Part shown: one piece after another, positions 1 to 23,336 of the stretch | Position numbering within the stretch: the stretch's first letter is position 1 | How the letters are laid out: the number at the start of each line of letters is the position of its first letter | Origin: Candidatus Hydrothermarchaeales archaeon | Lineage (GTDB): Archaea; Hydrothermarchaeota; Hydrothermarchaeia; Hydrothermarchaeales; SZUA-236 | Length of the DNA stretch: 23,336 bases | Direction: 5' to 3' | Assembly: GCA_046761145.1 (NCBI GenBank) | Contig: JBHIFP010000023.1 | Location: forward strand, 1 to 23,336 | The notes under the pieces: generated by a model | What the model saw: only the letters and a program-made list of their open reading frames with translations | Database searches by the model: none | Told to the model about the DNA's origin: nothing | Program-made: the position numbers and the translations under genes

Positions 1-92
1 CGTCTACTATCAAGATGCTACTCTCTTCGGACATCTCGAATCATCTCTCCCTAAATATCTCACATTTACATAACGTAACGGCCATTTGTATC

Positions 93-467
93 CTACTCAG
101 CTGTTGCACTTTCGATGAGCTTTATTATCCTCCCAATATCCAAAGGTTTGTAGACCACGGCATATGCCCCTTCCCTCAGAGCTTCTGTTACGAGGGCATC
201 GTCGACGTAGGCCGTCATCATAATTACCGCCACCTCAGGGTATACTATCTTCTTGATCTCCCTAATAGTCTCTATGCCGTTTATTCCGGACATCTTTATA
301 TCCATGAGGATAACGTTGAAGAGCTCCCCCTTGAGTTTCTCAACCGCTTCAATTCCGCTCTCTGCAGTAGTTACATCGTATCCTCTCGCGCCCAGAATAT
401 CGGCCAAAGTCTCACAGGTGCCAACATCGTCGTCTACTACCAAGATACTAACTTTCCTTTCCTTCAT
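93..467 (-). CDS. Stand-alone CheY-like response regulator receiver domain protein
   Basis: 124 aa with a DDD acidic pocket near the N-terminus, the phospho-acceptor Asp in 'ILMDIKM', and a conserved Lys in 'VVYKP'. It overlaps the upstream histidine kinase gene by 20 nt on the same strand, giving a two-component operon. Confidence 0.85.
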   Translation of the reverse strand: MKERKVSILVVDDDVGTCETLADILGARGYDVTTAESGIEAVEKLKGELFNVILMDIKMSGINGIETIREIKKIVYPEVAVIMMTAYVDDALVTEALREGAYAVVYKPLDIGRIIKLIESATAE

Positions 468-2937
468 CTTCCTCTACTTCCATCACTGGTAGTTTTATAA
501 TGAAAGTTGCCCCCTTGTCTACAGCGCTCATCACATCGATGGTGCCCTCATGCCCGTCGATGATTTGTTTACATATCGCTAAACCCAAACCAATCCCTTT
601 TGCCTTGGTGGTAAAGAGCGGTTCGAAGATCTTCTCTATATTCTCTTTCGGAATCCCTTTGCCGGTGTCCTCAAACTCTATCTCTACGGAGTTGCCCTTA
701 CTTTTGGTTCTGATAATCAATTTACCACCTTCGGGCATCGCATGAACAGCGTTTGAAATCATATTCAAGAACACCCGCTGTAATTGCTCTCCGTCTGCCA
801 TCATCGAGGGTAAATCGGCCAGATAGGTTTCCACTTTGACATCGTCAGGTACCGATGCCCTGGCCAATGTATCCTTAAGGATCGCATTGATGTTGGCTTC
901 CCCAAAAGTGGGTTCTACCCCCCGTGAAAAGTCCAATAAGTCGGTGACGATTTTGTTGGAGGTATCTAGTTCCCTCTCTAGGATATTCAGGTGCTTCTTC
1001 ACCTTTTCATCTTTCCGGCCTAGGGTCATGTTGAGATAGTAGCTCACGTTCTTGATCACTCCAAGAGGATTTCTCAACTCGTGGCCAACACTCGCTGCCA
1101 GCTGCCCTATGGAAGCCAGCCTCTCTGACTTTACTAGCTGCTCTTGCGATTTTCTCAACTCCTCCATCTTACTTTCGACTTCAGCGCTGTAATATTTTAG
1201 AGACCGAATGGTCTCGTCCACTTCGGTAAACCCAACTCTGGCTATGAGCAAGGCCAGGAACATGCCTATCGCCCAGAGCAAGGTTACGTATTCATTTGTT
1301 GTGAAACTGAAGTTCTGCAAAAATCTGGTCTTGGAAAGGACCCCAAACCTCCCGACACCTTCGAGAAATATCGGGATAATGACCATAAATAGGAAGAGAC
1401 CGAAATAGCGCAGTTCCGGTATTCTAGTTGTCTGAACCGTTTTGTAGAGGGGATAAAGAACAAATATCGCCAAAAAGACGAAGACGTAAAGTTGTACCCT
1501 CCCCCACATAACTAGGAGCTTTACATTCCATGGCGCTTCGGGCGGCTCCCTCTTCCCTTGCAGAGTTAAGGTAGCATCGTCGATGCCTTGAAGCACGGCA
1601 TCGAGGTTGTCGATCGAGGGATTCCTCTTGGCATCTACAAATCTCTTTCTAATGACCATGTAAAGTTCTGGGTCTTCATCGGCGACTACACTTCTGATCG
1701 CATTGAAAATCGCCAAGGCATGATCGACCTCCGAAAGCGCCAATCCTGGTTCCCCGCGCCCAGTATATGCCCTAGCGGTCTGAAGATAATCGCGGATTAG
1801 CGCCAATTGGGTTATCTCTTCAGAACCAATCCCGCCAAATTCCAGGGTTCGCGCCAGCATGCTTATGCTGTGTCCTTGGCCATAACCCTCGTTGGCGGAT
1901 CCGTGAGAATCGTCATTCACAGCTATGCTGAAACGATAGGTCTTCGTGATATCGAACTGGACGTCGTCGTCGTGCCCGGTCTGCAATTTTCTCTTGAGTT
2001 CCAGATGCCACTTCCCGTCATAATAAACCCCTTTGGCGCTTATGTCTCTAGCACTTCCAGTCGGTTTTTCGGAGATGTATGCAGGAACTTTAAAGCCTAT
2101 CGGGATCTCCCTTCCATCGTTCAGTTTCGTCAGATTCAAAAATTCCACGGCCTCGTCCCTAAGGATCTCCTCCATCGTGATGTGTTTCGCATCTTCGCCC
2201 CTTGCGTCAAGTTCATAATATCTCGGCCCGATGAAATTACTCCTCTCATCGACAACCACATTCATTCTCTCCTCCACATACTCCCCCGATGTTTCATCTA
2301 GCTTGTGTGAATGCCATGTCTTCTCGATCATAGAGGTCCTAGAAAAACCAGGATATATCTTCTCCCCGATAACCACGGTATCGTCTAGGAATCCATCCCA
2401 CATATAGCCAGAGGGGTTGCCTTTCTCTGCCTTCCATTTCCAGTAATCGAGTCTTTCTTCTGGGGTATTGGTATGCATCCTATTTGCGTGGCAAGTAATG
2501 GCACATCCGGCTATATCGAAGCCCTCAACCGAGTCCCTTATGTTCCAGAAGATCGTGAACATATCCTCGGTATTTTTATTTGGGGGGTTCCAAGCAGTAC
2601 CATTATATCTCCAGAATAAAGCATCGCTTTGGGTTGGATCAGGCCATACGATGTACATATAGACATAGTCACGGTCATACAATGCCTTCATCTCCACATC
2701 CACATCCCCGACCTTTCCATCCACCACGGGGATGATCATTGTCTTTGTCTCATTCCACGAAGACTCTTTTGCCTGCCCATCTATGATTACCGCTTCGTTT
2801 GTTCTCACAGCGCTTAATAGCGTGCTATATTCTTCTTCCGCCGCTGTAAGCGTTCCATTTACCATAAGTGCACTAGCAATAAATGCCACTACCAAAATGA
2901 GCGCCGCTTTTTTTTGTTCTTTGTTCATCCAGCTCAC
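448..2937 (-). CDS. Sensor histidine kinase with a large N-terminal extracytoplasmic domain (~450 aa) and a multi-TM region
   Basis: 829 aa. N-terminal signal/TM 'AALILVVAFIASALMV'. C-terminal H-box 'ASVGHELRNPL' followed by an HATPase_c region (N-box 'FLNMISNAVHA', G-boxes 'DTGKGI', 'GLGLAI'). Four to five hydrophobic helices precede the HisKA domain. The start is probably GTG at 2937 (the track shows M), or ATG 9 nt downstream. Confidence 0.85.
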   Translation of the reverse strand: MSWMNKEQKKAALILVVAFIASALMVNGTLTAAEEEYSTLLSAVRTNEAVIIDGQAKESSWNETKTMIIPVVDGKVGDVDVEMKALYDRDYVYMYIVWPDPTQSDALFWRYNGTAWNPPNKNTEDMFTIFWNIRDSVEGFDIAGCAITCHANRMHTNTPEERLDYWKWKAEKGNPSGYMWDGFLDDTVVIGEKIYPGFSRTSMIEKTWHSHKLDETSGEYVEERMNVVVDERSNFIGPRYYELDARGEDAKHITMEEILRDEAVEFLNLTKLNDGREIPIGFKVPAYISEKPTGSARDISAKGVYYDGKWHLELKRKLQTGHDDDVQFDITKTYRFSIAVNDDSHGSANEGYGQGHSISMLARTLEFGGIGSEEITQLALIRDYLQTARAYTGRGEPGLALSEVDHALAIFNAIRSVVADEDPELYMVIRKRFVDAKRNPSIDNLDAVLQGIDDATLTLQGKREPPEAPWNVKLLVMWGRVQLYVFVFLAIFVLYPLYKTVQTTRIPELRYFGLFLFMVIIPIFLEGVGRFGVLSKTRFLQNFSFTTNEYVTLLWAIGMFLALLIARVGFTEVDETIRSLKYYSAEVESKMEELRKSQEQLVKSERLASIGQLAASVGHELRNPLGVIKNVSYYLNMTLGRKDEKVKKHLNILERELDTSNKIVTDLLDFSRGVEPTFGEANINAILKDTLARASVPDDVKVETYLADLPSMMADGEQLQRVFLNMISNAVHAMPEGGKLIIRTKSKGNSVEIEFEDTGKGIPKENIEKIFEPLFTTKAKGIGLGLAICKQIIDGHEGTIDVMSAVDKGATFIIKLPVMEVEEDEGKES

Positions 2938-3318
2938 TTCTCTCCATTTTCAGTATTTCATATCGACTTTTGGACCTCACAACCTATACCTATTACGCTT
3001 ATAAACTTGAGGCAAGGTGTTTACCAATTCCTCTTATTTTGGACCGCCTCCACACCATACATTTTTCATTTTTTCCTGCAAGTAAAGGCTACTATATGAT
3101 CCTTGATCTCTCCTCCAATCCTCTTTTCTCTCCATTGGTGAGATTATGTGTATAATATTCTTGTAGTTCAATCTATAAAATGATTTCTGCCATCTGAGGT
3201 ACGGTAGAGGACCCAGAAGTATGCGTTTTATGCTCTTTTGAAGTATGCCTATTCCTCATACTTCTTCGCGGCGCTCGTCAACTCGAGCTTAATTCCGGGG
3301 TTTATGTAATAAAACTTT

Positions 3319-3346
3319 TGCACCTTTTGTGGTGCACCGTGGTGCG
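3319..3346. promoter_or_regulatory. Palindromic/direct-repeat element in the TCS–stomatin intergenic region
   Basis: The sequence reads TGCACC-ttttgt-GGTGCACC. The 8-bp perfect palindrome GGTGCACC is embedded in a GTGGTGC direct repeat (3329-3335 and 3339-3345). Read directly from the sequence; function unknown. Confidence 0.3.
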
Positions 3347-3550
3347 AGATACAGCTGGAAAAAGGCAGAAATTGTTGTAGTGTTTTAACGCCACGCGATG
3401 CCATAGTGAGGGTAGTGGAGTTAATGCCGTTCTACTAGGACGCAAAACATTACAGTGTAAAATACAAAAATTGTAAATATAGATCAAAATTTTTTTTAGC
3501 CCAAGACAAAGTAACTTTTTAAGACAAGAACGAATTGCCCGGGTAGGACA

Positions 3551-3561
3551 AATAATATAAA
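3551..3561 (+). promoter_or_regulatory. Putative archaeal TATA box for the stomatin gene
   Basis: AT-rich 'aataatataaa' lies about 35-45 nt upstream of ATG 3596. A GGTGA Shine-Dalgarno sits 7 nt upstream of the ATG. Confidence 0.3.
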
Positions 3562-3595
3562 GGAGTACTGACAATTTTTCGTAAGGTGAAAATCA

Positions 3596-4366
3596 ATGCC
3601 GATAGGGACATATATCGCTATACTCGTAATTTTGGTAGTCTTGGTACTTCTCAAGATGTCGATATGGATATTTAAAGAGTACGAGCGAGGGGTTCTCTTC
3701 AGGTTGGGGAGGTTGAAAGGTGCAAGAGGGCCGGGCTTAGTCTTCATAATACCCTTCGTAGATAAGATCTTCAGGGTAGATCTGAGGGTAGTTACAGAAA
3801 ATGTCTCGGCCCAAGACGTTATCACCAAGGACAATGTGACGACCAAAGTCGATGCCGTTATATACTTCAATGTAGTAGATCCAGTGAACTCCAAAATGGA
3901 GGTGGAGGACTACTTGGCATCTACCACGCTGATATCTCAGACAACCCTGAGGGGCGTTATCGGACAGCATGAGCTGGACGAAGTGCTCGCGGAGAGGGAT
4001 AAGATCAATTATACTCTTCAAAGGATTATAGATTCGCACACGGAACCTTGGGGAGTGAAGGTATCAGCTGTCGAGGTCAAAGACGTCGAGCTTCCAGAAA
4101 CTATGAAGAGGGCCATGGCGAGGCAAGCCGAGGCTGAGAGGGAGAGAAGGGCAAAGGTGATCAACGCCCTAGGGGAATTCCAAGCGGCAGAAAAACTTGC
4201 GCAAGCGGCAGATATTATTGGGCCCCATCCAATGGCGCTCCAATTGAGATATCTGCAATCTCTAGTCGAGGTCTCATCAGAACAGAGCTCATCGGTTATA
4301 TTCCCGGTGCCGATAGACCTATTTAAACCGTTCTTGAAGGGTAGTAAGAGTAAGAAAAAGGAGTGA
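3596..4366 (+). CDS. SPFH/band-7 (stomatin/prohibitin-like) membrane protein
   Basis: 256 aa. N-terminal TM helix, then the typical band-7 core '[10 protein letters not shown]...[10 protein letters not shown]...', then a C-terminal coiled-coil '[14 protein letters not shown]'. Confidence 0.9.
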
Positions 4367-4375
4367 TGCCTCACT

Positions 4376-4392
4376 TCTTTGACTTTTTATTC
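4376..4392 (+). terminator. Oligo-T stretch downstream of stomatin (archaeal-type terminator candidate)
   Basis: 'cttctttgactttttatt' lies immediately after the TGA stop at 4364-4366. Further T-runs occur at ~4440-4475. Confidence 0.3.
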
Positions 4393-4544
4393 GATGTAAG
4401 TTGTCATGCCCCCTCCAATATAAGGTTGCTTTTACTGGTTCTTTTTTATCTTTGATCTATTCTGTTTTTTGGAGATGAATTGCCAACTTAAAGAGAGGGG
4501 ATTAAATGATTCTAAAAGACGATTCAGCGCAATACCCATGCCGA

Positions 4545-4560
4545 CTTAAATATATATAAG
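4545..4560 (+). promoter_or_regulatory. Putative TATA box/promoter of the cytochrome operon
   Basis: 'cttaaatatatataag' lies 56-70 nt upstream of ATG 4616. GGAG lies 8 nt upstream of the ATG. Confidence 0.3.
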
Positions 4561-4615
4561 AGTAAGGGCAAAAACTAAAATAGATTTTTCAAGATCTCGA
4601 AATGGAGCGAAATCC

Positions 4616-6130
4616 ATGCAGAAAGAGGAGAGAAAAAGAATCTCACTGCTGGTTGTAGCCGCGTTTGTGGTAGCAACGATTGCATTTGTAACATTAACGC
4701 CTGGATTCAGCTTCTTAGAACAATTTGTTAGAGTGGGAGAAGAAAAGCCAACCACCACTGAGGGGGCTACTTACGTCGGTTCAATTCGATGTAAGCAATG
4801 CCATGAAGGGACTTACGCCGGTTGGAAAACAACCTTGCATCCATATAAGATACAGAATATCGAGGATGCCCTTGTTGTCGGCGATTTCGAGAAGAACAAC
4901 AAGTTGGTCATCAAAAAGGGTGATGTCGAGTACACAACGACGATGTCAAAAAAGGAAGGGAAATACTACATAACCACTATTGGCCCGGATGGAAAGGAGC
5001 ACGCCTACGAAGTGCTCTATACCCTCGGTAGTGCCTGGAAGCAGAGATATCTCACGAAGTTCGACAATGGGGAATTCCATATACTCCCCGTTCAATGGAA
5101 TATTAGGGACCAGAAGTGGCAAGACTACCATGGGCTGGAGAAATATGATTATGATGATCCCAAAAATTATTGGAGCAGTAGGGGAAGGATCTGGCAGTAT
5201 AAATGTGCTGGTTGTCATACAACTGGTTTTCAAATAAACTACGATGAAGTCACGGATACCTATGCCTCAACTTGGATAGATAACGGAGTCGGATGTGAAG
5301 CTTGTCACGGACCGGGGAGCAACCACATATTGGCCGATATCCCTTACAAGAAGGAGACGATCGTCAATCCAGCGAAGATCCCACAAACAGATATAGGGGT
5401 CATGGTTTGTGGCTCATGCCACACCCGGGGTCATTCTACCCTCGATGCGAAATATGGATATCCCGTTGGCTACAAACCCGGCATGAACTTGGTACCTCTG
5501 TTCGATCCTGTTACGCGCGAAAAAGATACACCAAAACGCTTCTGGCCGAGTGGAGACTCCAGATCGCACCACCAACAGTATCTAGACTGGAAGACAAGCG
5601 AGCACGCGAGGGTAGGGATAGTATGCTGGGACTGCCACACCGTTCACTCTAAAGGTGAAGGCAAGTTCGAGACCAAGCTAGCAGGCACTGCGCTGTGCAA
5701 GGCCTGCCACGGTGAGCCGAGGGAGGTTCCAGGCCTCGCTGGGTTGAGCCACACCATCATGGACTTCGGGAACTGCGTCGGCTGCCACATGCCCCCGACT
5801 GCAAAGAGCATAAACCCAGGAGATATTAGGAGCCACAGGTTCAAGGTCATTAAACCAGAGGTCAGCATAAAACTCCTGCTTGACAAGGCTGCGAAGAAGG
5901 ATAAAACGGTCTTGGGCTTCTACGGCCTCGAGGCTAAAGATGTGGAAGGCCTTAACAAGACCGAAGTGGAAGAGCTGCTCAAGAACAAGGCCCGAGAAGC
6001 TATGTACGCAGGAAAAACCATGGACGACCTGCTCTGGAATGTGCAGCCCAACTCATGCAACGGATGCCACCACCACGTTTCACCTTGGATACTTCAAGAA
6101 TACCTCGAACCTCCGCGTCTGCATGAATAA
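4616..6130 (+). CDS. Octaheme c-type cytochrome, membrane-anchored or secreted (N-terminal TM/signal)
   Basis: 504 aa with eight canonical CxxCH motifs: CKQCH, CAGCH, CEACH, CGSCH, CWDCH, CKACH, CVGCH and CNGCH. N-terminal hydrophobic segment 'ISLLVVAAFVVATIAFVTL'. A haem-free ~130-aa insert lies between haem 1 and haem 2. Confidence 0.9.
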   Translation: MQKEERKRISLLVVAAFVVATIAFVTLTPGFSFLEQFVRVGEEKPTTTEGATYVGSIRCKQCHEGTYAGWKTTLHPYKIQNIEDALVVGDFEKNNKLVIKKGDVEYTTTMSKKEGKYYITTIGPDGKEHAYEVLYTLGSAWKQRYLTKFDNGEFHILPVQWNIRDQKWQDYHGLEKYDYDDPKNYWSSRGRIWQYKCAGCHTTGFQINYDEVTDTYASTWIDNGVGCEACHGPGSNHILADIPYKKETIVNPAKIPQTDIGVMVCGSCHTRGHSTLDAKYGYPVGYKPGMNLVPLFDPVTREKDTPKRFWPSGDSRSHHQQYLDWKTSEHARVGIVCWDCHTVHSKGEGKFETKLAGTALCKACHGEPREVPGLAGLSHTIMDFGNCVGCHMPPTAKSINPGDIRSHRFKVIKPEVSIKLLLDKAAKKDKTVLGFYGLEAKDVEGLNKTEVEELLKNKAREAMYAGKTMDDLLWNVQPNSCNGCHHHVSPWILQEYLEPPRLHE

Positions 6131-6157
6131 TAAAATTCTGCAAGGAGAACAGGACCA

Positions 6158-6721
6158 ATGAGAGAGATGGTAAAGGGAGGGGTTCTAATACTCCTCCTTT
6201 TAGGCTTCATATCCCTGAGCCATGTCGTGGAGGCTCAGGAAGTTCAGCAGAGGGACATGGAGAAATACTGGAGTGAGAGGTGGAAGAGCCCCCTACCCCC
6301 TGAGGCTAAGACGAAGTATAAGCTTGCATATACCCTTGAATATGCGAATAAGACGTACCAAGAATCTCCTCACGGAAAGGCAGCTGCTCTTGGAAAAGAG
6401 GGAGTTCCGACTTGTACGGATTGTCACGGCATGGTGGACTGGATGTATTTCCTTCCACAGAGCGATCCAAATTCACCCATCAATCCTAAGAACAGACCTG
6501 ATATATGCGCGAGGGAGGATTGTCATGGTGTTAAATTGCCCAATGCAGGCAAGGGATCGATGCATGGAAGCGATATATACTCTCTAGGCCCAACCTCCGT
6601 GAATGGGCTGATAAACTTCCTCTACAAAATACTTATCTCCGCAGTGATCGGATTCTTCGTAGTCTTTGAGATTTTGGACTTCACCAGAAAGTTCGGTAAG
6701 AGCAAGAGGGGGGGCGTGTGA
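6158..6721 (+). CDS. Small membrane-anchored dihaem(?) cytochrome c
   Basis: 187 aa. Signal peptide 'GGVLILLLLGFISLSHVVEA'. One canonical CTDCH plus a CAREDCH (CX4CH, cytochrome c3-like spacing). C-terminal TM anchor 'LISAVIGFFVVFEIL'. It sits 27 nt after the octaheme gene and ends 1 nt before the cytochrome b start. Confidence 0.7.
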   Translation: MREMVKGGVLILLLLGFISLSHVVEAQEVQQRDMEKYWSERWKSPLPPEAKTKYKLAYTLEYANKTYQESPHGKAAALGKEGVPTCTDCHGMVDWMYFLPQSDPNSPINPKNRPDICAREDCHGVKLPNAGKGSMHGSDIYSLGPTSVNGLINFLYKILISAVIGFFVVFEILDFTRKFGKSKRGGV

Positions 6722-6722
6722 A

Positions 6723-7397
6723 ATGGCCGAAGAGGAATTCTTAAGATTTACCGTCTTTCAGAGGATACAACACGTCCTTTGGGCCCTATCGTTTTTCGTA
6801 TTGGCATTGACGGGATTCCCACTGAAATACGCCCATACCTCATGGGCACGGGGTATAGTTGACTTGCTTGGGGGTCCGGATAAGAGAGGTTTATATCATC
6901 GAATTGCTGCAGTAGTATTCATCGGTACAGGTCTTATACACGTGATATACTATATCCTGATCGACAGAGGAAAGAAGGACATAATGCCGAAGAGGAAAGA
7001 TTTCGACGATGCTATACAACACATCAAATACAATTTAAGGATGACCGACGAAATGCCAAAAATGGGGAGGTACACCTGGGAGCAGAAGTTCGATTACTGG
7101 ACCGGAGCTGTTGGTTCCCTCATAGTAGTTGTGACGGGGTTTATGATGTGGTTCACATTCGATATGGTGTTGAAGGTACTGCCGCTGCAGTTCGTCAATT
7201 ATGCCCGGCTGATACATGGGTGGGAAGCAATTCTGGCATTTTCTTTCGTGATAGTGGTACATTTATACGCGACGATTTTGAATCCGGATGTATTTCCAAT
7301 GGCAAAGCAATGGATAACTGGAACACTGAGTAAAGAACAAATGGAACATGAGCACCCGTTGGAGCTGGAAGAATTGACAGAGGGGGAAGAGGCATAG
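6723..7397 (+). CDS. Dihaem cytochrome b membrane subunit (FdnI/HydC/Ni-hydrogenase cytochrome b-like, PF01292-type)
   Basis: Candidate His haem ligands in predicted TM helices: 'QHVLWAL', 'YHRIAAVVFIGTGLIHVIYY', 'HGWEAILAFSFVIVVHLY'. The ATG at 6723 (MAEEEF) lies directly after the TGA of the upstream gene. The track ORF extends to 6666, but the upstream extension overlaps the preceding CDS. Confidence 0.75.
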   Translation: MAEEEFLRFTVFQRIQHVLWALSFFVLALTGFPLKYAHTSWARGIVDLLGGPDKRGLYHRIAAVVFIGTGLIHVIYYILIDRGKKDIMPKRKDFDDAIQHIKYNLRMTDEMPKMGRYTWEQKFDYWTGAVGSLIVVVTGFMMWFTFDMVLKVLPLQFVNYARLIHGWEAILAFSFVIVVHLYATILNPDVFPMAKQWITGTLSKEQMEHEHPLELEELTEGEEA

Positions 7398-7404
7398 AGC
7401 CCAC

Positions 7405-7420
7405 CCGTTTTTCCTTTTTA
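7405..7420 (+). terminator. Oligo-T terminator candidate after the cytochrome b gene
   Basis: 'cgtttttcctttttat' (two T5 runs) begins 8 nt after the TAG stop at 7395-7397. It lies in the convergent intergenic region shared with tfs. Confidence 0.35.
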
Positions 7421-7509
7421 TACATTCGTAAATTGTTCTCTCTCATCATTGCTTAGGTGTTGCATCTATTGCACAATACACCCATCAACCTGAACCAGAT
7501 TGGACGAAA

Positions 7510-7818
7510 TTAATAATACTCTCTCCAGGTGAACTTGCACTTTGTGCAACGCAAAAATCTCGTCTCGGGTTCGTCCGCCCCCCTCGTCTGTAATAGCCAC
7601 CACGCCGCCTCCATATTCCCGCATTTTGGACACTCCACCCTCGTCGTCGGTAAGGTCTTGGCGTCCTCATCCACGATCAACAATTCCCTCTTCCTATCTA
7701 CGGTCTTACTGATCTTGTAATCATCTTTTTTGGAGATCTTCCTTTTTGCTCCACATTTTGTACAGACCATCATCCCATCCTTGGGCAACATCAAACTTGC
7801 ACACTTCTTACAGAACAT
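7510..7818 (-). CDS. tfs: Transcription factor S (TFIIS-like / RNA polymerase subunit M homologue)
   Basis: N-terminal Zn ribbon 'CKKCASLM...CTKCG'. C-terminal TFIIS-type Zn ribbon 'CPKCGNMEAAWWLLQTRGADEPETRFLRCTKCKFTW' with the acidic hairpin 'ADEPE'. Start chosen at the internal Met (MFCKKC) because the longer track ORF (to 7866) would overlap the Nudix gene by 59 nt. Confidence 0.8.
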   Translation of the reverse strand: MFCKKCASLMLPKDGMMVCTKCGAKRKISKKDDYKISKTVDRKRELLIVDEDAKTLPTTRVECPKCGNMEAAWWLLQTRGADEPETRFLRCTKCKFTWREYY

Positions 7819-8239
7819 TTCGTGACCTCGAATAATCCTCCAAAATTCTCCTATGATCGAAGGCAAGATCTTCTTTTAATGCATCTTTCAACTCGAAGAA
7901 CCTAGCATCCATCGCGTCATCTCCGCCTCTCTCTCCTCCGGATCCTTGGGCCTCAAAACAGATCGAGATGACATGGCCCCTTGGATCGCGATCTGGATTG
8001 GAATAGACCCCGAGCAATCCAGTTATCTCGATCTCCAAATTTGCCTCTTCGAGGACCTCCCTTTTTATCGCATCTTCTGCACTTTCGCCGTATTCTATGA
8101 ACCCCCCCGGCAAAGCCCAGTGGTCCTTGAAAGGGTCGTTCCTCCTCTTTATCAGCAGGACTTTGCCGCCCGATTCGACGACGGCGTCGACGGTTATAGC
8201 TGGTGTTTTGCTCCTATTGCCCATGCGAAAGGGAGTCAT
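7808..8239 (-). CDS. Nudix hydrolase
   Basis: Nudix box 'GGFIEYGESAEDAIKREVLEEANL' (Gx5Ex7REVxEE). 143 aa. Confidence 0.85.
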   Translation of the reverse strand: MTPFRMGNRSKTPAITVDAVVESGGKVLLIKRRNDPFKDHWALPGGFIEYGESAEDAIKREVLEEANLEIEITGLLGVYSNPDRDPRGHVISICFEAQGSGGERGGDDAMDARFFELKDALKEDLAFDHRRILEDYSRSRNVL

Positions 8240-8256
8240 ACGGGCCCTCCGTTAGT

Positions 8257-8724
8257 TTAAGATATCTTATGTATAAGTTCCATCGTCCCCAACTTAAAGT
8301 ATCCCAACTTGGGTATTATGAAGATAACCCTGCCATTGATCCATTCCCCCTTGACAGGAGTGGATATCCCCGAACGCGGGTCCTGATCGGTGTAAAAATT
8401 ATGATCCCCTTTTGTGTAAAAAAGTAAGGACCCTTCATAATCTTCGATCTTTACAACGCGGTGCACTATTGGGATGCCTTTTGCTGGATTCTGATAAACG
8501 ATTATATCCCCCCTCAGTAGTTGATCGGGATCGATGCCTCTGACGATGACCAAATCCCCCTTGTAGAATGTGGGGGCCATGCTATTCGAAACAACTGCCA
8601 TGACGGGCTTTTGGGTACCCAAAGCATAACCCAGGCCTTGATTCATAAATACCGCCAAGATCAGCCCTATCGCTATATACTTTATCGTGCTTATGATCTC
8701 TTCCTTCCACTTCATCGTCGACAC
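8257..8724 (-). CDS. Signal peptidase I, archaeal/Sec11 type (copy A)
   Basis: N-terminal TM anchor. Catalytic Ser motif 'VSNSMAPT'. Conserved 'GDLVIV...GDIIVY' and 'TKGDHN' boxes. A paralog lies at 12469..12930. Confidence 0.85.
   Translation of the reverse strand: MSTMKWKEEIISTIKYIAIGLILAVFMNQGLGYALGTQKPVMAVVSNSMAPTFYKGDLVIVRGIDPDQLLRGDIIVYQNPAKGIPIVHRVVKIEDYEGSLLFYTKGDHNFYTDQDPRSGISTPVKGEWINGRVIFIIPKLGYFKLGTMELIHKIS
8498..8604. repeat. 107-nt tract identical to 12713..12819 (internal segment of the two SPase I paralogs)
   Basis: Both loci carry 'acgattatatcccccctcagtagttgatcgggatcgatgcctctgacgatgaccaaatcccccttgtagaatgtgggggccatgctattcgaaacaactgccatgac'. Flanking sequence is only ~65-70% identical. 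Confidence 0.8.
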
Positions 8725-8728
8725 CGAA

Positions 8729-9328
8729 TCATGCCCTGCCTTTGGACTCTCCTTTGACCATGGCGGAAGCTATCAAATGAGCAACCCTTATGGGTTCGGG
8801 GATCAGGCCGCGCTTCACGCTCAATCTAATCACTTTCTTTGCATCTTCAAGGCCAATTCCGCAGGCGTGGATAAAAACCTTTCCCGAATCTAATTTGACT
8901 TCGTGGATCTCCCCCGCGCTATTTAGGGCCCTCAACTTCTCGTCTTTATCTTCGAAATTTTCTATCGCGCTCATTACCGAACCCAAATCCGGCAGCCTCC
9001 TGGTGACCACAATTATCGGTATATGCGTCTCATCGAATAGCTTTTTTAGATCGATTATGTTGAACCCCCCGACCGTGATTCCGTCCAACATCATAACCCT
9101 TATCTGCTCTCTATGTCTCGAGCTGTTGATCATCTGGGCGATGCGCTCTGTGGCGTCGTTTCCGTCGGAGGTTATCTCCGTCTTTAGGACCCCTTCGATA
9201 TACTCGCCTCCTCTAAAAACGGTACCGACTAATGGGACCTTCTCTCTACTTTTAAATTTAAAAGGAGCATCGTCTATACCGAGAACCCTTATCTCCCCCT
9301 TGATCTCCCGGAACTTTACTTCGTCCAT
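8729..9328 (-). CDS. UPF0215/DUF99 family protein (archaeal endonuclease V-like fold protein)
   Basis: 199 aa. 'LGIDDAPF...' N-terminus and overall similarity to the archaeal DUF99 family as I recall it. Assignment from memory of the family; not verifiable here. Confidence 0.6.
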   Translation of the reverse strand: MDEVKFREIKGEIRVLGIDDAPFKFKSREKVPLVGTVFRGGEYIEGVLKTEITSDGNDATERIAQMINSSRHREQIRVMMLDGITVGGFNIIDLKKLFDETHIPIIVVTRRLPDLGSVMSAIENFEDKDEKLRALNSAGEIHEVKLDSGKVFIHACGIGLEDAKKVIRLSVKRGLIPEPIRVAHLIASAMVKGESKGRA

Positions 9329-9699
9329 ATCAGATCCCCTATTCGCTTTAGAAGTTCTGTAAAAGCGGCGATAGAAGACCTTCGTAATCTATAGCGGTCG
9401 GTGGTGGGCTCAATATTGTCCGTCAATATCCCGACGCATTCATCTATCGTGACCTTGCCTTCCGTCCAAGCGAAGAATATTATGCTCTCAACGAAGTCGG
9501 CCATGTCGTGTTTGTCTAGTCCTTTACCCGCGCGATCCCTAAATCCGGAATTGAGCAGGGCTTCGGAAAGGACATAGTTTGATACCTTAACCCCCATCGG
9601 TCTCTTCATCGCGTTGGACAACGCCAGGGAATATATCAGATTGACGAAGTTGTCTCCGATATTCGAAAGTTCGTCCATATCTGCTTCGAAATCAAGCAT
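9316..9699 (-). CDS. Small RNase III-domain-like protein (Mini-III-like), putative
   Basis: Motif 1 'LSNIGDNFVNLIYSLAL' resembles RNase III 'LEFLGDAVLELIVSEYL'. Motif 2 'MADFVESIIFFAWTEG' resembles 'LADVFEALIGAIYLDSG' and retains the catalytic-position Asp/Glu. 127 aa with no dsRBD. Confidence 0.5.
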   Translation of the reverse strand: MLDFEADMDELSNIGDNFVNLIYSLALSNAMKRPMGVKVSNYVLSEALLNSGFRDRAGKGLDKHDMADFVESIIFFAWTEGKVTIDECVGILTDNIEPTTDRYRLRRSSIAAFTELLKRIGDLIWTK

Positions 9700-10186
9700 T
9701 AGCTAGGGCCTCTTCGAACTTGGCTTTGAGGTCTGAGAAGGTGAGAGATAGCTCTTTTAATGCATCTCTGATTATCGCCTTGTGTCCGAATTTGTCTGGG
9801 GGGACGATATCTTTCGCTTCCTTATAGATTTTTTCCAAGACCTTGATGCTTATTCCCGATCTCTTTGCCACCACATCGATATCCGAATTGACGAGATCTT
9901 CTGCCGTCATTATCTTTGCCTTCCCAAGTTGTTTTACCGTCTTTGGGCCTACCCCCTTGATAGTTAGAAGAGGAATGAACTCCTCGGCCCCCTTTGGGAC
10001 TTTGACTCTGGTCCTGACGTACATCCTCGGATTGGACAAGAGGGGGTGCTCTATCCTGTACGTTGCAAAATCGACGTCTTTGTGCTTATTCAATGCCTCC
10101 CTTAATACATTACAGAAGGTATGCCCCTCGCCAATTATCTCGAACTCAATCCCCTCCTTATCCTCTTTTATGACCTTAATCTCCAT
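9692..10186 (-). CDS. rpoL: DNA-directed RNA polymerase subunit L (Rpo11/Rpb11-like) with C-terminal helix-hairpin-helix extension
   Basis: The N-terminal ~75 aa, 'MEIKVIKEDKEGIEFEIIGEGHTFCNVLREAL...VDFATYRIEHPLLSNPRMYVRT', matches the RpoL signature. The C-terminal ~85 aa carries an HhH motif 'LLTIKGVGPKTVKQLGKAKIMTAEDL'. Confidence 0.75.
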   Translation of the reverse strand: MEIKVIKEDKEGIEFEIIGEGHTFCNVLREALNKHKDVDFATYRIEHPLLSNPRMYVRTRVKVPKGAEEFIPLLTIKGVGPKTVKQLGKAKIMTAEDLVNSDIDVVAKRSGISIKVLEKIYKEAKDIVPPDKFGHKAIIRDALKELSLTFSDLKAKFEEALANA

Positions 10187-10198
10187 AGATCGCCCCGC

Positions 10199-10765
10199 CT
10201 ATATCTCGCCTTTTCCGTACTCCGAGGAAAGTTTTCTAAATTCAGTACGTCTGCACTCCTCGCATTTTAAGACATTGCCGACCCTTATCAAGGGCAAGTT
10301 GCACGTAGAACAATATGCCTTGATAACGCCTAAATCTCTGTCCGCCGTAGTGAGCTGGATGGGATCCCTCGCGAAGTTCGTAACCTTTGCCGCGATGATA
10401 TCGCCCACGCCGAACTCCTTCGCAAGATCGGAGACATATGCGTTTCTGGATTGGGATATATGAACGCCACCCCTGATATTCCCCAACAAGGCCCTATCGT
10501 TGCCCCTGATCTTGACAACGTCTGCCACTGCAACTTGTGGCTTGAGACCCCATATCCTTGCGATTACTATGTCGCCATTTTTCAGGACGGGAGGAACGTC
10601 AGTTTTGGGGATTATGGCTATCTTCCTCTTCCTCATATCGATGTGGACCTCCCCCGTCACAGCGGCGCAGATGCTTCCATCTTCTTCATAAGTCCCCTCG
10701 CCTGGCATGAACTCCTCACTATAACCCAAAACTTCTCCTGGAACAACAAAGGCCCCGTTTTCCAC
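10199..10765 (-). CDS. csl4: Exosome complex RNA-binding subunit Csl4
   Basis: N-terminal domain, S1 domain and C-terminal Zn ribbon 'CSTCNLPL...LKCEECR'. GTG start (confirmed from the sequence). Confidence 0.85.
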   Translation of the reverse strand: MENGAFVVPGEVLGYSEEFMPGEGTYEEDGSICAAVTGEVHIDMRKRKIAIIPKTDVPPVLKNGDIVIARIWGLKPQVAVADVVKIRGNDRALLGNIRGGVHISQSRNAYVSDLAKEFGVGDIIAAKVTNFARDPIQLTTADRDLGVIKAYCSTCNLPLIRVGNVLKCEECRRTEFRKLSSEYGKGEI

Positions 10766-11401
10766 CTAATTACCTCCTTTTAAAATCATCCAAGATTTGG
10801 ACAGAATCCTATAAACGTCGACTTTCGTTTTACCCATTGCTCTTTTGTGAAATTCGTAAGAATGCGGAAGGGCGAATTCCGCAGGCATGATATCCGTTGT
10901 CTCGCCACCCAGTTTTTGAACATAACCCACCACGAACTCTCTTGTCTCCATCTTATGCATAGAATAAATAACTTTCCCTAATTGCAACGCCTTTTCCAAA
11001 AAGACCCTATCGGCTTTTTCTCTCTGCACACCAAAGGGCGGGTTTTGGATCACGGTATCGCAATCTCCTTCAACTTCTGCGATATCTCCCTCGATCCAGT
11101 TAACGTCGACACCAATATTTGATGCGTTCTTCCTCGCAACCTCGAGGGCCTCTCGATCTACTTCAAAACCGAAGACCTTCTTGGCCTTTAATAATGCACA
11201 ACCTATTGCCAGCTTTCCTGTGCCGCAACCCAGATCATAGACGACTTTACCTTCGATATCGCCTTTCAGATATGCTAGGTATAAAATCTCTGCAGCTATG
11301 TCCGAGGGTATTGTATACTGTTCGAGATAAACCTTGGGCCTATCAAAAGTTTCGCACTTTTGAAGCAGTATCTCCAATCTCTTCTTAGTCAATTGAGACA
11401 T
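10766..11401 (-). CDS. SAM-dependent methyltransferase, COG2263/METTL5-like (N6-adenine/amino-MTase NPPF class)
   Basis: SAM motif I 'VYDLGCGTGKL'. Motif IV 'IQNPPFG'. The csl4-MTase-rpoL linkage is conserved in archaea. Confidence 0.8.
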   Translation of the reverse strand: MSQLTKKRLEILLQKCETFDRPKVYLEQYTIPSDIAAEILYLAYLKGDIEGKVVYDLGCGTGKLAIGCALLKAKKVFGFEVDREALEVARKNASNIGVDVNWIEGDIAEVEGDCDTVIQNPPFGVQREKADRVFLEKALQLGKVIYSMHKMETREFVVGYVQKLGGETTDIMPAEFALPHSYEFHKRAMGKTKVDVYRILSKSWMILKGGN

Positions 11402-11464
11402 GGATCAATTTTGGATTACCAATAATAAATAAGATATGCTTTGCTTAATAATCTTGAAGGGGGA

Positions 11465-12454
11465 TCACGGTATTTCGTCCATACGATAGTTCTCCCATCT
11501 CTCTTCGCCCAACATTATATCCAGCTCATTCGGCGTTAAAAGAGCTTGTTTGTACCTTTTTGCCTCATCTATCGTGACCCTCGGGCACGCGGTATTTACA
11601 AAAGCATCCAACTTCCTGAAGGGCATCAACGTACCGGGATCGATCTCATTCAGATATATCAGATATGCCTTCTTACCGTGCACTTCCAACTTTCTCTTGA
11701 TCTTCAATGCCAGGTTTTTCCGCGCCTGACCTCTCTTCTCTCCAACGATGATTCCAAATGTCTCTGCGTTCATCGCTTTCTCAATCTGTGCAAACCTCTG
11801 CTTCAATATCCTATCCTTGAAATCCTCCATATCTCTGACTTCATTTAAAAGTAGGTCGAAAGCAAAGGTCTTCTTTCTCGTTGCTAATGCGACTCCGAGG
11901 GGGTGAAAATTCCCAGTGCCCGTGTAGATAAACCCATCAACCAATTCTGATATCTCTTTTGCGCAAGCAAAGTTGCAACCCAGAACCTGACCATCGTATT
12001 TTGCCCTTCCCTTTGCTTTACCGATATGGACCTCAAATCCTTTATCTTCCAAAAATCTCTTGACCTTGTTCAGGGTATGAACGTGTTGGATGGTCGTCAC
12101 TAGGCCTACTCTCTTGGGCAACTTTTCTAAGTGTTCAGACAACAACGAGATGGGATCTACATCTGATCTCGCCTCGATATAAAAGACCGGGATCCCCGTT
12201 TTTTTGAGGATCTTGCTGTGCCCAAAATGGAATAGAGCTTCAACTCCTATCAGTTCCATATCTCCATCCGCAAGGTCGCATGCGCCATGGCATGGATCTG
12301 CAGAGATGATGATGGAACAATCAACTTTTTTATTGATCTCATCCACCACTTCTGGGGCATGCTCTTTCAACCCTTCCGGAAACTGTAGGCCAACCGTCCT
12401 GTAATTATTCTCTCTGATAATCCCCACAACGCGGTCGATTTCGAAGTCGTACAA
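11465..12454 (-). CDS. dph2: Diphthamide biosynthesis enzyme Dph2 (2-(3-amino-3-carboxypropyl)histidine synthase)
   Basis: 329 aa. Conserved Cys-containing segments 'ADPCHGACDL' and 'LGCNFAC'. 'FHFGHS' motif. Three-domain Dph2 architecture. Confidence 0.85.
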   Translation of the reverse strand: MYDFEIDRVVGIIRENNYRTVGLQFPEGLKEHAPEVVDEINKKVDCSIIISADPCHGACDLADGDMELIGVEALFHFGHSKILKKTGIPVFYIEARSDVDPISLLSEHLEKLPKRVGLVTTIQHVHTLNKVKRFLEDKGFEVHIGKAKGRAKYDGQVLGCNFACAKEISELVDGFIYTGTGNFHPLGVALATRKKTFAFDLLLNEVRDMEDFKDRILKQRFAQIEKAMNAETFGIIVGEKRGQARKNLALKIKRKLEVHGKKAYLIYLNEIDPGTLMPFRKLDAFVNTACPRVTIDEAKRYKQALLTPNELDIMLGEERWENYRMDEIP

Positions 12455-12468
12455 ATGGATACCTCATT

Positions 12469-12930
12469 TTACAGGGTTCCTTTAATTGAGGTCGAGAATT
12501 CGGTCAGAATCACCTTAAACCAACCGAGCTTGGGTATAATTAGGATAACCCTCCCTTTCACGAGGTCTTCTCTGACTGGCGGCGAGATCCCGAACTCGGG
12601 GTCTGTCCTCAAATTGTGATCCCCTTTTGTTACAAAATACCGAAGCCCTTCGCGTTCCTCGATATCTACGATGCGATGCACGATGGGGATATTCTTATAA
12701 GGATTATAATATACGATTATATCCCCCCTCAGTAGTTGATCGGGATCGATGCCTCTGACGATGACCAAATCCCCCTTGTAGAATGTGGGGGCCATGCTAT
12801 TCGAAACAACTGCCATGACCGGTTTCTCTGTACCCAGGGCATAGCCCAATCCATGATTCATGATGGATGCCAAGATCAGCCCCAACAGTATATACTTCCC
12901 CGTCTCAACAATCTCTTTCTTTACATCCAT
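12469..12930 (-). CDS. Signal peptidase I, archaeal/Sec11 type (copy B)
   Basis: 153 aa paralog of 8257..8724 with the same motifs: 'VSNSMAPT', 'GDLVIV', 'TKGDHN'. Confidence 0.85.
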   Translation of the reverse strand: MDVKKEIVETGKYILLGLILASIMNHGLGYALGTEKPVMAVVSNSMAPTFYKGDLVIVRGIDPDQLLRGDIIVYYNPYKNIPIVHRIVDIEEREGLRYFVTKGDHNLRTDPEFGISPPVREDLVKGRVILIIPKLGWFKVILTEFSTSIKGTL

Positions 12931-12933
12931 CGT

Positions 12934-13107
12934 CTATCTCGCCTCTCTCTTCTTTTGGTATTCTTCCCTCAGTTTTTCTGATATCGAACCGTCCTCGACA
13001 ACTATCAAGCCACGATAACCACAGGTCTTACATTTATAAATTGGGAGGGTCGTCCCTAGAACGGCATACGTCATATCCCTACTTCCGCATACTGGGCAGA
13101 ATTTCAC
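12934..13107 (-). CDS. Small C4 zinc-ribbon protein (57 aa), not in the ORF track
   Basis: Hand translation of the minus strand gives (V/M)KFCPVCGSRDMTYAVLGTTLPIYKCKTCGYRGLIVVEDGSISEKLREEYQKKREAR*. The GTG start overlaps the mfnA TGA stop (GTGA). An in-frame TAG lies 9 nt upstream. The ORF ends 3 nt before the SPase-B start. Confidence 0.35.
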   Translation of the reverse strand: MKFCPVCGSRDMTYAVLGTTLPIYKCKTCGYRGLIVVEDGSISEKLREEYQKKREAR

Positions 13108-14270
13108 TTTGCCTCCCTACTCCTATGATCCAGATCTCCGAGGATCTCTCTCAAATCTTCGATAAATTCACCAATACTATTTTCAGTAACATGGGGCATT
13201 ATTACTAGACGTATCTCGCCATTTTTAGTCCGCGATATAAGCCAGCCTTTCTCAGATAGTTTTTCTGCAATCGCATCTTGTCTCTCATGGCCGAAGACGA
13301 CGATATTCATCGTTGGTTTGATCGATTCAAATCCCAGATTTCTCAAGTTAGTATGCAATCTCATCGTCAGCTCCATACATCCCCCTACAGCCCTTCTGTA
13401 ACCCTCCCTACCCATCGATCGAAGAACGGCGTACGTCGATGCTGCAGAAGCCCCGGGTCTCGTCCCAATTATTGTGAACTGTCTCTTCTCTGTGAGATAG
13501 GGGGAGGAAGTCTCGATATATTTTAAGATATTTTCATCTCTAAATAGGATACAGCCGGATGGCATAGGCGCCATGCCCATCTTGTGGGGGTCGATCGTGA
13601 TTGAACTGACACCTTCGAGAGAGAAGTCAAATCTTTTTATAGGATACCCCAGATCTTTCAAAAGGGGGACTACCAGCCCGCCAAATGCAGCATCGACGTG
13701 CAAGTACACGCCGTATTTTGTCGCAAGATTTGCAAGTTCTTCTATATCATCGATAGTGCCATATTCGGTGCTCCCAGCGATCCCGACGATTGCAACGGTG
13801 TTTTCATTTATATGCCTTTCAACATCCCCTAGGTCCACAGTATGATCCCCTAATGTGTCTGCCTTTATCAATCTCAAATTTAAAAGATTTGAAGCTTTGT
13901 CAAAAGAGAAATGCGCAGTCTCTGGAACGATCACCTCGGGTTTTTTCTTCTTCCGCATGTTTCGTGCGACCCACAGCGCCATGATATTTGCCTCTGTTCC
14001 TCCAGAAACCACGAAGCCCTTTGCTGCTCTTTTTTTGAGCAGGCCCCCAAGTATCTTTATCACTTCACTTTCCAACTCTTTCGTTCCAGGGAAGAGCCCT
14101 GCGTCGCCTAGATTGGTCTCCATAAATGAGCCCCAAACCTCCTTTGAAAAAGGCAGAGGAGGGGTGCACATAGAATTCAGTATCTTTCCATCTAAATACC
14201 TCAAATCTTTTTTCCTCGCGTCCTTTAATAACTTCAGGATCTCTTCTCTAGACATGCCTTTCTCTTCCAT
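13104..14270 (-). CDS. mfnA: PLP-dependent L-tyrosine/L-aspartate decarboxylase MfnA
   Basis: 388 aa group-II decarboxylase. 'SGGTEANIMAL', 'HVDAAFGG', PLP-Lys region 'DPHKMGMAP'. Confidence 0.85.
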   Translation of the reverse strand: MEEKGMSREEILKLLKDARKKDLRYLDGKILNSMCTPPLPFSKEVWGSFMETNLGDAGLFPGTKELESEVIKILGGLLKKRAAKGFVVSGGTEANIMALWVARNMRKKKKPEVIVPETAHFSFDKASNLLNLRLIKADTLGDHTVDLGDVERHINENTVAIVGIAGSTEYGTIDDIEELANLATKYGVYLHVDAAFGGLVVPLLKDLGYPIKRFDFSLEGVSSITIDPHKMGMAPMPSGCILFRDENILKYIETSSPYLTEKRQFTIIGTRPGASAASTYAVLRSMGREGYRRAVGGCMELTMRLHTNLRNLGFESIKPTMNIVVFGHERQDAIAEKLSEKGWLISRTKNGEIRLVIMPHVTENSIGEFIEDLREILGDLDHRSREAK

Positions 14271-14433
14271 GGGTCTACCTCATCTAGGGCATTCATTGAT
14301 ATAACCGTCTCATTTCCTATTAAAATCATTTCATTTCGCCATTAGGAAAGAAGGAATCTCTTTAGGAGACATTGGCCTAGAATCAGAAAAGGTTAAATAT
14401 GGAGAGGATTTAGTTAAGTGAGGAAGGATCAAT

Positions 14434-14742
14434 ATGCACCCTACACATATGTTGGAGTTCGTAGGCGGACTGGCGACTATCCCCTTTTATTTGGCCACGC
14501 TTTACCTCTTCTTTTCGCGGGTCAGGAGTAGATATGAGAAACGGGGCCTCTTTTTCACCATGGGGCTCCTACTTATCGTATTCAGCTATTTTTCGGAGTT
14601 TTGGGGGGATCACTATGCAGTTACCTGGTTGACTACCCTATCAAATGGGCTGTTTGGATTGGCGGGGATATCCATGATTATAAGTTGCTATTTCTCTATA
14701 AAATGGCTCGATGCAACTTCCCAGAAAAAAGGGGAGGCCTGA
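14434..14742 (+). CDS. Hypothetical small integral membrane protein
   Basis: 102 aa with 3 predicted TM helices. Lies downstream of an AT-rich promoter-like region (TATA-like 'ggttaaatatgg' ~14391-14402). Confidence 0.45.
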   Translation: MHPTHMLEFVGGLATIPFYLATLYLFFSRVRSRYEKRGLFFTMGLLLIVFSYFSEFWGDHYAVTWLTTLSNGLFGLAGISMIISCYFSIKWLDATSQKKGEA

Positions 14743-14743
14743 C

Positions 14744-15037
14744 ATGAATCTGCCAGCGATCTTTTCATTTGCAAACATCGTATATTTTGCAGTTGCTGCA
14801 TACCTGGGATATCTCAACTATCAGAAAAGCGATCATAGCGGGTTTTGGCTCCACCTGACTCTAGTTTTTTGTATTAGCACAATAGTCTCGATCACGAACT
14901 TCGCAAAATATGTTGGACTTATTTTAAAGGTTACTGGGGATATTATAGACGTGGTATTGGGTATAGAGATAGCTGTCCTCTTCTTCACCGCAGTATATAC
15001 ATTGACGAAAAAACACCACGAGGAGCACGTCTTTTAA
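14744..15037 (+). CDS. Hypothetical small integral membrane protein
   Basis: A strong GGGGAGG Shine-Dalgarno lies 7 nt upstream of the internal ATG (MNLPAIF), directly after the stop of the preceding ORF. 3 TM helices. Confidence 0.45.
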   Translation: MNLPAIFSFANIVYFAVAAYLGYLNYQKSDHSGFWLHLTLVFCISTIVSITNFAKYVGLILKVTGDIIDVVLGIEIAVLFFTAVYTLTKKHHEEHVF

Positions 15038-15222
15038 TAGAGTAGCGGGTTAAGGCAATTTTAACTATTGATGTGGTCCCAGTTTTTAAAAAGGCCCAGT
15101 ATGTGCACCAAGAGGCAATAAGCTACATACATAATGGGCAGTGGAAAGGCATCGATGGACCAAGATTATATTATGTTTCCGGTAAATGCGATACCTCGAA
15201 AAGAGAACTCCAACATAAAAGG

Positions 15223-15239
15223 AAAGTTATAAATATAAT
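15223..15239 (+). promoter_or_regulatory. Putative TATA box for the 15279 membrane-protein gene
   Basis: 'aaagttataaatataat' lies ~40-55 nt upstream of the start. 'ggttaggag' SD-like. Confidence 0.3.
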
Positions 15240-15278
15240 CGTATATTTGTAAGGTTAGGAGATAAACGAGGTGCGAAT

Positions 15279-16130
15279 GTGGCAGTCAAATTTGGTGCAG
15301 AGAAACTGTTGATTGACCAGTTCTTCGATCACCACGGCATGATGGAGATCTATGCGCATATCTATGCATCAATATTCCTGTTTCTTGCGAGCTTGGTCGC
15401 TGTTTACGTGCTCTATAAGATACTGGTAATGGAGTCCCCTTACACTTGGTCCGCGCTCACCGTCGGGATGATCGCTGTGGGATTCATAGGGCTTGGGGAA
15501 GCCGCCGAACACTTCTTCCCCCTAGACCCATTTAGCCATGATCTATTCCACTACTTGCATATGGTAGCCGCTCCAGTAGCGCTCTTCTTTTTATATAGAG
15601 GATCGAAAGAATTTATCGAGGAATCTTCAAACGCCTCCGAATTGGGAACTGAGGGCAGGATCAAACCTATGTCGTCCGATACTATAATGGCGATATTTGG
15701 GGGTATGGTGATCCTGGTGGTGGTTTTGGCCATGATGTCGGAAACTCCATGGGACCCATATATCGAAGGCCCCTTCATCTATCTCACCCTAATACCGACT
15801 TTGGTATTGGCTTATATGCTCTTACAGCAGGCCAGGCATACGACCGAATCCATCGTTATGGTGTTCATCCCGATCATTGCTGTTGCGGTCTCTTTGCTCG
15901 TCTTTGATATAATGCTTGGGAGGCTCATGGATATCTGGGGCTTGGCCCCTTTGTACGTTATAACTCACGTTGTGCAGAACGTCCTCCACGTTGCGACCGG
16001 CACGATACTGCTCCTATTCTCCATCACCACTTATCGCGCCAACAAGTTGGGAATTATATATGTCCGTGGTGAGCGTCCAAAATATGAAGCGCCTCCTCAT
16101 AAGAAGATCCCCGCGGAGGATTATTTCTAA
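15279..16130 (+). CDS. Hypothetical polytopic membrane protein (~7 TM)
   Basis: 283 aa, GTG start, hydrophobic throughout. No motif recognised. Coordinates follow the ORF track; in the printed text the same ORF reads from 15280. Confidence 0.5.
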   Translation: MAVKFGAEKLLIDQFFDHHGMMEIYAHIYASIFLFLASLVAVYVLYKILVMESPYTWSALTVGMIAVGFIGLGEAAEHFFPLDPFSHDLFHYLHMVAAPVALFFLYRGSKEFIEESSNASELGTEGRIKPMSSDTIMAIFGGMVILVVVLAMMSETPWDPYIEGPFIYLTLIPTLVLAYMLLQQARHTTESIVMVFIPIIAVAVSLLVFDIMLGRLMDIWGLAPLYVITHVVQNVLHVATGTILLLFSITTYRANKLGIIYVRGERPKYEAPPHKKIPAEDYF

Positions 16131-16248
16131 AGGGATGTACTTCTGAATCAGAAAAATTTATATAACCCCATAGAGATTAGCTCTCTGTTTCGTTTTGATG
16201 ATCGACAAAGCTGGTAGCTCAGCATAGAATTGTTCAGGATGTACGAAG

Positions 16249-16785
16249 ATGAGCATAAAAGAGATCAGCAAAAGTTTGAGGGAGAACAAGTCTGGATTCC
16301 TTGTAACCTTCCTCGCTTTGCTGTTATTCTGGCTCTTTGTGTCATCGACCTTCGATATCCAACACATCATGCTTGGCGCCTTCTGCGCCCTCCTTGTCGC
16401 CGTCTTCTCCCACGAAATGCTCATTCGGAAAGGCGAGAGGGCCTTGCCTAAACCCAAAGTGATTATCCTGTATCTATTTTATATCGGATATCTGATAACC
16501 GAGATAATAAAGTCCAATATACAGGTTGCACGTATAGTCCTCGACCCAAAGATGCCCATATCTCCGGGGATAGTGAAATTCAAGACGGGCCTCAAGAAAG
16601 ACCTCATAAAAGTCACTTTGGCAAACTCGATTACACTGACCCCTGGTACTTTTACTATAGATATCATCGGCGATACATATTACGTCCACGCGATAACGAC
16701 CCATCGGCCCGAAGAATACGCCAGAGGCATTGAGGAGTGGCCCATGTTGAGGAGGTTGAGGGAGATAGAGAATGTTAGCGGGTGA
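16249..16785 (+). CDS. mrpE: Mrp/Mnh-type cation:proton antiporter subunit E (MbhA-like)
   Basis: 178 aa. 'NSITLTPGT' motif. First gene of a translationally coupled cluster. Confidence 0.75.
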   Translation: MSIKEISKSLRENKSGFLVTFLALLLFWLFVSSTFDIQHIMLGAFCALLVAVFSHEMLIRKGERALPKPKVIILYLFYIGYLITEIIKSNIQVARIVLDPKMPISPGIVKFKTGLKKDLIKVTLANSITLTPGTFTIDIIGDTYYVHAITTHRPEEYARGIEEWPMLRRLREIENVSG

Positions 16786-17063
16786 GCAAAACGATCGAGC
16801 CAAATATCTTCATTTATATGGGTGTGATATTGGGGTTCACGAGCTTCTTATGTCTCTACAGAGGGGTTAAAGGGCCATCTGCACCGGATAGGGTAATCGC
16901 GATAAATGTGATAGGGACAAAGACCATGGTAATTTTGGTTTTGTTTGCTTACATCTATGAGCATCCTTTATACATCGACGTGGCCATCGTCTATGCCCTG
17001 ATCAACTTCTTAGCCACCCTAACGATTTCGAAATATTTGGAGAAGGGGGAGTTGGGCGAATGA
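16782..17063 (+). CDS. mrpF: Mrp/Mnh antiporter subunit F (MbhB-like)
   Basis: 93 aa. 'KGPSAPDRVIAINVIG' (the GPx..DR..A.D signature). ATGA overlap with mrpE. Confidence 0.8.
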   Translation: MSKTIEPNIFIYMGVILGFTSFLCLYRGVKGPSAPDRVIAINVIGTKTMVILVLFAYIYEHPLYIDVAIVYALINFLATLTISKYLEKGELGE

Positions 17064-17419
17064 TCGATACGATAGTAATGCTATTCTTTATCATAGGACT
17101 GTTCTTCTTCATCGTTGGAACGATCGGATTGTTGAGGCTGCCCGATGTCTATACGAGGATGCACGCCACGACAAAGTGCGACACCTTGGGAGCGATGACG
17201 ATATTGACAGGACTTGCCGTATATTCTGTTGTATTGGGCGCGCCAGGAAGTTTGTTCATTTCGGGAAAAATGATTTTGATAGCAACCTTTATCTTTGTCG
17301 CCAATCCCACTTCGGCACATGCCATAGCCAAGGCCGCATACCTTAGCGGTGTTAAGTTATGGGAAGGAAGTGTATTTGATATGTACGGGAAAGATGCAAA
17401 AAAAACGTATGCGAGGTGA
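17060..17419 (+). CDS. mrpG: Mrp/Mnh antiporter subunit G (MbhC-like)
   Basis: 119 aa. 'GLLRLPDVYTRMHATTKCDTLG' signature. Overlapping start. Confidence 0.8.
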   Translation: MIDTIVMLFFIIGLFFFIVGTIGLLRLPDVYTRMHATTKCDTLGAMTILTGLAVYSVVLGAPGSLFISGKMILIATFIFVANPTSAHAIAKAAYLSGVKLWEGSVFDMYGKDAKKTYAR

Positions 17420-17670
17420 AAAGAATGATATGGCTCTTGGATCTGATCCTTCTTCTATTTTTGGTGGTATGTTCCCTAGAGGTGATCCGTACAAAGGATC
17501 TACTGAGCGCCGTTGTGATCTTCTCTGCATATAGCCTAGTCATGTCGATCATATGGCAGCAATTAGATGCCCCGGACATAGCCATAACCGAAGCAGCTGT
17601 CGGAGCCGGGATTACTACGATGTTGTTCATAGCGACCATAAGTAAGACGACGAGGTGGGAAGAAGAATGA
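17416..17670 (+). CDS. MnhB-N-terminal-like small membrane subunit (DUF4040; MbhD-like)
   Basis: 84 aa. 'AVVIFSAYSLVMSIIWQQLDAPDIAITEAAVGAGITT'. Confidence 0.65.
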   Translation: MKRMIWLLDLILLLFLVVCSLEVIRTKDLLSAVVIFSAYSLVMSIIWQQLDAPDIAITEAAVGAGITTMLFIATISKTTRWEEE

Positions 17671-17975
17671 GGTTAAAGGGGTCGTTGGCCAGACGGTTTT
17701 TGGCCCTTCTTTTTGTGATAATAATCGGATATGCCCTAGTGACGATCGTGACAGAGATGCCCCCCTTTGGGGATCCAAACAGTCCTGGATATACCCATGT
17801 GGTGCCGAGGTACATAACCGAGAATGTTGAGGAAACTGGAGCCTTGAACATCGTTGCGAGTATAATAGTCGATTATAGGGCCTATGACACCCTCGGTGAG
17901 ACGACAGTGCTCTATACCGCGGCCCTCGGCATCATCTCCGTTCTCGCTTTAGGAGGAGAGCACGAGGAGGAATGA
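17667..17975 (+). CDS. MnhB-related small membrane subunit (MbhE-like)
   Basis: Start placed at the ATGA overlap (MRLKGS). 'NIVASIIVDYRAYDTLGETTVLYTAALGI'. Confidence 0.6.
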   Translation: MRLKGSLARRFLALLFVIIIGYALVTIVTEMPPFGDPNSPGYTHVVPRYITENVEETGALNIVASIIVDYRAYDTLGETTVLYTAALGIISVLALGGEHEEE

Positions 17976-17976
17976 G

Positions 17977-18402
17977 ATGGAAGATGTAATCGTTAGGACC
18001 GTAACAAGGATGATGACCCCCCTCATACAGATGTTCGGTTTGTACATCATATTTCACGGCCATTTAACCCCTGGTGGCGGGTTTCAGGGCGGTGCGGTCA
18101 TAGGTGGCAGCATGATACTGATCGCCGTGGTCTTCGGCTTGAAAGAGGGCAATAGGAGGGCGCCCCATGATCTCTCTGTGATACTCGAAAGTTTCGCCTT
18201 GGGTTATGCTATCATAGGTTTATTAGGCATTCTTTTAGGAGGAAATTTCTTGGCAAATAAGATCGTTGGGATACCTGTTGGGACGCCCGGAGCTTTGTTG
18301 AGCGGAGGTATAATCCTCGGAATCAACATAGTAATCGGGTTCAAGGTCGCTAGTACTGGGAAAACTCTATTTTACACTATAGTGGAGGAACGGCCAGAAT
18401 GA
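17977..18402 (+). CDS. mrpB: Mrp/Mnh antiporter subunit B (MbhF-like)
   Basis: 141 aa. 'GHLTPGGGFQGG' MnhB signature. Confidence 0.75.
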   Translation: MEDVIVRTVTRMMTPLIQMFGLYIIFHGHLTPGGGFQGGAVIGGSMILIAVVFGLKEGNRRAPHDLSVILESFALGYAIIGLLGILLGGNFLANKIVGIPVGTPGALLSGGIILGINIVIGFKVASTGKTLFYTIVEERPE

Positions 18403-18779
18403 TGATACCCGCGGGTTTTTATCAGTACAATTACCTGATCTCTTCAACCCTATTTTTGATAGGTCTGTACACGATGATCACCAGGAAGAACCTGATAAAG
18501 AAGATCATAGGGCTGAATATCATGGACACCTCGATATTCCTATTCTTCATATCTATGGGGAGCGTCAAAGGAGGGAGGGCCCCGATCGTTATTCCTGGCG
18601 TCGAGAATGTGGTGTATGTGAATCCACTGCCCCAAGCCCTCATACTCACTGCCATCGTCGTTGCTGTCAGCGTCACCGCGTTTGCACTCGGCCTCACGAT
18701 AAAATTGTACGAGAAGTATGGTACGCTGAACGGAGATAAGATCAGAGAGATCAGGATAAGAGGACCTGGAGAGAGTTGA
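18399..18779 (+). CDS. mrpC: Mrp/Mnh antiporter subunit C (NuoK-like; MbhG-like)
   Basis: 126 aa. Three TM helices. NuoK-like 'TRKNLIKKIIGLNIMDTSIFLFFI'. Confidence 0.75.
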   Translation: MMIPAGFYQYNYLISSTLFLIGLYTMITRKNLIKKIIGLNIMDTSIFLFFISMGSVKGGRAPIVIPGVENVVYVNPLPQALILTAIVVAVSVTAFALGLTIKLYEKYGTLNGDKIREIRIRGPGES

Positions 18780-18780
18780 G

Positions 18781-20274
18781 ATGGGCATCTCCCAACATTT
18801 TCCTGTCTTGATAGTAGTAACACCGTTGATAGCTTCCTATATTGTCCCGATGTTTGCCAGATGGAGAAAGGAGTGGTGTGTGCCTACAACTATATCCGCT
18901 ACTCTCCTGTCTTTCTTTATGGCTATCTCGATGGCATTCACCGTGCAAAAGGCAGGCCCAATACACTACTATCTTGGAAACTGGGAACCTCCGTGGGGGA
19001 TAGAGGTTGCGGTAGATTATCTGGGCGCCTTCGTGGCATTGATGGTTACTGGCATTGGTCTACTTATAGTCATATTCTCAGTTAGATATGCCGAGGAGAT
19101 GATAGATGAGAGAAATATATATTTATATTATGCCTTGGTCTTACTCCTCTTGGCGGGTCTCACTGGGATGGTCGTCACGGGCGACATATTCAACCTATTC
19201 GTCTTCCTGGAGATCGCCTCTCTGTCTTCCTATGCATTGGTTCCGATTGCTGGCAAGAAGGGAACGGAAGGGCAGTTCGAATCGAGCTTCAGATACCTCT
19301 ACATGGGGGCAATGGCCTCGAGCTTTGTGCTACTCGGTATTGGTTTAACATATATGACCACCGGGACCTTGAATATGGCCGATCTTGCAGTAAGGATAAA
19401 AGAGGTTGCAATGCCCAATTATCCTAGGGTGTTATTGGCCGGTTTGGGTTTTTTGGTCGTCGGCTTCAGTCTGAAAACTGCACTATTCCCGTTGCACATA
19501 TGGGTGCCGGATGCATATACCCATGCGCCAGCGCCTGTAAACGCATTATGCTCAGGAATAACTTTAGAGGTCGGCGCTTATGTCCTTATAAGGCTCTTTT
19601 ATTCCATCTTCGGTATGCCCGTTGTAAATGGCACAGCGCTCGATGAGATACTGCCACTGCTTGCCGGTATAGCAATCATCTTCGGTTCTCTATTTGCGAT
19701 AGCCCAGAACGATGTCTTCCGCATGTTGGCGTACTCAACTATAAGCCAGATGGGCTATATAGTTCTTGGTGCAACATTATTCTCTCATAATGGTTTGATA
19801 GGGGGGATATACCATCTAATCAATCATTCGGTTATGAAGGGCACGATGTTCCTGGCGGTTGGTGCTGTGGTCTATAAGACGGGGATCAGGGATATACCCG
19901 AATTTGGTGGTCTGGGCAAGAAGATGCCCCTGACCATGGGCGCATTTTCAATATCCGCCCTCGGGATGGTCGGGATACCTCCCCTTGCGGGCTTTATGAG
20001 CAAATTTTTCCTGGTCCTCGGAAGTCTGCAATCAAATATGGCTTTCGTATTCGTCATACTTGCGAGTAGTTTGCTGAATGCGGTCTATTTCATGAGGGTG
20101 ATAAACCACATATATTTCGGAGTCCCCGAAGATTTGGTGATCAAGAGGGATGAAGCGCCTTTGAGCATGTTGATACCGACGGTTATCATGGGGCTTGGGG
20201 TTATAGCCCTGGGCCTATTTCCCGGTGCTCCACTCTCCTTGATAAAGCCCGCGGTCAAGTTGCTAGGGCTGTAG
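18781..20274 (+). CDS. mrpD: Mrp antiporter subunit D / NuoN-L-M family proton-translocating subunit (MbhH-like)
   Basis: 497 aa and ~14 TM helices. 'WVPDAYTHAPAPVNALCSG' and 'ISQMGYI' signatures. Confidence 0.85.
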   Translation: MGISQHFPVLIVVTPLIASYIVPMFARWRKEWCVPTTISATLLSFFMAISMAFTVQKAGPIHYYLGNWEPPWGIEVAVDYLGAFVALMVTGIGLLIVIFSVRYAEEMIDERNIYLYYALVLLLLAGLTGMVVTGDIFNLFVFLEIASLSSYALVPIAGKKGTEGQFESSFRYLYMGAMASSFVLLGIGLTYMTTGTLNMADLAVRIKEVAMPNYPRVLLAGLGFLVVGFSLKTALFPLHIWVPDAYTHAPAPVNALCSGITLEVGAYVLIRLFYSIFGMPVVNGTALDEILPLLAGIAIIFGSLFAIAQNDVFRMLAYSTISQMGYIVLGATLFSHNGLIGGIYHLINHSVMKGTMFLAVGAVVYKTGIRDIPEFGGLGKKMPLTMGAFSISALGMVGIPPLAGFMSKFFLVLGSLQSNMAFVFVILASSLLNAVYFMRVINHIYFGVPEDLVIKRDEAPLSMLIPTVIMGLGVIALGLFPGAPLSLIKPAVKLLGL

Positions 20275-20371
20275 CTAGGAAATATTTATTGTGAAAGATT
20301 AGAAACATTTATGTAGCACGCGTAAATAAAGAATACTTGCAATCTATCATGATAAATCATTTAGATGTGGT

Positions 20372-21862
20372 ATGATGGTTGGCGAGACTGCGACCTCCAT
20401 ATTGTTGGTTTTGGCGGTTTGGATACCGGCTATTTTGTCCGTGCCCATCTATCTAGCTGGGAGGTACTCCGAAGATCTGAGGAACTATCTCGCAGTAGGG
20501 AGTACTGTGGCTTCATTTTTGTTATCCTTGGCTATGATCCCCGCTGTGTTGGGCGGTACCGTTCTGGAATTTGTCCTGCTTCCTTCTACGGTCTCCCCCA
20601 TACCAATCGAGTATATGGCAGATCCCCTCGGCCTGCTCATGGCTATAATGTCCTCATTTGCTTGGATGCTTGCTACGATCTATTCCATCGCCTACATGGA
20701 GCCAGAACATGCGAAGGATAGATATTATGGGTTCTTGATCTTGACTTTCAGCTCGATGATGGGCGTCGTATTGGCGAAGAATCTATTTACATTGTATATA
20801 TGCTTTGAAATCCTCGCGATAGCGTCTTGGGTTCTCGTTATTCACGAAGAGACGGATGAGGCAATGGAGGCCGGGAAAAAGTATCTATTCATGGGCATCG
20901 GCGGCGGTCTCTTCCTCTTGTTCGCCGTGGTTATGACGTTCATAGAATCGAATGTACTGGATATAAGCAGGGTCGGTATCTTGCAATATAATGGCTGGAT
21001 AACACAGGCGATATTTTACAGTTACATAATCGGTTTTGGTACGAAGGCAGGGATGTTCCCCATGCATGTATGGTTGCCAGATGCGCATCCTATCGCGCCA
21101 TCCCCTTGTAGCGCACTACTTTCTGGGGTGATGATCAAGGCAGGTGCATATGGCATAATCAGGACGATCTACAACATATTTGGCGTTCCCCTCATATTCA
21201 GGATGAATGCCCATATCGTGATAGCGGGCTTCGCCGGCATGGCCATAATCCTGGGCTCGGCCGTCGCGATATCGCAGAAGTTGCTGAAGAGGATGTTGGC
21301 CTACTCATCTATAAGCCAGATGGGCTATATAATCCTGGGTTCTATGTTCCTCACTACAAGGGGTTTGGAGGGCGGCATTTTGCACCTATTCAACCACATC
21401 CTGATGAAGGATGCATTGTTCCTCGTCGCTGGAGCGCTCATCTTCAAGACCGGCAAAAAGAACATAGATGACTTTGCCGGGATTGGGAGGAAGATGCCCC
21501 TCTCAATGCTCGTCTTTACGGTAGCTGCCCTATCGATGATAGGTCTCCCGCCATTTGCCGGATTTATAAGCAAGTGGTATCTCCTCTTGGGCGCCTTGGA
21601 CGCTGGTACTATAGCACTTACATTTTATGTGGTCGTCCTCCTCGCGAGCAGCCTGATGAATGCGGTATATTACATGCCGATAATAATTAAGGCCTATTTT
21701 GGCGTGCATGAGGGCGAGCACGAGGAAGTAGAGACGGACGAAGCTCCTCTAGTCATGTTGATCCCCATGCTTATTCTGGCCCTCGGCGTCCTGTTATTTG
21801 GGATATTCCCGAACATACCCCTTGCCCTGATAAGGCCTGCCGCCAAGTTGATGGGGATGTAG
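20372..21862 (+). CDS. Second NuoL/M/N-family antiporter-like subunit (MrpA-core or MbxH'-like)
   Basis: 496 aa. 'WLPDAHPIAPSPCSALLSG' and 'ISQMGYI'. No MrpB-like C-terminal domain. Preceded by the only real intergenic gap (97 nt) in the cluster. Confidence 0.8.
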   Translation: MMVGETATSILLVLAVWIPAILSVPIYLAGRYSEDLRNYLAVGSTVASFLLSLAMIPAVLGGTVLEFVLLPSTVSPIPIEYMADPLGLLMAIMSSFAWMLATIYSIAYMEPEHAKDRYYGFLILTFSSMMGVVLAKNLFTLYICFEILAIASWVLVIHEETDEAMEAGKKYLFMGIGGGLFLLFAVVMTFIESNVLDISRVGILQYNGWITQAIFYSYIIGFGTKAGMFPMHVWLPDAHPIAPSPCSALLSGVMIKAGAYGIIRTIYNIFGVPLIFRMNAHIVIAGFAGMAIILGSAVAISQKLLKRMLAYSSISQMGYIILGSMFLTTRGLEGGILHLFNHILMKDALFLVAGALIFKTGKKNIDDFAGIGRKMPLSMLVFTVAALSMIGLPPFAGFISKWYLLLGALDAGTIALTFYVVVLLASSLMNAVYYMPIIIKAYFGVHEGEHEEVETDEAPLVMLIPMLILALGVLLFGIFPNIPLALIRPAAKLMGM

Positions 21863-23336
21863 GGGGCTTCTAATCTTCCAAAAAAAATAGATAAGAGGTA
21901 TATGTTTAGCTACTCTCATAAATTACTTTTCCCAAGGTTTTTAAGGGCACCGACTTCAGCCTCCTTTTCATGGCAACAAGCTTAGATCATGCAACCACTC
22001 CACCATGCCTCAACTGCAATATCTTCAAGCTTCTTCAAGACTATGCCAGGAGAATAGAGGAGGTGGAGAAAACCAATTCTGAGCTGGCTAGTAGGATTTC
22101 AGAGCTTGAAGCCAAGCTGGCAAAATACGAGAGCCCGCACACACCTTCATCGGCACAGAGATTCAAAAAGGAGCCGAAAGGTCAAACTCCGAAAAAGCGT
22201 GGGGCGCCAAAGGGACACAGGGGGGCAACCCGGAAGATCCCAATACCAGACGAAACCATTCCAGTCCCAACAGCACGCTGCCCAAGATGCGGACAAGACC
22301 CTGGAGACCCCGTAGACACAGAGGAGAAGATCGTCGAAGAACTTGAATCAGCCCCGAAGATCAAGGTCACAAAGTATATCCTAGACAAGCACGTTTGCCG
22401 GCACTGCGGCCACCCGTTCACCGCCAGACACAGTGCCTGTCCTACAAAGGGGAACTTCGGCGTTCACCTGCTCGTATACGCCACGATGCTCAAGTATCAT
22501 CTGAGAGGGCCCCTCAGAAAGGTGCAGGATTTCATGGGCCATTACAACGACTTCGAGATCAGTACGAAGGGCGTTATGGACATGCTCCTGAGAGTCGGGG
22601 ATGCCTGCAAGAGCGAGTACGATAGGATCCAGGAGAAGGTGAGGGCCGCCAATTGGAGGTATATCGACGAGACAGGGATCAAGATCAACGGCGAGCAATG
22701 GTGGCTCTGGATCTTCAGGACTGATAAGGACGATGTCCTCACCGTCATTAGAAGATCCAGAGGGAAAAAGGTGGTGGACGAGATCCTTGGAGAGGACCAC
22801 GTCGGGCCGGATGTGGTAGATGGCTGGAGGGCATATTCTCATATCAACATAGTTCAAAGGGGCTGGGCGCACCTCCTAAGGGAGGTGGACGATCGCAAGG
22901 ATGTTTCCGACACCGGTAGACGGCTCTCCGAGGAGACACATTCCATGTTCGATGAGCTGAAGGCTTTCATCGGGAAAGACCCTCCGATGAGTGAGAGGAA
23001 ACGTGAAAAACAGGAGTTCGAAGAGAAGATGGAAGACCTGGTCGAGAGATATAGCAACTTCGAGGAGCTCAAGAAGCCGGTGGGCTATATACGCGGCGGT
23101 CTTGGTAAGTGGTTCACATGCCTACTTTATCCTGGTATGGAGCCCACCAACAACCTGGGCGAGCAGGCCATGCGAGAGCATGTGATCATGAGGAAGATAA
23201 TCGGGTGCTTCCGATCGGAGAACGGCTCCCAGAACTATCAGTACATCGCCTCTCTCTTTGCATCGTGGAAGCTGCAGGGCAAGAACATATTCGTAGAGCT
23301 AGAAAAGCTGCTAAGAAGAGAGCTCTGCCTAGCGTA
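21863..23336 (+). mobile_element. Partial IS66-family insertion sequence; left end not defined
   Basis: The transposase ORF above, plus a visibly higher GC and different codon usage than the flanking genes. No terminal inverted repeat could be recognised by eye in 21863..21969. Confidence 0.55.
21970..23336 (+). CDS. IS66-family transposase (TnpC-like), 3'-truncated by the window end
   Basis: Not in the ORF track because it has no stop within the window. Hand translation from ATG 21970 gives an open frame of ~455 codons to the end. It shows an N-terminal leucine zipper, a 'GAPKGHRG' motif, a Zn finger 'CPRCG...CRHCGH', 'IDETGIKINGEQWWLWIF', 'DGWRAYSH', 'QRGWAHLLRE' and 'NNLGEQAMRE'. These are classic IS66 motifs. 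Confidence 0.8.
   Translation, partial: MATSLDHATTPPCLNCNIFKLLQDYARRIEEVEKTNSELASRISELEAKLAKYESPHTPSSAQRFKKEPKGQTPKKRGAPKGHRGATRKIPIPDETIPVPTARCPRCGQDPGDPVDTEEKIVEELESAPKIKVTKYILDKHVCRHCGHPFTARHSACPTKGNFGVHLLVYATMLKYHLRGPLRKVQDFMGHYNDFEISTKGVMDMLLRVGDACKSEYDRIQEKVRAANWRYIDETGIKINGEQWWLWIFRTDKDDVLTVIRRSRGKKVVDEILGEDHVGPDVVDGWRAYSHINIVQRGWAHLLREVDDRKDVSDTGRRLSEETHSMFDELKAFIGKDPPMSERKREKQEFEEKMEDLVERYSNFEELKKPVGYIRGGLGKWFTCLLYPGMEPTNNLGEQAMREHVIMRKIIGCFRSENGSQNYQYIASLFASWKLQGKNIFVELEKLLRRELCLA

Follow-up and report, generated by a model that had tools for sequence, protein, structure and literature searches.

Heme-based sensors that operate on the extracytoplasmic side of the membrane are, to our knowledge, few, namely the PAS-like domains of Geobacter and, very recently, heme-binding Cache domains, and we know of none that is built on a DOMON scaffold or that occurs in archaea. 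The domains of Geobacter GSU0582 and GSU0935 are periplasmic, adopt a PAS-like fold, and contain one covalent c-type heme in organisms rich in multiheme cytochromes (PMC3460858). In the sCache_heme family (DUF3365/Tll0287), it is Cache domains that hold a covalent heme c (bioRxiv 2026, PMC12889525).

A different use of heme is found in EbdC of ethylbenzene dehydrogenase (2IVF_C) and NxrC of Kuenenia nitrite oxidoreductase (7B04_C), which bind heme b non-covalently and dock onto Mo/FeS subunits. Both serve as gamma subunits in enzymes of the type II DMSO-reductase family. The DOMON superfamily reportedly binds either heme or sugars, and other domains with its fold include the CBM9 modules and the cytochrome domain of cellobiose dehydrogenase, the latter with a heme b ligated by Met and His. 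In EbdC and NxrC, the axial ligands of the heme b are Met and Lys (PMC8387239, PMC8840923), the Lys of NxrC being Lys305 (PMC8387239).

The locus to be compared with these systems lies in a window of 23,336 nucleotides, that is, the whole stretch of DNA from a Hydrothermarchaeales archaeon that was analysed, and has the following features.

448..2937, minus strand: sensor histidine kinase gene (ORF list and translation; Pfam EB_dh, HisKA and HATPase_c)
2848..2907, minus strand: TM1, the N-terminal signal-anchor predicted to export the sensor domain, residues 11-30 (hydropathy scan, maximum KD 2.28)
1900..2751, minus strand: EB_dh/DOMON beta-sandwich, residues 63-346 by Pfam (PF09459, E=1.5e-26), with the fold covering about 35-366
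2533..2547, minus strand: WNIRD of the kinase, residues 131-135, in a beta-strand (family consensus [WF]-[ND]-I-x-x)
2488..2505, minus strand: CX3CH, C145-A-I-T-C149-H150, predicted covalent heme site and proximal ligand (conservation)
2428..2448, minus strand: D164-x-W166-x-W168-K-A, EB_dh signature after the heme-ligand loop (aligns with NxrC 163-169 and EbdC 116-122)
1867..1881, minus strand: G-Q-G-H356-S loop, Gly-rich and of low pLDDT, with the predicted distal His ligand (conservation and alignment)
1528..1824, minus strand: extracytoplasmic helical bundle, residues 372-470, between beta-sandwich and membrane (AF2 helices, model residues 343-450, pLDDT 80-94)
1228..1506, minus strand: three-TM transmission module, residues 478-570, motifs PIxLEGxGR and FSFTT[SN]E (hydropathy and conservation)
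922..1107, minus strand: HisKA dimerisation and phospho-acceptor domain with H-box His619 in SVGHELRNPL (PF00512, E=3e-11)
484..795, minus strand: HATPase_c catalytic domain (PF02518, E=5.7e-27)
93..467, minus strand: stand-alone CheY-like receiver of 124 aa with acceptor Asp56 (PF00072, E=1.9e-26)
4616..6130, plus strand: octaheme c-type cytochrome with 8 CXXCH motifs (context; non-homologous to the sensor domain)
6158..6721, plus strand: membrane-anchored diheme protein with CTDCH and a CX4CH motif, CAREDCH (rest of the cytochrome operon, which spans 6158..7397)
6723..7397, plus strand: likely extent of an FdnI-like cytochrome b (rest of the cytochrome operon)

The observations of a preliminary description of this DNA are partly confirmed, and its interpretation is partly supported. 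It had reported a histidine kinase whose extracytoplasmic domain of ~450 aa bears CX3CH and WNIRD, and both motifs are present in the translation. As in the Geobacter proteins, an extracytoplasmic sensor domain is mounted on a transmembrane signalling protein, with heme c predicted in the kinase. However, the Geobacter domains are PAS-like swapped dimers with a canonical CXXCH and MCP output, whereas here the fold is DOMON/EB_dh, the motif CX3CH, the host an archaeon, and the output a histidine kinase; Pfam assigned neither a PAS nor a Cache domain to the sensor region. The similarity to sCache_heme is that a widespread extracytoplasmic scaffold has an additional element with a heme-c motif and exists in stand-alone, redox-like forms and in forms fused to signalling domains. 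The differences are that sCache_heme, for which experimental tests exist, has the Cache fold and CXXCH in place of DOMON and CX3CH, and that the parent scaffold of the present domain, EB_dh, already bound heme b.

Hydropathy indicates an arrangement of one plus three transmembrane segments, which puts the sensor on the outer and the kinase on the inner side; the extracytoplasmic part, about residues 31-477, lies between TM1, which is preceded by a Lys-rich N-terminus, and the other three. From the signal-anchor and this topology, the apoprotein is predicted to be exported across the membrane. The helical bundle is kept in all sensor homologues, and the three-TM module is conserved across archaeal and bacterial homologues irrespective of the output domain; no Pfam family matched residues 372-600, which cover both elements. 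The cytoplasmic part is that of a HisKA-class two-component system, with the H-box His, HATPase_c, and an adjacent receiver containing Asp56. The receiver had been described as co-transcribed with the kinase, and its gene, which is on the same strand, does have a start that overlaps the kinase stop by 20 nt; the overlap is the same in L003. The receiver lacks an output domain and so gives no indication of a target. Scanning the window for Rfam families and tRNAs gave no hits.

The sensor domain is an EB_dh/DOMON beta-sandwich, a heme-binding fold that the preliminary description had named among its candidates, and not a non-heme ligand-binding fold. PF09459 scores 94.4 bits against a cut-off of 33.3. 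With the AF2 model (pLDDT 73.8), Foldseek retrieves NxrC (7b04_C, E=9.6e-11) and EbdC (2ivf_C, E=3.2e-8), and the family profile searched against PDB finds NxrC at E=4.4e-19. NCBIfam has no specific model for the domain beyond a sub-threshold match of TIGR03477 (DMSO_red_II_gam; 19.3 bits against a cut-off of 169.85). The domain shares with EbdC and NxrC the D-x-W-x-W-K-A signature and a pocket formed by mid-domain and C-terminal loops. In the domain instances from the best 147 of 895 relatives, the signature retains D in 165/168, the first W in 168/168, and the second in 151/168. The Trp-rich stretch DYWKWKA of the kinase, which had been read as a likeness to the cytochrome, is this signature, with VNLWHWKAD and VNAWYWKAN as its counterparts in NxrC and EbdC.

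This fold is also that of CBM9, and a cofactor-free, CBM9-like sensor for carbohydrates or metals, in which CX3CH would serve as a Cu, Zn, or Fe site, has to be considered. Foldseek matches the model to CBM9 modules at E=3e-6 to 1e-5 (~1e-6), the family profile matches a xylanase CBM9 at E=1.6e-6, and there is a weak Pfam match to CBM9_1. That match, however, stays at 14 bits, under its cut-off of 23.4, and the likeness is one of fold only, as CBM9 has neither heme nor a Cys-His motif. Furthermore, the best matches are the heme-binding members, the conserved residues fall on heme ligand positions and not on the sugar site, and the genomic contexts of the family are respiratory or cytochrome-related, all of which make a CBM9-like sensor very improbable.

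What sets the sensor domain apart from EbdC and NxrC is a segment 25-30 residues longer that carries CX3CH, together with a His at the Lys position, the absence of Mo-enzyme genes nearby (molybdopterin alpha and FeS beta subunit genes are absent from the window and the orthologous loci), and its service as a kinase input. Residues 127-155, FTIFWNIRDSVEGFDIAGCAITCHANRMH, contain WNIRD and C145-x3-C149-H150, and C145 and C149 are the sole cysteines of the ~450-aa extracytoplasmic domain. The importance given to CX3CH in the preliminary description holds, as the motif is strongly conserved across the family: it is kept in ~98% of ~165 archaeal and bacterial domain instances (C in 162/165, C in 165/166, and H in 164/166), drawn from 147 representatives, the best of 895 relatives. 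It is present in 17/17 archaeal and bacterial sensor homologues that cover the region and invariant among 58 stand-alone relatives, and multi-domain relatives have one CX3CH per EB_dh repeat. The rare variants, GxxxCH and PxxxCH, retain one Cys and the His. In the literature, CX3CH is taken as a heme-c motif, Hydrothermarchaeota included.

In the family profile, Met108 of EbdC and Met155 of NxrC align with T156 of the kinase, that is, six residues after H150 and two after M154, so that CX3CH lies 4-6 residues from the Met-ligand position, although this pocket equivalence rests on a sequence-profile alignment that is uncertain by ~2 residues. The same profile aligns the H356 column with Lys305 of NxrC. 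H356 is invariant in 19 sensor homologues, and the column is His, occasionally Lys, in the 58 stand-alone relatives. Instead of the Met and Lys ligands of heme-b gamma subunits, the domain has His356 in the Lys column and H150 lying six residues ahead of the aligned Met. In the AF2 model, which lacks cofactors, pLDDT falls below 50 in the two loops predicted to provide ligands, for the H356 loop at model residues 316-328; no heme can be placed by AF2, and confidence is lowest right at CX3CH. The matches of the family profile in PDB include no solved structure of a CX3CH member.

These data bear on whether the domain could bind heme b non-covalently through Met154 and His356, the two cysteines of CX3C forming a structural disulfide or a thiol redox switch beside the heme. 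Every solved family member binds heme b, relatives without CX3CH retain the Met alone, like the heme-b proteins, and Met154, which is conserved in 107/162 instances (66%) from the best 147 of 895 relatives, lies at most two residues from the Met ligand of EbdC and NxrC in the alignment. However, a strict C-x3-C-H with His in 164/166 fits a heme-c site and not a disulfide, and the CH is retained in the single-Cys variants. In addition, as a single helical turn separates H150 from M154 and they share one face, the two cannot both serve as axial ligands. The family also includes a neighbour of a ccm operon and fusions to multiheme c-type cytochromes. Non-covalent heme b is thus quite unlikely. 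The proposal of a c-type heme bound through CX3CH is supported, though as a prediction, by the near-invariant motif, its position at the heme pocket, and the ccm and multiheme associations. Overall, we would put at roughly 0.6 the probability that the kinase is a redox or ligand sensor with a c-type heme in a DOMON domain, and thus a variant of known heme-based sensors.

The genomic contexts of the relatives are those of electron transfer in several cases. One stand-alone member is directly downstream of ccmE-F-A-B-C, and one is within an operon for multiheme, Mo-pterin, FeS, NrfD, and cytochrome c proteins. Some EB_dh relatives are fused to cytochromes with 6-9 CXXCH motifs; the gene for a hexaheme-EB_dh fusion comes after Rieske/cytochrome b genes, and a tandem EB_dh surface protein adjoins a homologue of the octaheme cytochrome. 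The EB_dh domain with the helical and three-TM module is joined to HisKA, PAS-HK, GAF-HK, HisKA_3, GGDEF, and DUF835 outputs. The neighbourhoods of distant homologues diverge (oxidative stress, hemerythrin, cytochromes): the Desulfuromonas homologue is flanked by the oxidative-stress genes for KatG, three rubrerythrins, and desulfoferrodoxin, and the Magnetoovum homologue adjoins hemerythrin. These two neighbourhoods, and the location of the distal His in a Gly-rich loop that is modelled with low confidence, would suit a heme-c domain that senses not redox potential but a gas or small ligand (NO, O2, CO, or sulfide), which would displace His356 much as happens in other heme-c sensors; moreover, the signalling-fused heme-c Cache domains act as NO sensors, the stand-alone ones being apparently redox-related (PMC12889525). 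However, stand-alone and fused relatives are located in electron-transfer operons, and the predicted bis-His six-coordination favours electron transfer, so that sensing of a ligand instead of redox potential seems unlikely; it would be a variant of the c-type-heme sensor and no exclusive alternative to it. A search of the literature on EB_dh/DOMON, PF09459, and IPR019020 found no account of a CX3CH EB_dh domain or of an EB_dh sensor, and the CX3CH EB_dh subfamily is apparently large and uncharacterised.

The host encodes c-type cytochromes, as the octaheme and diheme genes lie 1.7 kb from the kinase; the ~1.7 kb separation given in the preliminary description is correct when measured from start to start, and the eight CXXCH motifs counted in the cytochrome agree with its designation as octaheme. 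Neither the window nor the 10-kb flanks of the orthologues yielded ccm or ccs genes. The link between the kinase and the cytochrome operon is kept in orthologues, but in tblastn across 28 loci the two co-occur solely at two orthologous loci that are 90-92% identical. Their co-occurrence is therefore not taken as evidence of regulation, and the link cannot be distinguished from inherited synteny.

A closer relationship had also been suggested, namely that the sensor domain is homologous to, and recruited from, the WNIRD region of the octaheme cytochrome family. In its favour, both proteins have WNIRD and nearby Trp residues (in the cytochrome, HILPVQWNIRDQKW, with WNIRD at residues 161-165, nucleotides 5096-5110), and the genes keep their arrangement in two related genomes. 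However, BLASTP of the kinase against the cytochrome gave no significant match in a single comparison (E=0.22-0.34), hhalign of the two family profiles gave a probability of 0.75% and left the WNIRD stretches unaligned, and the Foldseek matches of the sensor model are DOMON, EB_dh, and CBM9 folds, with multiheme cytochromes absent. An exact pentapeptide is common to both proteins in 20% of shuffles of their lengths and compositions, and single 5-mers of the kinase recur in six further unrelated proteins encoded in the window. W-N-I/V is semi-conserved in the sensor and cytochrome families, and R and D (R134 and D135 in the kinase) are variable in both. Homology was rejected on the BLASTP and hhalign results, the motif conservation in both families, and the shuffle test, which leave it hardly any probability; the WNIRD resemblance, judged from these sequence comparisons, is chance. 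Nor is the N-terminal domain of the cytochrome heme-free, as had been assumed, since its first heme motif, CKQCH at residue 59, precedes the WNIRD region. The two WNIRD stretches do differ in their codons, as stated, but at only 2/15 nucleotides, so that this difference is weak evidence.

If the kinase is a sensor with a c-type heme, its mechanism may be envisaged as follows. In the CX3CH subfamily, the heme b with Met/Lys ligation of classical EbdC and NxrC would have been exchanged for a covalent c-type heme, with C145 and C149 forming thioether bonds, H150 acting as the proximal ligand, and H356 on its flexible Gly-rich loop as the distal one. The heme could then report the extracytoplasmic redox state, either by exchanging electrons with cytochromes of the periplasm or surface, or with the acceptors of these, or through a small ligand that displaces the distal His. 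The signal would travel along the helical bundle and the conserved three-TM module and so reach the HisKA/HATPase core in the cytoplasm, which would autophosphorylate on His619 and pass the phosphate on to Asp56 of the CheY-like receiver, whose gene is co-transcribed.

A wider proposal, tentative and as a whole rather doubtful, is that CX3CH-EB_dh is an unrecognised, widespread covalent-heme class of DOMON domains, represented in archaea and bacteria by no fewer than several hundred clusters at 50% identity, that acts as an extracytoplasmic electron carrier and, with the dedicated helical and three-TM module, senses the extracellular electron-transfer chain directly. The carriers would include c1-like partners of Rieske/cytochrome b complexes, partners of octaheme cytochromes, and multi-repeat surface proteins; in this archaeon, the adjacent octaheme/diheme/cytochrome b complex, or its acceptor, would poise the sensor heme, and the kinase would adjust respiration or behaviour to match. 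Binding of heme c would give a third fold for extracytoplasmic heme sensors and an example of a heme-b pocket turned into a covalent heme-c site. It would also offer a handle on redox perception outside the cell by uncultivated, cytochrome-rich archaea (Hydrothermarchaeota) and by metal- or sulfate-reducing bacteria. In addition, hundreds of proteins labelled ethylbenzene dehydrogenase-related or hypothetical would become probable c-type cytochromes, which are overlooked when only CXXCH motifs are counted.

Finally, the gene model of the kinase deserves a small adjustment. The open reading frame translated from its GTG gives 829 aa, but translation probably begins at the ATG at 2928, which would give 826 aa, as the orthologues are 826 aa long and begin with MNKEQ.

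Conservation of its CX3CH motif, the position of that motif relative to the family's haem pocket, and the genomic context of its relatives together make the sensor domain of the histidine kinase (HK) a well-supported predicted haem-c domain. The HK reading frame, the receiver gene that accompanies it and the domains recognized by Pfam are as follows.

93-467, minus strand: CheY-like receiver gene, 124 aa, overlapping the HK stop codon by 20 nt
448-2937, minus strand: HK reading frame, 829 aa by translation
HK residues 63-346: EB_dh (PF09459), E=1.5e-26, 94 bits against a cut-off of 33
HK residues 611-672: HisKA
HK residues 715-818: HATPase_c

Because the HK orthologues comprise 826 aa and begin at the methionine of MNKEQ, translation probably initiates at the ATG at 2928. 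Four transmembrane (TM) segments are found by hydropathy (residues 11-30, 478-499, 511-531, and 551-570), a topology that leaves residues 31-477 on the outer side of the membrane and the kinase core in the cytoplasm. HK and the Band7/SPFH gene diverge from an intergenic stretch (2938-3595) of ~660 nt, unusually long next to the ~340 nt of the orthologous L003 locus; a TTTATAA box precedes the HK ATG by ~75 nt, and Rfam and tRNA scans of this region gave no matches.

An AlphaFold2 model of HK residues 30-480, built from 19 homologues (mean pLDDT 73.8), has four long helices after a beta-sandwich. Its Foldseek matches in the PDB include the haem-b gamma subunits of Kuenenia nitrite oxidoreductase (NxrC, 7B04_C; E=9.6e-11) and ethylbenzene dehydrogenase (EbdC, 2IVF_C; E=3.2e-8), as well as CBM9 modules (E about 1e-6), with no multihaem cytochrome among them, and a profile from 58 relatives matches NxrC with E=4.4e-19. 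On these fold and profile matches the sensor domain is a member of the EB_dh/DOMON family, one of the candidate families named in the preliminary description. Characterized members of this family carry one haem b, ligated by Met and Lys (PMC8840923; PMC8387239); the HK domain differs from these gamma subunits in lacking both their defining Met/Lys ligation and their Mo/FeS partner subunits.

A different origin had been proposed from a 'WNIRD' string common to HK and the neighboring octahaem cytochrome (4616-6130, plus strand; 504 aa, eight CXXCH motifs). The quoted CX3CH and WNIRD strings both stand where they were said to be, but the WNIRD half of the observation is a coincidence. When the two sequences are shuffled, 20% of the trials yield a 5-mer common to both, and six further proteins of the window, all unrelated to HK, each have a single 5-mer in common with it. 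At this position the cytochrome family has the consensus LPxQW[NI][VIL]x[TD]xxW, in which Trp alone is invariant among 32 homologues, and the HK family has F[WF]NIxDS, with a variable Arg. BLASTP gives E=0.22-0.34 for this one comparison, and hhalign of the two family alignments returns a probability of 0.75% and leaves the WNIRDs unpaired. In view of the shuffles, the variable consensus, BLASTP and hhalign, the match lies within chance, and homology between the sensor domain and this part of the cytochrome is not supported. Nor do the supporting details hold: the DNA stretches said to use different codons differ at just 2 of 15 bases, the cytochrome region described as haem-free is preceded by CKQCH at residue 59, and the Trp-rich stretch of HK (DYWKWKA), taken as a likeness to the cytochrome, is an EB_dh signature that reads VNLWHWKAD in NxrC and VNAWYWKAN in EbdC.

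The CX3CH motif itself is strongly conserved. The 450-aa extracytoplasmic region contains no cysteine besides C145 and C149, and GCxxxCH is kept by all sensor homologues with coverage there, the Desulfuromonas and Magnetoovum proteins among them. An exhaustive HMMER search (E<=1e-3) yielded 895 representative clusters; in the best 147 of these, profile-aligned domain instances retain the first Cys in 162/165, the second in 165/166, and the His in 164/166. In the same 147, each EB_dh repeat of the multi-repeat relatives carries one CX3CH, and several relatives are fused to cytochromes with 6-9 CXXCH motifs. Rare variants retain one Cys and the His (GxxxCH, PxxxCH), and in the few relatives with no motif just a Met at position M154 remains, a state that looks like that of the haem-b proteins.

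In the family profile, EbdC Met108 and NxrC Met155 pair with HK T156, six residues past H150 and two past M154 (itself 66% conserved), and NxrC Lys305 pairs with the column of H356, which is an invariant His in sensors and His, occasionally Lys, in stand-alone proteins. The haem-b proteins are shorter by 25-30 residues in the segment that bears CX3CH. Aligned in this way, the predicted CX3CH site is placed at the known EB_dh haem pocket; in the cofactor-free AlphaFold2 model, the regions with pLDDT <50 include both this site and the H356 loop. On the simplest reading, haem b in an ancestral pocket would have given way to a covalently attached, His/His-ligated haem c. Though rarer, CX3CH is accepted as a haem-c motif, and published motif counts for Hydrothermarchaeota genomes include it.

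Relatives with a CX3CH-EB_dh domain are found in four contexts that fit a role as an extracytoplasmic haem-c domain for electron transfer. One stand-alone gene comes immediately after a complete ccmE-ccmF-ccmA-ccmB-ccmC operon and in the same orientation (L008, 2852-9032), and another lies within a multihaem/molybdopterin/FeS/NrfD/cytochrome c operon. L029 (1093-6334) has Rieske and split cytochrome b genes and, next in order at the position expected of a c1-type subunit, a gene for a hexahaem-EB_dh(CX3CH) fusion; another EB_dh gene comes after it. The arrangement resembles a bc-type complex in which a multihaem-DOMON protein fills the c1 role. In L027 (2785-7301), the gene for a surface protein of 854 aa, anchored at its C-terminus and containing two CX3CH-EB_dh repeats, lies directly upstream of that for a homologue 28% identical to the window's octahaem cytochrome. 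The L029 source metagenome also yielded the sensor homologue P0005, and L027 comes from a high-GC Methanobacteriota MAG.

In function, the HK domain most resembles the PAS-like haem-c sensors of Geobacter and the haem-c Cache domains, the latter recently described and likewise combining an added element that bears the haem-c motif, redox-like proteins that stand alone, and fusions to signaling outputs (PMC12889525). No literature or solved structure was found on EB_dh domains with CX3CH or on sensors of EB_dh type. The novelty of the HK architecture is tempered by InterPro IPR019020, titled 'Cytochrome c-552/DMSO reductase-like, haem-binding domain', and by the CDD model 'CBM9_like_HisKa'.

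The sensor unit consists of EB_dh, a helical bundle, and three TM segments, with the conserved motifs PIxLEGxGR and FSFTT[SN]E (longer form LQNFSFTT[SN]E). No Pfam family matched the helical bundle and three-TM segment (1228-1824, HK residues 372-570), which always accompany sensor-type EB_dh, in archaea and bacteria and with any output domain, and may be an undescribed transmembrane signaling module. The outputs joined to the unit are HisKA/HATPase, PAS-HK, GAF-HK, HisKA_3-HK, GGDEF, DUF835, or a coiled coil alone; such shuffling is typical of an input module and is counted as evidence for a sensor role. The closest database relatives of HK are from Candidatus Hydrothermarchaeales MAGs, and several Hydrothermarchaeota-related MAGs hold two or three sensor paralogues each. 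Tandem or nearby sensor-type paralogues occur in L001 (2011-6077; 648 and 623 aa) and L010 (10001-15888; two copies 3 kb apart), and some of these end in a coiled coil without a recognizable output domain.

As to signal and target, the order RR-HK/Band7/octahaem/dihaem/cytochrome b is kept in two other Hydrothermarchaeales genomes (L003/L009 and L010), and the octahaem/dihaem/cytochrome b operon is absent near more distant sensor homologues, so that the proposed co-occurrence of HK with this operon holds among close relatives only. Because the sensors in these two genomes are 90-92% identical, the synteny may simply be inherited. Multihaem ORFs lie <10 kb from the sensor gene in three further loci (L019, L022, and L024). 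The Desulfuromonas EB_dh-GGDEF homologue (L004, 4193-12289) is flanked by KatG (catalase-peroxidase), three rubrerythrins, and desulfoferrodoxin, which hints at an oxidant-related signal, and the Magnetoovum homologue adjoins a PAS kinase and a hemerythrin; the two neighborhoods fit a redox or oxidant signal without defining which. The window's CheY-like receiver has no output domain, and a branched phosphorelay is plausible because the receiver of L003 belongs to a cluster with further PAS kinases and receivers.

The small membrane-anchored cytochrome of the operon (6158-6721), which has no Pfam or NCBIfam match, carries one CXXCH (CTDCH) and one CX4CH (CAREDCH), the second non-canonical haem motif in the HK neighborhood. 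The cytochrome b reading frame, listed at 6666-7397, has a TTG start that overlaps the preceding gene; the 224-aa length of its orthologue suggests that translation would begin at the ATG at 6723, immediately past the dihaem gene's stop. Other genes of the window are archaeal housekeeping genes (TFS, Csl4, Dph2, MfnA, and signal peptidases). The minus strand carries two signal-peptidase-like paralogues (8257-8724 and 12469-12930) that have 46 pentapeptides in common; DUF99, Csl4, and Dph2 genes lie in the roughly 4 kb between them. The right third of the window is filled by a cluster resembling Mrp/Mnh-type multisubunit cation/proton antiporters (16249-21862), two of whose subunits are large and MnhD/NuoN-like (497 and 496 aa).

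What the first reader, a model, noticed from the sequence alone, without database searches (positions are those of the whole stretch)
4616..7397. Archaeal three-gene multihaem cytochrome c / cytochrome b operon (Cbc-like quinol:cytochrome c module)
An octaheme cytochrome c (8 CxxCH), a C-terminally membrane-anchored small cytochrome c and an FdnI/HydC-type dihaem cytochrome b are encoded back-to-back with 27-nt and 1-nt spacers. This architecture matches the bacterial Cbc/CbcL-type inner-membrane quinol oxidoreductases used for extracellular or periplasmic electron transfer in Geobacter. Multihaem c-type cytochromes are confined to a few archaeal lineages (Archaeoglobi such as Ferroglobus/Geoglobus, ANME/Methanoperedens). 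Here the module is embedded among core archaeal housekeeping genes, so it is chromosomal. The octaheme also carries a ~130-aa haem-free insert between haem 1 and haem 2 ('…LYTLGSAWKQRYLTKFDNGEFHILPVQWNIRDQKWQDY…'). I cannot assign this insert to a known domain. It could be a substrate-binding or catalytic domain (OTR/ONR/HAO-like) rather than a pure wire.
Basis: partly seen in the sequence, partly recalled or inferred. Interest (0 to 1): 0.78.

Follow-up and report, generated by a model that had tools for sequence, protein, structure and literature searches.

The report
Archaeal quinone-linked octahaem cytochrome operon
An uncultured Hydrothermarchaeales archaeon carries a real three-gene operon for an eight-haem cytochrome c related to the bacterial surface reductase OcwA, a small membrane-anchored two-haem cytochrome c, and a formate-dehydrogenase-type cytochrome b; together they probably link the membrane quinone pool to an unidentified substrate outside the cell, and the same uncharacterised module is widespread in bacteria.

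Summary
Three co-directional genes (4616-6130, 6158-6721, 6723-7397; spacers 27 and 1 nt) encode an 8-CxxCH cytochrome c, a small exported cytochrome c with a C-terminal membrane helix, and an FdnI/HydC-type cytochrome b that keeps all four FdnI haem-ligand histidines.

There are three corrections:
- The small cytochrome is dihaem, because its CAREDCH aligns to CxxCH in homologues.
- The "unassignable insert" is a conserved beta-sheet domain of the whole family, not an archaeal novelty.

ORFs B and C are collinear with single-chain 11-haem c/b fusion proteins of CbcL-type architecture. In sister lineages the B+C pair is replaced by an NrfH-type quinol dehydrogenase.

The best reading is a quinone-pool-coupled octahaem oxidoreductase with an unknown substrate and an unproven direction of electron flow.

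The family has more than 2,500 relatives, almost all bacterial, and at least 14 bacterial species carry the same three-gene unit. The archaeal copy therefore looks horizontally acquired. I rate it an uncharacterised variant of a known kind, of moderate interest.

The parts
4546..4559 (+). TATA-box-like element (TTAAATATATATAA) about 60 nt upstream of the octahaem start codon; candidate archaeal promoter of the operon
   Evidence: Read directly from the sequence. T-rich tracts after the Band_7 gene (4380-4470) suggest that the upstream gene terminates separately. This is inference and was not tested.
4616..6130 (+). ORF A: 504-aa octahaem cytochrome c. It has an N-terminal membrane anchor or signal (res 9-27), haem 1 (C59), a beta-sheet domain (res ~79-170), haems 2-8, a His-His pocket at H318/H319, and a clade-specific helical insert (res ~414-470) between haems 7 and 8.
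6158..6721 (+). ORF B: 187-aa dihaem cytochrome c. It has a Sec signal peptide (cleavage predicted after A26), CTDCH (C86) and CAREDCH (C117, a Cx4CH site), candidate distal histidines H72 and H136, and a C-terminal TM helix (~151-169).
   Evidence: CAREDCH aligns to CAQCH/CAKCH in homologues L087 and L089 (E 1e-34 to 1e-51). The unit is a repeat found in 873 larger multihaem proteins.
6723..7397 (+). ORF C: 224-aa FdnI/HydC-type dihaem cytochrome b, the presumed quinone/quinol site. Conserved histidines are H17, H59, H73, H165 and H180.
   Evidence: Pfam Ni_hydr_CYTB scores 73.4 bits. Alignment to 1kqf_C is full-length, with the four FdnI haem-ligand histidines matched.
7408..7419 (+). Oligo-T tract (TTTTTCCTTTTT) 11 nt after the stop codon of ORF C; candidate archaeal terminator. 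The next gene is convergent.
   Evidence: Read from the sequence. Not tested.
448..2937 (-). Candidate regulator (association inferred only): a sensor histidine kinase with an extracytoplasmic EB_dh (haem-binding type) domain. The response regulator lies at 93-467 (-).
   Evidence: The same arrangement is present in the 82%-identical relative L001. Kinase/regulator pairs also precede homologues in L003 and L088.

Best explanation
The three genes encode one respiratory module on the outer face of the archaeal cytoplasmic membrane.

Components:
- ORF C is an FdnI/HydC-type dihaem cytochrome b that exchanges electrons with the membrane quinone pool.
- ORF B is a dihaem cytochrome c held against the cytochrome b by its C-terminal helix. 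This is the same topology as FdnH or the hydrogenase small subunit. B+C together equal a split CbcL-type protein.
- ORF A is an N-terminally tethered OcwA-like octahaem. It takes electrons along a chain of bis-His haems to haem 2.

Proposed active site and direction:
- Haem 2 is predicted to have an open distal site under a His-His pocket next to a conserved beta-sheet domain. A soluble acceptor would be reduced there.
- The candidate acceptors are nitrite or hydroxylamine, a sulfur or metalloid oxyanion, or soluble Fe(III).
- The proposed flow is therefore quinol -> 2 haems b -> 2 haems c -> 8 haems c -> substrate.

Shown:
- Gene order, motifs, export signals and fold.
- Homology to OcwA, FdnI and the CbcL-type fusions.
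- Interchangeability of the B+C pair with NrfH.

Inferred:
- Physical complex formation.
- Five-coordination of haem 2.
- The direction of electron flow and the identity of the substrate.
For: Octahaem (A):
- The alignment pairs A's haems 1-4 with OcwA haems 1-4, and A's haems 5-8 with OcwA haems 6-9.
- A's H318/H319 align with chain residues 252/253 of OcwA. These equal H281/H282 of the paper, because the +29 offset also reproduces HH380/381. H281/H282 form the distal pocket of five-coordinate haem 2 (PMC6703420).
- Every solved relative that has this haem has it five-coordinate (PMC9250108).
- In 144 relatives the N-terminal module has exactly three conserved non-motif histidines (H75, H237, H330) for haems 1, 3 and 4. 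Residues 318/319 switch between HH (94-99 sequences) and NR (45-49 sequences). They therefore behave as pocket residues, not axial ligands.

Partner genes:
- Partner genes are always membrane quinone-interacting modules.
- The small-cytochrome-c + FdnI-like-b pair occurs in the window, L001, L087, L089 and 14 bacterial loci.
- An NrfH/NapC-type gene occupies the same position in L002, L005, L009 and L088, and more weakly in L013 and L031. This includes members of the same clade, which has 98% bootstrap support.

Membrane module (B+C):
- B+C are collinear with fused c/b proteins.
- The nearest relatives of the cytochrome b are each preceded by a B-like cytochrome.
- All four FdnI haem-ligand histidines are conserved in C.

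Other:
- Both c-type cytochromes carry export signals.
- Tight spacing, Shine-Dalgarno-like GGAG/GGGGG sequences, a TATA-like box and an oligo-T tract fit one transcription unit.
Against: - No haem coordinates were available, so the five-coordination of haem 2 rests on homology and on counting histidines.
- Eight conserved non-motif histidines exist overall: H75, H237, H330, H344, H379, H382, H407 and H487. Full six-coordination is therefore not formally excluded.
- OcwA itself is thought to act physiologically as an electron outlet to Fe(III), not as an enzyme for small molecules.
- FdnI/HydC-type cytochromes b classically reduce quinone rather than oxidise quinol.
- No gene near the window operon, and no conserved neighbour across the 14 bacterial three-gene loci, points to a substrate.
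- In some bacteria the octahaem-NrfH pair lies inside ArrA-like molybdoenzyme clusters. There the octahaem could simply be an electron relay.
- Complex formation among A, B and C is not shown.
Confidence: 0.5

Rival explanations
1. The octahaem is a pure electron conduit for extracellular or inter-protein electron transfer. B+C act as a CbcL-like quinol oxidase. The octahaem is only a haem wire that hands electrons to Fe(III)/Mn(IV), to a syntrophic partner, or to other periplasmic reductases. The open haem and the His-His pocket would be incidental.
For: - The closest characterised relative, OcwA, is the cell-surface terminal reductase for Fe(III) and electrodes (PMC6703420).
- CbcL-type proteins serve extracellular electron transfer in Geobacter (PMC6295460), and B+C share that architecture.
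- An archaeon has no outer membrane, so a membrane-tethered octahaem already faces the outside.
- Hydrothermarchaeota were proposed to be iron reducers on the basis of their multihaem cytochromes (PMC6775978, PMC6759336).
- In L002 and L005 the octahaem-NrfH pair is embedded in ArrA-like molybdoenzyme clusters that lack a membrane subunit in the stretch seen. That fits a relay role.
Against: - Most family members are from didermic bacteria, and several have lipoprotein-type signal peptides. No porin-cytochrome or outer-membrane conduit genes lie next to them.
- The distal-pocket residues and the beta domain around haem 2 are strongly conserved (Q143, W168 and W186 invariant; Q320 in 142/144). 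They fall into two discrete types, HH and NR. This pattern is expected of a ligand-binding site rather than a wire.
- Eight haems span only a few nanometres, which is too short to cross an S-layer space without further partners. This point is inference.
Confidence: 0.25
2. The module runs in the oxidative direction. A reduced substrate is oxidised at the octahaem; candidates are hydroxylamine, sulfite or thiosulfate, arsenite, and Fe(II). The electrons pass through B to the cytochrome b, which reduces menaquinone at the cytoplasmic side. This would be a proton-motive redox loop like formate dehydrogenase-N or [NiFe] hydrogenase.
For: - The three-subunit layout copies FdnGHI/HyaABC: a catalytic subunit, an electron-transfer subunit with a C-terminal TM helix, and an FdnI/HydC cytochrome b with all four histidine ligands.
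- In those enzymes the cytochrome b reduces quinone.
- CbcL/MtoC/MtrH and NapC-family proteins occur in both Fe(III) reducers and Fe(II) oxidisers and are thought to work in either direction (PMC6295460).
- A His-to-Met change at position 382 in the window protein would raise a haem's potential if residue 382 is an axial ligand.
Against: - Known members of the OcwA/MccA branch act as reductases.
- NrfH-type partners in sister lineages are most often quinol dehydrogenases.
- Nothing in the window points to an oxidisable substrate.
Confidence: 0.15

Closest known systems
OcwA (Thermincola potens nonahaem cell-surface reductase, PDB 6I5B) and OmhA (6QVM)
   Same: - The order of haems 1-4 and 6-9 is the same, and the CAGCH haem-2 motif is the same.
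- The 'SHHxQY' distal pocket is conserved.
- Both have a haem-free beta domain after haem 1.
- The CHMP motif at the penultimate haem is shared.
   Different: - It has eight haems, not nine.
- OcwA's haem 5 (the NrfA-type second active site) and its HH380/381 pocket are absent.
- It is membrane-tethered and encoded with quinone-interacting membrane partners, rather than being a Gram-positive cell-wall protein.
- It has an extra ~55-aa helical insert before the last haem.
- The family is large and mostly from didermic bacteria, whereas OcwA/OmhA had 2-4 known sequences (PMC9250108).
MccA (Wolinella succinogenes octahaem sulfite reductase, 4RKM)
   Same: - The eight-haem layout is the same, namely OcwA minus haem 5.
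- The active-site position is at haem 2.
- The beta-sheet domain is shared.
   Different: - There is no CX15CH or CX17CH last-haem motif.
- There is no cysteine pair for the copper site. All 16 cysteines lie in CxxCH motifs.
- It is about 150 residues shorter.
- The partners are B+C or NrfH, not MccC/MccD-type subunits.
NrfHA cytochrome c nitrite reductase complex
   Same: - The logic is the same: a periplasmic multihaem enzyme is encoded next to its membrane quinol dehydrogenase.
- Sister-lineage homologues are followed by an NrfH-type gene (TIGR03153 at 59-64 bits, below its cut-off).
   Different: - There is no CxxCK haem, and the Pfam Cytochrom_C552 score is 12.9 bits against a cut-off of 24.1.
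- The open haem lies in the N-terminal (c554-type) module, not the NrfA module.
- The window copy uses a cytochrome c + cytochrome b pair instead of NrfH.
CbcL / MtoC / MtrH inner-membrane cytochromes (Geobacter and others)
   Same: - A multihaem c domain, a TM helix and a HydC/FdnI-like dihaem b domain occur in the same order.
- B+C align collinearly with single-chain 11-haem c/b proteins.
   Different: - It is split into two genes.
- Only two c haems remain in B.
- A separate OcwA-like octahaem gene is added upstream.
- Direct comparison with GSU0274 could not be run.
- The 2018 survey found CbcL-family members only in Bacteria (PMC6295460).
Formate dehydrogenase-N (FdnGHI) and [NiFe] hydrogenase (HyaABC) architecture
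   Same: - There are three subunits with identical topology: an exported catalytic subunit, an exported electron-transfer subunit with a C-terminal TM helix, and an FdnI/HydC cytochrome b with four conserved histidine ligands.
   Different: - Haems c replace the Mo/Ni and FeS centres.
- ORF C scores below the FdnI equivalog cut-off (74.2 against 115.85 bits).
- No FdnG/FdnH genes are present.

Membership tests
OcwA/OmhA-type multihaem reductases | Overall fold and haem-core order of OcwA | tested here: met
   [not shown]
OcwA/OmhA-type multihaem reductases | Nine (or eleven) haems with two five-coordinate haems, each under a His-His motif | tested here: not met
   Only eight CxxCH motifs are present. 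The first HH motif is present (H318/H319 = OcwA H281/H282). The second HH motif and haem 5 fall in OcwA segments that have no counterpart here.
OcwA/OmhA-type multihaem reductases | High-spin, five-coordinate haem 2 | not testable with these tools
   This is inferred from homology and from the histidine count. No haem-containing coordinates or spectroscopy were available.
MccA sulfite reductase | Cu site formed by two cysteines, and a CX15CH/CX17CH last-haem motif | tested here: not met
   The protein has 16 cysteines, all in CxxCH motifs. The last haem motif is CNGCH.
NrfA / ONR nitrite reductases | CxxCK (or clade-specific CxxCH) catalytic haem in the NrfA module, with the Tyr/His/Arg triad, and family HMM scores above cut-off | tested here: not met
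   Pfam PF02335 scores 12.9 bits against 24.1. NCBIfam PRK11125 scores 8 bits against 595. There is no CxxCK motif. The haem equivalent to NrfA haem 1 (OcwA haem 5) is absent.
OTR / HAO-type octahaems | Family fold: OTR with lysine-ligated haem 2; HAO with a tyrosine-cross-linked P460 haem | tested here: not met
   [not shown]
Pfam Ni_hydr_CYTB (HydC/FdnI cytochrome b) | HMM score above the gathering threshold, and four haem-ligand histidines on TM1, TM2 and TM4 | tested here: met
   The score is 73.4 bits against 30.1. H17, H59, H165 and H180 align with the FdnI ligand histidines in 1kqf_C.
Formate dehydrogenase gamma subunit (FdnI equivalog) | TIGR01583 score above cut-off, and adjacent FdnG/FdnH genes | tested here: not met
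   The score is 74.2 bits against 115.85. The neighbours are c-type cytochromes, not molybdoenzyme or FeS subunits.
CbcL/MtoC/MtrH quinol oxidase / quinone reductase family | Multihaem c domain followed by TM helices with a HydC/FdnI-like dihaem b domain | tested here: inconclusive
   The architecture is met in split form. B (res 65-180) and C (res 3-219) align in order to P0127, P0131, P0135, P0138 and P0140, which have 11 CxxCH plus a b domain. C is about 32% identical to the b domain, at 85-129 bits. Geobacter CbcL itself was not available for comparison, and no NCBIfam model names it.
NapC/NirT (NrfH, CymA) quinol dehydrogenases | N-terminal TM helix plus a tetrahaem domain (Pfam Cytochrom_NNT) | tested here: not met
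   No such gene is in the window operon. It is present as the alternative partner in L002, L005, L009 and L088.

The most novel reading that the evidence does not exclude
The window operon may represent a large, unnamed family of respiratory enzymes: a quinone-coupled 'OcwA-minus-haem-5' octahaem oxidoreductase. Its active site would be haem 2 under a His-His (or Asn-Arg) pocket beside a lipocalin-like beta domain. It would act on a substrate class not yet assigned to multihaem enzymes. The recurrent arsenic, tellurite and selenite gene neighbours in bacteria hint at metalloid oxyanions. The Gram-positive surface reductases OcwA and OmhA would then be a specialised offshoot of this periplasmic family. 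In Hydrothermarchaeales the enzyme, acquired from bacteria, would provide a terminal-acceptor pathway that metabolic reconstructions of the phylum have missed.
Probability: 0.3. Interest if true: 0.7.

Novelty: new variant of a known kind. Interest (0 to 1): 0.5.

Why it matters
The NrfA/c554/OcwA superfamily underlies key steps of the nitrogen, sulfur and iron cycles. Its OcwA/OmhA branch was known from only a handful of Firmicutes sequences.

This operon belongs to a sister family with thousands of members, found in at least 334 species-level genomes. The family is wired directly to the quinone pool by two interchangeable membrane modules, and no function has been assigned to it.

Identifying its substrate would add a respiratory reaction to many anaerobes, including Desulfobacterota and Nitrospirota, and to some alphaproteobacteria. 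It would also clarify which terminal electron acceptors uncultured Hydrothermarchaeota use in hydrothermal and subseafloor settings. For evolution, it gives a concrete case of haem-module pruning (loss of haem 5), of partner swapping, and of bacterium-to-archaeon transfer of a complete respiratory unit.

Tried and rejected
- **Curated families.** Pfam and NCBIfam scans of A and B gave only generic multihaem hits, all far below family cut-offs (for example GSU2203 decahaem at 81 bits against 325). B had no Pfam hit at all. No curated family fits.
- **NrfA annotation.** Some databases label relatives as 'ammonia-forming nitrite reductase c552'. I rejected this because there is no CxxCK motif, the score is below threshold, and the NrfA-type active haem is missing.
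- **Link between B and the bacterial trihaem middle gene.** An HMM built from seven trihaem proteins did not detect B. Only weak pairwise hits (E ~1e-5 in a tiny database) join L087/L089 to them. I treat the two as topological analogues and possible remote homologues only.
- **Search for a substrate clue.** Clustering all flanking ORFs of 18 loci found nothing conserved beyond the three genes, apart from antisense shadow ORFs. Pfam on selected neighbours gave unrelated functions, or CHASE2-cyclase sensors.
- **Proving five-coordination by counting histidines.** Eight conserved non-motif histidines exist, so the count alone is not decisive. Only their split between the N- and C-terminal modules is suggestive.
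- **Bacterial sigma-70 and terminator scans.** These were at background level, as expected for an archaeon.
- **Literature.** Searches for a named octahaem / small cytochrome c / cytochrome b operon, or for OcwA-like periplasmic enzymes, found none.
- **Taxonomy of the closest non-Hydrothermarchaeales relatives (P0003-P0006).** This could not be settled, because those records carry no organism names.
Full report
**1. What is in the sequence.**

- A spans 4616-6130 and encodes 504 aa.
- B spans 6158-6721 and encodes 187 aa.
- C spans 6723-7397 and encodes 224 aa.

The ORF lister extends C to a TTG at 6666. The ATG at 6723 is the start supported by a 100%-identical 224-aa database protein and by homologues.

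The spacers are 27 nt and 1 nt. A GGAG precedes B and a G-run precedes C. A TTAAATATATATAA element lies about 60 nt upstream of A. An oligo-T tract follows C, before a convergent TFS/RpoM gene. Together these features fit one archaeal transcription unit. That is inference.

A has eight CxxCH motifs and no other cysteine. B has CTDCH and CAREDCH. C has no cysteine and nine histidines.

A starts with a basic stretch and a hydrophobic helix (res 9-27). B has a Sec-type signal peptide (…VEA|QE) and a C-terminal TM helix.

The surrounding genes are archaeal housekeeping genes plus an Mrp-type antiporter. The octahaem is identical to MFQ6136326.1 from a Candidatus Hydrothermarchaeales MAG contig of exactly 23,336 bp.

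**2. The octahaem.**

Curated libraries give only generic multihaem hits below family thresholds.

Against solved structures the best match is OcwA of Thermincola potens (6I5B).
- phmmer gives 4.9e-20 and the family profile gives 1.8e-41.
- An AlphaFold2 model built on 45 homologues has pLDDT 85.7 and pTM 0.81.
- Foldseek gives OcwA E 4e-17, then OmhA, then MccA.

This places the protein in "clade 3" (c554/MccA/OcwA/OmhA) of Soares et al. (PMC9250108).

The profile alignment pairs the haem motifs as follows.

| Window protein | OcwA |
|---|---|
| haem 1 | CKTCH |
| haem 2 (CAGCH) | CAGCH |
| haem 3 | CEQCH |
| haem 4 | CGQCH |
| haems 5-8 | CQVCH, CTQCH, CVDCHMP, CSSCH |

OcwA's ninth motif must lie in chain segment 268-301, which has no counterpart here. 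That is the position of its haem 5. The layout is therefore OcwA minus haem 5, which is the MccA-type eight-haem arrangement described in PMC6703420.

The window's S-H318-H319-Q-Q-Y aligns with OcwA chain residues 251-256 (S-H-H-L-Q-Y). A +29 offset converts chain HH252/253 and HH351/352 into the paper's HH281/282 and HH380/381, so both pairs confirm the offset. H281/H282 sit over the distal face of five-coordinate haem 2 (PMC6703420).

All solved relatives that contain this haem (c554, MccA, OTR, OcwA, OmhA) have it five-coordinate (PMC9250108).

In 144 aligned relatives:
- The eight proximal histidines are essentially invariant.
- The N-terminal module contains three further conserved histidines (H75, H237, H330) for haems 1, 3 and 4.
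- The C-terminal module contains five (H344, H379, H382, H407, H487) for haems 5-8.
- Positions 318/319 are HH in 94-99 sequences and NR in 45-49, next to a Q320 conserved in 142 of 144 sequences.

That pattern fits pocket residues over an open haem, not axial ligands. It remains an inference, because I had no haem-containing coordinates.

There is no MccA copper site, since there are no spare cysteines. There is also no CxxCK motif.

**3. The "insert".**

Residues ~79-170 are predicted as a nine-strand beta-sheet domain. The domain is present in every family member, bacterial ones included. Q143, W168 and W186 are invariant, and W141, K142, Y145, P158 and W161 are nearly invariant.

OcwA also has about 105 haem-free residues between haems 1 and 2. 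The OcwA paper states that OcwA and MccA share an extra beta-sheet domain.

It is therefore a family hallmark adjacent to haem 2, not an archaeal novelty. What is specific to the window's clade is a helical insert of about 55 aa between haems 7 and 8 (res ~414-470).

**4. The small cytochrome (B).**

Homologues in L087 and L089 (E 1e-34 to 1e-51) have CAQCH/CAKCH exactly where B has CAREDCH. Other relatives carry CADDDCH, CSRKECH or CGQEDCH at the same site. The Cx4CH is therefore a haem site and B is dihaem. H72 and H136 are the only candidates for distal ligands.

A full HMMER scan of 1.8 billion representatives found 873 relatives. In most of these, B's unit (res ~65-125) is repeated 2-9 times and the last copy is followed by the same TM helix.

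**5. The cytochrome b (C), and B+C as a unit.**

C passes Pfam Ni_hydr_CYTB (73.4 bits) but not the FdnI equivalog cut-off. It aligns end to end with E. coli FdnI, with matches at all four haem-ligand histidines. A fifth histidine, H73, is conserved within this subfamily.

The closest cytochrome b relatives are each directly preceded by a B-like multihaem that ends in the same TM segment. These include L092, L093 from another Hydrothermarchaeales MAG, and L094 from Anaeromyxobacter.

Five proteins of 633-671 aa (P0127, P0131, P0135, P0138, P0140) contain 11 CxxCH motifs, then the B-type TM helix, then a domain about 32% identical to C, in that order. This is the architecture reported for CbcL/MtoC/MtrH: a multihaem N-terminal half and a C-terminal half of TM helices resembling HydC/FdnI (PMC6295460).

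B+C is thus a split, haem-poor version of that design. Topologically it also mirrors FdnH+FdnI.

**6. Distribution, partners and origin.**

The octahaem has more than 2,500 relatives. It occurs in at least 334 species-representative genomes. Of the best 80, only two are archaeal, and both are Hydrothermarchaeota.

ORF-level comparison of 86 loci gave the following.
- A conserved three-gene unit was found: octahaem, then an exported small cytochrome c with a C-terminal TM helix, then an FdnI-like cytochrome b.
- This unit occurs in the window, L001/L007, L087 and L089, where the middle protein is dihaem.
- It also occurs in 14 bacterial loci (Desulfovibrio, Desulfobacter, Desulfobaccales, Syntrophobacterales, Magnetococcales, Aliiruegeria), where the middle protein is trihaem.
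- Nothing else is conserved around it.

In other lineages the downstream gene is instead an NrfH/NapC-type cytochrome. This is seen in L002, L005, L009 and L088, and less clearly in L013 and L031.

A neighbour-joining tree (377 columns, 50 bootstraps) shows the following.
- The window and L007 fall in a 98%-supported clade with P0003-P0006 (cytochrome c + b partners) and P0008 (NrfH partner).
- The second Hydrothermarchaeota locus, L009, has two tandem paralogues plus NrfH and falls elsewhere.
- The trihaem + cytochrome b bacteria form a separate, 100%-supported deep clade.

Partner swapping between two quinone-interacting modules within one clade is the main argument that the octahaem is wired to the quinone pool. 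The taxon distribution argues for bacterial origin and transfer into Hydrothermarchaeota, possibly more than once. The tree is unrooted by real outgroups, and the taxonomy of P0003-P0006 is unknown.

**7. Mechanism.**

The best-supported reading has confidence about 0.5. In it, menaquinol is oxidised at the cytochrome b. Electrons pass over two b haems, two c haems in B and the bis-His chain of A to haem 2, where a soluble acceptor is reduced.

OcwA reduces nitrite and hydroxylamine in vitro as well as iron (PMC6703420, PMC9250108). This makes N-oxides plausible substrates. Earlier reconstructions of Hydrothermarchaeota found nitrate reductase and Nor but no NirS/NirK (PMC6759336).

There are two rivals.
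- A pure electron conduit for extracellular or inter-protein transfer (confidence 0.25). It is supported by the physiological roles of OcwA and CbcL, and by bacterial loci where octahaem-NrfH sits inside ArrA-like clusters.
- Oxidative operation as an Fdn-N-like redox loop (confidence 0.15).

If quinol is oxidised at the cytoplasmic-side site typical of FdnI, outward electron transfer would consume membrane potential. This has been proposed for thiosulfate reductase and would suit low-potential acceptors. That point comes from my own knowledge and was not tested here.

**8. Novelty and verdict.**

Multihaem cytochromes in Hydrothermarchaeota, the OcwA/MccA/NrfA superfamily, and FdnI/CbcL-type cytochromes b are all known.

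The following appear to be undescribed, since no curated model and no name in the searched literature covers them.
- This specific, very large octahaem family.
- Its conserved three-gene unit.
- Its alternation between a split CbcL-type module and NrfH.

I rate it a new variant of a known kind with interest 0.5. The finding is real and mechanistically suggestive, but its building blocks are not surprising. The substrate and the direction of electron flow remain open.

Noticed in passing
window 448-2937 (-) and 93-467 (-): A sensor histidine kinase with an extracytoplasmic EB_dh (ethylbenzene-dehydrogenase gamma-like, haem-binding type) domain, plus a receiver-only response regulator, lie divergently upstream of the operon. 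The same arrangement is present in the 82%-identical relative L001. Kinase/regulator pairs or CHASE2-cyclases also precede homologues in L003, L088, L019 and L027.
   Followed up: partly
window 5759-5761 (residue 382 of ORF A): The window protein and its closest relatives have Met where 140 of 144 family members have His (motif H-x-x-H before haem 7). If this residue is an axial ligand, one haem would become His/Met and shift to a higher potential.
   Followed up: partly
L002, L005, L088, L090, L091 (bacterial homologue loci): Arsenic and metalloid genes recur next to bacterial homologues. L005 has an ArrA-like molybdoenzyme (NF041714, 919 bits on a fragment), an ArrB-like protein and TorD-type chaperones around octahaem-NrfH. 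L002 has an Mo-enzyme, an ExtM-like 11-haem protein, ArsC, ACR3 and ArsR. L090 has an LMWPc/ArsC-like gene. L091 has TehB. L088 has an ArsR-type regulator. None of these is present in the window.
   Followed up: partly
L009:419-3541: A second Hydrothermarchaeota MAG carries two tandem octahaem paralogues (404 and 458 aa) followed by a 4-haem NrfH-type gene. Its octahaem falls in a different clade of the tree from the window protein, which suggests separate acquisitions.
   Followed up: partly
window 3596-4366 (+): An SPFH/Band_7 gene lies immediately upstream of the cytochrome operon. A bacterial homologue locus (L003/L004) also has NfeD, Band_7, a kinase and a regulator directly upstream of its octahaem. 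This could be coincidence or an old linkage.
   Followed up: no
window 5855-6025 (residues ~414-470 of ORF A): A helical insertion of about 55 residues lies between haems 7 and 8. It is found only in the window's clade (P0001-P0008). Its function is unknown.
   Followed up: no
P0127, P0131, P0135, P0138, P0140; L092, L093, L094: There is a large family of cytochromes built from repeats of ORF B's dihaem unit. Its members are either fused to an FdnI-like cytochrome b (11 haems, 633-671 aa) or encoded immediately upstream of one. Several are archaeal-looking or from Hydrothermarchaeales. This contrasts with the 2018 report that CbcL-type proteins are restricted to Bacteria.
   Followed up: partly
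window 8257-8724 (-) and 12469-12930 (-): Two paralogous signal-peptidase-I-like (S26) genes lie within 5 kb of each other among the housekeeping genes.
   Followed up: no
window 15279-16130 (+) and 16249-21862 (+): A 283-aa ORF with no Pfam match lies just upstream of an Mrp-type cation/proton antiporter cluster (MnhE, MnhG, MnhB and two MnhD-like subunits).
   Followed up: no

Follow-up and report, generated by a model that had tools for sequence, protein, structure and literature searches.

Group 3 Mrp systems are defined by the lack of mrpA and the presence of mrpD only, sometimes in several copies (PMC8415708; PMC5703873). A functional stand-alone system of this kind, mrpEFGBB'CD, has been described in P. 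furiosus (PMC8415708; PMC5703873), and Microbacterium TS-1 mrpFGBCDDAE exemplifies group 3 with multiple mrpD (PMC5703873). The MbhD- and MbhE-like proteins together correspond to the MrpA C-terminal domain (TM17-21), which is the P. furiosus 'MrpB' (PMC8415708).

The 23,336-nt stretch of DNA analysed here (the window) is an entire contig from the MAG of an uncultured hydrothermal archaeon, a member of the Ca. Hydrothermarchaeales; the contig end falls inside an insertion sequence (IS). At 16249-21862 it carries nine intact genes, all on the forward strand, encoding MrpE, MrpF, MrpG, MbhD-like, MbhE-like, MrpB, MrpC/NuoK and two antiporter-like subunits, D1 and D2. This locus probably encodes a stand-alone multisubunit cation/proton antiporter of the group 3 Mrp type (CPA3) in an apparently complete operon, because all Mrp modules were recognised by Pfam or NCBIfam models, catalytic genes are absent from the preceding 16 kb, and D2 precedes convergent glutamate-synthase genes in the closest collinear IS-free relative. 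It is best read as an ordinary Mrp-type sodium/proton antiporter and not as what is left of a respiratory complex of the hydrogenase type; its order, E-F-G-[MbhD-like][MbhE-like]-B-C-D1-D2, is best read as that of P. furiosus mrpEFGBB'CD in which two genes take the place of 'MrpB' and D2, a second member of the MrpD family, is appended.

All nine open reading frames were found where a prior sequence-only reading of this DNA had placed them, each scoring far above the Pfam gathering score for its expected family, and its description of an E-F-G-first membrane gene cluster devoid of catalytic subunits stands: a domain search of the remaining window ORFs, including those in the 16 kb that precede mrpE, found no NuoB/C/D/H/I-like or [NiFe]-hydrogenase domain. 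The first three genes are mrpE (16249-16785; MbhA-like, 178 aa; Pfam MNHE, 1.7e-37), whose product is 58-60% identical to its L011 and L049 homologues, mrpF (16782-17063; MbhB-like, 93 aa; MrpF_PhaF, 1.6e-21) and mrpG (17060-17419; MbhC-like, 119 aa; PhaG_MnhG_YufB, 8e-29; NCBIfam NF009314, 118 bits, cut-off 102). A predicted promoter, the BRE/TATA-like element AGAAAAATTTATATAA (16150-16165, forward strand), can be read from the sequence upstream of mrpE.

Three small genes follow, which had been taken for a three-way split of MnhB (MrpB). That assignment was rejected, as only the third is equivalent to true MrpB (MbhF) and the other two make up the MrpA C-terminal domain (PMC8415708; NCBIfam matches in the C-terminal region of MrpA models). 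The MbhD-like gene (17416-17670; 84 aa; Pfam MbhD, 5.5e-22) matches MrpA models at residues ~600-690 and the MbhE-like gene (17655-17975; 106 aa; MbhE, 2.1e-10) at residues ~700-790, and by these matches they would be equivalent to a part and to the end of that domain, respectively. The third is mrpB (17977-18402; MbhF-like, 141 aa; MnhB, 1.2e-28; NF006248, 97.4 bits, cut-off 92), and it is followed by mrpC (18399-18779; NuoK/MbhG-like, 126 aa; Oxidored_q2, 1.9e-27; NF005621 subunit C, 128.9 bits, cut-off 126).

The two large subunits were said to recall MbxH/MbxH', a likeness that holds for D1 and fails for D2. D1 (18781-20274; 497 aa; Pfam Proton_antipo_M, 1.3e-60) is an MrpD/MbhH/MbsH-type subunit with its best PDB match in MbsH (264 bits), followed by MbhH (252), MrpD (232) and MrpA (162), and carries the charged axis E/K/E/H/K. 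D2 (20372-21862; 496 aa, or 495 aa from the NCBI start at 20375; Proton_antipo_M, 1.2e-63) scores only 158 bits against MbsH' and consists of the 14-TM core alone, with the full canonical axis E/K/K/H/K and a C-terminus of native length, equal to that of L011 D2. D2 is not specifically MrpA-like because it scores 152 bits against MrpA, 153 against MrpD and 162 against MbsH, with its best match, 219 bits, to MbhH; its alignment with MrpA stops at residue 506 of 805. The proposal of a stand-alone antiporter whose MrpA merely lacks its MrpB-like domain thus survives in its first half, whereas D2 itself is a 14-TM MrpD-family paralogue that is also without MrpA TM15-16 and the lateral helix. In a neighbour-joining tree of the NuoL-family subunits, a comparison the sequence-only reading had proposed, D1 clusters with MrpD/MbhH/MbsH/MbsH' at 100% bootstrap, and the window-type D2 groups with L011 D2 at 79%.

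Helix HL is described in a review as universally conserved across the solved complexes of the family (PMC8165549). Within the window no lateral-helix-bearing subunit was recognised, an observation that counts against the stand-alone Mrp reading.

Downstream of D2, an IS66-family insertion sequence of the single-ORF type (21898-23336, forward strand; Pfam DDE_Tnp_IS66) is cut by the contig end. Its transposase ORF (21970-23336; 455 codons) is open at the window end, about 1 nt short of a stop; homologous transposases are 436-470 aa long. The transposase matches DDE_Tnp_IS66 at profile positions 1-283 of 284 (1.4e-30) and begins, as had been noted, 107 nt past the D2 stop codon. The edge of the IS itself lies closer, and D2 is intact because the IS begins at 21898, 35 nt beyond that stop codon, with the left inverted repeat GTATATGTTTAGCTAC (21898-21913). 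This boundary was drawn from four independent related IS copies, whose flanking sequences cease to match right before GTATTTGTTTAGCTAG and which terminate in its reverse complement. GC content climbs to 0.50-0.535 in the IS region. The 35 nt of native spacer kept downstream of D2 (21863-21897) end in a candidate IS target site, GATAAGAG (21890-21897), and share the 10-mer ATAGATAAGA (21887-21896) with the spacer that separates D2 from glutamate synthase in L129/L130. The IS66-family element has inserted in the spacer that divides D2 from convergent glutamate-synthase genes in the collinear relative, and the assembler broke the contig within the IS repeat. Nothing is visible past the IS because the assembly break falls inside this repeat, and the gene content beyond it in this genome is something we infer.

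The closest relatives bear directly on where the operon ends. L049 matches the gene order of the window across 10.5 kb, from four upstream genes (MT, Dph2, S26 peptidase and MfnA) through m102, m108 and m283 to E to D2, with all nine operon genes present and the IS missing; L129 overlaps it for 2,760 nt (98.9% identity), and the two were treated as one relative. In L129, L130 and L057, convergent GXGXG, Glu_synthase and GATase_2 genes lie 78 nt past D2. The more distant L011, L137 and L139 have two further large subunits past D2, the final one of 775-860 aa with a long C-terminal extension; in L011, also a Ca. Hydrothermarchaeales, D2 (74% amino acid identity) is followed by D3, A4 (824 aa), and then m102 and m108 homologues. 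This 11-gene form looks widespread and is possibly ancestral. Since the more distant relatives carry it, we keep as a minor alternative that the IS lies between D2 and a third MrpD-like gene plus a long NuoL/MrpA-like terminal subunit, so that the rest of a four-pump Mrp-like complex is cut off from view. The grouping of the window-type D2 with L011 D2 in the tree is also in its favour. We nevertheless consider it unlikely: the relatives that share the window's upstream synteny (L049 with L129, and L057) end at D2, the L011 D2-D3 spacer is just 14 nt as compared with the 35 nt of the window, which carry the 10-mer of the L129 terminal spacer, and m102 and m108 lie upstream in the window and L049, unlike in L011.

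Gene junctions in the operon are 4-16 nt overlaps or 1 nt apart, with the sole exception of the 97-nt D1-D2 gap. This gap contains a predicted promoter, the BRE/TATA-like element AAAGATTAGAAACATTTATGTA (20294-20315, forward strand), which L129, L138 and L049 retain almost unchanged, although coding DNA is only ~67-70% identical. D2 is therefore no more than a presumptive member of the Mrp complex: this spacer with its conserved promoter-like element speaks against membership, as do its closest homologues outside the lineage (63-66% identity), which sit without any Mrp core (E/F/G/B/C/D1). In L001 the homologue is an orphan; in L136 its neighbours are an A4-like gene, a homologue of m283 and a pair of small membrane genes, of which one (14312-14614) is detectably homologous to m108. 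An arrangement in which the Mrp proper comprises eight genes, E to D1, as in a P. furiosus-like single-pump group 3 system, and D2 is transcribed separately and acts alone or with m283, m102 and m108, would fit the conserved 80-140-nt spacer amid otherwise tight junctions, and a review cites MrpA/D-like proteins, Nt-Nha among them, that show antiport activity singly (PMC5703873). It seems improbable, given that in the compact clusters of L137, L139 and L003 D2-type genes have D1 on one side and additional large subunits on the other, that antiporter-like subunits are packed side by side in every solved relative, and that paralogues of m283 are also found in unrelated settings, either fused to a histidine kinase or beside HdrA/MvhD.

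The upstream genes m102, m108 and m283 have no Pfam match. m283 (15279-16130, forward strand), a conserved 7-TM protein directly upstream of mrpE, adjoins the cluster in L011, L049 and L138. Its AF2 model has 7 helices (pLDDT 79), and a fold search with this model gave no significant match; in four distant homologues the m283 domain is fused to HisKA+HATPase_c. It is linked to the cluster and is at most a candidate subunit. The genes m102 and m108 (14434-15037, forward strand) encode two small membrane proteins that accompany D2-type genes: their homologues precede the cluster in L049 and L138, follow the final large subunit in L011 and L136, and follow a D2-like gene in L059. Relatedness was not detectable between m102 and m108, nor between either and PDB chains.

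That the locus encodes the membrane arm of an Mbh/Mbx(MBS)-like energy-converting complex, with a NuoB/C/D/H/I-like catalytic module past the IS or elsewhere in the genome, as the sequence-only reading had entertained, is very improbable: the mbhA-H order, the best PDB matches to MbsH (D1) and MbhH (D2) and a contig that stops inside the IS, leaving downstream DNA outside view, are outweighed by the absence of a NuoH-like anchor or any NuoB/C/D/I-like gene in the window or beside the cluster in four flank-annotated related loci (L011, L129/L130, L137 and L139), by the intact D2 and an IS set in a spacer that is terminal in the collinear relative, whose operon stops at D2, and by the lack of an MbhI-like or MbsH'-like lateral-helix subunit.

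For the stand-alone Mrp antiporter, a mechanism can be proposed by analogy with the structures solved for Mrp, MBH and MBS. D1 and D2 would each provide one proton path via the conserved charged axis (TM5 Glu, TM7 Lys, TM8 Lys or Glu, TM11 His, TM12 Lys), the MbhD/E-like proteins and MrpC a small second proton path, and MrpB/E/F/G the Na+ module. D2 would stand in, by place and function, for the N-terminal antiporter-like portion of MrpA, which is the 'energy-input' proton module, though it has no lateral helix. The nine products, presumably joined in one complex, would swap Na+ (or K+) for H+, powered by existing ion gradients without redox input; the ion specificity and direction of transport are likewise presumptive.

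Among known systems, the 11-gene multi-MrpD clusters of archaea and Gram-positive bacteria (L011, L137, L139, L003, L006, L014), which are probably of the 'group 3 with multiple mrpD' type, have nine orthologous first genes in the same order, with D2 identities of 58-74% in the archaeal L011, L137 and L003 and 53% in L139. They differ in having two more genes, one for a third MrpD-like protein and one for a terminal subunit of 775-975 aa whose long C-terminal extension contains repeats, and the window lineage has neither; those of L137 and L139 adjoin an A-type ATP synthase operon. The canonical group 1 and 2 Mrp antiporters (Bacillus pseudofirmus 7qru, Anoxybacillus flavithermus 6z16, Dietzia 7d3u) share conserved charged axes, and all of their functional modules have window counterparts (two antiporter-like subunits, MrpC, the MrpA C-terminal domain, MrpB and MrpE/F/G). 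Their order is A-G, not E-F-G first, and the window has no fused 800-aa MrpA and no recognisable lateral helix or TM15-16.

The Thermococcales MBH and MBS (Mbx) arms (PDB 6cfw, 6u8y) resemble the window in that its first eight genes are ordered as mbhA-H, with MbhD and MbhE as separate genes in MBH also, and in that D1 and D2 score best against MbsH and MbhH, respectively. Unlike them, the window lacks MbhJ/K/L/N/M (NuoB/C/D/I/H-like), MbhI and the TM15-16/lateral helix of MbsH', to which D2 bears a distant likeness. The P. furiosus group 3 Mrp (PF1147-PF1153, mrpEFGBB'CD; PMC8415708) differs in that its 'MrpB' is an MbhD+MbhE fusion, encoded by two genes in the window, which also adds D2 past the spacer and has Glu for Lys at the central TM8 position of D1; the function of the P. 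furiosus system has been tested. Both belong to marine hydrothermal archaea, and both have the E-F-G-first order, no mrpA, no redox module in the operon, and a separately encoded MrpA C-terminal domain upstream of true MrpB, followed by MrpC and an MrpD-type subunit.

Nine intact open reading frames (ORFs) lie on the plus strand at 16249-21862, and each matches one Pfam family far above the gathering score. Three consecutive overlapping genes encode MrpE (PF01899, 1.7e-37), MrpF (PF04066, 1.6e-21) and MrpG (PF03334, 8e-29). They are followed by MbhD-like (PF13244, 5.5e-22) and MbhE-like (PF20501, 2.1e-10) genes, equivalents of the MrpA C-terminal (TM17-21) domain, by mrpB with a true MrpB domain (PF04039, MnhB, 1.2e-28), by the NuoK-like mrpC (PF00420, Oxidored_q2, 1.9e-27) and by two large antiporter-like subunits, D1 (497 aa, 18781-20274) and D2 (496 aa, 20372-21862), each with a Proton_antipo_M match. 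NCBIfam assignments agree with Pfam; the products of the MbhD-like and MbhE-like genes match the last 200 residues of MrpA models, and MrpC scores 128.9 bits against NF005621 (cut-off 126). ORF calls and Pfam bear out the sequence-only reading of a nine-gene cluster followed by an IS66 transposase; its description of a three-way split of MrpB was wrongly worded, as only the third small gene is the equivalent of MrpB (MbhF) (PMC8415708). From mrpE to D1, neighbouring genes overlap by 4-16 nt or lie 1 nt apart, a packing that would fit translational coupling; a gap of 97 nt lies between D1 and D2.

All of the genes that characterize Mrp (CPA3) systems are present, namely E/F/G, B together with an equivalent of the MrpA C-terminus, C, and at least one MrpD-type subunit with a charged axis. 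A fused MrpA of ~800 aa, the hallmark of group 1 or 2 Mrp, in which an antiporter core is joined to TM15-16 with the lateral helix and to a C-terminal MrpB-like domain, is absent from the cluster. Because the large subunits are only 496-497 aa long and the alignment of D2 with MrpA stops at MrpA residue 506 of 805, leaving D2 without TM15-16, lateral helix and C-terminal domain, we place the cluster in group 3 as defined previously (PMC8415708). Group 3 operons lack mrpA and contain only mrpD, sometimes in several copies (PMC8415708; PMC5703873); here too the large subunits are exclusively of the MrpD family (two genes) and the gene order is irregular, with E-F-G first. The gene content most probably represents a complete, stand-alone group 3 Mrp-type cation/proton antiporter operon.

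D1 and D2 were each compared against all PDB chains. D1 scores highest with MbsH and MbhH of the Thermococcales respiratory complexes MBS (Mbx) and MBH (264 and 252 bits), followed by MrpD of B. pseudofirmus (232), MrpA (162) and MbsH' (154), and D2 scores highest with MbhH (219), followed by MbsH (162), MbsH' (158), MrpD of B. pseudofirmus (153) and MrpA (152). When aligned to MrpD, MrpA, MbhH and MbsH, the charged axis in TM5/7/8/11/12 reads E/K/K/H/K in D2, which is canonical, and E/K/E/H/K in D1. The TM8 glutamate of D1 recurs in the D1 proteins of the other two Hydrothermarchaeales-type loci aligned (L129 and L011), and the residue is lysine in the D1 homologues of four further loci (L137, L003, L006 and L014) and in MrpD, MbhH and MbsH. 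In a rough neighbour-joining tree (Kimura distances, with only five references, whose sequences were rebuilt from HMMER alignments), D1 groups with MrpD/MbhH/MbsH/MbsH' with 100% bootstrap support, and D2 belongs to another clade, shared with the D2, D3 (third MrpD-like) and terminal-subunit types of multi-D clusters, its position relative to MrpA receiving a bootstrap support of only 5-22%. The second large subunit does not group with bona fide MrpA in the form considered in the sequence-only reading; it is a paralogue within the MrpD family. The deposited D2 protein is 100% identical and starts at the second Met. D2-type genes with 63-64% identity also occur without any MrpE/F/G/B/C/D1, at L001 (9992-11479), as an orphan among MoeA and glycosylation genes, and at L136 (10001-13965), paired with a gene like A4, the long terminal large subunit of 11-gene clusters.

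The transposase ORF begins at 21970, 107 nt past the stop codon of D2, and runs to the end of the window without reaching a stop. It matches PF03050 (DDE_Tnp_IS66, 1.4e-30) over profile positions 1-283 of 284, with a weak zf-IS66 match (2.1e-4). As homologous single-ORF IS66 transposases are 436-470 aa long, the 455-codon ORF is essentially complete; the deposited transposase, on the contig that also carries D2, is labelled 'partial'. The window is the entire 23,336-nt contig and ends inside the IS, as is typical when an assembly breaks in a repeat, and the IS66 insertion just downstream of D2 accounts for the contig ending there. In four related IS copies from separate contexts (L131-L134), the flanking sequences cease to agree just before GTATTTGTTTAGCTAG, and the copies terminate in the reverse complement of GTATTTGTTTAGCTAG. 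The window carries the left repeat GTATATGTTTAGCTAC at 21898, matching the ends of these copies, which places the start of the IS 35 nt past the D2 stop and the end of the contig ~60 nt short of the right end. A candidate target site, GATAAGAG, lies at 21890-21897; the right end of the IS, and with it any 8-bp target-site duplication, is beyond the contig end and, as a result, an inverted-repeat search for the IS ends within the window returned only weak, chance-like pairs. The D2 C-terminus (...AAKLMGM*) has the same length as that of the Hydrothermarchaeales locus L011 (...AAELLGL*), and the D2 coding sequence is undisturbed. A left IS end at ~21859, overlapping the D2 stop, had been proposed from two identical-sequence Logan contigs ending at 21886 and a k=31 argument, and was rejected given the match of the L131-L134 repeat to 21898. 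Contigs with an identical D2 occur in runs SRR29324585-87; two of three such Logan contigs end at 21886, within an A8 run (21880-21887) and 11 nt before the IS boundary, which could be due to homopolymer variation or a graph artefact. In at least one related element, L131, a small DUF2080 ORF (193-351) overlaps the transposase start; the left repeat is ~260 nt from the transposase in the L131-L134 elements versus 72 nt in the window copy, which has no DUF2080 ORF.

Nine-gene relatives without the IS show how such an operon ends. L049 and the window are collinear for 10.5 kb, with ~67% nucleotide identity; L049 contains MT, Dph2, S26 peptidase and MfnA genes (minus strand), then m102, m108, m283 (membrane proteins encoded upstream of mrpE in the window) and E to D2. 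The 2,760-nt overlap between L049 and L129 is 98.9% identical, which indicates that both derive from one population. In L129, L130 and L057, D2 is 75-77% identical to the window D2 and is the last gene, followed 78 nt downstream by convergent genes with GXGXG, Glu_synthase and GATase_2 domains. Moreover, the 35-nt spacer between D2 and the IS in the window holds ATAGATAAGA, which is also found in the terminal spacer of L129. Read most simply, the operon is complete with its nine genes, and the IS inserted into the spacer that separates convergent genes.

A longer form also exists. In L011, D2 is 74% identical to the window D2 and is followed by a third MrpD-like gene (500 aa), an 824-aa terminal subunit and then homologues of m102 and m108. 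The same 11-gene layout adjoins an A-type ATP synthase operon in two further archaeal genomes (L137 and L139), and is found in the Methanocellales MAG L003, with five large subunits, and in Actinobacteria, Coriobacteriia and Clostridia-like MAGs. The terminal large subunit is 775-860 aa long (L011 13015-15489; L137 12994-15570; L139 11998-14400; L136 11638-13965). In L011 its C-terminal ~260 residues contain three to four repeats of the FDRxIDxxY type and finish with one TM helix; a plausible interpretation of this extension is a very long lateral helix that reaches across three other pump subunits. The existence of such relatives raises the alternative that this genome, too, has the 11-gene form and that the operon is truncated, with further genes beyond the IS. 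We regard this as quite improbable; with m102/m108 upstream and the native spacer retained, the window belongs with the nine-gene lineage rather than the 11-gene one.

A review describes the lateral helix HL as universally conserved and as tying together the antiporter-like subunits in MBH, MBS, Mrp and complex I (PMC8165549). No extension equivalent to a lateral-helix subunit (MbhI, or TM15-16 of MbsH') is present in any gene of the cluster, D2 having 496 aa versus 618 aa for MbsH'. Nor do m102, m108 and m283 show similarity to the MbhI or MbsH' lateral-helix subunits, so that none of the nine genes and three conserved neighbours contains a recognizable lateral-helix element.

These three neighbours accompany D2-type genes in Mrp clusters, with m102/m108 on either side of the cluster. 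Two small membrane proteins (~100 aa each), m102 and m108 in the window (14434-15037), also lie beside D2-type genes in L011 (15603-16199), in L136 (14019-14614) and in a further locus, L059 (563-1170), even where Mrp core genes are missing; m102 and m108 have no detectable relatives outside these loci; a relationship as paralogues or as MbhI-like lateral-helix proteins was rejected (hhalign probability 1.6%, no PDB matches). m283 (15279-16130) is a stand-alone 7-TM domain with the motifs GLIGLGEAxEHFF and FHYLHMxAAP and no Pfam match. It has 16 close homologues, and those named by source are all from Hydrothermarchaeales; a profile search of 1.84 billion representatives yielded 43 clusters. 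An AlphaFold (AF2) model shows a confident seven-helix bundle that has no significant fold match in the PDB, the best being GPCRs (E = 0.006, TM ~0.5). In four distant homologues, the domain is the N-terminal input domain preceding HisKA and HATPase_c, and paralogues include ACE5PM_06070 in the same MAG and a copy in L140 beside HdrA- and MvhD-like genes. Based on the histidine-kinase fusions and the HdrA/MvhD-adjacent paralogue, m283 appears closer to a membrane domain of the sensor type than to an Mrp subunit, and we do not claim it as a subunit. A role as an energy-input or redox subunit was rejected given the missing Pfam match, the generic helix bundle and the kinase-input homologues.

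The D1-D2 spacer (20275-20371) holds the BRE/TATA-like AAAGATTAGAAACATTTATGTA, which is nearly exact in L129, L138 and L049, and elements with similar BRE/TATA resemblance precede mrpE (16150-16165), m283 (15221-15238) and m102 (14385-14400). The orphan D2-like gene of L136, a locus without an Mrp core, has as neighbours homologues of m283 and m108 and another small membrane gene. The conservation of the promoter-like element in the nine-gene relatives and the neighbours of the L136 gene both support two related proposals. In one, to which we attach little probability, D2 would work apart from the E-D1 complex. In the other, the D2-type subunit together with m102, m108 and m283 would form a lineage-specific add-on module, usable with or without the Mrp core and here replacing the lateral-helix terminal subunit of an 11-gene ancestor; we consider this unlikely, but, were it true, a two-pump Mrp would be held together or regulated without helix HL.

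The remaining window genes include archaeal housekeeping genes (TFS, RpoL, Csl4, diphthamide synthase, an MfnA-like decarboxylase and Endo_dU) and encode a histidine kinase, an SPFH protein, an eight-haem cytochrome c and a cytochrome b; an Rfam scan of the whole window gave no matches. At 4616-7397 and 448-2937 (minus strand), genes for a cytochrome c with eight CXXCH motifs, a small one-haem protein and a Ni_hydr_CYTB-type cytochrome b are consecutive, and the nearby histidine kinase has an extracytoplasmic EB_dh (haem-binding, ethylbenzene-dehydrogenase-like) domain. Together these may constitute a module for extracellular or membrane electron transfer that has a sensor of its own; by position and strand, they are unrelated to the Mrp operon. 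Paralogous S26/S24-like signal-peptidase genes (8257-8724 and 12469-12930, both minus strand) lie on either side of an information-processing block.

Because the contig ends inside the IS, whether catalytic genes follow the operon cannot be read from the contig alone, and relatives were used for this reason. No NuoB/C/D/H/I or hydrogenase domains are present in the 20 other ORFs of the window, and neither NuoB/C/D/I-like (MbhJ/K/L/N) genes nor a NuoH-like anchor (MbhM) flank the clusters in L011, L129/L130, L137 and L139. The absence of catalytic genes nearby, noted in the sequence-only reading, therefore holds for the window and for the flanks of related clusters, and any genes beyond the IS would be expected to be antiporter-like rather than catalytic. 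With the Mrp modules present, the interpretation of the cluster as a stand-alone Mrp antiporter, an ordinary secondary ion antiporter in a marine hydrothermal archaeon, proves essentially right. The competing interpretation of a broken or orphaned respiratory complex is not supported; the contig stops abruptly where the assembly broke in a repeated IS.

Mrp is not mentioned in the two Hydrothermarchaeota genome papers, and the operon gives group 3 Mrp a Hydrothermarchaeales member with two MrpD-type subunits and a split MrpB. Its value is modest and mainly comparative, lying in the nine- versus 11-gene sister lineages, the lack of a recognizable lateral helix and the three uncharacterized linked proteins. 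Close relatives with either version form a natural pair for the contribution of the extra pumps and of the lateral helix. Among known systems, the stand-alone Mrp of P. furiosus, mrpEFGBB'CD (PMC8415708), has the same architecture and likewise no lateral helix (PMC8415708, Table 2), and its deletion changed how sensitive the cells were to acidification of the medium and how far their H2 production depended on Na+ (PMC8415708; PMC5703873). The window operon differs in having that MrpB as two genes and in possessing a second MrpD-type gene, D2, which, in the terms of PMC8415708, would provide the proton 'energy-input' module that the P. furiosus Mrp lacks.
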